From assembly GCA_045837725.1 (NCBI GenBank), contig JBEWZL010000156.1:62001-126000 (forward strand): 64,000 nucleotides of DNA. The letters are read 5' to 3'. This document shows, piece after piece, positions 1 to 64,000 of the stretch. A program made the position numbers and the translations under genes. A model generated the notes under the pieces. It saw only the letters and a list, made by a program, of their open reading frames with translations, searched no databases and had not been told where the DNA came from. Every line of letters starts with the position of its first letter. The first letter of the stretch is position 1. Source of the DNA: Vermamoeba vermiformis. Lineage: Eukaryota.

Positions 1-1099
1 GGCCTATCAAACGAAAGAGTTTAGCAATCGATTACCAAATTAAGAAGTCCAATAAATTGTCCGAAGAATTTCCTCGCAAAATAAAGTAGTTCATTTGTAC
101 TGGCAGAAAACTTGGTACTATCGAATGATAATTATAATTACCTATCTTATTTTGTCTAACACTAAGCTGAACTAAACCAGTGTTATTTTCCAACCCTTCT
201 GCAAGCAACTTCGCGCCTTCATCGCCTAACTCAACTTGATTCAAACTAAGCCTTTGAAGAACATCGTTCATCGTTAATCCAAGGGCTATGCCTCGTGCGC
301 CCTATAAATAGAGTGAGTATAATTCGTTATTAATGAGTTCAACGGATCTTCTTAAAATTTAAATTTCCGATCGAGTACTTACGTTGGCTCCGAGTGTTGA
401 ATTTTGAGAGATATCGAGCTCTATTAATGTCCTATTCACAGCTAACATATCGCCTAAGTGTTCAGAGCCTTGCGGACCAATCTTGTTGTTATACAGATCC
501 AGTCGCATAATGTTCTTATTTGATTTTAACGCCTCGCTTATTAATCGAATGCCGTCATCACCTAAAAATAGGATCATTGTTAAATATTACTATTATAATT
601 CGAATTAATGGTTTGTAATCGTACCAATCGAATTATTTGACAGATCGATTTGCACTAACGACGAATTCATTTTAATAAGAGCAGCCATATATTTAGCACC
701 TTCATTGTCCATATTGACGCCTGATAATTTCAAGCTGGTCACGTGCTTATTATCTTTCAAGCACATTGTGATTTCGCGGGCAAACTGTCCATCCACGTTC
801 AAAAAATTGACTTCGTACGAAGTAATCGTTGGATCATTATTGGCAATTTTATCTAAAATCTAGAAGAGTATATATTAATAATTGCAGGGTTATCTAGGGT
901 GGCATTTCGTCTCCGGTAAATTAATGCACAGCGTATACGAATAAAATTAATTAATTATGCATAATAAATTGTAATCATATATTATTGGAAGCCAAATATG
1001 TATTAGTTGATCTAATACGTATTTTTTGGCGTTGAGCAAACGGATCGGGTAAATTGATTTTCAATTGGATCTTGATATTTAACTTACACTATCATCCAT
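1..1099 (-). CDS. RNI-like leucine-rich repeat protein (NLRC3/tropomodulin-like repeats), multi-exon, 3' end outside window
   Basis: Exon 1 ATG GAT GAT AGT|gtaagt at 1099. Later exons encode ILDKIANNDPTITS, LKLSGVNMDNEGAKYMA, LDLYNNKIGPQGSEHLGDML and LSLNQVELGDEGAKLLAEGL, which are ~28-aa RNI-type LRRs. Confidence 0.85.
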
Positions 1100-1399
1100 T
1101 ATGGCCAATAAATATTAGTTCGATAAATATAAATAAATACAGATCTGCTATGTTAATAATAACGACCCCTTTTGTGTTCGATTATCAACTTTCAGGTAGA
1201 AATTTTAATTTCTAAATTCACGCGTGAGACAGACAACAAGCACAGTAATCAAGACACGTGTGTATTTATTTATTTTGAAGTGCTTGATTGTGGCCACTAA
1301 AATTCATCGGACAAAGCAAACGCTAACCTCAGCAGATCGAACTGAAAAACCAGATCGAGAGAATCTCCGCCAATAACCATATTTTAGCAATTATAAATT

Positions 1400-3281
1400 A
1401 TGCAAGTGCACCCAGAAGACGTTGGAGTATTTTTCAACTCAAAAGTACCATCCTACACGCAGATATTTCATAATGAATACGATGGATTCTTAGCTAATCA
1501 AGGATTCTCTTCAAAAAATCTCCATATTGATATTTTATACGGTAAGATTAATACTTAATTTATTTTACTCCCTGTGAATTACTGAAATTATATTCAATTT
1601 TTGTTGATTTTGCCGATTTAGCCTATTTCAAAATAATATTATACGATCAAACAATATTAGTATACGATCCTATATTAATTACTATTCTGGTTTTAATTTC
1701 AGGATTTCGAGATCTGTATCACACCACAAGAAGTTATCGGCACAAAATTCTGTCAATATTTGGCCGCGGAGGTATCGCTAATGTAAGTACATATTATGAA
1801 CTAAATATCAATAGTGTGGTTAATAACTTGTTTAACAGCGGAGGTGGGTCAAAAAAGAACGGATCGAAAATTTCAAACCGATAGCTGGCAATGTAGTGTG
1901 GGATGTGGAGAGCCATACGATAAGATATTGTCCTAATAAGGTAATTATCATATTTAAAACTATGTTGACGAAATCACAGAAATTTCCTCGCACATCCAGT
2001 ATTCATTAAACTAACAACCACCCTAACACTTATAATAATACCATTAGATTTAATTAATTATAATTTTCTAGGAATTTATGATGCTATTTATTCGCACGCA
2101 GTCTCATGTGCTTATCAAAGCCTCGACAACGCTCAACACAAAAACGGCACTTACAACAATGCTCGAGTACCCACTCCCAGTGCAAAGTCTGCGCAAACCT
2201 TCATTATCCAGCATGCTGCTATCGAGATTAGGAAAGAATTATCATTGGCAGGTACGTACCAATTCATACGTCAATGACACGTGTCACAACCAGATCTGGT
2301 ACAAAAATTTCACGAAACTATCTTAAGCTCTCTAATTCTATCTTAGGAGCTTGGTACTAATAATATTATACCTCTAGATGCAAAATTTACATATTGAAGC
2401 GCCAGAAAGTTCGCAGGTGTCAAGCGGCATTAACATTGTGTTCCAAAAACGTTTCTTGTTTTCATTGCCAAAATTTATTAGAGCACGAGGAGATTTAATC
2501 GGAGGTAGGTATCTAACATATATTACCTATTATAGTAATCGTACTAAAAGTTTCTGCTAGTTGACACGGAGTATGGATCCGAAGCGATGGTCACGCGGTT
2601 AACTTTGCCAGAAGGCGAGCCAACATACGGCATGCAATGGAATCTCGGCGCGAGATTTCACGGAATTAGACAATTACCAAATACGGCAATGGTGGCGCAG
2701 AGCAACATAATTTGGTCGAACGAAAGTCTGTCGCCTTATTTAATTCGATTGAAATCAACGTTCTGCCGAAAATTATCCGATGATTTAATGGCCGGTAAGC
2801 CATAATATTCTTGGAATTAATAGAAAGGCATCATTGTTCGTTAGGAGTTCATATTGAAACGCAATGGGGAGGAGATCCAAATTTACAAAAGAATTGGGGC
2901 GCTTTAGCGCTAAAATATACTAATCCTAAGATATTGGATATTAGTAAGTACGACGATATATAGTTTAGCTTTTAAAGACCTTTTGGAATCCACGATCAGG
3001 ATCGAAAAATGGCGGAAATTACGCAGCGAACTGGAAGGGTTCTAATGTTTTTAAATAGGCTTACTATGGACAGGCGAGCAAAAAAATAGCAGTCAACCAA
3101 TAAGGATGCATTCAGATATCGCTTTTTCGAAGACTTTTCATAATGTAAAGATTGAAACTGCGATTAACGCTTCAGATCTCATTAGAGGAGGTAAGCGAGA
3201 TAAGGTTACGTATTATAGTGTTTTACTAACTCGTTTATAGCGTTAGGATTAATGCGTTTTGGTATTACGATAGACCCGTAA
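1400..3281 (+). CDS. Hypothetical protein of ~400 aa, probable mitochondrial outer-membrane beta-barrel (Tom40/Mdm10/VDAC superfamily)
   Basis: Nine exons splice in frame from MQVHPEDV to RFGITIDP*. Alternating polar/hydrophobic strands (e.g. STFCRKLSDDLMAGVHIETQW) and a C-terminal beta-signal-like MRFGITID. The family call is inference. Confidence 0.5.
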
Positions 3282-3504
3282 TAAACACGATCCGAATTTT
3301 TTTATTTGCTGGATCTGCTGATAGGACCAATACGGTTCGTGCACTAGCTAATATCTGTCCTTAATTATGGAACGTGACTTGCAGATTTCGCCATGGCGTA
3401 CGAATCCTGAAGATCTAAAAATAGAACAGTTCCATTTTTGATAAACTTATGTGAACGTAAGTTTGTTTAAGTAATTTACGTTATAATTAGGACAGCAATC
3501 CACA

Positions 3505-6308
3505 ATGAATAGTTATAAAATACTATCGTTCTTTTGTATGCTTGTCCTTGCAGTGATCTTGCACGTTGCCGTTGCAGAAATTTTGGAAGATTCTGGTTAT
3601 CCAATGGCCGGTGCAAACCCTCAAAGAAATTATCAGTCTAATAGAAAGGTACGATAGTATAAATTTTTTTGGAGTTTAAAGGATGCTGCTTTAAATTTAG
3701 CAACAATATTTAAAAATTCGTTTTTAAACTTGTCCTTATTGCGACAGTACTTCGTACGCATAGTATCACAATGTATTAATGACACTGCATATTTATAATA
3801 TGCTGATTTTTTGTAGATTCTTTGTTCGGATGTTGCATCCGGAAGATCTCAAGTTTTAAACGTGGTGTGGACTTTTCCTCCAGATAATGCAGGCCTCTAT
3901 GTTAACACCAACAGCGAAGTAACAACAGACTCAAATGTAAGGCAACGACAGTAGATTTGCGCAAAATAATTTTTACTAAGTCTTAGTAATAATATTTTTT
4001 ATTAGGGTAATGTGTATGTTGTGGCCTTGGGTTTCGTTGATTCGACAAATTACATATTCAAGTTAAATGGAGTTGATGGGACCGTATTAAATAAGTAAGT
4101 ATACTTATAAAAATGATCTTTTTTAAAGTTTAATTTTAATGTACCGGATGTAGCGTTTCGACCATAGAGGACTTGTCAATCGCGTACATAACGATTGTCC
4201 AGGGCAACAAGTTTTATTACGCAACAGCGCAAAGTGCCTACACTGTTGATACGACGACAATGAGTTTTATCGGAGATCCGATCCCGATGCCTAATTATCC
4301 TTACCCTCAGTTCTCCTTCGCTCCTTATTTGGGCACTCATATGGTCACCAGTAATGAAGGCGTGTCTTCTACAACGATTTCAGACAATATTATGACTTAC
4401 ATCAAAGTCTCGGATCGAACAGTGGATTCGACAAAATTCAATTTTGTGGGTGGTGATCCGTCGCGTGTATTGATTTACAAAAATACTACGAATGAAATGC
4501 CGATTATTGTTAGTTACACTGGAAGTTATCCAGATTACATTACAATCGTCAAGTCCCCTCAATACGAGCACTCTTTTACCGGCGAATTAGCGGCTCTCGC
4601 TTGGATAGAAGGCGACTACTTGCAAATGTTTACAAAGGGAGCAGTGAACGCGAATTCACTTAAATTTTACGTCTTTCATGCGGTAAGTATTATAACCAAA
4701 AATGACCCGGCAAAGTTTTTTCGACGAATGAGTAGTGACTAACCGAAATTTCATTTAATAGGAAACTGGGGAGTCTCTCATAACAAAGGCTATCGATAAA
4801 TTCGGCGGCAGTTCGTTCAATCTTCAAGCTGGCATTTACGCGTTCAACAACAGATCCATCGCTCAAATCTACAATACTGGTGCTCTCAAGGTAAAGAAAT
4901 TTAAATTCAATGCGCTGATGGCACTAAAAGAGCGATTAACATAAATTGCCTTATTTAGACACAAGTCGTGGATTTGTTGAACAATCGAACATTACTTCCT
5001 GACTCAACTTACAATACTCTTCCTTCAGCCCCGATTTTTTCCAAACGTGAGTAATTAGACAAAAAATATCATCTTGTTGACTTTTTGTTGACCAGCTGAT
5101 AACACATTGTTGATGCACTCGGCGTTGGGGTTTGAACGCATTGATGTGATTGGATTAGATTGGGACACTTTAGAGATTAATACTAAAGGGTCTTTTCCGA
5201 GGGATAATGTCTTTTCTGATATTATTATAGTAAGTAATATTAAATGGTTGGTAGATCCACAAATTTTAAATTTTTAAATTCTTTTAGAGTCCACCTGTTA
5301 TCGGAGAGGATTGCCACGTGTACTCGACTTTAAACAACAAATTATTTGCCTTCGCACCGCTGCCTATTCAAAACATCGTTCCTATTCTCGAGTGCGTCAA
5401 TCAAAATGGCTTGGCGTACTTCTCGTACGACAATCTTGGTGACATTGACGCGGTCATTCCTCAATTCTCGGATCGAAATAACTTGTCGCCGCTGGTAAGG
5501 CTTGTCGGTCACTCATTCATGAACCTTTTTCCTCATCTTTTCCTTTTTTAGAATGTCGCTCCTGGCACCGACTTTGGAGCTAATCGACGAGGCAAATATT
5601 TTCCGTTGTCATTTAGAACCAACGTTGGTAACTCTGGCACGTTTACTTGGCAGTTAGAGGATTATGTTTTGAAATTCAACGTTAGTTCGAACCTTCTTTG
5701 CCCTCAGAGTACGTTCAAATTTAACTCGTCTCTATTAATCCTAACTCTATTCAGACGTCCGGTTTAAGATTGTCTTAACGGCTAATGGCAATTTCCCAAT
5801 CAGTTTCCGCGAATCAGTGCGTTTACTGTTCGCTTCAGTTGCAGGAATTAACGAGACTCGTGTGACATTTTTGACTGGCAAGCGATCCACGGAACAATCT
5901 CCGACAGAGCTTGAATTAGACTTGCAAGTTGCTCCTGATGAGACCCAGACCGAGTTATCGCCCGAAGAGGCTGTTCAAAAGTTTGCCGAGCAACAATTAA
6001 ATTCTTTTACTAATCAGCTTCCAACCCTTCCGGATGCACCCGCGGATGTGCTTACAAAAGGCAAGTCCTAGCGAGAACCAGTTCGATTTAACTAATTCTT
6101 TTTTCCTTAAGATGTCGATGGCATGCCACTTTCCACGGAGATCAGAGGAGTAATTCCGCCTCAGCCTCCTGGCACGACGCCGTTTGTTGAGCCAAATGCC
6201 CCATTGACGCCTCAAACGACTAACTCCCCAATTACAAAAACTTCATCATCGTATGTAATTAGCTTGTCTATTATCGCTTTATTGGCACCGATCGTTGCTT
6301 TGATTTAA
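3505..6308 (+). CDS. Surface-protein family copy 1 (signal peptide, beta-rich/propeller-like region, PIQN-PILEC module, stalk, GPI-type tail)
   Basis: MNSYKILSFFCMLVLAVILHVAVAEILEDSGYPMAGANPQRN, then PLPIQNIVPILECV, then TGKRSTEQ, ending SSSYVISLSIIALLAPIVALI*. GT-AG introns at positions shared with the paralogs. Confidence 0.85.
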
Positions 6309-6342
6309 AATAAACAAATCATTCAAATCCGAAGCAGAAAAA

Positions 6343-8229
6343 ATGGAGAACACTTGCGACCGTTATGAATACCTAGAAGCACTCCCTAATGAATTACTAT
6401 CTCTTATTATTTCTTTCATCGATGTTGCTCAGACCGTACTAAACTTTGCGTCTACGTCAAAGAAGCAAGTATTATTCGAAAAATATTTGTCTAAATTAAC
6501 CATCAAACTTATTCCAGATTTAAACCAATTAATATGTTACATCAATACTTATTCTACATATTAAAAATATTATTAGGTTTAATTCGCAACTTCACAGCAA
6601 AAAGTTTTGGCAGCAGCACGGAGGTGACAGGTTCAAAAAATACGCTGCTCATCTGGGTGATCGACTGCCCTCATATATCATTCCTATTATCATACATTCT
6701 AAGAACATCAAGGAAGTGCAATGCGAATGTACGATCAAACTGGACAAAATCTTCCCGGATCTGATCCCCAAACTGCATACGTCCAACGACATGACAGAAA
6801 TCGAAAATGGTCTAAATTTAATTGATGAAGGCTTTTGTTGCTTATTTTGTGATTCTTCTCCCTTGTACAAAATCGTGTTTAGTGGATTGGTTCCCAGGTA
6901 CATCCAGTTCATGTCTAATCAATTCAAGCATCCAATTCCAGTAAGTACTCATATTACATATTAGAATATCTTAACAATTTCAGCTACTGGCAGTGTTAAT
7001 GCTCAACAGATTGTCCGAGGCGAATTTTCTCTATGCAACCGCTGTCGTTCGAGAAAACGGAATTGACGCGCTAAGCAATGCGATTCTATCTAAATATGGA
7101 AATCATGCAGTCGATTCTCTTATACGGATTATTAAGAATTGTCCGGCTGTAAGTTCCTTCCGCCAAAATTCTATTCAACCAAAACCAACATTTGACAGGT
7201 CGCCGATACCATTTTTAGAGCAATCATCGAGCCCATACAAGGTGTTCTAAGTTCACCTAATCCTTCACTGGACGTCAATGCAACCAACCTTTTGACGGCG
7301 TGTGTCAAACGATCCAGAGAGGCAGATCCGCAAAAGTTCGCGGGCATTATTCCCCGAATAATCGAGCTGATGCTACCAATGGACGGTTCGTTGGTGGACA
7401 TTGGACTTCCTTTCGAGCTTTTCGCTCACGTGATAGCCATCTCGCATAATCATCCATCCATTGTTCAATTGACCCTAAACGACGCTGTAATTCGGCAAGG
7501 AATCACGCAAGTATTTCTTTTTACCGTATATTCTTCGTTTAATTGTAGTTCATGATATTACACGTTATTGACGGTTTTATTCAAAGAAACCCAAAACCTT
7601 TTTTTTCCGGGCATTTTCCCGGTTCCTTGAAAAAAACTTCAATTTTGACTAACGTTTAATCATTCTAGTTTGTTGCCGTACCAAGACGAAGTGTTTTTGT
7701 TTTTCAAGGAAATTCTGAAGTACGATCCTTTGATGGCAGATAGGCTTCATATTGAAGAGATTTTGGACTCAATGCGTCTGTTGGAGCAGCTGCGGAGACA
7801 TCATATGATTGAATTTTTGACTCAACTCCTAGAGAACAACGCAACATTGAAGAAAAGAATCAAACAAATATCAAAACGTGGTTTGGTTGCCAAAATGTGT
7901 CAGCAGAGACAAGCGCAATCGGGCTTTATCAGTTTTTGTTCAAGTTTTTCTTGAAGGCAAAAGATGCGCAGATCCAGCAGAATTTTGGAGCGAATTTTGA
8001 GCTCAATTTAGTATGCTTTAGTACGATGAACATTGTTCTAAAATTAGCCGAAGAATCTCCCGCACTCGCGAAAGGGAAGAAGAAAAAAAAGTTTAATACA
8101 AAGATGTTTAAAATGATTGCACAGTGGCGCAGAATTGCATTAAATACAGGTCAGCAAGAAATGATTCAACATTTAGATGCGTTGATACAAAGACACTTTT
8201 CCGAGGTACAAAAACGCTCCGATGATTAA
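6343..8229 (+). CDS. F-box protein with helical (ARM-like) repeats, multi-exon
   Basis: N-terminal F-box LEALPNELLSLIISFIDVAQTVLNFASTSKK. Helical segments such as IVFSGLVPRYIQFMS and VVRENGIDALSNAI resemble ARM repeats. Confidence 0.65.
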
Positions 8230-8275
8230 TTGTACCGTTCGATGTCCAGCTTCTCAAATAAAATTTTATCGTTAG

Positions 8276-8606
8276 ATCGATGATTTACAAGGAATGGAAA
8301 ACTAAGCTTGCTTTGAATTTGCAGAAAAGATAGAAACAAAATTTTTAGCACGTAAGTAATAAAACGGTATGCTTTAGGTACGAGTGCTATACTTGCGGTC
8401 TATGCACGAGTTCAGTGTGTGCGAAGCGTGCGTTAAGATCTGCCACGAAGGGCACTTTATTTCATCGAAGCCTAATCGAAGTCTGTTATATTGGTAAGCC
8501 TTACGATACTTTATTTACAGGTACATGGTATTTACGAGTAAATATCTAATATTGTTCTATTGATTGCGGGGCTGGTAGCAAATGCAAGGCAATGAAGAAA
8601 AAATAA
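8276..8606 (+). pseudogene. Decayed UBR-box-type zinc-finger exons directly after the F-box gene
   Basis: Spliced fragments read YECYTCGL, then a 1-nt frameshift, then VCEACVKICHEGH and DCGAGSKCKAM*. There is also an in-frame TAA near 8302. Confidence 0.55.
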
Positions 8607-9779
8607 TTATTTGCGTTTGTAAATAAAGTCCTTTGCGGCCCAAGTCTTTGTGTCAGTCAAGTTCGGATAAATTTTCTTGCAGTCAGCAATATCGGCGGTA
8701 AACCCGACGTCTTGCAAGAACTTGAACATGACTTTGGTGTCGGAATCGGAGATCCCTTCCAATGGCGTTTCTTCGAACTTGTCAGCGCCGAGGATCTTGG
8801 TGACTTCTGCTATCGTAGGATTGTCGCCGGCAATTTCGAGTGCCTTATTAGGCAAAATGTCTTTTTCAAAAGCTAGTGCGCCAAAAGCACCAATGTCGTC
8901 AACAGCGATGACTCGGAGACGATCTGTCGATCGCAAAGGTTGGCTGAAAATTCCGTCTTTGAGCTTGTCTGCGAAAAAGAAGTTGAAATTTTCCATGAAG
9001 AAAACAGGTCGAAGGATCGAGTAGTGCAAGCCGGATTCGCGCAGGTATTCTTCAGTAACCCACTTGCTGTCGAAAAGCGGCACGCCAGTCTTCTTATCAG
9101 CAGCTCCGACAGATGTGTAGACCAAGTGCTTCACTCTGGCGCGCTTGGCGGCGTCGATCGCATTTTTGCCTTGCTGGATCTCGCGCTCAGCACCGATACC
9201 CCAGTAGTTGACCACTAAATAGACACCATATGCACCTTTGAAGGCTGAATCCAGAGTGGCAACGTCTTCTAAGTCTCCCTTGACGAGCTTTACTCCTGTG
9301 AAAAAAAATGTGTAAATTTATGCATAAATTTCAGTTCAAACCCGAAAAGTCACGTGCAAAGAATAGAATTGACAGCTTCTTAATTTTAATCAAAAAATGA
9401 AATACGTACCTTTGCTTGCCCATGGTTTGGCTTTTTCTGACGACGGATCTCGAACGAGGGCGTGTACTAAACAATGTCAAGCAATTAGAACTTTGGCATG
9501 AATGAATGTTTTATATTCTTTGTACGTTATGCGACAACTTCTGTTTAATTCAATTATGTGGATCTTGCAAGGATTGATTTCGGGTTATCGGAGGTAATTC
9601 CAGAATTATTAATAAAATACGGAAAAGCTTACCTTCAAATTTGCCTCCTGATAACAAGTGACGAGCGGTAGCGCCACCTTGTTGACCAGTAATGCCAATG
9701 ACTACGACGATCTGTAGAAAATGAATTAGCAATCGGATCAAAGCGCTTAGATCTCGGAAAAACTTACAGGCTTGCTCAT
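8607..9779 (-). CDS. NmrA/HSCARG-family NAD(P)-binding protein
   Basis: MSKP|IVVVIGITGQQGGATARHLL, VHALVRDPSS, EIQQGKNAIDAAKRARVKHLVYTSV, FDSKWVTEEYL and LRPVFFMENF. Confidence 0.9.
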
Positions 9780-10335
9780 TTTAAATACTGATGTTGATTA
9801 GGTTAGTTGTTGTTGGTTCTTGATTGATTTTGAATTGAATACTACTCTCACATCCGGTTCGAATTTAAAGTGTTTGAGGCCACGTGATTTTGTTCCCGGA
9901 ACCTTCTCCGAGATTCGAATTTTTCGGCGTTCGGAATTCTAGAGGGCGCGGCTAGGGAGACTAACCGAAAAACTGAATATAGAATGAAGTGGATAATTTG
10001 TATTCATCACTTCTAGATCTTTCTATCGGCAAGATCGAACTACATCCAGTTCGAACTTCCTCACTAGTCACCGTTAAAAACAATTACATAATTTTGACGT
10101 CATAGTAACTTATGAGTAAAAAGAGGTTGTTCTTACACTCTGTTGCGCTGTAACATCAATTCTTGCTTCCGTTCTTCTAGAAGATGTTTGCCGCGGCTAC
10201 GCGCGAAAATAATTTACTCTACTGCTGTATATAAGAGGCCCTTTGACGTCATTTTTCTTCCTTCAACGAAAGTGCCAGGTTACTAGAGAGTAACGCTTAA
10301 ATGTGCTTTTATTGGTTCTTTTGCAATTTATTTTT

Positions 10336-10850
10336 TTACAAAGTTAACGCCGCTTTTCCGATGAGAGTGCCACTCTGCACTTCCATATGTGCTTGTTTGA
10401 TGTCAGTCCACAATTGGTACGTCTTCATCAATCTGCTCTGGAACACGCCCGAGTCCAGCAGATCCGCCAACTTTTTCCTATACGGCAATCAGATCAGTGT
10501 TATATCCAATGAATATAACTGTAATGTAACGTGACTTACGGGCTCGGCGTTAAACAAAGGGCGACAGAACATGAATTCGTAGACCATCGAGCCGCGCTTG
10601 CTCATCAACGGCGCGATGTTGTGCGGCTGTTTCGCCTCGGTGATCAAACATACTTTGGATTGATCACTTGCACTGCTGCGTCGAAGTAATGATCTAGTAG
10701 CAATAGTAAGAGTCAGTTACTTTTTTTTGACACGTGTCAAAGTGTAACTTCGTACCAGTATCGGCGTAGGAGTAGGGACTCTCAAAAGATCTCTCGGTAC
10801 GTGAAAGCGGACATTTTGTTGCAAGGATTGCTACCTTTAAACCAGCGGTC
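10336..10850 (-). pseudogene. 5'-truncated remnant of a zinc-binding ADH-like/quinone oxidoreductase (MDR family)
   Basis: Three spliced fragments include HYFDAAVQVINPK, then a frameshift, then LITEAKQPHNIAPLMSKRGSMVYEFMFCRPLF and LADLLDSGVFQSRL...AHMEVQSGTLIGKAALTL*. These are typical of an MDR C-terminus. No N-terminal part was found. Confidence 0.6.
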
Positions 10851-10929
10851 CTAAATTAGTAAATTTATAAATATTTTACAGCACGTCTACAACGATTTAA
10901 CTTTACAATGAATAATTTAATAATTCTTA

Positions 10930-13900
10930 TTATGTCCTTGAGTCCACTTTGACTGACGCGGTATCCATCACTGAGGAGGTGCGTACGGATCCGTCGGTGG
11001 TGGAAGGTCCGTTTTGCCGTTGAGAATGGGCGCTGCTCGACATGCTGCCACCATTGACGAATCGGCGTTTTTCTGCTTCATACATGGCCTTTAATTCATC
11101 TTCAGAGCGACGAGTGACCAACCTGGTGAGCGGATGTGAGTAAGATATGAAAGGCCTAAATATGGCTTACCAGATCTTAGGAACAAACAACAAGCTCAGC
11201 GCAATACTTGTCGTGAATATTATAGCCAAACAAAGCACCAAAAAATTGGCCACAACGTTGGCAACGACGACCATCGGAATTAAAATCACGACCGCGACAA
11301 ACGCAAAATTGTAAATCTGAATAATATAGTGGTCAACGCATTGATTACAGCAACGTATCGTATTGAACTTACCGAGATAGCAATGTAGCGCGCTTCATTG
11401 AAGAAACTGTACGGGACATTGCGCGTCATGATGGCAACGATGACACCAGACAGCACCGTCAAGCCCTGAAGGTGAAATTAATTAGAATTATACTCGAAAC
11501 ACTCGTGCTGATAGTCTACCTTGTAACCAATGATAACATATAGAATGGGTGGGAAGAAATAACATTGGGCGTAATTGTCAAACGTGTCGCCAGGGTTCTG
11601 AATCCACTGAATGCTGATCGGATACAGAGCTTGTAACAGCACCAATAGAACCTATTCATATTTATATGTTAGCGAGGTCTTATCCGGGAGGTGATTGTTA
11701 CGTACGACGTCGATTGACAAGAACACAGCCATTGCTTTGCCAAGGTCGTTGTTCGTCCAGACCTTGAGCAACAGATTTTTCTTGAAAATGCGATGAACAC
11801 GAATCGTCTTTACGAATAAGCTCCTGCAGTCCGCCACATAATTAGCAGGAGAAGCAGCGTAACGATAAAGCAAGTCTACATACACAAATAGCAACGAAAA
11901 TCCGATCGAGAGCAACCAGATGAAGAGCGAGCACGTCTGATTGACAACATTAGTAATGCATCATCAATGCTGAAAATGTATATTAAACGTACGACAGTGG
12001 AGTGGTCAAGCGAGTACATGATGACAGACACGTAAATGAAGATGATGCCCACGAGCATTACCAACATGAACAACACGGTGGCACTCTTCATCACAACTGA
12101 CTCGCGTCTGACAAGTGTTAGTTAATATATTAAGCAATGCGCGGTCATTGCGTTGACGTACTTGTACAGCACTATCCCGCCTACAGCAAGCGTAAGAGCC
12201 ACGAGCGCAGCAGCAATAACGAGCATTGGAAGTGTGAAGTTGTTGGTGATGTACAAGTAAGCAGGGCCTCACATAGCTGTCAGAATAATTGACAAGAAAG
12301 AGAGACGACTTACTTCTCTCGTTGCCCGTGCAAATGTACGCCGTGCTGCTCGCGCCAGGACAGCTCGCACTTCGCAAACACCAGCTGAAGTTCGACGCAC
12401 CGAAATTACTCACGCGCAGTGTTGAACCTGCCGCTTGTAATTCAGCCACGACTTCTGACATCAGTGTCATGCTGAGATGAATTTATTAACGTGTCTTGCC
12501 TAATAAGGGAAAAAAAACACTTACTCGTACGTATCGCTGTAATTTCCTGGAGGAATAATACCAGCCTTGCTCAATACATTAACGGTATTCGCCCACTTCG
12601 AGCTGTTCATCAGGCCAAAAGTCTCATCTGTGGTCCTGTCGATACATTATTAGTATTTCATGAAAAATAATAATCGATCCGGATCAAAATACCAGATCAG
12701 CTTGTTGACTTCATTCATCATCCACCGCTGATAATCATTGCCACTCCAAATCAAGTTGACACAATCTTCCATATAATCGCGGCAATGCATCCAACCTCGC
12801 GTCATTGCTCTAATGCCATAATTAGATCTGGATCGATTTTCAATTGTGTTCGTTATAAAATACCTTAAAAATCGCTTGGCAATATCTTGGTTTGCAGTGT
12901 TGTTGAGCCAAGCACGTGATACGAATAAACTGTCTTGTAACGTAGCAGTGCCTAAGTGATGAAGTTAGGTATATTTAAACAGTACGCAAGCTGCCCGATC
13001 CATCAATTACAAAAATGGAAATTCGGAACTTGAACAAAATTTCCGTTTTCGGCCGAATTAGTCTCGATACCGATAAATTTAATGATTTCACATCGTTGAA
13101 GAAGAAGATTATTTACCGGAAATGATATCAAAGGTAAGTTTCGACATAAATCGAACAGATAATACACGGATCAAAATACGTACCGAGATCTTCGAAGCTA
13201 AAAATAGTGAAATTATCGAGTTTGTACAATTGCGTAGCATTGGGCTCGATGTATCCTAATAACTGTGGAAGCTCGTTGTATGTCGTGGCCATGACCTGCA
13301 TTCAATCGTCAACGTAATAAACAACTTGAATAAATCATAAATTTAAAGTAAATTGGCTTGGGATCCGTTCTCTAGAGAACACAAGCCAGGTTTGGTTCTT
13401 AATTCGGAAATTTTAAAATTACAGTACTTACGCAATCTGATCTACCTTGGAGCAAGCCTAAAGGACTGAAATTTTGCGAGATGCGGTTGATGTCGGTGTC
13501 GATGTTTATTCCTTCTTTAATAAGGGCCGCTCGGAACTCTAAAAACGATGTCAAACAATGGTACTGCCCCTCAAATATCAAATGTTTTCAGAAGCACGTT
13601 TCTAAGCCAAAATGAATCTGAAATCCATCGCGATCCTTACCTTCATCCAAATTGTCCCACATAGCCACTGTTTTACCTTTTAAATCTCTAAGAGTTTTTA
13701 TATCTTCGTCTGCGCGCGCAACCGCGAGAGTCGCGCTACGTTGAAAAACCTATTTGAAGAAAAGTGTAAATTGCTTGATCTGACAATCGCAGATTCACAA
13801 TTTCGTATATGTATCTGTCTAGGACTGTCTATCTATATCATTCGTATTGTACGTACCTGAGAAATGATGACAATGTCTGATCCCGCCAGTTTCGATTTCA

Positions 13901-14492
13901 AACTGACTTGAGACCAAGCAACGCCAAATTGAGCAATGTCTTTAATCACCTAGTCAAATATTAATTTAATATTATTACGTTATTTAAAACGGGATTTATG
14001 GAGCAGGATCCGATCGGTTCGGAGTTTCCAAAAATTGCTTCAATACTTTAAATCGAAGCGGAACCCCCGCAGCAAATGATTCAAACTTCCATGAGCAACG
14101 CTAAGCTTACCCATTCGGCAGAATCCACTCCTGGTCCACCTGACAAAACAACCACATTCAAGCACTCGTCGGTAAAATAACCTAATTCTTGTGCAATGAC
14201 ATATCCTGTTAACAAAAATAAATTAAGCATTCATTTTCCTACAGTATTGGACCAGATTTAAAATCAATTTACAAATATTCGGTAACCAGTCGATGATGAA
14301 TGACTGTAATCGAGTCACTGATTCCTTATTGAAAATAAACGATAAGGTACCTGCAAACTGTGCTTGTAAGACCCATTGCAATTGAATTCGAACGCTGTCA
14401 AAGCTTGTACAGTTCTTCTGTCCTGCGACAGATCCAGCGCAGGAACTTAAGACTAAACCAATTAGTAGTATGACGCAGTACCGAGAATACAT
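10930..14492 (-). CDS. Class C (GABA-B-like) GPCR with an N-terminal NMT1/THI5-like substrate-binding domain; one in-frame TGA
   Basis: Signal peptide MYSRYCVILLIGLVLSSCAG. Ectodomain motifs VRIQLQWVLQAQFAGYVIAQELGYF, LRDLKGKTVA, ATTYNELPQLL and YQRWMMNEVNKLIW. 7TM motifs VVMKSATVLF, LFVKTIRVHRIF, FNEARYIAISIYN and LLFVPKI. About 17 exons splice in frame. Confidence 0.85.
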
Positions 14493-15754
14493 CCTCGTGT
14501 GGTCTCTGTATTCCGACAAATAGCTTGTTTGACATGTCGGGTCCGTGGGTTTAAAATATGACATTTCCAAATTTAGACTGCCTATATTTGGAGAAAAGTA
14601 CGATGGAAAACAAAAAGAGCTCGTATATGCTCAGTTACTGATACTTATATGCCATAGAGGTGTTCTAAATACCCGAAAGAAGTGTGGGTTCGGTAAACGT
14701 ATCGTGCCAACCAGCCACATCCACGAGTGCCTAAAATAAATTTCGTTTAATTGTTAAAATTTATAATAAATATTCTTAATGCAATGAATAAACTAATGCC
14801 GTTGTTATTATAATGCTAACGACTTTGTAGTCCAAATAATAATAAAATCAAAATCGATCTAAAGCTGATTCGACTTACCAAAACGTGCAACTCCAAGACT
14901 ACAAATACGAATGATATTCATGGACGAATTTATAATTATTCTACAGTTGCAATGTTGATTTGACCGATCTAGATCACATTACGAACTAGATTCAATATTT
15001 GCTTGCGTAAATCAATAATAAATGGTCATTGTGCGCGGTAAATACTGTTGCTAACCAACAGGTGGTGGCCTGCCTGAAAACAAAACAATAAAATTAACTT
15101 GCTTTGAATTGCAAGCTCCGCTAAAGAGAAACAGAAGTTCATTTTTCAGACCAAAATCCTTCTTAAGCATTATTACATCGTTTATTAACAAATGCGAGGA
15201 TTAAACATAGCCTCTACGTCCAAGTAAGTGTCAAGTCGCTAGTTTAAAATATTAATTAATTTTAAAATATTAGCCAAACGCATTCTCCGGCTTTAATAGC
15301 CAAATTAGATATCCCATACATTAGGCTTAATATTGAAATTATTTTTAGATTTAATTTGGTTCGCGAACCATAGCAAAAATTTGGTGTGCAACCCGGATGT
15401 GACGAGTTTAACAAATACGATTGATGAGCTGTGCCTTCATACGTTGGACGAATAACTCGAATGTTCTATGAACGGTTGACTATCAGACGTCTCGACTTCG
15501 AGACAGACAGAAGAAAGGATTTGCCACGAAGATCCGGATCTAACTAACAACTCCGGATTAAAATGCCAGATCAACATAGATTGATAGATCCAAGGTATTA
15601 ATATCAGTTTCTCTTCTCCCAAGGAATTTCTCGTCGGACTTCGGGAACTGCTGCATTAATCTAAATTTGGAATCGTTCGGTAACGAAAATTTTTCTAACA
15701 CATTCTTTTTTATTTATTTAAGATCTTTACATCACCACTAAGGGGAACATCTGC

Positions 15755-18471
15755 ATGAGTGCCAGAACGCTTTTAATAGCAATCTTTGGCTTTTGGATTT
15801 GCTCCACCGTAGTTGTAGCAGAGGTTCTTGCAAACTCTGGCTATCCTATGCTAGGAGGAAATCCTGAAAGAAACTATAAAATCGATCGATCGGTTAGTAA
15901 CGGCTTTAAATCGATGAAATATAAATTATATAATTTTTCCGAAATTAACCGTTATTTTGAAGGTCCTTCGGCAAATGAGTCCTTAAATTAACATCCCTGT
16001 TTAATAGGTGCTTTGCCCACAAGTAGCTCCGGGCCGAACAACCGTACTGAGTGCTGATTGGTTTTTTCCTCCACAGCAATTCGCTGGTACATTTCAGATC
16101 ACCTCCACACAACTTACTCTGGATGAAAACGTACGTTCTCCGACATTTCTCCGATTTTTTAATTTATTTTTTAGGGTTTTTTGTACGTGGCTGGATCGTA
16201 CAACGAGGTGAGCATCAGTATTTTCAAAGTGAACGCAACCGATGGAAGCTATAATGCTCAGGATACAGGGTACGAAGTAAAGTAAATATTTTTTAATAGG
16301 TCTCATTTTAATATTGCAGGTTTACGTTGCCGGGTTCTTCGGATCAAGATGCGCATCCAACGCACGTTAAGAACAACAAATTTTACTTGGCTCCAGATGG
16401 GCAATCTGTAATCGTAGATACTACTACTATGCTAGCTATCGCCACAACAGAGAACCCTAACCCTTCTGCTATTGTGGGACCTTCATCCTTTGCACCGTAC
16501 GGAACCACCTTGATGGTCAAGTCCAACACCGGTGTTGACGTCGGCAACTCTTTGACGTACATTGATGCGTCAGGCAACGTGAATATTAACGCTCCTAATG
16601 CTAATGTTGGCTATGAATCGTTGCCAGTCTTAGTTTGGACGTCCGGATCTGGTACCACCCCCGTGTTGGTCAATCCAAGCGCCAGTCCCACGAATGTGTT
16701 CACTAAGGATTGGACTAAATCTTTTCCTGGCAATGCAAGAAAGGCTTGGCTTGATGGTGATTACTTGTTCTATTTGAGTAACTATCCATCGTCGGCACTG
16801 ATCCGCATTAACATGGTACGAGCCCAAAACAATCTTTCATGGTAACGCAGTACTAACGACCTTAACTATTATAGACTGATAATACTGATGTTGTTAGTAC
16901 CGACATTAGTACTTTCCAAGGTAACTCATATACGTGGGATTTTACAACTCTCAGATCTATTTACCACAACAACGTTCTATTCACACAAATTACTGGTCAA
17001 GTACGTATACACATGAATCGCATTGAACTTAGCACTAAAGATAATGTTAGAACGGAGACCTGCAATTTGTTGATTTACTCGGAGGAACTGTCGTCCCGCA
17101 ACCAGGGCCACAATCTACTCTAGTATCGCATCCGATCTTCCTGAAAAGTAAGAAGCACACTGCTAATACGCTACGATTTCACTAACGGTAAATGATTACA
17201 TTTTAGGGGACAACACGGTACTGATGTACACGCACACGTATGACACGGGCATTTTGCAAATGAAAGGTCTTGAATGGGGTACCTGGAAAACAAAAATGGT
17301 GGCTCAGTTCAACGGATCTTATGTGTACGATAATAACTACGTAAGTCACACATCTAACTCTAATATCAACGAGGTCTAACGAAAATGTAGGGCATCCCTA
17401 TCGTTGGTGAAAATTGCCGCATGTACACTATTCTTAACGACAGAGTTTACTCTTTTGCACCATTGCCTATTCAAAATCTCGTGCCGACATTACAATGCGT
17501 GGATTTGGCGACTAACGAAGCGTACTTCTCGTACAATTACTTGGGAGCTGGTTCGAAGGACTTTGTTATCCCTCACGTCGCTGATCGAAACGAACTAACC
17601 CCTGAAGTACGTGTGAATTCTCTACAGGCTGGTTTTTGCGGACAACGGAACTAATTCTGTTGGCTTTAGGGCCTCGCACCATTGACTGACTTCACTGCTG
17701 GAGAAGGACCGTTGTACCCGTTATCGCACAAAGTCCTTTTGAATACCAACGCTAGCACGCACACGTGGATTTTGGAAGACTACACTTTGACGTTCGCTGT
17801 TGGCTCGTCACTGGCCTGCCCGACAAGTAGGTTACAGTACTAGTTTTCACGTAGTATACGAGCTTATACTGATACCTTCTATTAGCGGCAACGATCACGA
17901 TTAGATTGACAGCAAATGCACCTTTCCCTCAAGGCTTCCAAGAGACCGTTCGAAAAGCGTTCGTTATGCTGACAGGTGTCACTGACAGCCGTGTGACAGT
18001 AGTCGCCAGAAAGCGCTCAGTAGCTCAATCAGACACTTTAGAGACGGAACTTCAAGTCGCTCCTGGTACGATCTGAACGTGCAAAATGCGCAGATCTGAC
18101 ATTTTTTTCAGATCCTTCCGGAAGTGAGCCTTCGTCTTCCGATGTCGTTAGAAACTTCGTAAATAATGAACAAGAGTCATTTTCAGTCCTAGTAGCTAAT
18201 TCTGATGGCGCTCCAGCTGGCGTCAAAGTTGACTGTACGTAACTCAGATCTGGATCTCTTGACTTATGTTTCTAATATTCTTTTAGCCATTACTGGAAAA
18301 AAGACTGACACTGAAGTACAAGGAGTATTGCCACCTCAAGCTCCTCCTGTGAGTCCTCCGACTGCTCCGGTACCTGCACCAACACCAATAGCAGTCAAAA
18401 GCGTGACTTCGAGTGTCAAGGCCAGCGTAACATTAATTATTGCAACTGTTTTGTATTCAATTCTTAATTAA
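15755..18471 (+). CDS. Surface-protein family copy 2
   Basis: MSARTLLIAIFGFWICSTVVVAEVLANSGYPMLGGNPERN, PLPIQNLVPTLQCVD and ARKRSVAQ, followed by a Pro-rich linker and hydrophobic C-terminus. Confidence 0.85.
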
Positions 18472-18723
18472 ACTAACCGTAATTTTGGTTTAGTGATTTT
18501 TTTTCTTGTCGAAGCCAGATGCGTTCGTTGGCTTGAAGTACGTATGTCGTATTTTTAGCGATACAAGAATCGGAATCATTTAAACTTGTTCTCTATCTTA
18601 GAATTTATTCGGTGAACCGGATAATTACGGATGTGATTCCGAACTGTTTTTAAACCAGGATTTTAAAATCTCAAAAATTATTTTATTTCAAAGCTTCACA
18701 GGTTGTAGTACGCATCTATTGCA

Positions 18724-21389
18724 ATGAAGCGCATAGTTTTCACTATAATTGTTGCGTGCCTGGTTGGCTGGATGCACGCTGCAGTTACTTTAGCAGACTC
18801 GGGTTATCCAATGTCAGGTGCAAATCCTCAGCGCAATTATAAATCCAACAGACCTGTAAGTACCTTCTGTCCATCGATCTCTTTTTAATGCAGACAAAGA
18901 ATTTCAATAACTTTACGAATGTAACAGGACAAGATCCTAGCTTTTTAATGATTGTTAAATATTTAAATAATTAAACTTTTTAGTTCTGACGGTTAATTTT
19001 TCAGATTCGTTGCGCATCTGTTTCCAACGGCAAAACGACTGTTTTGAATGTAATTCATAGCTTTCCGAATCTCCCTGCAACATTTTATCCACACACTGTG
19101 GGAAGAGAGGTCTCTTTAGACGATAAGGTATACAATCTATTTTTATTGGATTTGGTAATTTTGACACTTTATTTTCAGGGATGGGCGTATATTTTAGCTA
19201 CTTACAATTCATGGAATACTATCTTTAGATTCAATACTACAGATGGTTCCTATAGCGTTACAGATAAGTAAGTTTCGGCAAAATTAAATTTATTTATCGG
19301 ATCTTGTAACTTTTCATTTCAAGCCATTCGACAGGACTCGATGATCCAAGGCTTACCCTGCTGGCAGGAGGCGTGTTATATTATTCCGGAGCTTCTACGA
19401 CCAATAGACTTGACACATCAAATTTCAACATCCAGGTCAACTTTACCGACCCAGCAACTTTCGGAGCTCAGACTTCTATGGCTCCGTTCAATAACGAGTG
19501 GATGGTCAAATCGATGTATCAGACTAACCTCATTGGTGATGTGATCATGTACTTCAAAGACGCTACTTCCAGCATTGACACGACCCTCGCGAACATCACT
19601 GGAGACTTCACCGGCACGAGCATTAGAGACGTCTTAGTGTACAAATCTACGACTTCATCAGTGGAATTTCCTGTTGTGGCTGGGTACGCCATGTCCGTAG
19701 GAGGCACTACAATCATTGCGTCGCCGAGCTACACTGTCGGCTTGCCCAATGCATACGCGAAGAACGTCATGATCGTAGGCGATGAAATTTTAGTCTCACA
19801 TTATGCGAACGCTTATGGAGCTGGATTCTACAAGCTCGATGCGGTAAGTCAAAGAGTTTAACGGAGAAAAGTATTGACTTTCAATATAGGCAACTGGAGC
19901 GGTCACGCTAAACCAGACTTATGCTACATGGAACGGAAATGCATTCATTTTGTACTCTCCGCTTATGTATCATAACGGAAAGGCGTTTGCTCATCTTATC
20001 TCGAGCTCTGGAGTAAGACATGTCGTTCTAAGTACTTCCTTTCCTAACTTGATGATGTTAGATACACTTTGTGGACCTAGTTAGCGGTCAAACTTTGGCT
20101 TCTTCGACAACCTTCCGTGCACTTGATCGAAACTTCGCCTTTTCTAACGGTAAGAATTAGACCTATCATACAGTAACTCCATAAGCATGCCAGTATTAAT
20201 TGGCGTTATATAGTTGACCAGACTGTGCTGTCATTGGGATACAACCTTAATAGCCAATACTTTGAAATCATGGGATTTGAGTGGGACACGTGGAAAGTCA
20301 ACGTTCGCGCCAGACTGCCCACTGACTACAACGCAGATGTATCTTACGTAAGTGAACCTATTAGCATCTATAATTACATATCTGACGTATTCTAGGGCAC
20401 TGTTGTGATTGGCGACAATTGCAGGGTTCACGTAGGCATTGCGCAACGGTTCCATACCTTAGCACCTTTGCCCCTTCAAAACGTTGTTCCAATTCTCGAG
20501 TGCGTTGATCGCAACACGAGAATAGGATACTTCACTTACAACAATACTGGCTCTCTTGCATTCTCCATCCCGCAAGTCGATGACAGGAATAACCTTTCGC
20601 CAATCGTAAGTGACTCGATGATTATAGTAAATCAGTTCTAACCTCATGCTTGTAACTTAGAACGTGGCACCCATTGAAGTCTTCTCAGTGGGTCTCGGTT
20701 CGAACTTCCCATTCTCTTCACAAGTGCTGCTGAATACAAGTGACTCGTACACTTGGGTGCTTGAAGACTACGTGCTATCATTCACAATCACCCCTGCTCT
20801 CTATTGTCCCGAGTGTAAGTCTCAAGCACACTCCATTTAAGTATGACACTAATTGTCGCAGCGATTTCTTTCGGAATTCTCTTGACCGCCAATGGTACAT
20901 TCCCTGCTGGTTTCGATCTTCTCGTACGTGACGCCTTCGTCAATGTGACTGGCATCAGCGGCAGTCGTGTGATGATAGTGGCCAAGAAACGAGCGGTAGA
21001 GCAACAACAGACCAGCCTCGAAACAGATCTTAACGTCGCTCCTGGTAAGTTGATCAATGTGCCTTCATACGTTCAATGCTAACTGGTCCCTCACAACAGA
21101 TCCGACCAATCAAGAGCCAGACCCAGCGCAAGTTGTGCAACAATTCCAGAATCAACAAACTGAATTCAATCAACAACTTCAAAATCAACCAGGAGCACCG
21201 AGTGGTATTCAAACTAGTCTTTCCGGCAAACAACAGCCAACCGCTGTGCAAGGCCAGATCCCGCCTCAACCGGTTGCACCGCCAACGAGTACTTCGGAGC
21301 CAGTAGTCACTAACCCCACCTCTGCGGCTAATGCCTTGCAAGTAGTATCGAGCATTATCACTCTGGTAACTGTTATGTTTGTGTTTTAA
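18724..21389 (+). CDS. Surface-protein family copy 3
   Basis: MKRIVFTIIVACLVGWMHAAVTLADSGYPMSGANPQRN, PLPLQNVVPILECVD and AKKRAVEQ, ending SAANALQVVSSIITLVTVMFVF*. Confidence 0.85.
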
Positions 21390-21779
21390 GTTTGGATTTG
21401 GAAAAAAAGTAATTTTAACTTCAATATTTCTGTGATAAATTCGTATGACGGTGAATATATTGAAACGAATTCGTTCCGCGGCATAACGGCATTATAGCGA
21501 TAATTAGCCGGAGTTTCATGAAATCACAACTTTCTATTTTTAGCATTTCGGCTACGATAAAATACTTCGTCCGCTTATTTTTTATTGTGCCTTTAAACTT
21601 ACAAACAAACGGTTCGTTGGTATTTCCAAATGAAGCCTTTAGTTTTTTTGATAATTCTATTTGGAGTCGTCGGTTGGATCACCGCAACGATTACTCTAGC
21701 TAACTCTGGCTATCCAATGCCTGGAGCAAATCCTCAACGTAATTCCAAAGTGGACAAACCGGTAGGTCATACGACAATT
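20460..21779 (+). repeat. Segmental direct repeat (3' end of copy 3, intergenic region, exon 1 of the next gene); partner at ~26120-27436
   Basis: Near-identical nucleotide sequence including introns and intergenic DNA. ORF 21057..21389 and ORF 26724..27056 have identical translations. Similarity ends after gtaggtcatacgacaatt. Confidence 0.9.
21630..21761 (+). pseudogene. Orphan exon 1 of surface-protein family copy 4
   Basis: MKPLVFLIILFGVVGWITATITLANSGYPMPGANPQRNSKVDKP|gtaggt is nearly identical to exon 1 of copy 5. Exons 2-4 are absent downstream. Confidence 0.8.
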
Positions 21780-21966
21780 GGCCAACAATTACAAGAAGGG
21801 GGTAATTAATATTGTTGAGGTCAACAATTTTACAGAAAAGTACAAGGACATTGTGATGGATTATCAGATTCATTTTGTACTTCCTCAGACTCTTCTTCTC
21901 GTTCGTTAACAGCTAATGTAATCGGGAACCTTTCGAAGTTTGAAATGATGAATGATGATGATGAAT

Positions 21967-22052
21967 GAGAAAGTACTAATCTCTTGACTATCAAGAGCTG
22001 TCAAAGAGCGACAATACTACAAGATGGATCATCGCAAGGTACAGATGGCAGT
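21967..22052 (+). repeat. 86-bp direct repeat; partner at 24062-24147 (intron/exon junction of the dikinase gene)
   Basis: gagaaagtactaatctcttgactatcaag...aaggtacagatggcagt occurs twice with one mismatch. Confidence 0.9.
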
Positions 22053-22280
22053 TTGTTTTTTCAATCAAATCGAAAGCTTTATTGACGGTGCAAATTTATG
22101 CAGGGATTTTGATAGTCTTTATTTGGGCTCGGGTGAATTTCGCCGTAAAATTTGAGGAATTGGACTGAAGGTGAGCCCAACTTCCAGGATGTGGACGACT
22201 TGTGAGCCCAAATTTGTAACATCATTGTTTAACTTTTATTACGTTATTATTTAGTATTGAACACAAGTGCAACCACAAGT

Positions 22281-24749
22281 ATGTCATATCTACCTGCTTT
22301 ATTGGGCCACATGTGGTGCCCAAGCGCAAGTGACATTGAGGCCTATGCGATCTCTGCCGACGAGTTGGCAGCACAAGTAAAACAACAACAAGAGCGCATT
22401 GAACACTTGAAGCATTGTATTGAGGATCGAAATCACTTTGATTCTCTTGCGCGACCTGATGGCTCTGGAGGTAATAACAGTTGACATAAAACAAATATAA
22501 ATTATTTTTGATCGTAGTAAGGATAGGTAATAATAATAACATTCAGTGATTTTAGAATTAATACATATATTCGCAAAAAAATGGACCATTTTTTTTTCTT
22601 TAAATTAACCGGATCTTTCAAAGTTTCTGGGGTTAAAATCGTGTGTGACACGGCTGGAGTTCTTCATTTTATGGATACGACATCATGGCCATATCACTAT
22701 CCATTTTGTGTGACATTTCTTAACGAACAGAGGTGGGTTCAATTCCGAATTGTATACTTCGGAATTCTAGATTCGGTCGCTAACTTTTCTTGTTAGAACT
22801 TTGGAAGTCTTCAACGAGCAAGTATATACTGGAAAAGATCGATCGATGATGTTTGCTACTATTGTCGCATACCCGAATGGTGACAAGGATAAATATTATT
22901 GCTTGGAGTTCAATCCGGCAGATCCGATGGTTCCTGGTCTCGACAAGATCAACGAGTTCTTTACTCTCGTTAAAAATGCATTTATGGGCTCGCAGCAAGT
23001 CTTGTACTTCCACCCTACCTCTGCAGCTCAGATCGAGACTATTCGAGGCAAACAACTCTTCCTACCCGTGATCCAATCATCGCAGCTCTTTGGGGATATT
23101 CCGTACAAAGTAGTGCAGCCTGGACAAGTTAAAAACAAAGTCGTGGCTATCTTCAACAAGGAGAACTACACCCAAGAAGAGTTGCAAACATGGCTCAATA
23201 TCCGCTCCGCTGAAGACATTGTAGTTATTCCGTCAGTCCCAAACGACATTCCAGCTGTCGGTGGCATCATCTGCAACGAAATTATCCCGCCTTTGTGTCA
23301 TGTGGCATTGTTGTGTCAGAATCGCAAGACACCGTGCTGTTATCGTAAAGATGCCACCACGCAGTTCTTGAAAGCCGAAATGGACAATTTGGTAGTCAGC
23401 GGAACGATAGCGAGTGTTGGATTCGCTCTTGACGGCAAAAGTAGAGGGTCCAAAGCCGAGCCAGACTCCGTGCAACCTATAACTGTTGAGGCCGTCGACA
23501 CGAAGACCGCAGAGTTGATCGATCTGAACTCACTCAAGGCCTCTGATGCACATGTGGTTGGTGCAAAAGCGGCACAGTTAGCCAAAGTCGATGCAGTCTA
23601 CGGTCAACGAGTTTTCAAGGGAACATTCACAGTGCCGTTCCATCACTACAACAAGCACGTGAACGATAACCAATCACTTCTTAAAGAGAGTTTGCATCCT
23701 ATTCTCAGCAAATTGGGCACTGTCACCAGCGCAAGTGCAAGATCCCCGAATTCGACTAAAGGCAACAACTTCGACTACAATAGGTTCTCTACTTTCGTGG
23801 ACAAAATCATTGCTGCACCTGTGGACAACGAGCTCGTGCAAAGTGTGATCGAAAGAGTCGTTCAAAACAAATGGAACGCAGTCATCTTACGCAGTTCGAC
23901 GAACGCAGAAGATCTCACTGGCTTCAACGGAGCTGGCTTGTACGAGTCTGTAGTGCTGAGAGGAGATGACACGACTAACCCTGAGAAGGTTGGTCACGCA
24001 CTGAAGACAGTGTGGGCAAGTGTGTGGTGTCCCAAGTAAGTCCCTTCCTTATATACCATGCGAGAAAGTACTAATCTCTTGACTATCAAGAGCTGTCAAA
24101 GAGCGACAATACTACAAGATGGATCATCACAAGGTACAGATGGCAGTGCTTGTACAGCCATGCATATGCGACAAGTCAACAGACGTGCAAGTGCTCATGA
24201 ACGGTGTGTGCATCACCCACGATACCTCTCGACACAAAGTCAAACACGGCTTCGTGGTTCACACGTAAGGCAACAAAGTTCAGTGCATAGTTCGAGTATC
24301 TAACCTCGTTATTAAGGTTCCCTGGAAGTGAATACAAAGTGACCAATCACTACAAAGACACCACGCCAGAAAGTGTCACGTTGTTTTTGAACCGTCAGAA
24401 AGACTCTATCGACATGCAACTGTACTCATTGTGCAACAAGAGTACGGGTCCGTTACTGACTCAATCTGATGCTGTGAAGATGGTCGAAGTGTTTGGCAAG
24501 CTTCACAACATGATCTTGGGTTCACATCACTCGATGCACAACACGACCGCCCTGGACATTGAGTTCATGATTGTCGACAACAAGGCGACGAAGATTGATC
24601 GTGACTTGGTGGTACTTCAAGCACGACCGTATCAAGTGAATGTGGCGCCAGAGGGTGTTTACTACGACGGTGAAGTCCAAATTTTTCTGATGCACTACAA
24701 CCGTCATATTTCCATGGGACCTTGTGTCGTTTCCTTCTGTTATAACTAA
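22281..24749 (+). CDS. Bacterial-type PEP/pyruvate-binding (PPDK_N ATP-grasp) dikinase-like protein, at least 5 exons; 3' end may extend to ~24832
   Basis: His-swivel-like PPLCHVALLCQNRKTP precedes ATP-grasp motifs VGAKAAQLAKV, LRSSTNAEDLTGFNGAGLYES, ALKTVWASVW, MAVLVQ, LDIEF and VVLQARP. GT-AG introns are present. Confidence 0.85.
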
Positions 24750-25002
24750 GAACTATTAAAGGTGGAACAAGCATTTGCATGCTCGAAAACTTGTTTCGCT
24801 TTAATCCAGTGAATCCACCGTTCGTGATTTAAAATCGACTCCGATCCTTACTAAGAGGGCTATAGGTTAGCAAGCTGTTTTAATACGGAATTTTGTTCGG
24901 TTGGTTGCAACCTAATCATTATTTTATTTGTGTTTTCGGAAGAGCACGGGTAACAATTTCATAATGATTTATTGCACGAATTATTAAAATATAAGACAGA
25001 TA

Positions 25003-25519
25003 ATGAGTGCCAAGATGGTTCAACTGACGTATTTGCTTGCAGAGAGGAGCAGATCTTGTTTTTTTCTCATCTTCGTCACTTAGCGAGGTAAGTATGCAGT
25101 ATATATATTTAAATTAATTTTGGAATTATTTACAATTATAATACGGTTTCATAATTTTTGTTTGGACCAGATGGAGACATCCGTCAAAACACTCTATGCT
25201 ACAATTGAAGCCAACAATCCGTATTAATTGAGGTTATTATTGAAATCAATGAATTCATTAGAGCTGCGCACTGCATTGCAGGAACGCGTCGATGGATCGA
25301 ACGCGATTGAACTGGTACTATATTTGTTTGCTCAAATAAGGCTTAAATAATATCTAACGTTAATGAAATAGGCCTTTAGAATAAATAGGGACATGAGCAT
25401 GACGCTTGCCAGCTCAATTATTTCTGCAAAAAAACTGGAGAAGATCCAGGCTTACGCAGTCCCGCGTTACTCTTACAGCCAGGCTATGAGCTGTTCATTG
25501 AATGGCGACGAATATTTAG
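25003..25519 (+). pseudogene. Unidentified spliced gene fragment inside the insertion
   Basis: Short exon-like blocks bounded by gt/ag (e.g. ELRTALQERVDGSNAIEL) with a stop codon. The block abuts the point where copy 4 resumes. Confidence 0.3.
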
Positions 25520-25533
25520 TAACTTGAGAGCAG

Positions 25534-27056
25534 GCCACTGGAGCCATCACCTTGAACAAAACTTACACCGATTTGAACGGCAAGACTTTCTATATGAACG
25601 CCAACTCGTTGATCTATCACAACGGTAAAGCGTTAACTCATGTCTACCTCAACAATCAGGTAAGAGAAGCGAATGATATCATAAACTTTTTTGCTTAATA
25701 TTTCGCCAATTAGGCATATTTCGTGGAGTTAGTGTCTGGCCAATTGATCCCTACAAATGAATTCAGTCCTGAAAACCGCATGTTAACTTTTTCTAACGGT
25801 ACGTACTACACCTCAAAGTCCATGTTACCCTTCATAACGTCTGCTGATGTCATATGTAGTTGATCAAACGGTGCTGTCATTGGGAACGTCAACAAGAACG
25901 CGGTACTTCGAAATTACGGGATTGGATTGGAGCACGTTCAAAGTCAACGTTCGCGCTCGCCTTCCCAATGGCGGATTCGACGCGACTTATGTAAGCTAAT
26001 AGTACTTGAGACTAATAGTACCACACCGATATTAACGGTCTATAATCTGAATTAGGGAAGTGTCGTGCTTGGTGACAATTGCAGGGTTCACGTTAGCATA
26101 AACCACGTGCTTTATACTTTGGCACCGATGGCCATTCAAAACGTCGTTCCGATTCTCGAGTGCGTTGATCGCAACACGAGAATAGGGTACTTCACTTACA
26201 ACAATACTGGCTCTCTTGCCTTCTCCATGCCACAAGTCGATGACAGAAATAACCTTTCACCTATCGTAAGTTTCTCGATGTCGATGTAGTCAATGCAGTT
26301 CTAATTAAGCTCATGCTTGTGACCTAGAACGTGGCACCAGTTGAAGTCTTCTCAGTGGGTCTCGGTTCGAACTTCCCATTCTCTTCACAAGTGCTGCTGA
26401 ATGCAAGTGACTCGTACACTTGGGCGCTTGAAGACTACGTGCTGTCATTCACAATCACTCCTGCTCTCTATTGTCCCGAGTGTAAGTCTCGAGCACACTC
26501 CATTTAAATATGACACTAATTGCCACAGCGATTTCTTTCGGAATTCTCTTGACCGCCAATAGTACATTCCCTGCTGGTTTCGATCTTCTCGTACGTGACG
26601 CCTTCGTCAATGTGACTGGCATCAGCGGCAGTCGTGTGATGATAGTGGCCAAGAAACGAGCGGTGGAGCAACAACAGACCAGCCTCGAAACAGATCTTAA
26701 CGTCGCTCCTGGTAAGTTGATCAATGTGCCTTCATACGTTCAATGCTAACTGGTCCCTCACAACAGATCCGACCAATCAAGAGCCAGACCCAGCACAAGT
26801 TGTGCAACAATTCCAGAATCAACAAACTGAATTCAATCAACAACTTCAAAATCAACCAGGAGCACCGAGTGGTATTCAAACTAGTCTTTCCGGCAAACAA
26901 CAGCCAACCGCTGTTCAAGGTCAGATCCCGCCTCAACCGGTTGCACCACCAACGAGTACTTCGGAGCCAGTAGTCACTAACCCCACCTCTGCGGCAAATG
27001 CCTTGCAAGTAGTATCGAGCATTATCACCCTGGTAACTGTTATGTTTGTGTTTTAA
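25534..27056 (+). pseudogene. 3' half of surface-protein family copy 4 (chimera of copy 5-like and copy 3-like sequence)
   Basis: 25520-26120 matches copy 5 (28468-29060) including introns. 26460-27056 matches copy 3. Exons 2-4 are missing. Confidence 0.8.
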
Positions 27057-27286
27057 GTTTGGACTTGGAAAATAAGTAATTTAACTTCAATATTTCTGCG
27101 ACAAATCGTATGACGGTTACATCGAATTCGTTCCGTATAATAACCTTATAGCGATAATTAGCCGGAATCTCATGAAATCACAATTTTCTATTTTTAGCAT
27201 TTCGGGCTACGATAAAATACTTCGCACTGCGCTTATTTACTATTGTACCTTTAACTTACAAAACAACGGTTCGTTGGTAATACCAA

Positions 27287-29987
27287 ATGAAGCCTTTAGT
27301 TGTTTTGCTAATTCTATTCGGAGTCGTCGGTTGGATCACCGCCACGATTACTCTAGCTAACTCTGGCTATCCAATGCCTGGAGCAAATCCTCAACGTAAT
27401 TCCAAAGTAGACAAACCGGTAGGTCATACGACAATTAGCAATTGTTGAATTGTGGGTATTTTTTAATTTTAATTTTCGAAGATCTTAAAAAAATATTCTG
27501 TTCTCCATTGTCATTTGAGAAATTGCAACCTTTAAATGTATATTTTTTAATGGCCCAGAAAAAATTAATTTGCCTTCAGGTTCGTTGCTCTGCGGTTTCA
27601 AATGGCAAGACAACGGTCTTAAACGTAATTTGGCGCTTCCCTTCAGACCCGAATAGCTCTATGCAGGTCCAGCAGAGCTCATACGACCTTATTCAGGATA
27701 GCAAGGTATGAAAATTAAGTCTAATCCGCATCTTACCTTTCTTAAAAATAGGGGGTCGGTTACGTTCTGATCTATGATTCAGGCCCTAAAATATTCAAAG
27801 TTAATACATCGGATGGCACATATGATCCATTGTTGTAGTATGTACTTAGCCAATTTAGGATCGCATCCGATCTCACGTTTTGTTAGCTTCGTTCCCGAAG
27901 AACAGCCTCTGCTAACAATGCTTGAAGAGAACAAGTTCTATTTTTCTGGAACTTCTTCAACAAATGTCATCAACACCATCACCCTGGCCCAAACTATAAG
28001 TTACAGCGATCCGTTCAGCTTTGGTGTGGTACCCATGGTACCGTACAAAAATGATTGGCTGGTCAAAGTCAGACCTGCGACCGACCTCGCGAGAACAGAT
28101 GCCCTACTGTACTTCCAAGATTCAACTTCTGTGCCTGACGCCCAGCAGCCAAACATCAACGGTGACTTCACCGGCACGACCATCAAGCCCGAAGTGTTGG
28201 TGTACAAATCAACCACAAGCTCCACGGAATTTCCCGTCATTGTTGCGGGACCTACCGAACTCGGTGGCTCTTCTATCGTGGCGTCTCCAACGTACTTCAA
28301 AACTTTGAATGTTAATATCTTTAACCACCAGATTGTTGACGATGAGGTCATCTTGATGCATCAATCGTCAGTCAGTGGTGCTGGTGGATTACTCAAACTC
28401 GACGCCGTAAGTAGTTTAAGCAAGTCATGGGATTTGGCAAACGGTCTCGTGAAATTTCATTGAAAACTAACTTGATAGCAGGTCACTGGAGCCATTACGT
28501 TGAACAAAACTTATACCGATTTGAACGGCCAGACTTTCTATATGAACGCCAACTCGTTGATCTATCACAACGGTAAAGCGTTAACTCATGTCTACAGCAA
28601 CAATCAGGTAAGAGAAGCGAATGATATAATTATAACTTCTCGCTTAATGTTTCGCCAATTAGGCATATTTCATGGAGTTAGTGACCGGCCAATTGATCCC
28701 TACAAACGACTTCATTCCTGAAAACCGCATGTTAACTTTTTCTAACGGTACGTACTACATGTTGCCTGACATGACATATACTAATAACATCATATATAGT
28801 TGATCAAACGGCGTTGTTATTGGGAACGTCTGCAAGATCGAGATACTTCGAGATTACGGGACGGGATTGGAGCACGTTCAAAGTCAACGTTCGCGCTCGC
28901 CTTCCCGATGGCGGATCCGACGCGACTTATGTACGTTAATAGTACTTGAGACTAATAGTATCACAGTGGTATTAACGGTCTATAATCTTAATTAGGGAAG
29001 TGTCGTGCTTGGCGACAATTGCCGAGTTCACGTTAGCATCAACCACGTGCTTTATACTTTGGCGCCAATGCCCATTCAAAACGTTGTTCCAATTCTCGAG
29101 TGTGTTGATCGCAACACGAGAATAGGATACTTCACTTACAACAATACTGGCTCTCTTGCCTTCTCCATCCCACAAGTTGATGACAGAAACAATCTTTCAC
29201 CAATCGTAAGTGATTCGATGTAGTCAATGCAGTTCTAATCTTATGGTTGTGACCTAGAACGTGGCACCAGTTGAAGTCTTCTCAGTGGGTCTTGGTCCGA
29301 ACTTCCCATTCTCTTCGCAAGTACTGCTGAATGCAAGTGACTCGTACACTTGGGTGCTTGAAGACTACGTGCTAACATTCACAATCACCCCTGATCTCTA
29401 CTGTCCCGAGTGTAAGTCCTGCTGACAACATGTACATCATGAAATTGATGATGATGACGGAGCATTTTGTAGCGATCAACATTGTGATCACCTTGACGGG
29501 AGACAGTCCATTCCCTGCTGGCTTCAATCTCATTGTACGAGATACATTCGTCAACGTGACTGGCATCAGCGGCAGTCGTGTCACATTGGTCACGCAGAAA
29601 CGATCCATCGAGCAACAACAGAGCACATTAGAAACTGAACTTGAGATCGCTCCTGGTGAGTAACAACAATAAATATATTTAGCCGCGGCGTCTCATCGTA
29701 GAACAGATCCAAACAATAAAGAACCTACACCAGCGCAAGTAGTCCAAGACTTCACGCAATCACAACAATACACATTCCAGCAGCAAATTCAACAACAAGA
29801 AGGAGCACCAGCAAATATTGATGTTGGTCTCTCTGGCAAGACCCAATCATCTGCTGTTCAAGGTGAAATTCCACCTGAACCAGTCGCAACACCAATGACG
29901 GTGCCAATAACTCAAAAGACCTCACCTGCCAGTGTTGTGCAAGTTGTTTGGTGTCTTATCCTAGCTCTCCTATTGGCAAGTTATTAA
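27287..29987 (+). CDS. Surface-protein family copy 5
   Basis: MKPLVVLLILFGVVGWITATITLANSGYPMPGANPQRN, PMPIQNVVPILECVD and TQKRSIEQ, ending VVWCLILALLLASY*. Confidence 0.85.
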
Positions 29988-30048
29988 AGGAACCGACCAG
30001 GTCAAAGTAGTGAATCTGTATTAAAATATTTAAATTTATTATGATTTT

Positions 30049-33000
30049 TTACGCTTTTTTCACTTTTCCTGCGCCAAACAAGCCCAACAAATCGCTCATG
30101 GCACCACCAAAACCCTAAAAATGAATAGTTAGAACTACTATGACACCTGTCAATGTCACATTACGTACTCTGATCAGAATATAGAGAACGGCACCGTAAG
30201 CCAAAACACCGACGGAGATGAACATGTCAAAATAGAACGGCTTGGACTTAAATGCAGTCATTTGTCCGCTCGTGCTGTCGTAGAAAGCAATTTCATCGCT
30301 CGAAGTAGCGAGGGTGAAAGTTTGACGGGAGACGTCAGTCGTGTACTGGCTCAATGTTCGCTCCAATCCGGAGATGATCGTGTGGTTCTTTTCAGTGAAC
30401 GGGAACATGCGCGGGTACGAGGCCAAAGTCTCGAGCCAAGCGCCAATGAATTGATTGTCAACAGCCAACGAACCTTCGAAGATGTTGGTCTGAGTGTCAG
30501 TGCCGTAAATGTACTTGGCCAATGACTCAGCAACAAATTTGATGTTCTTTGCCAAACGATCGATATTCGCATGACGACTAACGATAACCGTGCATTAGTA
30601 CGGAAAAAAAGTTGGAAAAAGTAGAACGGATCCGACCAGATCCAGACAACGTAGTACCACTCGTATTCGATGTATTATGTAGATGAGCTAGTATATGCAT
30701 ATAGCTGCCAAGTACTTACGTGTCATCAAACAAGCCACCGCGCAAGTTGATAGGAACAGCGGCAGCATGGGATGAAATAGTGCCGGCAGCGATTCTTTGA
30801 CGTGAAAAGCGCTCGTGTTGCCAGTTGACGTCCCACTGCGAGTTGTTGATCTTCTTTTGCACCACTTCGAATTGGAGTCCGTGAGCCTTGGCAGTTTCAG
30901 TGAAATCCTGGTTCATGAACCAACGTCAGTAATCTCCAACGTTCACAATGATAGCAGAAAGTAGCAGATGCAGATCCGATCTGGTAAATTTTTCAGCGGC
31001 TCTACTTACGTTGTACAACTTGATAATATGCTTTTGCTTAGGAGGTCTTGAGACAAACAAGTTAGCACCGTCCTTTGCGCCCATCAACGAGTCCAGAGAC
31101 AACACGAATTCAATGTTGTCCAAGATCTTCTCGTCAGTGTTGTCTAACCAGTACTTGGTACCTAAAGGAAGACATTAGCAATAAATAACAAATCCTATAT
31201 TCAATTTCGAATTTAAGAACGCTAATCCGTACCAGATCAAAAAGTTCGATCCAAAATTGGACAAACAATTTAAATCGAAATAAGATTAAATCATGAGTGC
31301 ATGTATTCGTAGCATGCTTAAAGCACCTACCAGCATAATTAACGCTATCACCAGCAGTCAACAAGAACAACAAGTTGTATCGACCAGCGTTCTTTTCACT
31401 GCTCGCGTACAATTTGCTGAACAAGCGTGCCAATTCCAAGACGGAGACTACACCGCTGCCGTTGTCGTCTGCACCGCTGTTGAGGCTCTGAACAAAATAG
31501 TCAAATTAGGACCCGGCGCATAGTGCAAAAAGTAGCACGAGTAACGCGATCGAAATTTTCAAAAATCAAAAATTTAAATCGTCGTAATTAAATAATTCTA
31601 CGATTGTGTTCATTTTCTTAATATAGACGAAGTATGTTATAATATTATTCTAGGAATTAAAGTACTTACAGGTGCAGTATTGATGCCGTCGTATCGGGCC
31701 ACAAGAGCAATAGTCGGCAACATAGCATTGATAGACTTGTTCGATTCAGTCTTAGGACTCTTCTTCGTCTTTTTCTTCGTAGATTTCTTGGTCGAAGAAC
31801 TCGATTCTTCTTTTTCCTTTTCGGGCAATCGAGCGTCCTCTTCATCAGCACCCTCGTCACTCGCGTTTTTCAACTCTTCGTTCACGCTGCTAGTGCCGAC
31901 TCCAGCCAACCAACCCTACAATGTCATTAGCACTAGGCACCTTATATAAATATAATAAACGGATAGTAAATATAAATAAATTTTCCTCAAAAAAAGCGCA
32001 TCCACATCCGCCTATGCGAAAAAAATAAACTTGCTTATTTAAGCATAAATTTCATTACTATGCCAATATAATTATTAAAGGCCCTATTGTGGTACATTAT
32101 GCCGTATAATATCATTGTGAATGCACTACTAAGTTCGTACCTGAATGTTAGTGGCGAAGACATCGCGGCTAGTGCTGACAAGTTTGCTCTCGCGCAAATT
32201 GACGACGAGACGGTACTCTTTGGGATCGAGCACAGCTGTCCACGAGGATGAACTTTTTTGGTCCTTGTCCGTGGAGACTGAGGTCTTGTCGATTTCCTTA
32301 TGCGAAAAAGTCAGTACTCGTGAGATCAAACTATTTTGCAATAGTTAAACGAATTTTCGTATAGCAAATATGCTGATATACTATCCATAATAGAATTGAT
32401 GCAAATATAATTTAAACGGCTAAATTTAAAGGGTTCTACGGAAGCCTCAAAAAAAAGCGGATCTGGAAATTTTGACGGACCAAAATAAGTAGGAGTGACA
32501 TTATAATATAGCAAAAATTATGTAATATCGTGCTTACTTGATAAAGCTTGTTGAGTTCTTCAGAGCTGTAAGCAAAGTACACGGGGAACGGAATAGTTTG
32601 CTGCAACAAAAAGCGCTCGGTTTCAGCGGTCCATTTGCTGGATGAACCAGCGTTCGAAGAATTCTGCATTGAAAATATTATTATAATACAATTTGCAAAC
32701 GATTTAGACGGCAGATCACCAGCCTCGATCCAAAATGTTTTCTTTCATGAACTTATGCTCATCTCCGAGATGATAAATGAATAGCCACACGTGTAACAAA
32801 TGTTATATTTAAAATTATTAAGCATTTTTACCTGCGCAGGAAGCAACAAAAGCAATCCGCCAGCTTTCTTGTCCACAAGCTGAAAAAATTTTCAAATTAG
32901 TTTCACGTCTTATTCCTGTTCTTCTAAATTATTTATACAATAATTGGCATAAATTAACGCGTTAAATATTTGTGGAAAAGTAGGCCAGATGTCGAGCCAA

Positions 33001-33335
33001 AAAAAATATCTACAATTATTTTATAAAATTAAATTAACTAGAGGGCTCGATAATATTGCACATAAAATTACCTTTTGATAAGTAGCTTCATCAAATTGAT
33101 CAACAGGAGTGACAATGACTAATTTTGACCAAGATTCGGATGACGCTTTCAAAGTCGCTGCCAATAAATTCAATGTAGTCTTTTGAGGTCCGTAATGTAC
33201 TCCCTCTTTATCATATTGTACCATTCTATGTACATCGAATACGTGCGCTGCATCTGCTGGCAAGATCTGAGAGACGCAGATCATGCAGAAGATCACGAGC
33301 GACAGGACCACTTTATTGTTCATTGATCGAATCAT
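30049..33335 (-). CDS. NCLN: Nicalin (nicastrin-like ER membrane protein)
   Basis: AHVFDVHRMVQYD, IPFPVYFA, TNIQGWLAG, LPTIALVARYD, ADDNGSGVVSVLELARLFSKLY, YNLLFLLTAG, WQHERFS and KSKPFYFDMF followed by a C-terminal TM. The start is at 33335 or 33323. Confidence 0.9.
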
Positions 33336-33447
33336 AAATAATATGGGTCCTATTGTGCACTTATGATTAAAAAAAATCCGACAAAACGCCAAAGGAAAAG
33401 AGCTGTTTTTTTCAGAACTGTTCTGTGCCCAAAGAAACACAAACACA

Positions 33448-35062
33448 ATGGCGCTAGTAGAAGATCGTGCCTTATATTTAGTATTCGCTAATAGGTTTAA
33501 CAAGGTCGAGTTTGCCGCGTCTAAGAAATCTGTATCGCAGCTAAAAGATTTTCTGCGTAAAAATCATAGGCAATTCTGGGCCAGTAAGTCCCACGATATT
33601 AAAAACATATCGTTAAAATTAAATTAGAAGCTTTATAGATTGTGAATGGTATTTTAATGGAAGAATACTGGAGGACGGAGATGTGGGGCGATTAAAAAAT
33701 TACGCCTCAATCCAGTGCGTTAATCCTAACGCTGAAATAACAGTGCAGGTACAAAACAATAATATTTTGTATTACACTTGATACATTAATTCTGGAATTG
33801 AATTTCGTTTGCGATCTTGATCCAACGGCTAACGTCTCTGTAGGTCTTCTTAAAGGTACAGAAATGACTACATCTTATGGTGGGCTAATACATTGTTAGA
33901 CTCTAACTGGCAAAACGGTCACGCTTGAAGTGGATTTGTCCCAACCCATCTTCAGTATAAAACAAGCGGTCAGTATTGAAAACCTACCAAATAAATTATT
34001 ATACATATAGTAATACTTATTTTTAATATTAGATTCAAAATAAAGAAGGAATACCGCCAGACCAACAAAAATTGATATTTGCCGGAAAGCAACTTGAAGA
34101 CAATAGAACTATTGAAGACTACAACATTACGAAGGGTAATTACTATCAGTATACTCACACCGTCGGCTGTAACGAAATTTATAGAAAGCACGCTCCATTT
34201 GGTGATAAGATTACGTGGACAAGGTCACGAAAGTCTACGGTTCAATGCGAAATGTTCCGGACCTGGTCGTCATTCTTTTATCGAACTGCCGTTTGCGTCT
34301 ACTCAAGGATTTATACCAAACCCACAAAAAATTCTTTCGAGCGTTGCCGGCATTGTTCAAGTAAGTTGTAATATTTTTACATAACGGAGTTAATTTTATT
34401 TTCAGATCCTGAATGACAAAGAGCAGCCAATAGAAGGAAAATTCGTTATAAAAGGTGAAAAGGGCCGGTACAGTATTGCATGGGAGCCATCGGTCCCATT
34501 GTATCCTGGCTTGTACAACGTTAAGTACTCGATCTGCCCTGGTTACAAATCACTCGTAGAAGCAGGATGGGGCTGGGGATTCCATTCAGAACATTATTTA
34601 TGTGGACTAGATGATATTTTCTCGGAAGAAAAGTGGTTTATGCATGACATTGATCTAACCAAAAAAGATTCAATTTTTAAAGTTCGACGAGGAAATGATG
34701 GATGGCGAGCGATGGTCGTTTCATTGGCAAAAGACAGTTATATACAGAATGATCTAATCAATATGCTAAAAAGAAATATTGCAGCCACTTTTGATGTCTC
34801 CGAACAAGATCTATTGTCGATCAAGACGGACGATGTTGATATTGAAGATGATTATGACGTTATGGAGCTTAAAAATAGCGACATTATTACATTTACAACA
34901 AAAGAACGAAATAATAACGAAAATAATAGCCACAAAGACGCGCAGATCGCGAAATTGCAGGCAGAATTGAACGAGGTGAATGGCAAGTACAAACAGTTGT
35001 TAACCGAACACGAGGCACTTAAAGAGAAGATGAATAGAGCCATCAATGAATTGTTAATGTAA
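33448..35062 (+). CDS. Ubiquitin-like domain protein with C-terminal coiled coil
   Basis: Spliced [15 protein letters not shown]...[48 protein letters not shown] includes a 12-nt micro-exon. An upstream degenerate UBL-like segment ([11 protein letters not shown]) and a C-terminal heptad region are present. Confidence 0.8.
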
Positions 35063-35387
35063 CGCTGGACCAGCTGTAATCCATTATTCTTTTTGAGCCG
35101 GCAGGTGCGCTCTTTATTCTTGAGGCAAAAAAGACTTTATTTGGTTAATAAAAAGGCTTTAGCAACCAATATCTTTATTTTGAACAATAAATATTCGAAA
35201 TGACCCTTTTTTACGTTCGGAACCGTTGCAAAATTTTGGGGAGTGCCTTTCGTTGACGTGTTGTTCACTTATTTCTGTTTTTTTAGACTAGACACCACCT
35301 GTATATATTCGCTAGGTGTTTTGTATACATTAGATATCTATACGCGTTGTACATTGGAAGTTCATTATTTTATTGGACGAAGCTACG

Positions 35388-37549
35388 ATGCCTAGTGTAA
35401 TTTTAGCTACCGCAGGATATGACCATACTATTAGATTGTGGGAAGTACCTACTGGTTATTGCTATAGAACTCTACAGTTTGCCGAATCCGTAAGTAAAAA
35501 AAAATAAATTGTGAAAATTATTCTAGTCGCGTAAAATTCCAAATAATTATCAATTATTACTGTAAATAATATATAGGTATTATTAGAGAGGACTAATTAA
35601 TTTTCTATGGCAGCAAATCAATAAAATCGAAATATCTCCTAATAAACAATATATCATCGCTGGTGGTAACCCTCAAATTAAATTATTTGAAGTTGGAGGC
35701 AACAATCCTCAAGCGGTAAGTATTTATTAATGTTATTCGATTGATACTGAAAATTAATGGATGCTGTAACTGATCGGATCTGATTTTCGCTTTAGATATC
35801 CACTTATAATGGTCACAAAGGCAATATAACATCATTAGGCTTTCATAAAGAAGGTCAATGGTTTTATTCAGCAGCTGAAGACGGCACAGTCAAGATCTGG
35901 GATATCAGGTACGAATCTACGCTTAGATATTGTTCGTAATTAAATCAATACCATATATTTATATCAAAATACCATTATCATTGTACGCACGAGACGATTA
36001 GTCTTTAAACGTTTCTCTAAGCAAATTCAATTTCGAAACCAAATCCGATCAAACTTGAAAGAGCTTAATTTCGATTTAAATGCTTGCTATAGATCTCCTA
36101 ATGCACATTCACGCGAATTTACCTATACTGAGCCATGCACTACTGTCGCATTGCATCCTAATCAAGAAGAATTTATTTGCGGCTATCAAAATGGAGTTAT
36201 TCGAGTTTATGATATTGGAACCAACGAATGTACCTCTGAATTTGTAAGTTAATACCTCTACGATAATATAGAGCTAAATAATAATGAGCACAACAAATTT
36301 TGTAGCCTCTTGGATCAAGCTGAAGATCCCGATCGAGTCTTACTCAACTCTTTTATTTTCAAACCTTATTGTTATTTATAAATCAAAATAATAGTACTAA
36401 TACTGATACTTTTTTATAGTTACCAGATGATGACACACCAATCCGTTCAATTACAATTAATTCATTAGGCTCGCATTGTGTTATCGCTAACAACAGAGGT
36501 AATTCACTATTTAATATATAAGCAAGTGATATATAGCAGGTATTAATTAATGATTTTTTATTATATAGGCATGTGCTATGGTTACAGTTTCCGTCAAGGC
36601 GACATTGCACAAGCGGCACTCGATCAGAAGTGGGAGGCACACAAGAGATACGTGTTGAAAGCACAATTTAGTCCTGATTCTAAGTACGTATAGTATTAGT
36701 GTATTTAAGAACACTATAGAATGCGAGATAATCAAGAAAAAAATCGGATCTGCATCCGGTGATCCGCATCTATTTTTGCCTGTATAATGCTTAGTTTCAT
36801 TTCGCAAATTATTATATATATATTACCTAAGTCCTATTATGATACTATAATACTATTAACCTTATTAAATCTTATCATACTGATATTTCGATGGTGTTTT
36901 TAGGCTACTCGCAACAACATCAGCGGACCACACAGTCAAAGTGTGGCACACGGGCATTAACTACGTTGAACGCGTTGACGACGATGACGAGTTAAATCCA
37001 CGAACAACAGTCGAAGTACAATTGAACAATACATATGAATTGAACAAATTATTGACGGGTCATCAACGATGGGTCTGGGACTGCGTGTTTTCATCTGATT
37101 CTGCCTATTTAATTACAGGTAATTACACTATAATAGTTATCACTCTCGCGATAGGACCATTTTTAGCATGAAATTTTTATCGTTGTGGATCACGTACTTT
37201 GAGTTACGCTATCATCTCCTCGTGAAACCATATAGCGTATTTATATAGTGCATCGTATAATAGATGCCGTTAATTAATAGTGTTCAAAACATGAGCGATA
37301 TTTGTTAACTACCGACTTGTTTTGACACGTGTCAAATTAGCATCAAGCACCAATTTGGTTCTAACCATGATAAGGCCCTGATGAATGACTTCGATTATGA
37401 TACTAATGGATTATTTATTATTAGCATCCTCCGATCATTCAAGCAGACTTTGGGACTTGCAACAAGGTGAAACTATTCGAACGTACACTGGTCATCATAA
37501 GGCTGTTATGAGCGTTGCTTTGAATGACGCGGAAGTAAATTATTCTTAG
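35388..37549 (+). CDS. LST8: TOR complex subunit LST8 (WD40)
   Basis: [91 protein letters not shown] and YTGHHKAV. Confidence 0.95.
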
Positions 37550-37625
37550 AAATAATAAAAATGTTACTACCACCGGACTCGACACAAAAGGAGCTGTTTA
37601 TTTGTATCGAAAAGGAGCTACATTT

Positions 37626-38234
37626 TTAACCTAAAGGGCACCAAGAACAAGGCGGGCAGCTGTCACTAATGACGGGGAATCCGTGATAGCAATCTCCAGG
37701 GCCACCACATGGCGCGACTCCATTGCCAGCATTGTTAGCGCAGCAGCGGCGATGACAAACGATGAAACCAATGATGTAAGCTCTTTTGATTCCTTCTACG
37801 GCTGCTGTCTTGGTCGAATTTTTTGTGCTGTCGAACGAGAACGTGGCTTGAGTTGGGACGTCACGGACTACAGGAATGCCAATCTTCTCCATGGAGTCGT
37901 AGTATTTCTCTCGAAAGGTTTTGCCGGTGCTAGTGGCTAAGGACCCAGTGCTAGACATTCGGTGTTGCGCGTGCAAGTGGACCTCCCATCGTTGGTCAGG
38001 AGTCAATTTTTCATACATTGCAGCTTCTTCTTTTGCAAGTGGCTCGAGTACGCTAAGGACCGTACTTCGAATGTCACCGATGAATTCACCTTTGATAAGA
38101 GCATCCTCGGCAAGTGCAATCAGAGGAGAAACAGTAGCTATGTGTTCATCGATCATGTGCTTGGCTTCGTCTACGAGAGTGGCTGCAGAGATAGCCAAGA
38201 GTGAAATTAAGATAAGTACTTTTGTTGTGTTCAT
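37626..38234 (-). CDS. Secreted prepropeptide with a C-terminal 8-cysteine peptide (intronless)
   Basis: Signal peptide MNTTKVLILISLLAISAA, a Cys-free pro-region, then KR followed by AYIIGFIVCHRRCC...CPPCSWCPLG. Confidence 0.7.
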   Translation of the reverse strand: MNTTKVLILISLLAISAATLVDEAKHMIDEHIATVSPLIALAEDALIKGEFIGDIRSTVLSVLEPLAKEEAAMYEKLTPDQRWEVHLHAQHRMSSTGSLATSTGKTFREKYYDSMEKIGIPVVRDVPTQATFSFDSTKNSTKTAAVEGIKRAYIIGFIVCHRRCCANNAGNGVAPCGGPGDCYHGFPVISDSCPPCSWCPLG

Positions 38235-38550
38235 GTTGTTACTTTGTTACGAAATACTTTCAACCGCACTCTTGTTTAAATAATTTCGCTTCAAGAATAG
38301 GCTCTAGATTTCTATTAGTAATGCGCCTATTCTATGTCATCAATGAAAACTCAGATAGTATAACGATGAATTTCGACAAAGAATTGAAATACGAAGAATA
38401 CAAAATTAATTCTTTGTGATTCGCGCCGGTTCCGAACTTTTTCTTTATTAAGGACGAAATTGTGCAATAAAACACGTAAAAGCTGCTCTATTCATCTTTT
38501 TCTTGTCCTAGTCCGATGGTTCTTCATCACTGCCACTACCATCACTATTA

Positions 38551-39484
38551 TCACCTTTCTTCAATGCTGTTCTCGCACTCTTGATATCTCTCGCACGCTT
38601 CACATCGCGGCAATTTGCACCGGTAACAGTCACCTCCTGTCTGTTCATCGCATTAGAGCAGGTAGTGAAGGTTAATGTTTAAGAAGCTTACCGTGCCCAT
38701 TTCGTCACAATGTTCGCACTGCACAACACACTCTTTGCAGTGGTTTGTTTCGTAACCGCCATCCACCGGACGTGGATACCGCGCCTTGACCTCACAGTCC
38801 AAACAAAAACTTTCCTCACAAGATTCGCATTCGAAAGCTTGGAATGGCGTTTCCTTTTTGCAAACCTTGCATTCGTATATCGAATAATAAAGTTTCCATT
38901 TCAGTTCCGTTCCGTAATTCTTGGTGCAATTTTCACAGCTTACGAAAATATCTTCGTTTTCTGGTGTGAAATTTTTGAGCTTGGTCTCGCATACAGGGCA
39001 CTGCACGCTCTTAAATTTCGGTTTCTTGTTATTAGAGCTAACGTATGTACAGCTGAATATCTTCATTCTGGAAAAGCAGGTAAGAAAAGATGGCTGGAGC
39101 TCGAGATCGACTCGTTTTCCGAGAATTTCATGGTGATAGGACTTACTTCGTATAGAATGGCACAAATTTTTCGTTTGGCATATCTTTCATGTGTTTTTGA
39201 TAGAATTGAGGCCACATGGATGAACTAATTGAATGCCAGATCTTGACAATCATTGCGTTGATGGATTTTGATGCTAATCGCAATTGCCGTTGCTCCTTCA
39301 ATGCAATTTTCATATCATATTCTCCTAATGGCATGTCGGTGCCAAGGATTGTTTGCCAAATTTCAACGGGCAGATCTGGAAGGACTTTCGAATAATTGAA
39401 GTTAGATTAATCTATTTATGGAAATAAAAGCGAAATATTTTTTGTTTAATAAATTATGTTTTTTTGTTCCATACCTTGATCCAT
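38551..39484 (-). CDS. F-box-like protein with CxxC zinc-finger repeats, duplicate A (acidic tail lost by frameshift)
   Basis: MDQ|VLPDLPVEIWQTIL...LRLASKSINAMI, followed by CPVC, CENC, CKVC, CESC, CLDC, CKEC and CEHC. Confidence 0.65.
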
Positions 39485-39874
39485 TGAATCTTCAATTCGT
39501 CTTTTCTTTTTCTCATGGGACCTAGTATCGTCGCTAATCTCATCCGCCTTCCTTTTCATTTTCTGGTACTCCTTCTTGTCGGCAATTGTTTTTGTTTCAA
39601 TTGTGTTCGAGAGGTGCTTCTCCTGTCAAAAATGTCTTGTTCGTTTTGGATCAGGGGTTAGGGTTTGACTTTGTAATGGCGCGAATTAGGTTAAATCATC
39701 ATCGTCACGAATCATGACATCTTTTTAAAGCGCTAAACACTTTTTGAAGCCTTGATGACAGCCGCCGAAAACACAGCCAGACAAAGACGTTATACTGCGA
39801 ACTTACATTCTTTATTCAGGACACGCAATGTGCAATAAAATAAAACACGTAAACGTTGTTCTCATCTTTGGGTC

Positions 39875-40866
39875 CTAATCCGATGGTTCTTCATCACTGC
39901 CACTACGATCACTATCCTCACCACTTTCTTCAATGCTGTTCTCGCACTCTTGATATGTCTCGCACACTTCACATTGCGGCAATTTGCACCGGTCACACTC
40001 GCCTTCCGTCTGTTCAGAAAAAAGACTGCTTTTAGCAACAGATTGTAATGGTTAAAGTTCAAGGAGGCTTACGGTGCCCATTTCCCCGTCACAATGATCG
40101 CACTCCTCGACACACTCTTTGCAGTACTTTCTGGCGTAATTGCCATCCACGGGACCTAGATATTGAACCTCCTCCGCGCAGCTCCAACAAAAACTTTCAT
40201 TGCAAGCTTCGCATTCGAAAGCTTGGAATGGCGTTTCCTTCTTGCAAACCTTGCATTCGTATATCGAATAATAAAGTTTCCATTTCAGTTCCGTTCCGTA
40301 ATTCTTGGTGCAATTTTCACAGCTTACGAAAATATCTTCGTTTTCAAGCGTTAAATTTTTGAGCTTGGTCTTGCATACAGGGCACTTCACGCTCTTAAAC
40401 TTCGGTTTCTCGTCACTACAGCTGACGTACGTACAGCTAAATATCTTCATTCTGGTAATGCAGGTGAGAAAGATTGATGGAGATCGAGATCGACTCGTTT
40501 TCCGAGAATTTCATGGCGATAGGACTTACTTCGTATAGAATGGCACAAACTTTTCGTTTGGCATATCTTTCATTTGTTTTTGATAGAATTGAGGCCACAT
40601 GGATGAACTAATTGAATGCCAGATCTTAACAATCATTGCGTTGATTGATTTTGATGCTAATCGCAATTGCCGTTGCTCCTTCAATGCAATTTTCATATCA
40701 TATTCTCCTAATGGTATGTCGGTGCCAAGGATTGTTTGCCAAATTTCAACGGGCAGATCTGGAAGGACTTTCGAATAATTAAAGTTAATCTCATTTATGC
40801 GGAAAATAAAAGCGAGTATTTTTAGTTTAATAAATCAAGTTTTTTGTTCTCCTTACCTAGATCCAT
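39875..40866 (-). CDS. F-box-like protein with CxxC zinc-finger repeats, duplicate B
   Basis: Near-identical to duplicate A within a ~1.3-kb tandem unit (~38440-39727 vs ~39808-41116). Ends ENSIEESGEDSDRSGSDEEPSD*. Confidence 0.7.
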
Positions 40867-41212
40867 TGAACCTTCAATTCGTCTTTTCTTTTTCTCTTGG
40901 GACGTTGTATCGTCGCTATTCTCATCCACCTTCCTTTTCATTTCTGGTACTGCTTCTTGTCGGCAATTGTTTTTGTTTCAATTGTGTTCATTTGGTGCTT
41001 CTCCTGTCAAAAAATGTCTCGTTCGAATTTTGATCAGGGATTGCCTGTCGAACGAAAGTCTTTGTAGTGACATGAAGTGGGTTAAATTATCGTCACGAAT
41101 CATGACATCTTTTTAATGCTCTTAATACTTTCAAATTGGTCAAGTTCGTCATTACGAGCTTTTATCTGCGTGGGTTACCAAGGCTCGCAGTACTATAGTT
41201 GTTGATATCGTT

Positions 41213-44028
41213 TTACATATTTAAAAACACCAGAAAAACGGTGCAAAGACAAATCTCAGACCAAAATCTCGGCAAGGCAATAGTTGCATCAGAGGTAGCT
41301 GGCGCGTTTGATGAAGGCCCAGATGAACTTCTCGGCGAACCACTTGGCGAGACCGAGGCACTAGGTGACGGGACATAGTCTTTGATACCAACGATTTGAC
41401 CGCTAAGCTCTTTGCCGTTTAAACCTTAAGCGATGAAAATTAGCAACAGATCCGTCAGATTCACATCACAAAATCCTGCTTACTTTCAACTGTAACATTC
41501 TGTGGTGCACTAGTATCAGTATTGACTTGTTGAACAAATTCGTCTTGTTGATTTGCAACGAATTTTTGGACCACTTCAGCGGGCTGTTCTTCGACGTTCT
41601 GTTGATCTATAACCAGACCCGTTAGCATTATAGTAATATATGTATGACAGCAGGTACCTGGGGCAATAGCTAACTCAGCTTCAAGAGTTGAATCAGCTTG
41701 ATTGAAGTTTCGTTTCTTCGCGACAAGTGTCACACGGGCGTCACTGATTCCCGTCACTGAAACAAATTTGCTTCGAACAACTTCGCCGAATCCTGAGGGG
41801 AATTGGCCATCAGCACGCAGCTTGATAACGAAATTGATAGCTAGATAAAGAAATGAGACTCTTGTGGACCGAAAAATATGCACGTACTCGTCGGGCATAT
41901 AAGACTACTGTCGCCAAATGGAATAGGGACAGTATACGATTCTAAGGCCCAATAGCTATATCCTTGTATGTTCTTGCCGACGTTAAACTGTACTGATAAT
42001 GGATAGATCGGTCCACGGCCCACATCGAAATCTTCAATTGGTGTCGAATACTGTCAAAAAAATTAGCAAAATTGACAGGTTTTTTAGCTAGCATTAAACT
42101 TACTGGCGTGAAAGAGTTACGGTCTTGCGTCAGAGGGATCACGAATGCGTTTTGTTCGAGGTTGTTGTACGAAAAGAACGCGATGCCAGTGTCAGGATTG
42201 TAACACTCGAAGATTGGCACGACGTTTTGGATGGGCAGCGGTCTTAACCCGTACAATTTGTTATCGTGCACGATGGCAATCTCGCAATTGTTACCGTAGA
42301 TTGGCACACCCTATGCAAGCTAGGTGTCAGTCCATTTCCATATTAGGAAAGTTAACCGAAATCTGAACTTACCGTGACATTAGCGTTGGCGCTAAATACA
42401 ACGCCTTTAGGCAGTCTGCCGGTGACTTTGACTCCCCACGTGCCCCATTGACGTCCTTCAAAGTACACGTTGGATCCGCTGATACCTTTGGGGTACAGCA
42501 CGATGTTGTCAACTAGCGATAAAGTCAAAACAATAACTACTACTATTCGACTGATTGCACTTACGCTTAGAGAGAATAGGCTGAGCTATTGGCGGCCATT
42601 GAAAATAAGGTGCTGGTGTCGATGTAATGTATTCATAGCCAATTCGATCTATGAACTCCGCCTGAAAAACGAAGGTCAATAACTTTTGTTTGTCGTTATA
42701 TAAACTTTTCAAAGGTGCTTACTCGAGTTGCATTGTAGTAGTAATGCGCAAATGATTTTCCTTGATGAACCATAATAAAATTTTCAGTCATATCTTTAGA
42801 AAGGCCGTCGATGCCGCCATTAAGAGAATAATCGATATTATTAGAGCTATTAGACCACTAAATAAAATAAAATATGAGATGATAACTTCGCTAGAAGTTG
42901 TTACGCACGTCTACAACCAAAAAAGATTGTGTACCAAGAACGTAAAATAGTCCGTCTTCGAACCAAGCGCGAACTGGCGGTGAGGTACCTCCGGTAGCAA
43001 CTAGAGGGGGCGTACTATCTGAGTGAATAGGGTATTCTGGGAATGGACTTCTGTCCGTGACAACAATGCAAAATTCCGAGGTCGCGTTGGACCCTATTAC
43101 GACCTCAATAGGTCGGCCCTCTTGGTAGTTCGGAGCATTGGTGTCGAACAAATGCACATTAGAGTCCCAGTAGGTCAAGGAATAATCATTAACTGCGACC
43201 GCTCCCACGTTGGATCTGAGCATATACTTGCCGAAGGGCACGTACGACGAGGGTTTCGTAGCAGCCACGGTATGCGACGCTGTAACAAATGCGCTCATTG
43301 AACTTTCTTCTACGTATTCAGACCATGTTGCCGAGGCCATGTACATAAATCCATTAGCAACGTGAGTGAGGGAAGCTGGCGGATCCCCCGTCGGAATATA
43401 CCTATTGGGCCCAAAAAATTAATCCACGGTGATATTTAGAACATTATTATACCCGTAATCAGTAGTCGATAATGTTCCATTCTCGAAGTGTACTCGATAA
43501 ATTATATTAGTCGTCGCATTTTTTCCTTGTACGTAGATGTGATCCTTTAAAATTAAAATTAAACTTTGATATAAACGGTAATCGTAGGAAATTATTTTTA
43601 CCTCCGCATCCGTAGTAATTTCAGTACTGACGAAATCGAAGTCAAAGTTATCTGGCGGCCAAATCCAGGCAACATTCAAAACTGTTGACCTTCCGTTGGT
43701 CTGCGCCGGACAATGAAACTAATAAAATTAGTATAAATATCCAATTTACTATTTTTAAACACACGTTTAGCAATTATTAAACAGCGTGGAGAATTAGCAC
43801 GAATATTAAAGCAATATTTATTATCGTGCACAAAAAAGCGGTTATTATCGCTATTCTAGAATAGCAAGCTGCAATATTACTTACATTCCTATCGATTTTG
43901 TATGTTCTCTGCGCGTTTCCACCCAGGCACGGATAACCTGAGTTAGCAAGCACTTCGGCTCCGTTCACGATCGAGATCACTGCAATGAGTAGTCCCGCTG
44001 CGATAAAACACTGATCATACGTACGCAT
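41213..44028 (-). CDS. Surface-protein family copy 6
   Basis: MRTYDQCFIAAGLLIAVISIVNGAEVLANSGYPCLGGNAQRT, PLPIQNVVPIFECYN and AKKRNFNQ, followed by a Ser/Pro linker and ICLCTVFLVFLNM*. Confidence 0.85.
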
Positions 44029-44760
44029 GGGTGATATTTCGGATTAAAGGTTCGAAACAAGTGTGGTTAAGAAAGTTGGGCGAGATCCAAAAAAGTTTCT
44101 AGGGAGATTACTTACAGATTACTTGTTTGTTTGGCCTGTGTTTACAATATCTTTCAACATCCACCATAAATCGAATAAAAAGCAAACTTTTGAAACAAAT
44201 CCGACAATTTTTTGACGTCAAATAAATGCGATTTCTGAGTTTTCGGCAACGGTTTCGTTCTTTTTCTATTAAATTGGTCCGCGTCGTGCAATTGTCAATC
44301 GCTGTCCCAAAGCGACAATTGTCCTGCGTGATCCATTGTGATTTCGACAGATCTCCATAAACTACATTTTCGAAAGTATACTAGGTGTGATCCGAGCTCA
44401 ATCAACGTTCGTCTTCATTATTTGATGGATGGGATCAAGGAAATTGCTCATATTAGGCAATTCTTTTAAAAAGATTGAATTCTATTTCACCAGTTTTTCA
44501 GAATCAGAAGATGCACGACAACAATAGGGACCTATTTCTAGGACAGTAAATGATTTAACTCCTTATATATATTTTAAAAGTTTTCGGCGACCTGTCATCA
44601 AGGCTTCAAAATGTTTCACATTGAAATTTGGGTACTTTTTACTAAATTTACAATCACATCGTACACGTGGCCCGCAGGCATAAAAACCATCGCGGCGAAT
44701 CTTTTCATTTCATCTACCTCATACAATTCAATCAACAGCACACGCTACAAGTTATTGACA

Positions 44761-45535
44761 ATGAAGTTCGTTATTGCTTTGATTGCTCTCTTCGCCGCCT
44801 CCGCTATGGCCCAGACTACGTTTGCTGTCACCAGCATCTACTCCAACGATAATTGCACTGCTCTTGTTGGTCAATACGTGAATGCCGATACCTCCGTATG
44901 TACAAATCTGACAAAATTTTTGGTTTTGATCGCGATCTCACCCTTTTATTCATTAGGGATGCACTGCCAACGTCACCGTGTGCACTCAATTCGGCGCTGG
45001 TTCTGGCCACTTCTACTTGCAGGATTGCGCTGCTGCCTCTGTTCCCACATTCTCTTCTTACTGGGTTGTTGCAAGCCTTTGGGACGCCGGTTGCACTGCT
45101 GCTGGTGCTTGGCTCGCTGGTATGCCTGATACTTGCTTCATCTTCACCAACAATCCTGCTGCTCCCACTGCTTTCTTGGCTGCCAACCTCGGCTCTTGCT
45201 CTAGCAACACTTCATCTATCGTCAATGTTGCTTCTACCGACGGTGCCAACGCCGTGAGTGCCACTACTTGCACCACCTCACCTCTTATTTCCAACTTCAA
45301 CAACACTTACACTTGCGCTGCTTCTGGCATTACTGGCTTCAACTTTGCCTTGACTCAATGCCAGGAAACTGAAGCAGCTCCTACCGCTGAGCCCACAGCC
45401 GTGCCCACCACTGCAACTCCCACCGCCCCCACCGCCCCCACTACCCCCACTCACCCTACTGCCGCTCCTAAGGCCTCCTCTGCTGCCGCTTTGGCCGCTA
45501 GCGGACTTCTGTCTGTTGTAGCTTTGTTGCTCTAA
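44761..45535 (+). CDS. Small secreted Cys/Thr/Ala-rich protein with a PTA-repeat stalk and GPI-type tail (2 exons)
   Basis: MKFVIALIALFAASAMAQ...ADTS|GCTANVTVCTQF...PTAPTAPTTPTHPTAAPKASSAAALAASGLLSVVALLL*. Strong C/T-ending codon bias. Confidence 0.8.
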
Positions 45536-45753
45536 ACTTTTTTGCGATCCGATTGCAAATCAGTTCCTATTAAACTCAAATAAAAGTTGATTAGGTCGAT
45601 GAACGTTTCTTTAATATTAAATAACTAGAGTACGAGTGGTAACATTGCCGCGCCAAAAATTGCACGGGATGAAAACACAAACTTCATTGCTACGCCGTCA
45701 GATTTGCAATCCGCGGTGGAATATAATTAATTATATTCCCTAGATTGTAGGAT

Positions 45754-45791
45754 TGATTCGCGGCGCACTGATTCGCGGCGCACTGATTCGC
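45754..45791. repeat. 15-bp tandem repeat (tgattcgcggcgcac) x2.5
   Basis: Seen directly in intergenic DNA. Confidence 0.8.
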
Positions 45792-46675
45792 AGGTATTTT
45801 CGGGATCACCGCAAAATTTTTTTTGTACAATACCCAAAATTTCGAATGAATTTAAACAAATTTGATTCGAAGTAGTTCTTATCGTTGTAAAAATCAGTAT
45901 TACTGGAACCGATCTTTAGAATACTCGCACAATATATCAATCGCAAGTACCGCAAATGTTGTGTAGCAGCCGAGATTTCGTCAGAAGTTCGTACTCTCAA
46001 TTCGATTTACAAACGAACACAATTATTGAATACATATGAGAGTACGTAATCAACAACAGTATCCTTGCAAGGGTCGTTACGGTCCAGTGAAGTGGAGAAG
46101 GAATTGCGGAACGCGGACTTTTTAGATCTAGCATCGCGTTGGCTCAAAGTTGTTTTTAAAAGTTCGACTCGCGGGTACTCTAATTGAATATTGCAACATC
46201 TGTCACCTGCCTAACATCGGAGTTAAAATGTTACGAAAAAAACAAAAAATATCTGCGGACAAATACAAGCATTCACTTGCAACTGTCACAAGTATGTAAC
46301 GCAATTATACGCAGTTTGATGTTATAAACTGCTGTTCTTATTCACTTCCTTCAATTGGGTGTACCTAAAGACGGATCAGATGTGCCATTTTTTATGATGC
46401 CATTAAGCGTTCGAACCTACTCTGCGGCGGCAATCGTATTAATACTAATGAAGTACCTATTGTTCTTTCGGCACAGTCCACGGATCTGCGGAGCATTTTG
46501 ATCAGATTTGTTGTCAACAAGCTTTCACATTAAGACAGTTAAGTCCATTACTTACATAGCCGGACTGGGTATCCTCTGACTATAAGCGCATTTTATCCCA
46601 AGGAAGAATTGGTCCAATTGTTCGCTATCAGATCTAAAAGCGGGCGACACATCTAAAATTAATTGTACTTTATAC

Positions 46676-49379
46676 TTAGCTGATTAAACATAAAGCCAAC
46701 AACATTAGTGAAAATAAATAAAAGGTTGCATGTGTGGCTTCAGACGTAGGTTTGATGGGCTGATTCGTCGATCCAGGTGCAGATGTCGCGACAGGAGGTG
46801 CCAAAGGAACTGCTTTAGGAGGAATTGTTCCTTGCAAAGCCGTGCTAGGTTCTTTACCAGTAACATCTAAAGTAAACCAACTCAAGTTAACTTGTTGAGT
46901 TGGGCAAAAATGACTTGGGAAAACACTTACCCGTCTGAACATTAGACGGCGCGCCATCTGCTTCAGAAATTTTAGTGTTGAAATCTTGTTGTTGCGACGA
47001 AACGAAGTTTTGAACGACTGAACTCGGGTCAGGCTCCGTATTAGTGGCATCTATGAACAAAAGATTATTGAGCTATTTACTCGTTTTGACCATTCAAAGT
47101 AGCTTACCCGGATCTACTTGAAGCTCAGTCTCCAAGGTGCTGGTCTGAGTCACATCTCGCTTGCCAGTATTGACAACAGTGACACGATTGTCGCTGATGC
47201 CAGTGACATTTACAAATGTCGATCGAACGACTTCTTTGAAGCCAGCGGGGAACGGTGAATCGGCCGTCAAAGTGATTACAATATTAGCCGCTAATTATAA
47301 AGTGTTAAATATTATGCACGAGAGTAGTAAGCTGAACTTACATTGAGGGCAATAGAGGCTCGGGCTAACGGTGAAAGTCAACACGTAGTCTTCCAAAGTC
47401 CAAGTGTACGTAGCGTTCTCGAAGCCCAAGAACACTTGAAGCGACAGCGGGTATGCAGGACCACGGCCAGTAGCAAATGTTTTAACAGGAACAACATTCT
47501 GCGCGACAATTAGGAGTGCATATAAATAAAATAATGACGTACCAGGGGCGAGATGTTGTTACGATCGTCAGCACGTGGCAGAATGAAAGATTTAGACTCG
47601 AGGTTGTTGTAAGAGAAGAAGGCACGGCCGTCATTAGGATTGTAACACTCGACGATTGGCACGACGTTTTGAATGCGTAGTGGCTGGAGGCCGTACAGCT
47701 TTGGGCCTAACACCACAGCAGCTTGACAGTTATCGTGGAAGATTGGAGTTCCCTAAAAGTGCGTTAGCCACGTGGTCCATCTAAAATGCTAATCGCTAAT
47801 TAATAAAGTACTTGCCATCTGACCAAGGTCACCAATAGAAACACCCTGAGCCAATTGCCCAACGAGTTTAACTTGCCATGAACCCCATTCGAGACCCATG
47901 AATTCGACGTCAAACCCGATGTTGGATTGAGCGATAAACAAAGTATTGTCCACTGCAACAAGGTGATTAGATTATCATAATAATATGTTTTACGATTACT
48001 TTTAGACAAGATCGGCTGAGCTTGCAATGCAGCGGGAACTGGGCCGGTAAAATTCACCTCATTGATAATGTCCACGTAGAAAGTCTAATAGTCCACACTA
48101 TTAACATGTTTCACGAGCTAACTATTACTAATATTATCATTACGTACCTGCTCACCAATAGTCACTTGTGAGAACGATTGACCTTTGTAGTACATGAGCC
48201 ACGGAGCTCCACTGTAATAGTTGTTTTGATACTGGTTGTAAGATTTGCGGAATGTTTGAGTTCCATTGCTCTAATATACATATTCTATTAGTTAACGGGT
48301 TAAAAAAAATAAGGCGAAGGCTTACCAAATGGTACTTTAATAGCACGACTTCGACGGCTTGTATGACCAGCTCGTCATCTTCAATCCAAGCTCGTTTTGG
48401 ACTTTCGTTCATATTCACGGTCCAATTCGACGTTTGAATATAACTAACACCATCATTAGGATGCCAGCCAACGAGCACGATGGTATTATTTTTGTAGACC
48501 ATTGCGAGCACGGGTTGGCCAACAAAGAATTGTTGTAAATTCGTGTTGAAGACGTTGTTTACAGCGTCATAATATTGGATGGAAACGATGGTGGGGTCAG
48601 GAGGGTTAATGTTGCTTTCAATCATGTAGTTCGATGACCAGGGCACAAAAGACGATGGACCCGTTCCAGAAACTGCGTCCTGGAAATCATACAAAGCAAC
48701 CATAGTAGCGCTATTAATGACTGCTGTAGAGCCCGTCTTCGACATGTAAAATTTGTTGCCTTGTACGTGCGTTAAAACCGGATCGATGAAAGTAGTGGTT
48801 TGGTAGCTAAAGCAATATTGTTAATAAAGTTATTGCTAAAAATTTAATATCCTACTCTGCTGCAGCGCGCTGGCCGGTATTAATATCGATTTTAATAACT
48901 CGTTCGGTGGTATCGAATCCTTGTACGTAAATTTGCCCCTAGATAGAAATATTAAGCGTCATTTAATAATTGAAGCCGACTTACGAATTCATCAACAGTT
49001 ATCTCTTTGCTGGTAAAGCTAAAGATAACGTCGTCTGGAGGCCAAATCCATGCTGGATTCAGCACCGTGGTTTTTCCTCCGGACACCGTCGGGCAAAGAA
49101 ACTGCGTAAATGTAAATATAAGTAAATATTACTATTATTTAATAAGCGAACTTAAGATAAAGGCATTACTATTTTTTATGCAATTAATTAAAAATAACGG
49201 CTACCACTTACAGGGCGGTTGATCATGAAATTTCTTTCAGCGTTAGCACCTGCAGTTGGGTACCCAGAGTTTGCAAGTACCTCGGCATTAATATTTGGTA
49301 TAAGAAAGAGCATCGAACAGATGAGGATCGAGCAGACCGCCATTTGCTCACTTTTCTTCCTCCGATGCCGTGAGTCCAT
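46676..49379 (-). CDS. Surface-protein family copy 7
   Basis: MAVCSILICSMLFLIPNINAEVLANSGYPTAGANAERN, PLRIQNVVPIVECYN and TGKRDVTQ, ending FYLFSLMLLALCLIS*. The start is at 49379 or 49343. Confidence 0.85.
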
Positions 49380-49412
49380 CTGTGTTAATGACAAAAATAT
49401 TGACAACAATAA

Positions 49413-52178
49413 TTAAAATCTAAATTTGTTATTTATGGCAAGCGAACCGCCGAAATTTACTTTGCAAAACAGTAAAAATGGAATTCCAATGACAGCAACA
49501 ATACCGGAAAGGAAATTAGCTGTAGAAGGTACCGCTTGAGGTTCTTGCGAACTTTCTTGTGGCTCATTGGTCGGAATTGAAGGTGGGGCCGAAGGAGTTT
49601 CCTCTGTGGATCCGCGAATCTGGCTCGCTAACGGCTTCGTGGTAACGGCTGTATTATATTAGCTTATATAATTAAGTTGTAAATACTTACATGATACGGT
49701 GACATTGGCTGGAGCTCCGTCGGCAGCGCTAATCTGTTGGTTGAACGCATCTCGTTGGTTGGTGGCGAACTCTGTCACGACTTGTGCAGGAGAATTTTCC
49801 ACATTATTAGGATCTAATAATCACGTTAGTGTCAATAATAAAGTCATGATATGAAGGCACACACCAGGAGCAATAGAAAGTTCTGTTTCTAATTCGCTCG
49901 ATTGAGTGGTACTTCGCTTGGAGCTCGTGACAATTGTGACACGACTGTCACTAATTCCCGTCACAGAAACAAACGTGCTTCGCACCTTTTGATTAAAACT
50001 AGCAGGGAAAGGCGCATCGGCTGTCAAGACAATGGTCAAATTGACCGCTACAAGGGTAAGTTACGTTAGATCCGCATCCAAACAATACTTTACAAACACT
50101 TACTCGTAGGGCAATACAATTTAGAGTCCGAAGGATTGAAGCTAAGAAGGTAATTTTCGAGCTGCCAAGTGTAAGTACTGTTCTCCAACGGCAGAGACAA
50201 GATGTTGGACAAAGGATATGTGGGTCCATGACCGAGTTTAAACGATGTAATAGGAGTATCATTCTAACATAGCCGAGTTAATATAACATAGTAATGACGA
50301 GACCGAGTAGACTTACCACTGCTGCGACAAAGTTTCGGTCTTGGATGGCCGGAATCTGGAACTCGCGTTGTCCAAGATTGTCATACGAAAAGTATCCGAC
50401 ACCCCACTCAGGATCAATGCACTCGAGAATAGGCACGACATTTTGAATAGGCAGTGGCTCGAGAGTGTAGAGATTTTGATCGACTACAACGTGCATCTTG
50501 CAGTCTTCAGAGAAGATAGGAAAGCCCTGCCAAAAGTGTCAGCGCGACAATTTCTTAAAACAGAGGATCTAGGTCTCGATTACTTACAGTAGCACTATTG
50601 AACTCTGGTCCCACAGCCTTCATTTTAACGTCCCAGGTTCCCCAACCCAGGCCCCAAAATTCTAAATTTCCGCGATAAAGAGTAGTGATCACGACGTTGT
50701 CCACTAAAGTCAATCACGATTAATAAAGCATATCGACATATAATAGTATGATCGAGCTTCACCTGTAGAATAAGTTGGTTGGGTAAGCATTTCTCCAGTT
50801 CGTTCGACAATCAGTTCGTCGTTATAAAGGTCTGCAAAGGCATGCTACGAGTATGAATCGCAGTTAGTAATGAACAAAGTTCAAATTAAATAATTCCGTT
50901 CTTTCTACCTCATCACCAAGGCTGACATCAGCAAGCGATCGTCCATTATGATATAGAAATTTTGACGGATCTGACAAGCTGACACTCTCTCCAGTTACAA
51001 CAGTGACACCCTTCTCTTCCAAGATAACACCAGTTTCCTAAAAGGAAATCTCAGTAAACAGTTTATGGACTGACGTCCCACTTACGGCACTTATTCTGTA
51101 GATCTTCACATCAGTATTTTGCGTTATAGAAATGATTTCAGAGCCGTCTATCATCGCTTTAGCACTTTCTCGTGGCAGCGAACCATTGTAATACATAGAT
51201 GTGAAAGTGGCAGGTGAAGTGTTCGACGCAACAATCGGAAACTCGTGTGTCGCGTTCTTGTAGACCATAACAGGGGTAGTATAGCCAACAATAAAGTTAG
51301 GATTATTAGATACATCAACAGTATTCTCCGGCACTTTGATAAAGGTAAGCGCGGGATCTGTTTCGCTGCCGTCATTCGATAATCGGATCCAAGAGGAGCG
51401 ACGGACGAGGGACCAATAGAATTAAATACGTTATCTATCCTCGTATTTAACGATAAATCAGGGTTCCAAGCGAAGGTAGCGTTATCGTTGGCTGAATAAT
51501 AAAGACCGCCTTCCAAGTGAGTGTATACTGATTGCTCTAGTGGAACCGAGTTTGTCCTGCATGATACGATTAATTTCCTAGATAAATAATAGAAACTGAT
51601 TACATAGTGGTCAGGGAAGCGTTTCCAGATGAGTGAATCTTGAAAACTTTCGATTGCAGGCCATTTCCTTCAATGAAAACGTATCCAGCTAAATATATGT
51701 ATCCCTATAAAATAATTATAATATTTTCCAATGGTTTAATACGCACGTCAGCGTCCATAGTAATTTCTCGGTGTGCTACGGAGTCCCATTGGAGCGGAAA
51801 ATTGCTAGGCGGCCACACCCATGCTACATTTAATATGGTTGATTTACCGCCGGAGACGTTTGGGCATAAAACCTGCGTAACATCGCGGATTAGAAAAAGC
51901 AAAACTAAAAAACAAAATAAATCATGTTAATTAGTTCGCCTACTACTAATATTATAATTTAAATATTACCAAAAACAATCCTATTTGGTTTGAAAAGATT
52001 ATCTTTCGAGTCGAGTTGTTGCGTTCGTTTTTACCTTTCTGTTAAATTGATAATTTCGTTGCGGGTTTGCTCCGGCCATTGGATAACCGGAATCAGCTAA
52101 CTTCGCACTGTATACTACATTGACCAGCAAGATCTGGCCTAGAAGCAGCCAACAAAAAAATTCTTTACGATCCGGCAT
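49413..52178 (-). pseudogene. Surface-protein family copy 8, frameshifted
   Basis: MPDRKEFFCWLLLGQILLVNVVYSAKLADSGYPMAGANPQRN. The frame breaks near 51378 (APLGSDY / SNDGSETDPALTFIKV) and near 50838 (CATGCCCTTTGCAGAC), and the hydrophobic tail runs into a polar extension. Confidence 0.7.
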
Positions 52179-52332
52179 CGGACGCTTCAGAACAGAATTG
52201 TATTGCAATTACCGGTGTTTTGCAGCTTGCAAGCGAAAAGCGAAATCGATGTCGCAAGTCCCGATGGCAAAACGGGAGATTTACAACTTTGGTGACAGGA
52301 GCACGCAGTTGTCACGAGGGAATTTATCGAGA

Positions 52333-55137
52333 TTACAAATACGAAATAAATGAATATACAAAAGTAAAGAATATAGATACGCTAATTAAACCTGCACTTG
52401 ATGTAGGGGCAATCGGTACCGCTTTAGGTTGTGCGACCGGCTCTTCCACAATAATCGGCGCTGCTACTGGCGGTGGCAAAACACCTTGTACCTCAGTAGA
52501 CAATGATTTGCCCGCTAAGTCTAGATATATTAACAGTAGTATGGCTTGCCTCCGTTATGCACGTATAATCAATCAAAGGTTCGCACCTAAACTAGTTATT
52601 GAGGGAGCATCGGTAGTGCTGTTGATCGCAGAGACGAATTGAGCTTGTGTTGTTTCAGATGACACAAAGTTAGAAACAACTTCTTGCGGCGAGGGCTCAG
52701 TGTTCGTATTGTCTGCAAAGTAATCATTGTTAGTAAGAAATTCAGACTGCAATTACCATGTAATTACGTACCAGGTGCAATTTCGAGCTCAGTCTCCAAG
52801 GTGCTTGTCTGAGTCACGTCTCGCTTGCCAGTATTGACAACAGTGACACGATTGTCGCTGATGCCAGTGACATTTACAAATGTCGATCGAACGATTTCTT
52901 TGAAGCCAGCGGGGAACGGTGAATCCGCCGTCAAAATGATAGTAAATGTGACCGCTATTTTAACATTAAGTAACGTCATAATGAAAATACTGAGTGTTGA
53001 CTTACTAGTCGGGCAAGCAATGCTCGGGCCAATTGTGAAAGTCAAAGTGTAGTCTTCTAGGGTCCAAGTGAACGTACCATTTGTACCAAGATAGATCTTG
53101 GCCGAGAGTGGGAAATAAGGGCTGCGACCAACTGCAAAGTCTTCGAACGGTGTATTGTTCTGCTAAAGGTCAGTACCATAGGTTACCCGAAAGTTTAAAG
53201 AAACTTACCACAATAGTGATATTGTTTCTATCGTGGAGCTGCGGGATCCAAACTGGTTTTTGCTCCAGGTTGTTGTACGCGAAGTAACCGTTGCCGGCAG
53301 CATCAACGCACTCCAAGATTGGCACGATGTTTTGAAGCGGCATTGGAGCCAATGTATAGACGGAGTTATCAACGACAATATGCACGTTGCAATTTTCAGA
53401 AATGGCCGGGGCACCTGCGCTCTGGGAGTTGTACGTGACCGGAAGTCTTCCGCGAATTTTCAAATCGCGGCTTTCCCAGTCGTAGCCAATAAACTCGATT
53501 TTGGAGCCAGAGCCAGCTAAAGGCAAAAGCACAATATCATCTGTAAAAAATGGAATGTTTAGTCCTTGGTTGTGTTTAGCGTGCCAAAAATAACACCAAG
53601 AAAACATACCGGATGACATAATAGGATGAGCGTTGCTAAAATAGCCTGGGAAGGCATTTCCGTATTCAACTTCATTTATCAGATCCACGAAGAAGTTCTT
53701 TAAAAAATTAGATCAAAGGAATTAAAGCGGCATTGAATAACTTACAGATGATTCACCGAAGGTAATAGAAGCCAGAGACTTTCCATTTTGGTACATAACG
53801 AACGCAGTGTTGGCAAGATAATATGTTGCTCCCTGATACGTAGTAAAATTGTGCGTGGTAATAAGTTGACCGGTAGCCTTCAAAAATAACGGTCATTTGG
53901 AGTCCTGATCCAAAGCACGTGCCAAAAAGTATTTCTAGAAAACTCAAACTTACTGCGTTAAGTCTATAAATAGCACCGACATCGCCTTGAGCAGCATCAC
54001 AAAGCAGAACCAATTCGTTACCGGAGACAAACGCGTTGTAAATTGCGCGATCCATCGGGATCGGAGCCCAAGCGGTACTTCCGACCATCCAACCGTTTCC
54101 TGTATCTCCAACGGCAATGGCAATGTCCACGCCACTATTGTTGAACACCATCACGTTGAGTTGCGGTTGTCCGACAACGATTTGGGTTTGGCCGGAAGCC
54201 TCAGCATTAGTACCAATAGAGAAGTACGTGAAGGCATTATCTTGATATGGAGCTCCCTGGTTGGTCTTCACCATCAAGTTGTTGCCAAAAGGAACGTATG
54301 AAGAATGACCTTCGCCCAAAACAGCATCTGCGAAATACGCAGTCTGGGTCATTGTGTTGGTATTAACGCGAGCTGAATCGCCGCTACCACCTATGTACAT
54401 CTCTTTGCCTTGGACTTGCGTTGGAACAGAGTCCTGAAAAATCGGTGTGTACCTAAAAGAGCGGATGCGGTTAACTTTTTTCTAAATTTTAACGGCACTT
54501 GTCTTACGTCGGTGTGGGGTAAAAAGTACCATTGATATGAAGTCTCGCAGTTAACGGTGATTCGGGGAAAGGACCGGTAATGTACATAAATCCCTTTTTT
54601 GGATTGGTATGAGTTAGATCCATAATTTTGGGAGTTTAACCGAAACTTACTTGCTCATCGATAGTGAACTCTCTATTAGAAGAAAATGCAAATCCTGATG
54701 GATTGCCAGTTTGATCAAATTGCCAAGCAACTTGAAGCACGGTTGTTTTTCCTTTCGCTACATCGCAAGAGAGCTAAAAAATAAATCGTCATTAAAAGTA
54801 AGAAGCACCAAAATAATACATTTTGGTTAAAAGGATTAGATGCAGCTCTTATTTAATTGCAACGGATCGATCCCGTTGCCAAAATTAATTAATCAAAAGC
54901 ACAAATGCATAAATTGCAATCAAGCATCAAATAGAAATATATTTTGTAAATTCATAAGGGTTATTACAGCACTGTAAAATTTTTAATTTACGACTTAGTG
55001 ATGCCTACCGGTCGGCTACTTTTCCAATTTCTTTGTGCATTGGCGGCATAAGTAGGATAGCCTGAGTCGGCTAACTTGGCAGCAAATGATACCACCGCGA
55101 TTGAAAGCACGAGTATAGCAACGTGCGCGATCTTCAT
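52333..55137 (-). CDS. Surface-protein family copy 9
   Basis: MKIAHVAILVLSIAVVSFAAKLADSGYPTYAANAQRN, PMPLQNIVPILECVD and TGKRDVTQ, ending SSAGLISVSIFFTFVYSFISYL*. Confidence 0.85.
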
Positions 55138-55530
55138 TTTGATTAGAATGATTCGCCTACCGTTGCGTATGTGGTATATTATATGCGTTATCTCTTTAAA
55201 ATAAAGTAATTTCTAAAACCAAACGGTCAGTACAGCATCTCGCTGGGAGATTATTTAAACATCGCCAAATTAGGAAATGGATCTAAAAATACGGTAATCA
55301 ATCTTCGCTAAAATATTTGAATAATCACGTACCGATGGAACAGCATAATTAGTGTTATATTGCTTGTTTGTGGACTATTGCCAAGTCAAACCATCACGAA
55401 AAAGCGCGCGATCTGCAAGTTTTCAATTAGTGAGTTTACAGTTCAACACAACTCGTAATCAATCCCAAAATCAATCTTTATGCCGTAGATATTACGTATT
55501 TAAACCAGTGACAGGACTAAAGAAAACGAG

Positions 55531-58500
55531 ATGTGGGTTCGCAACGTGATCTTGACTGCCAAGCAGGTTAAAAATAGAGGAATCGTGCTTCCTGTCAGAA
55601 ACAATATTACAGTAAGTTATAGTATTATTACAATGCCTAATAAATTATTTGGTGATTAATTGAGATTTTTTTGATTCTCTAGAAAGTAATAATCAACTCA
55701 AGCACGCAATCAAAGCAAGAAAATAGATTTGTAAGTCGAATAATTTATATAATAATCAGTATAGTACTAATAAAGCAAATTAAGTTGTCAAACTTCAAAG
55801 CAGATGCCGATCAAAAGAAAGTTATCGAGCACATGAACCCTCAAGCCTTTGTAATAGCAGGTATTGTAAATTATTACTTACGTGATGTTCATCATTTCGA
55901 GGAAATTATTGATAAACTCACGCAGGTCCTGGCACGGGCAAAACACACTGCGCAATAGGACGTGTCCAACATTTAATCGAAAGTAATATTGCTGAGCCCG
56001 AGGAAATATTAGTGCTCACTACTGCTGATAAAACTGCCGCGAATATTCAGTACCAGATTGATCTTCAGACGCCGCTATCAAAAAACACATCCACTATCAG
56101 ATCGTGGATCACGATGTCGTACAGCTTTTTGCAAGAATTTAAAGATAGATATAGAACACCTGTTAGTGAAGTAAAAGCTGCTAGCTTTATGGAACGGTAC
56201 GTCCTAGTAAAAGATTCGCAGATCTTGTTGTCTGACCCCTGTTTCAGAGGAATTTTCTTCCAAGAGCACTTCAAAGATCTCGGTTTCAACCTATTCAATC
56301 CCGAGAAGAACCCGCTGTATCATACAAATGCTATCTTAAACTACTTTACGAGACTTCAGGAGGCCAATGTAACTCCTGAAAAGTACCACCAATACATCGC
56401 AAATTTGACGGCCAAACAGAACGAAGCACAGAATTTAACGCAATCAAACGACAAGCAAAAGACACCGTTGAGCGTTCTCATCGAAAGACACACTGAATTG
56501 GCTGCGGCTTATGCCAAGTTTATCAGCCTCAAATGGGACGAGAAAAAGTTTGATCATTTGGACGTGATGATGGCTGCAATGAAGATGTTTGAAGAAAGAC
56601 CTGATTTCGTAGAAGAAATTAGAAATACATTCCCACACGTTATTGTAGACGAGGTCCAAGATATCAATCCAATCACGCTCGAATTCATCAAGTTATTGGG
56701 AAACACTGACACCAAAAATAGAACAATGACACTCTTTGGTGATGACGATTTGGCTATATTTAGATGGCGAGGAGCGATTCCCAATGTTTTTGATCGTCTT
56801 GCAGATCATTTTCCAAACGCTGCTATTTTCACGTTAGCCAATAACTATCGCAGTCCCGCTCCGATCTTAACAGCTGCCCGCAATCTGATCACGAAGAACG
56901 GTGATCGAATGGAAGTCAAGCGCGGCTTGAATAAGCTAATGACAGCTAATGTACCTGATGTCGACGGTAGTGCTCGTGTGGAACATTTTGTCTATGACAC
57001 GCGTCACCAAGAAGTCACGGCTGTCGTTCAAATGGTACAAACGATACTTAAGAACGAGTTTGGAGACAAAAGCAATCCTGCTGCCGATATCGAAGCGATG
57101 ATGCAAAAGGAGACCAATGTTGACTCTGAGGACGGTGAGAAACGCGAGCCCAAGATTGTGTTGGTACGTAGCTGCACTACCTAAGCGTCGTGAGGTGCTA
57201 ATCTTTTGTAAGGCTGTTCGAAGCAAGAATGAAATGCTCGAACTCAGCAACGCGCTACGCGAGGCAGGAGTTTCATTTGTAAATAAGACTTTCAATCAAA
57301 AGATCAATATGTTCCCCGAGGTACGTTCAGTCATTTGCAAAGCGACTCTAAATACACTCATTGTTAACTACCAGGTTCAATTCTTGCTCAATTTTCTCAT
57401 CGCTTTGGTTGAGCCTTCAAACGCGCATGTTTTGTATCAATTATTGGGCTCCAAGATGTACAGGTAAGATTTATAACACTGATTTTCGGCGTCGTCCTGA
57501 CCGTTGTTGAAAGTTTCCCTTCACGTGCGTTAGCTGAAGTTACCGAAGATCACGTGCAGAATAGAAAAACCCTCCGACAAGCTCTCAAGGACTTTTCAGG
57601 TTAGTTTGCAACCTCAAAGTGATGATATGATTGATATTCTAATACGACAGACCGTCCTATTGCCTCGATCAAGGACGCCGACATGGTTGGATACATTAGC
57701 AAGGCTCGTAGAATTATCGAAGATTTGGAGTACTATGAAAAAGCGATGACCAACAAGACGACTATGCAAATCATATACGAGTTCTTGAAGAAGAACAAGT
57801 TGTTGAAATCGTTACGAGCACCAACTACACAACTTGAAGAGCAACAAGGCAAGAATATTGCAAAGTTCCTGAAGCTCGTGGGCAACGTCGAACGAAAACT
57901 TAAGACCTCTTTGCCAGCTTTTGTAATTCCATACTTGAAACGCATTGAAACTTTGTGGTCTGAGCTCGTAGAGGAAGAAGTAAGTCATTGCTGTGAGAAA
58001 TTTTGATCTGACTTTCCTTTTTAGGAAATTTCACCTGTAGCATTAACGACTCTCTGGAACCTAAGAAACAACGAATACGACTACGTAATTTTCTCTGGCG
58101 CTACGAACGATTCGACCCCTGGTCGTCTAAAAGTAAGCGAAAAAATGCATGCACAAAATCTATGTTACTGACCATCTTTTGTAGCAATCAGATTTGACCC
58201 CACCACCCGAGTTGACGGGCATTAGCATTGAAACGGCTAAAGAGTACCAAGAAGAAGAAAGGAGACTTGTTTATATGCTCTTAACACGAGCTAAAAAGAA
58301 GTTCATCTTCACGAACTACACGGTCCGAGATAACAAGAACAAAGCCGCCGTGAAATTTTCTTCACACAACCCGTCAAAGTTTATCGCTGAGGCACTTGGC
58401 CAACCAAAAGTTTCTTCGAAAAAGAAAGCTGTTGAAGTCGCGCCGGAGCCTGCTGAACCAACAACGACTGCCAAAGATTTTTTCAAGAAAACTGGACCGA

Positions 58501-59490
58501 TCACTTTGACACCCAAAATTGACACGCCACCGACAAGTCTCGATTTTGATCAGATTCGCATCTTTGACAGATGTCCGCTACATTACTATTATCAATATGT
58601 TTTGAAGATGCCTATTCAGCCAACCTTCCTGATGGCCTATCAAACAGGTACGTATCATTTTTCAATTCGATACTATTCTAACTCCCTTTAAGCGTTCAAA
58701 AACACCTTGACCGCGTTGTTTGAAAACGAGCGATCTTTTGAGGCCAGCGACGAATCTGGCGAACCCAAACGAACGTTCAACTTTTTGGAGTTAATGCACA
58801 AATTTAACGATGATCTTAAGACACTAGGTACGTTATTTATAAGTATATAACGATCAATTCTAACATTTTTTAGGTTTTCCTAACATCGTCGAAGTTGATC
58901 CGAAGAAATACAGCTCGGCAATGGCAGCTCTTGAAGAATACTTTGACAAAGATTACGAAGGATTTAAAGGAATTAATCAGCCGTTCTCTATTAAGATTGA
59001 TTTAAAGGCACCGTTAGATCAGCTTAAGAACTTGAAAGATTCGAACAACGATCAAAGTTTCACGATCACCGGAAATTTCCACAGAGTTTTCGAAGACAAC
59101 GAAGTACATCATTTTTACACGTACACTGAAGGTTATATTCCTGAAGAGCAAGTCAAATTTGTGCAAAGCGTTTTGGCACTGGCTTATTATCAAACGTACA
59201 ATTTATTGCCGAGAAAAATCACCACAGAGTTTGTCAACCATAATTTCTACACGTAAGTATAGAACTATTGCTAATAGTAGGTGTATTAATGTATTATTAT
59301 CGGTAGTATTAAGAAGCTGAAGTTGAGTCCGGATATGAGTACCATTGAAGAGACGTACAAATTGTTACAATCGCTTGCAAATAACGTGCGCCAATCAGTG
59401 TTTCAAGCACAACCGAGCTTTTCAAAGTGTTTGTTCTGCAACTTTAATCACAGCTGCCCTTCGGCCATGTTGAAGAACAAACGAAAATAA
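55531..59490 (+). CDS. UvrD/PcrA-like superfamily 1 helicase fused to a C-terminal PD-(D/E)XK-like domain with a four-Cys motif
   Basis: Helicase motifs VIAGPGTGKT, IVDEVQD, FGDDDLAIFRWRGA, LANNYRS and EEERRLVYMLLTRAKK. The C-terminal domain reads LDFDQIRIFDRCPLHYYYQYVL...PSFSKCLFCNFNHSCP. Multi-exon. Confidence 0.88.
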
Positions 59491-59650
59491 ACAAAGGCAT
59501 TTCAGTGAAGTAATTGCAGTGAATTAATTAATGTTATTGAAGGAAGTCAAATTGATGAAATATTCGCTTAAACGAAGAAATTTATAAGTGGGTGGATCCG
59601 GATCGCCAAATAATGTTCCATTTAATAAAAGCTGTGAATTACTCTTTTAG

Positions 59651-62306
59651 CTAAACAAATGATACAATACAAATAACTGCCAACAACGTTACACTAAGCC
59701 ACTGACATGCAGGTGCACTAGATACTTCAGACTGAGTGACAGGCACAAAGGAACTTGTGGGCGGAATATCTCGCTCTTGACCACGCACTTCCACGCCAGT
59801 AGGACTCGTCGATACGTCTTTAATAAGCGGATTCTTGCTGTCGAGGCCTTGGGTCAGGTCGTTATTCAGATCTTGCTTTGCGTCTTTCAGATCCGCAAAC
59901 AATGCACTCAAGATATCTTGCACACTCTTTTCCGATGAATCTAAGTATATTCTAAGTTAAAATATCGATACTATTCAGTCGTACTTGTGGCGGCAAAGAT
60001 GGTGACAGAAATTGAATAAATATTCGGCTGAGTAGCATTGCCAGCGATAGAAATGCGAAAAGTAGCGTCTAATCTGCTCGCACTAAAGTTATATCTATTT
60101 GCGAGGTTGTTCAGAATGATTTGAACGTCAGTCTTGTTTAGCGTGTCAAATGTCGCAACCGTGATAACAAATCCGGCATCTATTGAAACGTTAGAATATT
60201 ACTAATAGGATTACTATAAGTACCTTTAGGACATTGCAAGGCTTCAGCTTTGTTTCCTGAAAGATCCACGGTCAAATTGTACGAGCCCAATAACCACACG
60301 ACTGACAATGTTGCACGAGGTACGGTCAAGTTGTATGGTGAGACTGGGTATGTTAAACTATTTCCTGCTGCAAAGAACGTCGGTCTATCACCCTGGATGA
60401 TATATAATTAGATTATGAAATTATTAGACACAAAGCAAATGTTGAAAAGTGGTCGGGTCAAACTTACTGCAAGATCCGTGGGAATGAACTTGTTTAAATC
60501 TCCAAAAGGAATTGTAAGATCGAAGCCATTGTTATTGACAAAGCTAAAGTAAAGCACCATAGAACTGGTGTCTATAATGTTAAGGCAGTCAAGCGAGGGT
60601 CCGACACTCGGAATGAACTCCGATGGAATGCGTTGACATTCTTGTCTGTTGACGTACGGCTGATAGCCTGCCATACACTTGCACGTTGTTGCGTTGCATC
60701 CAGCTCCACTATCGCACTCTTCGGAGCCAGTAACAATTCCATTTCCGCACACTACCAAAATTGAAATTCGTAAATTTTTCGTAAATAGATCTTGTAACTT
60801 ACCGTCAATGCATCTGCCAGCAGTGAATTCCATGCCATTCAAACAAGTGCATTGATCAGTGCAAGTGTCTTGACCGTCACATTGTTCGTTGAGGTCTAAA
60901 ACTCCGTTGCCACAGAGCGACAATCGACGGACCAGAACTAGCGTTCTATCGGTGTTGAGCGCAGTAATGACGACTTCAGAGCTCGATCCAGGACGTGCCA
61001 TATGAACTCCTTCGGTAGGTACGTCATCTGCAAGACGTCAGATTTTTGACACGTGAAAAATATTGAATGACACGTGTCATTTGTAAACGTACTCAGCGAC
61101 AGTTCTGGGCCTACGAGGAGGTAGCCATTATATTGTGTGGCTTTTCCCAATTGATCTATAATTGAATTAATACCAGATCTATTGGCAAAAGTTTCTAACG
61201 TACAAATTACGCTGTTTAGATTTGAACTATGAGCGACCAAAATGTAGTCTGAGCCAATGTGAACGGCACTGGGCATCATATTCGTTCTAACATAAGCTCG
61301 ATTGAATATGACATCTGAATTCATTCCGAAGAGATATTGAATAAGTCGAGCTTAATATGAAGGGACGTTAGTAAAGTTAAATTTGATCCGGATAGACGTT
61401 GCTAGTGGCTGGTAACCGTTATAAGACACGATTTTGTAAGCTCCGCTTGATTGTTTCAACAAAAAGTAACTGCAGTTCGTTCGATCATCATAAACGGCAA
61501 CTGGAATGTCGTACTATAAAAAGGATCAGGTTTTTAAATTATTAATTAATACGTATCGGCTTTGAATGAATACTTACACTTGAAGCAGCATAATTCACAG
61601 TAGTTATTTGACCGACCATAGCGATAGCAACGGTAGCTAAGTCTAAAGTGTGATTCGTTGGAGGCAAAGTAAATCCGAAAGTGTCCGAGCTATTTAACGA
61701 ATACAAACCCAGCGGATCGTTCTAAAAGTAATCGATATTATATATTAATAGTTTATAGATGTTACTTACGAGATTCGTAGACGTGGAAAGCGCATAGTTC
61801 GGGATTGAGTACGAGAGGACGGATGTTCCGTTGGATAAAAATAGATTGAAGTTGAAGTATTCCACGACTTCGACAGACCTCCATAAAGCAACAGCTCTAT
61901 ATTATATATTAAAAGGAATAAGTCGATATTTTAAAGTTTAAACCGCAACGAAAGCTTGTCAGGTGTGATTGACACGGATGCGACGACTTACAAGTCTCCT
62001 TTAATAATCATTATATTAGGAGCATAGTGGGGACCACTTGATTGCGACAAAATGAACTCGTTGACCTTCACAGATCCATTTTTGTCGAAGATCTTGGCGG
62101 CGATCTGCGTCTGCTCGGTTCCAACTCCAGCAACAGTGTAAACTACTACATAATCTCCGTTGCTAAATGATGCTACACGAGGATACGAAATGGTTGGGGC
62201 TTGGTTTGCTGCTCGTTCATTTATCGAAGTCCAGCTGGTTCGCGATGTACTGAGCAATCGCGGAAAAGATAACACCAACGAATACTATTGCCAATAGAGT
62301 TCTCAT
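59651..62306 (-). pseudogene. Secreted/GPI-type protein with Myxococcus-like Cys-rich repeats and the same PxLxC module; frameshift after the signal peptide
   Basis: The signal frame MRTLLAIVFVGVIFSAIAQ stops at LDFDK*, while the body (YPRVASFSNGDYVVVYT) is in another frame. It contains CGNGVLDLNEQCD, CGNGIVTGSEECD and VGPSLDCLNI..LYFSFVNNN..IPFGDLNKFIP, plus a hydrophobic tail. The frameshift could be a sequencing error. Confidence 0.65.
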
Positions 62307-62503
62307 TAGTGCTTCTCTTTGCAAAAATATGAATTAAAATTACAAACAGGGGACAGAAATTGAAAATATTACTGCGAGCGAAGAAATTTCGATTGATGAT
62401 TAATTCAATTTCATATTAATAGACACGACACAAAAAATGCACCCGGAAGATGAGGCATACATACTTTGCCGATAAATGGGTGCAACAGCGCAAAACCAGA
62501 AAA

Positions 62504-62640
62504 TGACTTACGCAGTCCAAGTACTACCAGGAACTGCACATTTGCACGTGGTTATATTGCACCTGGTCCGCCATCACAATCGCCAAATCCTGCCATTGGT
62601 ACGCTCCGTGCCACCACTTGCGTTGTTCAGGGTCGAGAGC
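62504..62640 (-). pseudogene. Degraded Cys-rich repeat exon remnant
   Basis: Reads GDCDGGPG, a frameshift, then CNITTCKCAVPG and a gtaagt donor. It resembles ECDSGAGCNATTCKC in the neighbouring gene. Confidence 0.4.
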
Positions 62641-62658
62641 TACATGCAACTCCAACTA

Positions 62659-62753
62659 TGCTCGGTATACTCAGCAGTGGTCACGTTAGGTGACAAGAAG
62701 TTTCATTGCTCGGTAGCCTAAGCATGGTCACGTTAGGTGACAAGAAGTTTCAT
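62659..62753. repeat. Imperfect ~47-bp tandem duplication with an exact 29-bp core containing a small hairpin
   Basis: tggtcacgttaggtgacaagaagtttcat occurs at 62678-62706 and 62725-62753. It contains the inverted repeat GTCAC-N5-GTGAC. Confidence 0.85.
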
Positions 62754-63174
62754 GTGTATGAGTTATTACCGCCTGGTACCATAAGAAGTTCGAAGTAATC
62801 ACACTCAATAAGCAGCGTGATCCGAAGTCAGATCCTGCGCTAAAAAGAGTTCGTTAAACAAAACCTGGGTAGAGGTGGGACCAGTAGCACACAAATGTCA
62901 GTATTGACGTTAGCCAATGTTTACGAAAGGTAAGGGACATTTGTTTGCTTTACGCAGGGAAATTAATTTTAAACGCTTTCTGATTGGTCGGTGGTAAAAA
63001 TAGTGAAAAGTTCCATTCCTGTGTTTGTACGTACGAGAAACTATAAAATGTCAAGTTAGTTTGTCGAGTAATTCACTAAAACATCTGATAAGGAACAACA
63101 CGTGGCTTACCTATACACTAAAGTTTCAAGTCAGACCTAAATCCGATCAACAATCAATTCCACTTCATTCAACA

Positions 63175-64000
63175 ATGCAATCCACTACTTCGATTAAAGC
63201 TCAATTCAACGGCCAATTCCGTCGTTTTGCTTTGCAATCCAACACTTTCGATGCTCTTGCTGCTACGATCCACACCATGTTCAACATCTCTGAAGCTCTT
63301 GAAGTAAAAGTTCGCTATTTGGACGATGAAGGCGATGAAATAACTATTAGCTCCGATGCCGAGCTTATTTGCGCCCTTCAATCTTCCGCTGGCTGTTTGA
63401 AGATCTCCGTCGTCGCACTTCAAAAGGAGATTCAGCAGATCAACAACACCGTGCCTGCTTCTGTTGCTCTCGTTAGCGAAGAGAAAGAGTCCCAAGCAGA
63501 ACAAGATGCCAAGCCTCGCAAGCAAATGCCTGATTTTGTTCGCGAGATCATCAAGCAAAAACAAGCCAAGAAAGAGAAGCCTGTCAAAGCTGCCAAGCCC
63601 CAAAAGGCCAACGAAAACGACGAAAAGCCAAACCGTTCTGCTCATCGAGTTCGTCTCATTGCTCTACGTGACGCTCCCGACTGCGAAGAGTTCGCTCCGG
63701 ATGTACTTTTTACCAAGTCCTGGAAGATCCGCAACGTCGGTGCTTTGCCCTGGTCGACTGAGTTCAAGCTCATTCGAGTCCAAAAAGACAATGGTGCCAT
63801 GAGCCAAGTCGACGCAGTGCCAATCACTCGTGAAGTGGCTCCGAACGAAGTGTACGAAGCTACAGTCCCGATGCGCGCTCCGAACCAGCCTGGATCTTAC
63901 GAGAGCTTCTGGAGAATGACCGACAACGAAGGCAAGAAATTTGGTCCTAAGTAAGTTGATATCAGTAATATTCGCTACGAAACTACAAACTGACTTACAT
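63175..64000 (+). CDS. NBR1-like protein (PB1 plus FW/Ig-like domain), 3' end outside window
   Basis: PB1: IKAQFNGQFRRF...VRYLDDEGDEITISSDAEL. FW domain: FTKSWKIRNVGALPW...PMRAPNQPGSYESFWRMTDNEGKKFGP, followed by an intron donor. Confidence 0.85.

Follow-up and report, generated by a model that had tools for sequence, protein, structure and literature searches.

In the window (the whole stretch of DNA analysed here, 64 kb long), a receptor gene occupies the minus strand from 14492 to 10930, with its ATG at 14492 and a TAA at 10932-10930. Constructed from coordinates, the gene model comprises 18 exons separated by 17 introns of 46-232 nt, all of them GT..AG (17/17), and its coding sequence of 2088 nt yields an open frame of 695 aa. 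The entire coding span (10930..14492) rests on this model, on spliced contigs and on collinearity with the orthologue P0003, a protein of 696 aa encoded on a 2145-base contig. Residues 1-695 of P0003 align in order on these exons (tblastn against the window), the two proteins share 74% identity across 690 aligned positions, none of the junctions showing an indel, and no second gene copy was found elsewhere in the 64-kb window by tblastn with P0003. In the product, a signal peptide precedes a binding domain of the NMT1/THI5 type (type II), which is complete; a stalk containing three cysteines then leads to a class C seven-helix domain (7TM).

All features described here lie on the minus strand. 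The 5' untranslated stretch (14493..14662) is covered by record 8 of run X9, which spans 14350-14662 and has a sequencing adapter at its end. Exon 1 (14351..14492, residues 1-47) encodes the signal peptide (residues ~1-24, hydrophobic over 1-19), Cys28, identified by its alignment column, the first strand and the QAQFAG motif, while exon 2 (14111..14205, residues 48-79) contributes helix 1, Cys62 and a GGPG loop, the predicted dimer contact (interface 68-86 in P0003), and matches positions 7-35 of the Pfam NMT1 profile. Exon 3 (13857..13949, residues 80-110; model, contigs and tblastn) belongs to lobe 1 of the binding domain, and exon 4 (13641..13749, residues 111-146) carries DLKGKTV and a further NMT1 piece (E 1.4e-5, 25.6 bits vs. 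a cut-off of 20.5, profile 69-100). Exon 5 (13432..13538, residues 147-182) is joined to it in both X1 and X9 (joint 13538/13641), exon 6 (13184..13295, residues 183-219; model, contigs and tblastn) includes the TYNE motif, and exon 7 (12864..12951, residues 220-248) follows a 232-nt intron that is skipped in the X1 contig. The Cys258/Cys265 pair and the QRWMMNEVNKLIW motif that also occurs in bacterial relatives are found in exon 8 (12693..12809, residues 249-287; model and alignment), and the C-terminal helices of the binding protein in exon 9 (12525..12635, residues 288-324; model and contigs). The binding protein ends at residue ~345 in exon 10 (12314..12471, residues 325-377), which also encodes the stalk cysteines Cys356, Cys362 and Cys372, and both of its flanking joints are present in X1 and X9.

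TM1 is encoded by exon 11 (12162..12267, residues 378-412), as placed by the model and hydropathy, with its joints in X1. TM2 lies in exon 12 (11993..12107, residues 413-451; Pfam 7tm_3 profile 34-69), the start of TM3 with Cys453 in exon 13 (11884..11936, residues 452-468; model and contigs), and the end of TM3 (KTIRVHRIF) together with TM4 in exon 14 (11706..11823, residues 469-508; profile 89-131). Exon 15 (11520..11651, residues 509-552) holds extracellular loop 2 with Cys538, a beta-hairpin in the P0003 model, and TM5. It is followed by exon 16 (11373..11465, residues 553-583), which runs from TM5 to the pre-TM6 loop (FNEARYIAIS; E 2.5e-5, profile 174-203), exon 17 (11171..11316, residues 584-632) with TM6-TM7 and LFVPKIW (profile 204-251), and exon 18 (10930..11122, residues 633-695 and the stop), a cytoplasmic tail of low model confidence (pLDDT < 50 in P0003).

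Contigs of runs X1 and X9, whose RNA status is a guess from the index only, have at least 15 of the 17 introns spliced out where the model places them, and X9 contigs repeat 8 of the 15 listed joints. Record 1 of X1 (2187 bases) is spliced at the model junctions from 10936 in exon 18 to exon 3, which places sensor and 7TM on one transcript, and one spliced contig crosses exons 9-10-11-12, i.e., the sensor/7TM boundary. The long X1 contig lacks exons 1-2; it enters intron 2 (13950-14041) and joins 14675 via three odd letters, a 5' form that is due either to a second transcript start or to faulty assembly. In the raw RNA runs X13 and X15, 1 and 3 partly matching reads were found, respectively, in exon 10 only. 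The original prediction of one gene with one transcript from head to 7TM is confirmed by the spliced contig and the open 695-aa frame, and the two separate transcripts that it had considered as a counter-case are contradicted by the same contig. The coordinates it gave fit the gene model, all of the motifs it quoted occur in the spliced product (7/7), and its splicing was right at QAQFAG-Y and FNEARYIAIS-IYN, as both motifs span exon junctions.

Head, stalk and seven-helix domain

Pfam was run on the window exon by exon (16 pieces given), which resulted in the two NMT1 matches in exons 2 and 4 and in four collinear 7tm_3 pieces, each of them alone below the 33.5-bit whole-protein cut-off. In the full-length orthologue P0003, NMT1 extends over residues 46-262 (E 1e-28, 101.2 bits vs. 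20.5, profile 2-211 of 216) and 7tm_3 over residues 391-633 (E 5.6e-45, 154.4 bits vs. 33.5, profile 8-251 of 251), and the 7TM of the window protein is 77% identical to that of P0003. The best match of the 7TM among solved sequences is GABA-B2 (E 2e-23). The AlphaFold model of P0003 has a pLDDT of 89.5 (> 90 in the head) and seven helices; when the window protein was scanned for hydropathy by a crude method, six segments were recovered in addition to the signal peptide. By fold (Foldseek, target TM), the head matches thiamin-bound 4nmy (0.81; 4nmy_A, E 2.2e-15), ThiY 3ix1 (0.80; 3ix1_A, E 6.4e-15) and Thi5 4esx (0.83). Model, profiles and fold support the predicted architecture, in which a signal peptide and a full NMT1/THI5-type domain are followed by a short stalk with cysteines and a GABA-B-like 7TM. 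An ectodomain of the ANF_receptor type rather than NMT1, which the original prediction had named as the outcome that would speak against it, was not found: the match is to NMT1, and no ANF_receptor (type I Venus-flytrap) was detected in P0003 at E 0.01. NCBIfam returned no model for P0003 or the bacterial binding proteins at E 1e-10.

The nine-cysteine domain NCD3G was not detected in P0003, and the stalk has three cysteines instead; NCD3G is absent in GABA-B too. Cys455 and Cys541, invariant in a four-protein alignment, correspond to Cys453 and Cys538 of the window protein. In class C receptors, a disulfide links the conserved cysteine near the upper end of TM3 to the one in extracellular loop 2. 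The head carries eight N-glycosylation sequons and is fused to the 7TM rather than being part of an ABC importer, while its bacterial relatives do sit in importer operons.

For two copies of head and stalk, a dimer was predicted with a score of 0.46 vs. 0.00 for the best control, a value that may reflect the solved Thi5 dimers. Among proteins with solved structures, 20 of 30 pairs and 1 of 23 single chains attained the 0.46 mark; in a eukaryote set, 17 of 29 pairs and none of 30 single chains did so. The dimer runs share at least 81% of their contacts with a partner pLDDT of at least 89, and the predicted interface is formed by lobe-1 residues 68-86 of P0003, with Cys364 facing Cys364.

Descent of the head and comparison with known receptors

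Eukaryotic heads are 37-45% identical to bacterial binding proteins along the whole mature protein. In the tree, 26 eukaryote-type heads fall into two groups within the bacterial proteins (22 rows, 91/85; 4 rows, 100/100), the window head belongs to a clade of 8 rows composed entirely of 7tm_3 proteins (97/96), and a single clade for all 26 heads was not rejected (p-AU 0.516). The bacterial origin by domain capture put forward in the original prediction agrees with this phylogeny, which nests the eukaryotic heads among bacterial binding proteins; the head was probably derived from a binding protein of the NitT/TauT group that was captured once or at most twice. The bacterial NMT1-type proteins concerned (Gaiellaceae, other Actinomycetota, Chloroflexota) have signature motifs in common with the receptor head, and among the 50 near bacterial rows the Cys28/62 pair is present in 16 and the Cys258/265 pair in 43-44. 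They differ from it in being free lipoproteins or secreted proteins that feed an ABC importer, without stalk or 7TM, and their putative ligand is deduced from neighbouring genes.

The combination of NMT1 and 7tm_3 was confirmed in 11 full-length proteins, and the same head clade also occurs on Guanylate_cyc (3 proteins), on a kinase joined to a cyclase (1) and on PDEase_I (4, cyclic-nucleotide phosphodiesterases). In the cyclase and kinase-cyclase forms, the head is followed by one TM only; the phosphodiesterase forms P0145 and P0197 have a TM directly after the head and a further hydrophobic stretch downstream. A quick 7TM tree (41 rows), with long branches and many open forks, shows NMT1-headed receptors scattered, the NMT1 label requiring 7 changes, at least 2 of them forced by well-supported branches; all that follows from this scatter is that a head and its 7TM were not necessarily linked throughout their history. 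A word-based search with the 7TM retrieved only six ANF-type receptors at 23-29% identity and named no sister group. Among Atlas clusters, diatom (0.81) and oomycete (0.79) 7tm_3 families lie closest to P0003, and the nearest cluster to the neighbouring NBR1-like gene is from an oomycete (0.89); taken as leads, these clusters point to a host that is probably a stramenopile and may resemble oomycetes.

By sequence and by fold, the 7TM of the window receptor is best matched by the GABA-B subunits and GPR156, which the receptor further resembles in its short stalk in place of NCD3G and in the conserved cysteines of TM3 and extracellular loop 2; a dimer is predicted for it. Unlike the GABA-B subunits and GPR156, it has a type II NMT1/THI5 head and no ANF_receptor, and its 7TM identity to ANF-bearing receptors does not exceed 29%. 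The ANF_receptor module offers a parallel of logic, not of descent, since fold class and origin differ: there, one head is found on 7TM proteins and single-pass cyclases, and the NMT1-type head is used likewise, with phosphodiesterases in addition. ANF_receptor is also the head of natriuretic peptide receptors.

The original prediction set the type I head of canonical class C receptors against the type II fold of THI5-like proteins, but type II heads are not unheard of in this receptor class: the accessible parts of Krishnan 2012, de Mendoza 2014 and Seppala 2016 describe non-metazoan class C receptors with OpuAC, PBP_like_2, SBP_bac_1, LysR_substrate and TctC heads, all with a bacterial-type domain of the Pfam clan PBP before 7tm_3, and propose repeated independent fusions for such type II-headed receptors. 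NMT1 is absent from the accessible main texts of the three papers, and in the supplementary figures of de Mendoza 2014, as far as these are legible (two figure lines are not), it appears only as Ank_2//NMT1//RGS. No class C receptor (PF00003) with an NMT1-type domain (PF09084) was found in print, and a literature search for NMT1 together with ANF_receptor led only to bacterial binding proteins. What appears to be new is the NMT1-type head on a class C receptor, other type II heads being already known. In contrast to the published type II-headed receptors, the bacterial sister groups of the head and their operon context are identified here.

Candidate ligand and proposed mode of action

Across 50 near bacterial relatives, 59 positions show conservation of at least 80%; the window protein matches them at 49 of these and differs at 10. 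These relatives are encoded in permease-ATPase-permease-binding-protein operons in 8 of 10 loci. An Amidohydro_1 gene is located nearby in 12 of 35 bacterial loci, a class III aminotransferase in 8 and an aldehyde dehydrogenase in 5, counts for which ORF picking left some genes out and whose source proteins are only ~40% identical to the receptor head. All five Amidohydro_1 neighbours tested were dihydropyrimidinases (TIGR02033, 581-614 bits vs. a cut-off of 393), and the single aldehyde dehydrogenase tested was a methylmalonate-semialdehyde dehydrogenase (TIGR01722). No TPP riboswitch was found in nine bacterial loci or in the window, and no thiamine gene was seen at the loci of the closer bacterial relatives. 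As the closest bacterial relatives lie beside dihydropyrimidinase and lack a TPP riboswitch, we favour, with modest confidence, a pyrimidine or cyclic ureide over thiamine precursors; a free pyrimidine or cyclic ureide (uracil, thymine, a dihydropyrimidine or a hydantoin-like compound) is our leading, still tentative, candidate for the ligand. Of the ligands listed in the original prediction, the link to thiamine precursors is disfavoured by the pyrimidine-catabolism neighbours and the missing riboswitch, and 'pyrimidines' stands as the best guess.

The gene gives a single spliced transcript with a complete bacterial-type NMT1/THI5 head and a complete class C GABA-B-like 7TM, and we consider it probable that the product is a receptor that works as a dimeric small-molecule sensor. 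In the proposed mechanism, the seven-helix receptor, whose head is a whole ABC substrate-binding protein and not a type I Venus flytrap, would act at the cell surface as a symmetric dimer; a small molecule would close the two head lobes, the short Cys stalk would relay the lobe movement to the 7TM, and the moved 7TM would activate a G protein. After its capture, the head would have been combined with different outputs, namely the class C 7TM, cyclases and phosphodiesterases, and a pyrimidine-type ligand would report bacteria or decaying matter to the cell. A more far-reaching version, which for now must be called doubtful, is that one bacterial pyrimidine/cyclic-ureide binding protein, captured in a protist lineage, became the head of a receptor superfamily signalling through G proteins and through cyclic-nucleotide synthesis and breakdown, with the window member being a GPCR that senses free uracil, thymine or dihydropyrimidines from bacteria or decaying cells.

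A head that senses thiamine, HMP or another thiamine-precursor pyrimidine in the manner of ThiY seems unlikely. Its top structural matches are indeed thiamin-bound 4nmy_A and the FAMP-binding ThiY 3ix1_A, the bacterial relative P0004 matches 4nmy (5.8e-17), THI5 and ThiY by sequence, and the accessible part of a review reports that solved NMT1-family proteins bind thiamine and aminopyrimidine. However, although ThiY (3ix1), 4nmy and THI5 share fold and Pfam family with the receptor head (target TM 0.80-0.83), they are only 14-20% identical to it (16-20% for the 4nmy and 3ix1 structures), whereas the bacterial relatives at 37-45% adjoin the dihydropyrimidinase, aminotransferase and semialdehyde dehydrogenase genes, with neither a TPP riboswitch nor any other thiamine context for the head. 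The first-lobe motif also differs, being W-T-P-N-T-N-H-T-G in 4nmy vs. W-V-A-Q-A-Q-F-A-G in the receptor-head subfamily (printed alignment), and THI5 is an enzyme, the HMP synthase, while the window protein is a receptor.

Somewhat less likely again is a head that has lost small-molecule binding and either caps, as a structural or dimerising element, a 7TM that is constitutive or gated in another way, or binds a macromolecule. Orphan class C receptors without ligand-binding heads exist (GPR158, from the accessible part of the source), and bacterial signature positions are less strictly conserved across the eukaryotic clade, where 14 of the 27 columns with at least 90% conservation in bacteria have an unchanged residue in 80% or more of the rows; against this, the window protein retains most signature positions, the whole mature binding protein is kept and confidently modelled, and the recurrence of the same head on four kinds of signalling output is the behaviour of a sensor module. 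The weakness of the single exon-wise Pfam scores and the missing exons 1-2 of the long X1 contig could suggest that an adjacent secreted binding-protein gene and a 7TM gene were misread as one, which we regard as highly improbable: no stop codon or intergenic gap separates the domains, the single contig across exons 9-10-11-12 joins them, and the same domain order is present on the P0003 contig and in ten further full-length proteins. This reading as two separate genes was rejected, because the spliced contig spans both domains.

How a bacterial binding protein can become a eukaryotic sensor is classically illustrated by class C receptors. The receptor described here adds another well-dated example, one whose donor group is still nameable and whose operon context is still readable, the latter providing a concrete and cheap ligand panel. 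The occurrence of one head on 7TM, cyclase, kinase-cyclase and phosphodiesterase proteins suggests that eukaryotes used it as a plug-in sensor, comparable to the animal ANF_receptor module. Should the ligand be a pyrimidine, the protein would be a first candidate for a eukaryotic surface receptor for free nucleobases of this kind, and its compact type II scaffold could be of use for engineered biosensors. Elsewhere in the family, the number of retained bacterial signature positions drops as low as 28 of the 59, so ligand specificities probably differ across the family.

Gene model, transcripts and neighbouring ORFs

The window is eukaryotic DNA (G+C 34–45%) in which short introns are abundant. 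A three-frame reading of 10800–14700 on the minus strand, with exons placed by coordinate, yielded a receptor gene of 18 exons (CDS 2088 nt, 695 aa) with its ATG at 14492 and its stop at 10930–10932, the same ends as in the original prediction. All 17 introns are GT..AG and 46–232 nt long, and the motifs quoted in that prediction were all found in the spliced product, two of them crossing exon junctions. Exon-wise Pfam matches to NMT1 and 7tm_3 were collinear along the gene, and the in-frame ORF 12650–12964, used as a query, retrieved three proteins of 555–696 aa (67% identical), each with PF09084 and PF00003. The orthologue P0003 (696 aa, encoded on a 2145-base contig) was 74% identical to the window model over 690 positions; its residues 1–695 mapped in order onto the receptor exons by tblastn, and the same query found no second receptor copy in the 64-kb window.

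Assembled contigs of two public sequencing runs (X1 and X9), guessed by the index to be RNA, were aligned to 10800–14700. One X1 contig (record 1, 2187 bases, at least 99% alike) spans 10936–14041 and skips at least 15 introns at the modelled coordinates, read as CT..AC on the plus strand and thus GT..AG on the minus strand, so exon 18 through exon 3 are linked in one molecule, including exons 9-10-11-12, the stretch where the binding domain joins the 7TM. Short X9 contigs repeated 8 of the 15 listed joints. Such exact intron removal is a cDNA signature, though the RNA status of the runs was guessed by the index. The same X1 contig is without exons 1–2: it continues for 92 bases into intron 2 (13950–14041) and then joins 14675, with three unmatched letters at the joint, a form that could be an alternative 5′ exon or end, or an assembly chimera or error. 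Exon 1 and 170 bases upstream do appear in X9 record 8 and in a pair of small X1 contigs. The gene model, the contigs and Pfam together confirm a spliced NMT1 plus 7TM receptor gene at 10930–14492, and the possibility of two separate transcripts is contradicted by the contig carrying both domains.

Much of the window is occupied by a lineage-specific gene family of seven dispersed ORFs (175–242 aa, mutually 22–45% identical), located at 4140–4742, 16312–16845, 19310–19861 and 27771–28463 on the plus strand and at 42891–43418, 48152–48820 and 53753–54481 on the minus strand; no Pfam family was found in the three members scanned. Two Cys-rich minus-strand ORFs (38653–39186 and 40052–40510; 72% identity over 151 residues, no Pfam match for the one member scanned) suggest a zinc-ribbon-like protein that was recently duplicated in tandem. 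Pfam also identified, on the plus strand, a UvrD-type helicase (55916–57184, E 2.8e−34), an ORF with a PPDK_N nucleotide-binding domain (22771–24039) and an NBR1-like ORF with PB1 and Ig-like domains (63007–63954), as well as a minus-strand NmrA-like ORF (8607–9317). The nearest Atlas cluster of the NBR1-like protein was from an oomycete (0.89), which serves only as a lead to the host lineage.

Receptor architecture and predicted dimer

In P0003, Pfam placed NMT1 at 46–262 (E 1e−28) and 7tm_3 at 391–633 (E 5.6e−45) and gave no match to ANF_receptor or NCD3G; the head is therefore of the NMT1 type, and an ANF_receptor ectodomain, named earlier as the outcome that would speak against the reading, was not what was found. 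The 7TM was closest by sequence to GABA-B2 (E 2e−23). Modelled with AlphaFold from a 63-row alignment (mean pLDDT 89.5, pTM 0.74), P0003 has a two-lobed head, seven helices, a second extracellular loop formed as a beta-hairpin, and a short, three-stranded stalk with pLDDT < 50 at residues 364–367. Foldseek neighbours of the head were thiamin-bound 4nmy, ThiY 3ix1 and Thi5 (target TM-scores 0.80–0.83), and the nearest folds of the 7TM were GABA-B and GPR156. The N-terminus of the window protein is hydrophobic in a hydropathy scan. The head carries eight N-x-S/T sequons, and the protein has cysteines at 28, 62, 182, 258, 265, 356, 362, 372, 453 and 538. The pairs 28/62 and 258/265 also occur in bacterial relatives (16 of 50 and 43–44 of 50 rows, respectively) and were inherited with the captured protein; the three stalk cysteines are the sole additions.

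Two copies of the P0003 head and stalk (residues 25–385) were co-folded, giving dimer scores of 0.46, 0.54 and 0.46 against 0.00 for the best control. Of proteins solved as pairs, 20 of 30 come up to this score mark, against 1 of 23 of those solved as single chains (17 of 29 and 0 of 30 for eukaryotes). The runs had at least 81% of contacts in common, with pLDDT of at least 89, and predicted a symmetric interface formed by a lobe-1 loop and helix (residues 68–86) plus the stalk, with Cys364 opposite Cys364. This modelling supports a predicted dimer of two head-plus-stalk copies, with a score that may have profited from the Thi5 dimers already solved. On the model of GABA-B, a ligand would close the head within the dimer, the stalks and 7TMs would shift, and the shift would activate a G protein.

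Origin and reuse of the head

Quick tree building with 95 heads grouped the 26 eukaryote-type rows into one clade (SH-aLRT 96) among bacterial proteins. A more careful tree (66 rows, mixture model, rooted with 8 distant bacterial rows), the ectodomain phylogeny proposed earlier as a check, also nested the eukaryotic heads in bacterial binding proteins, with bacterial groups branching off stepwise at 100/95, 99/85 and 91/93. Here, the eukaryotic heads fell into two groups, one with 22 rows (91/85) and one with 4 (100/100), branching from an open fork that also holds 19 bacterial rows; a single clade of all 26 was present in 24% of bootstrap trees, and the AU test did not reject it (p 0.516, constrained tree 0.24 log units better). 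Since the heads nest among bacteria and the single clade passes the AU test, eukaryotes appear to have captured the head once, at most twice. The many introns and the ordinary base composition speak for a long residence in the eukaryote. The window protein belongs to an all-7tm_3 clade (8 rows, 97/96). Outputs are interleaved within the 22-row group, where P0011 (7tm_3) groups with cyclase forms (97/91), and the head thus seems to have moved between outputs during evolution.

Among the 120 matches listed for P0003, 6 carried both NMT1 and 7tm_3; the other 114 were NMT1-only proteins of bacterial length (382–468 aa, 36–45% identical to P0003), named, where a name was given, as Actinobacteria, Acidimicrobiia, Nanopelagicales or Vitreimonas. 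Four fused proteins were combined into a profile, whose search against 1.84 billion representatives gave 24058 matches at E 0.001; 54 of the 150 listed were scanned with Pfam. NMT1 plus 7tm_3 was confirmed in P0131, P0132, P0133, P0135, P0136, P0138 and P0146, bringing the full-length proteins to at least 11, P0003 and P0009–P0011 included; P0157, P0169, P0174 and P0200 matched the profile from within the head through the 7TM, with 7tm_3 as the sole Pfam domain at E 1e−5. The same head was found with Guanylate_cyc (P0141, P0158, P0180), with a kinase plus cyclase (P0181), with PDEase_I (P0145, P0165, P0197 and P0214, the last with additional WD40 repeats and possibly a merged gene model) and with C-terminal parts without an identified domain (P0144, P0147, P0154, P0258, P0259). 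Hydropathy scans placed one membrane segment after the head in the cyclase and kinase–cyclase forms, one directly after it plus another, more C-terminal hydrophobic stretch in P0145 and P0197, and four to five in P0144 and P0154. As the head stands before 7TM, cyclase, kinase–cyclase and phosphodiesterase outputs, it appears to act in some eukaryotes as an extracellular sensor module. The closest Atlas clusters of P0003 were stramenopile 7tm_3 families, from diatoms and oomycetes, again only a lead to the host lineage. In presumably bacterial proteins, the same NMT1 subfamily was fused to a Gly_transporter membrane domain (P0216) or to SBP_bac_3, PAS and histidine kinase (P0264); for P0105, a PF02502 domain is precomputed.

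Class C receptors with type II binding heads are already a known kind. Krishnan et al. (2012) describe fungal ones with LysR_substrate, PBP_like_2, OpuAC and SBP_bac_1 heads, and a supplementary figure of de Mendoza et al. (2014) shows 7tm_3 behind heads such as PBP_like_2, TctC, Peripla_BP, OpuAC and Bmp, with NMT1 appearing in the legible lines (two are illegible) solely as Ank_2//NMT1//RGS. According to Seppala et al. (2016), who propose repeated fusions, about half of gut-fungal class C receptors carry type II heads of the sugar type; a 2025 eLife survey presents varied non-metazoan heads and leaves NMT1 unmentioned in its text (one supplementary file searched). Our literature searches found no published NMT1 with 7tm_3, or PF09084 with PF00003; in the literature covered, neither the NMT1-type head nor its redeployment with cyclases and phosphodiesterases has been published, and the same holds for the donor context.

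Candidate ligands

Of the 59 positions with at least 80% conservation across 50 near bacterial relatives, the window protein retains 49 and other family members 28 to 51; at no position is the eukaryotic clade fixed on a residue that departs from the bacterial consensus, a pattern that reads as retention combined with relaxation. Scanned species genomes gave 583 bacterial relatives, the best 80 from Gaiellaceae, other Actinomycetota and Chloroflexota. Gene context was read in 35 loci from picked ORFs (56 of 81 in one set, 67 of 128 in another), with genes missed. Permease and ATPase genes preceded the binding-protein gene in 8 of the 10 loci viewed upstream. An Amidohydro_1 gene was nearby in 12 of 35 loci, mostly immediately downstream, a class III aminotransferase in 8, an aldehyde dehydrogenase in 5 and a luciferase-like oxidoreductase in 11, at least one of the four being present in 24. 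With NCBIfam models, all five amidohydrolases checked were dihydropyrimidinase (TIGR02033, 581–614 bits vs. 393), the single aldehyde dehydrogenase checked was methylmalonate-semialdehyde dehydrogenase (TIGR01722, 726 vs. 448), and both oxidoreductases checked matched TIGR03842. Dihydropyrimidinase, a beta-alanine-type aminotransferase and methylmalonate-semialdehyde dehydrogenase take part in the reductive breakdown of uracil and thymine.

These neighbours, together with the solved NMT1-family proteins that a review describes with thiamine and aminopyrimidine, point to a ligand among pyrimidine-like rings, as judged from gene context at approximately 40% identity. The original prediction stands in its NMT1 head on a 7TM and in the bacterial origin of that head; its thiamine precursors fit the ligands in the review, but no TPP riboswitch was present in nine bacterial loci or in the window, and they are an unlikely choice. 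Free pyrimidines, dihydropyrimidines or hydantoin-like ureides are tentatively preferred to them. In three loci from Gaiellaceae or Actinomycetes (L009, L030 and L064), a Guanylate_cyc plus AAA_16 regulator gene lies approximately 1.5–2.3 kb downstream of the head gene on the opposite strand, a proximity that is probably a coincidence.
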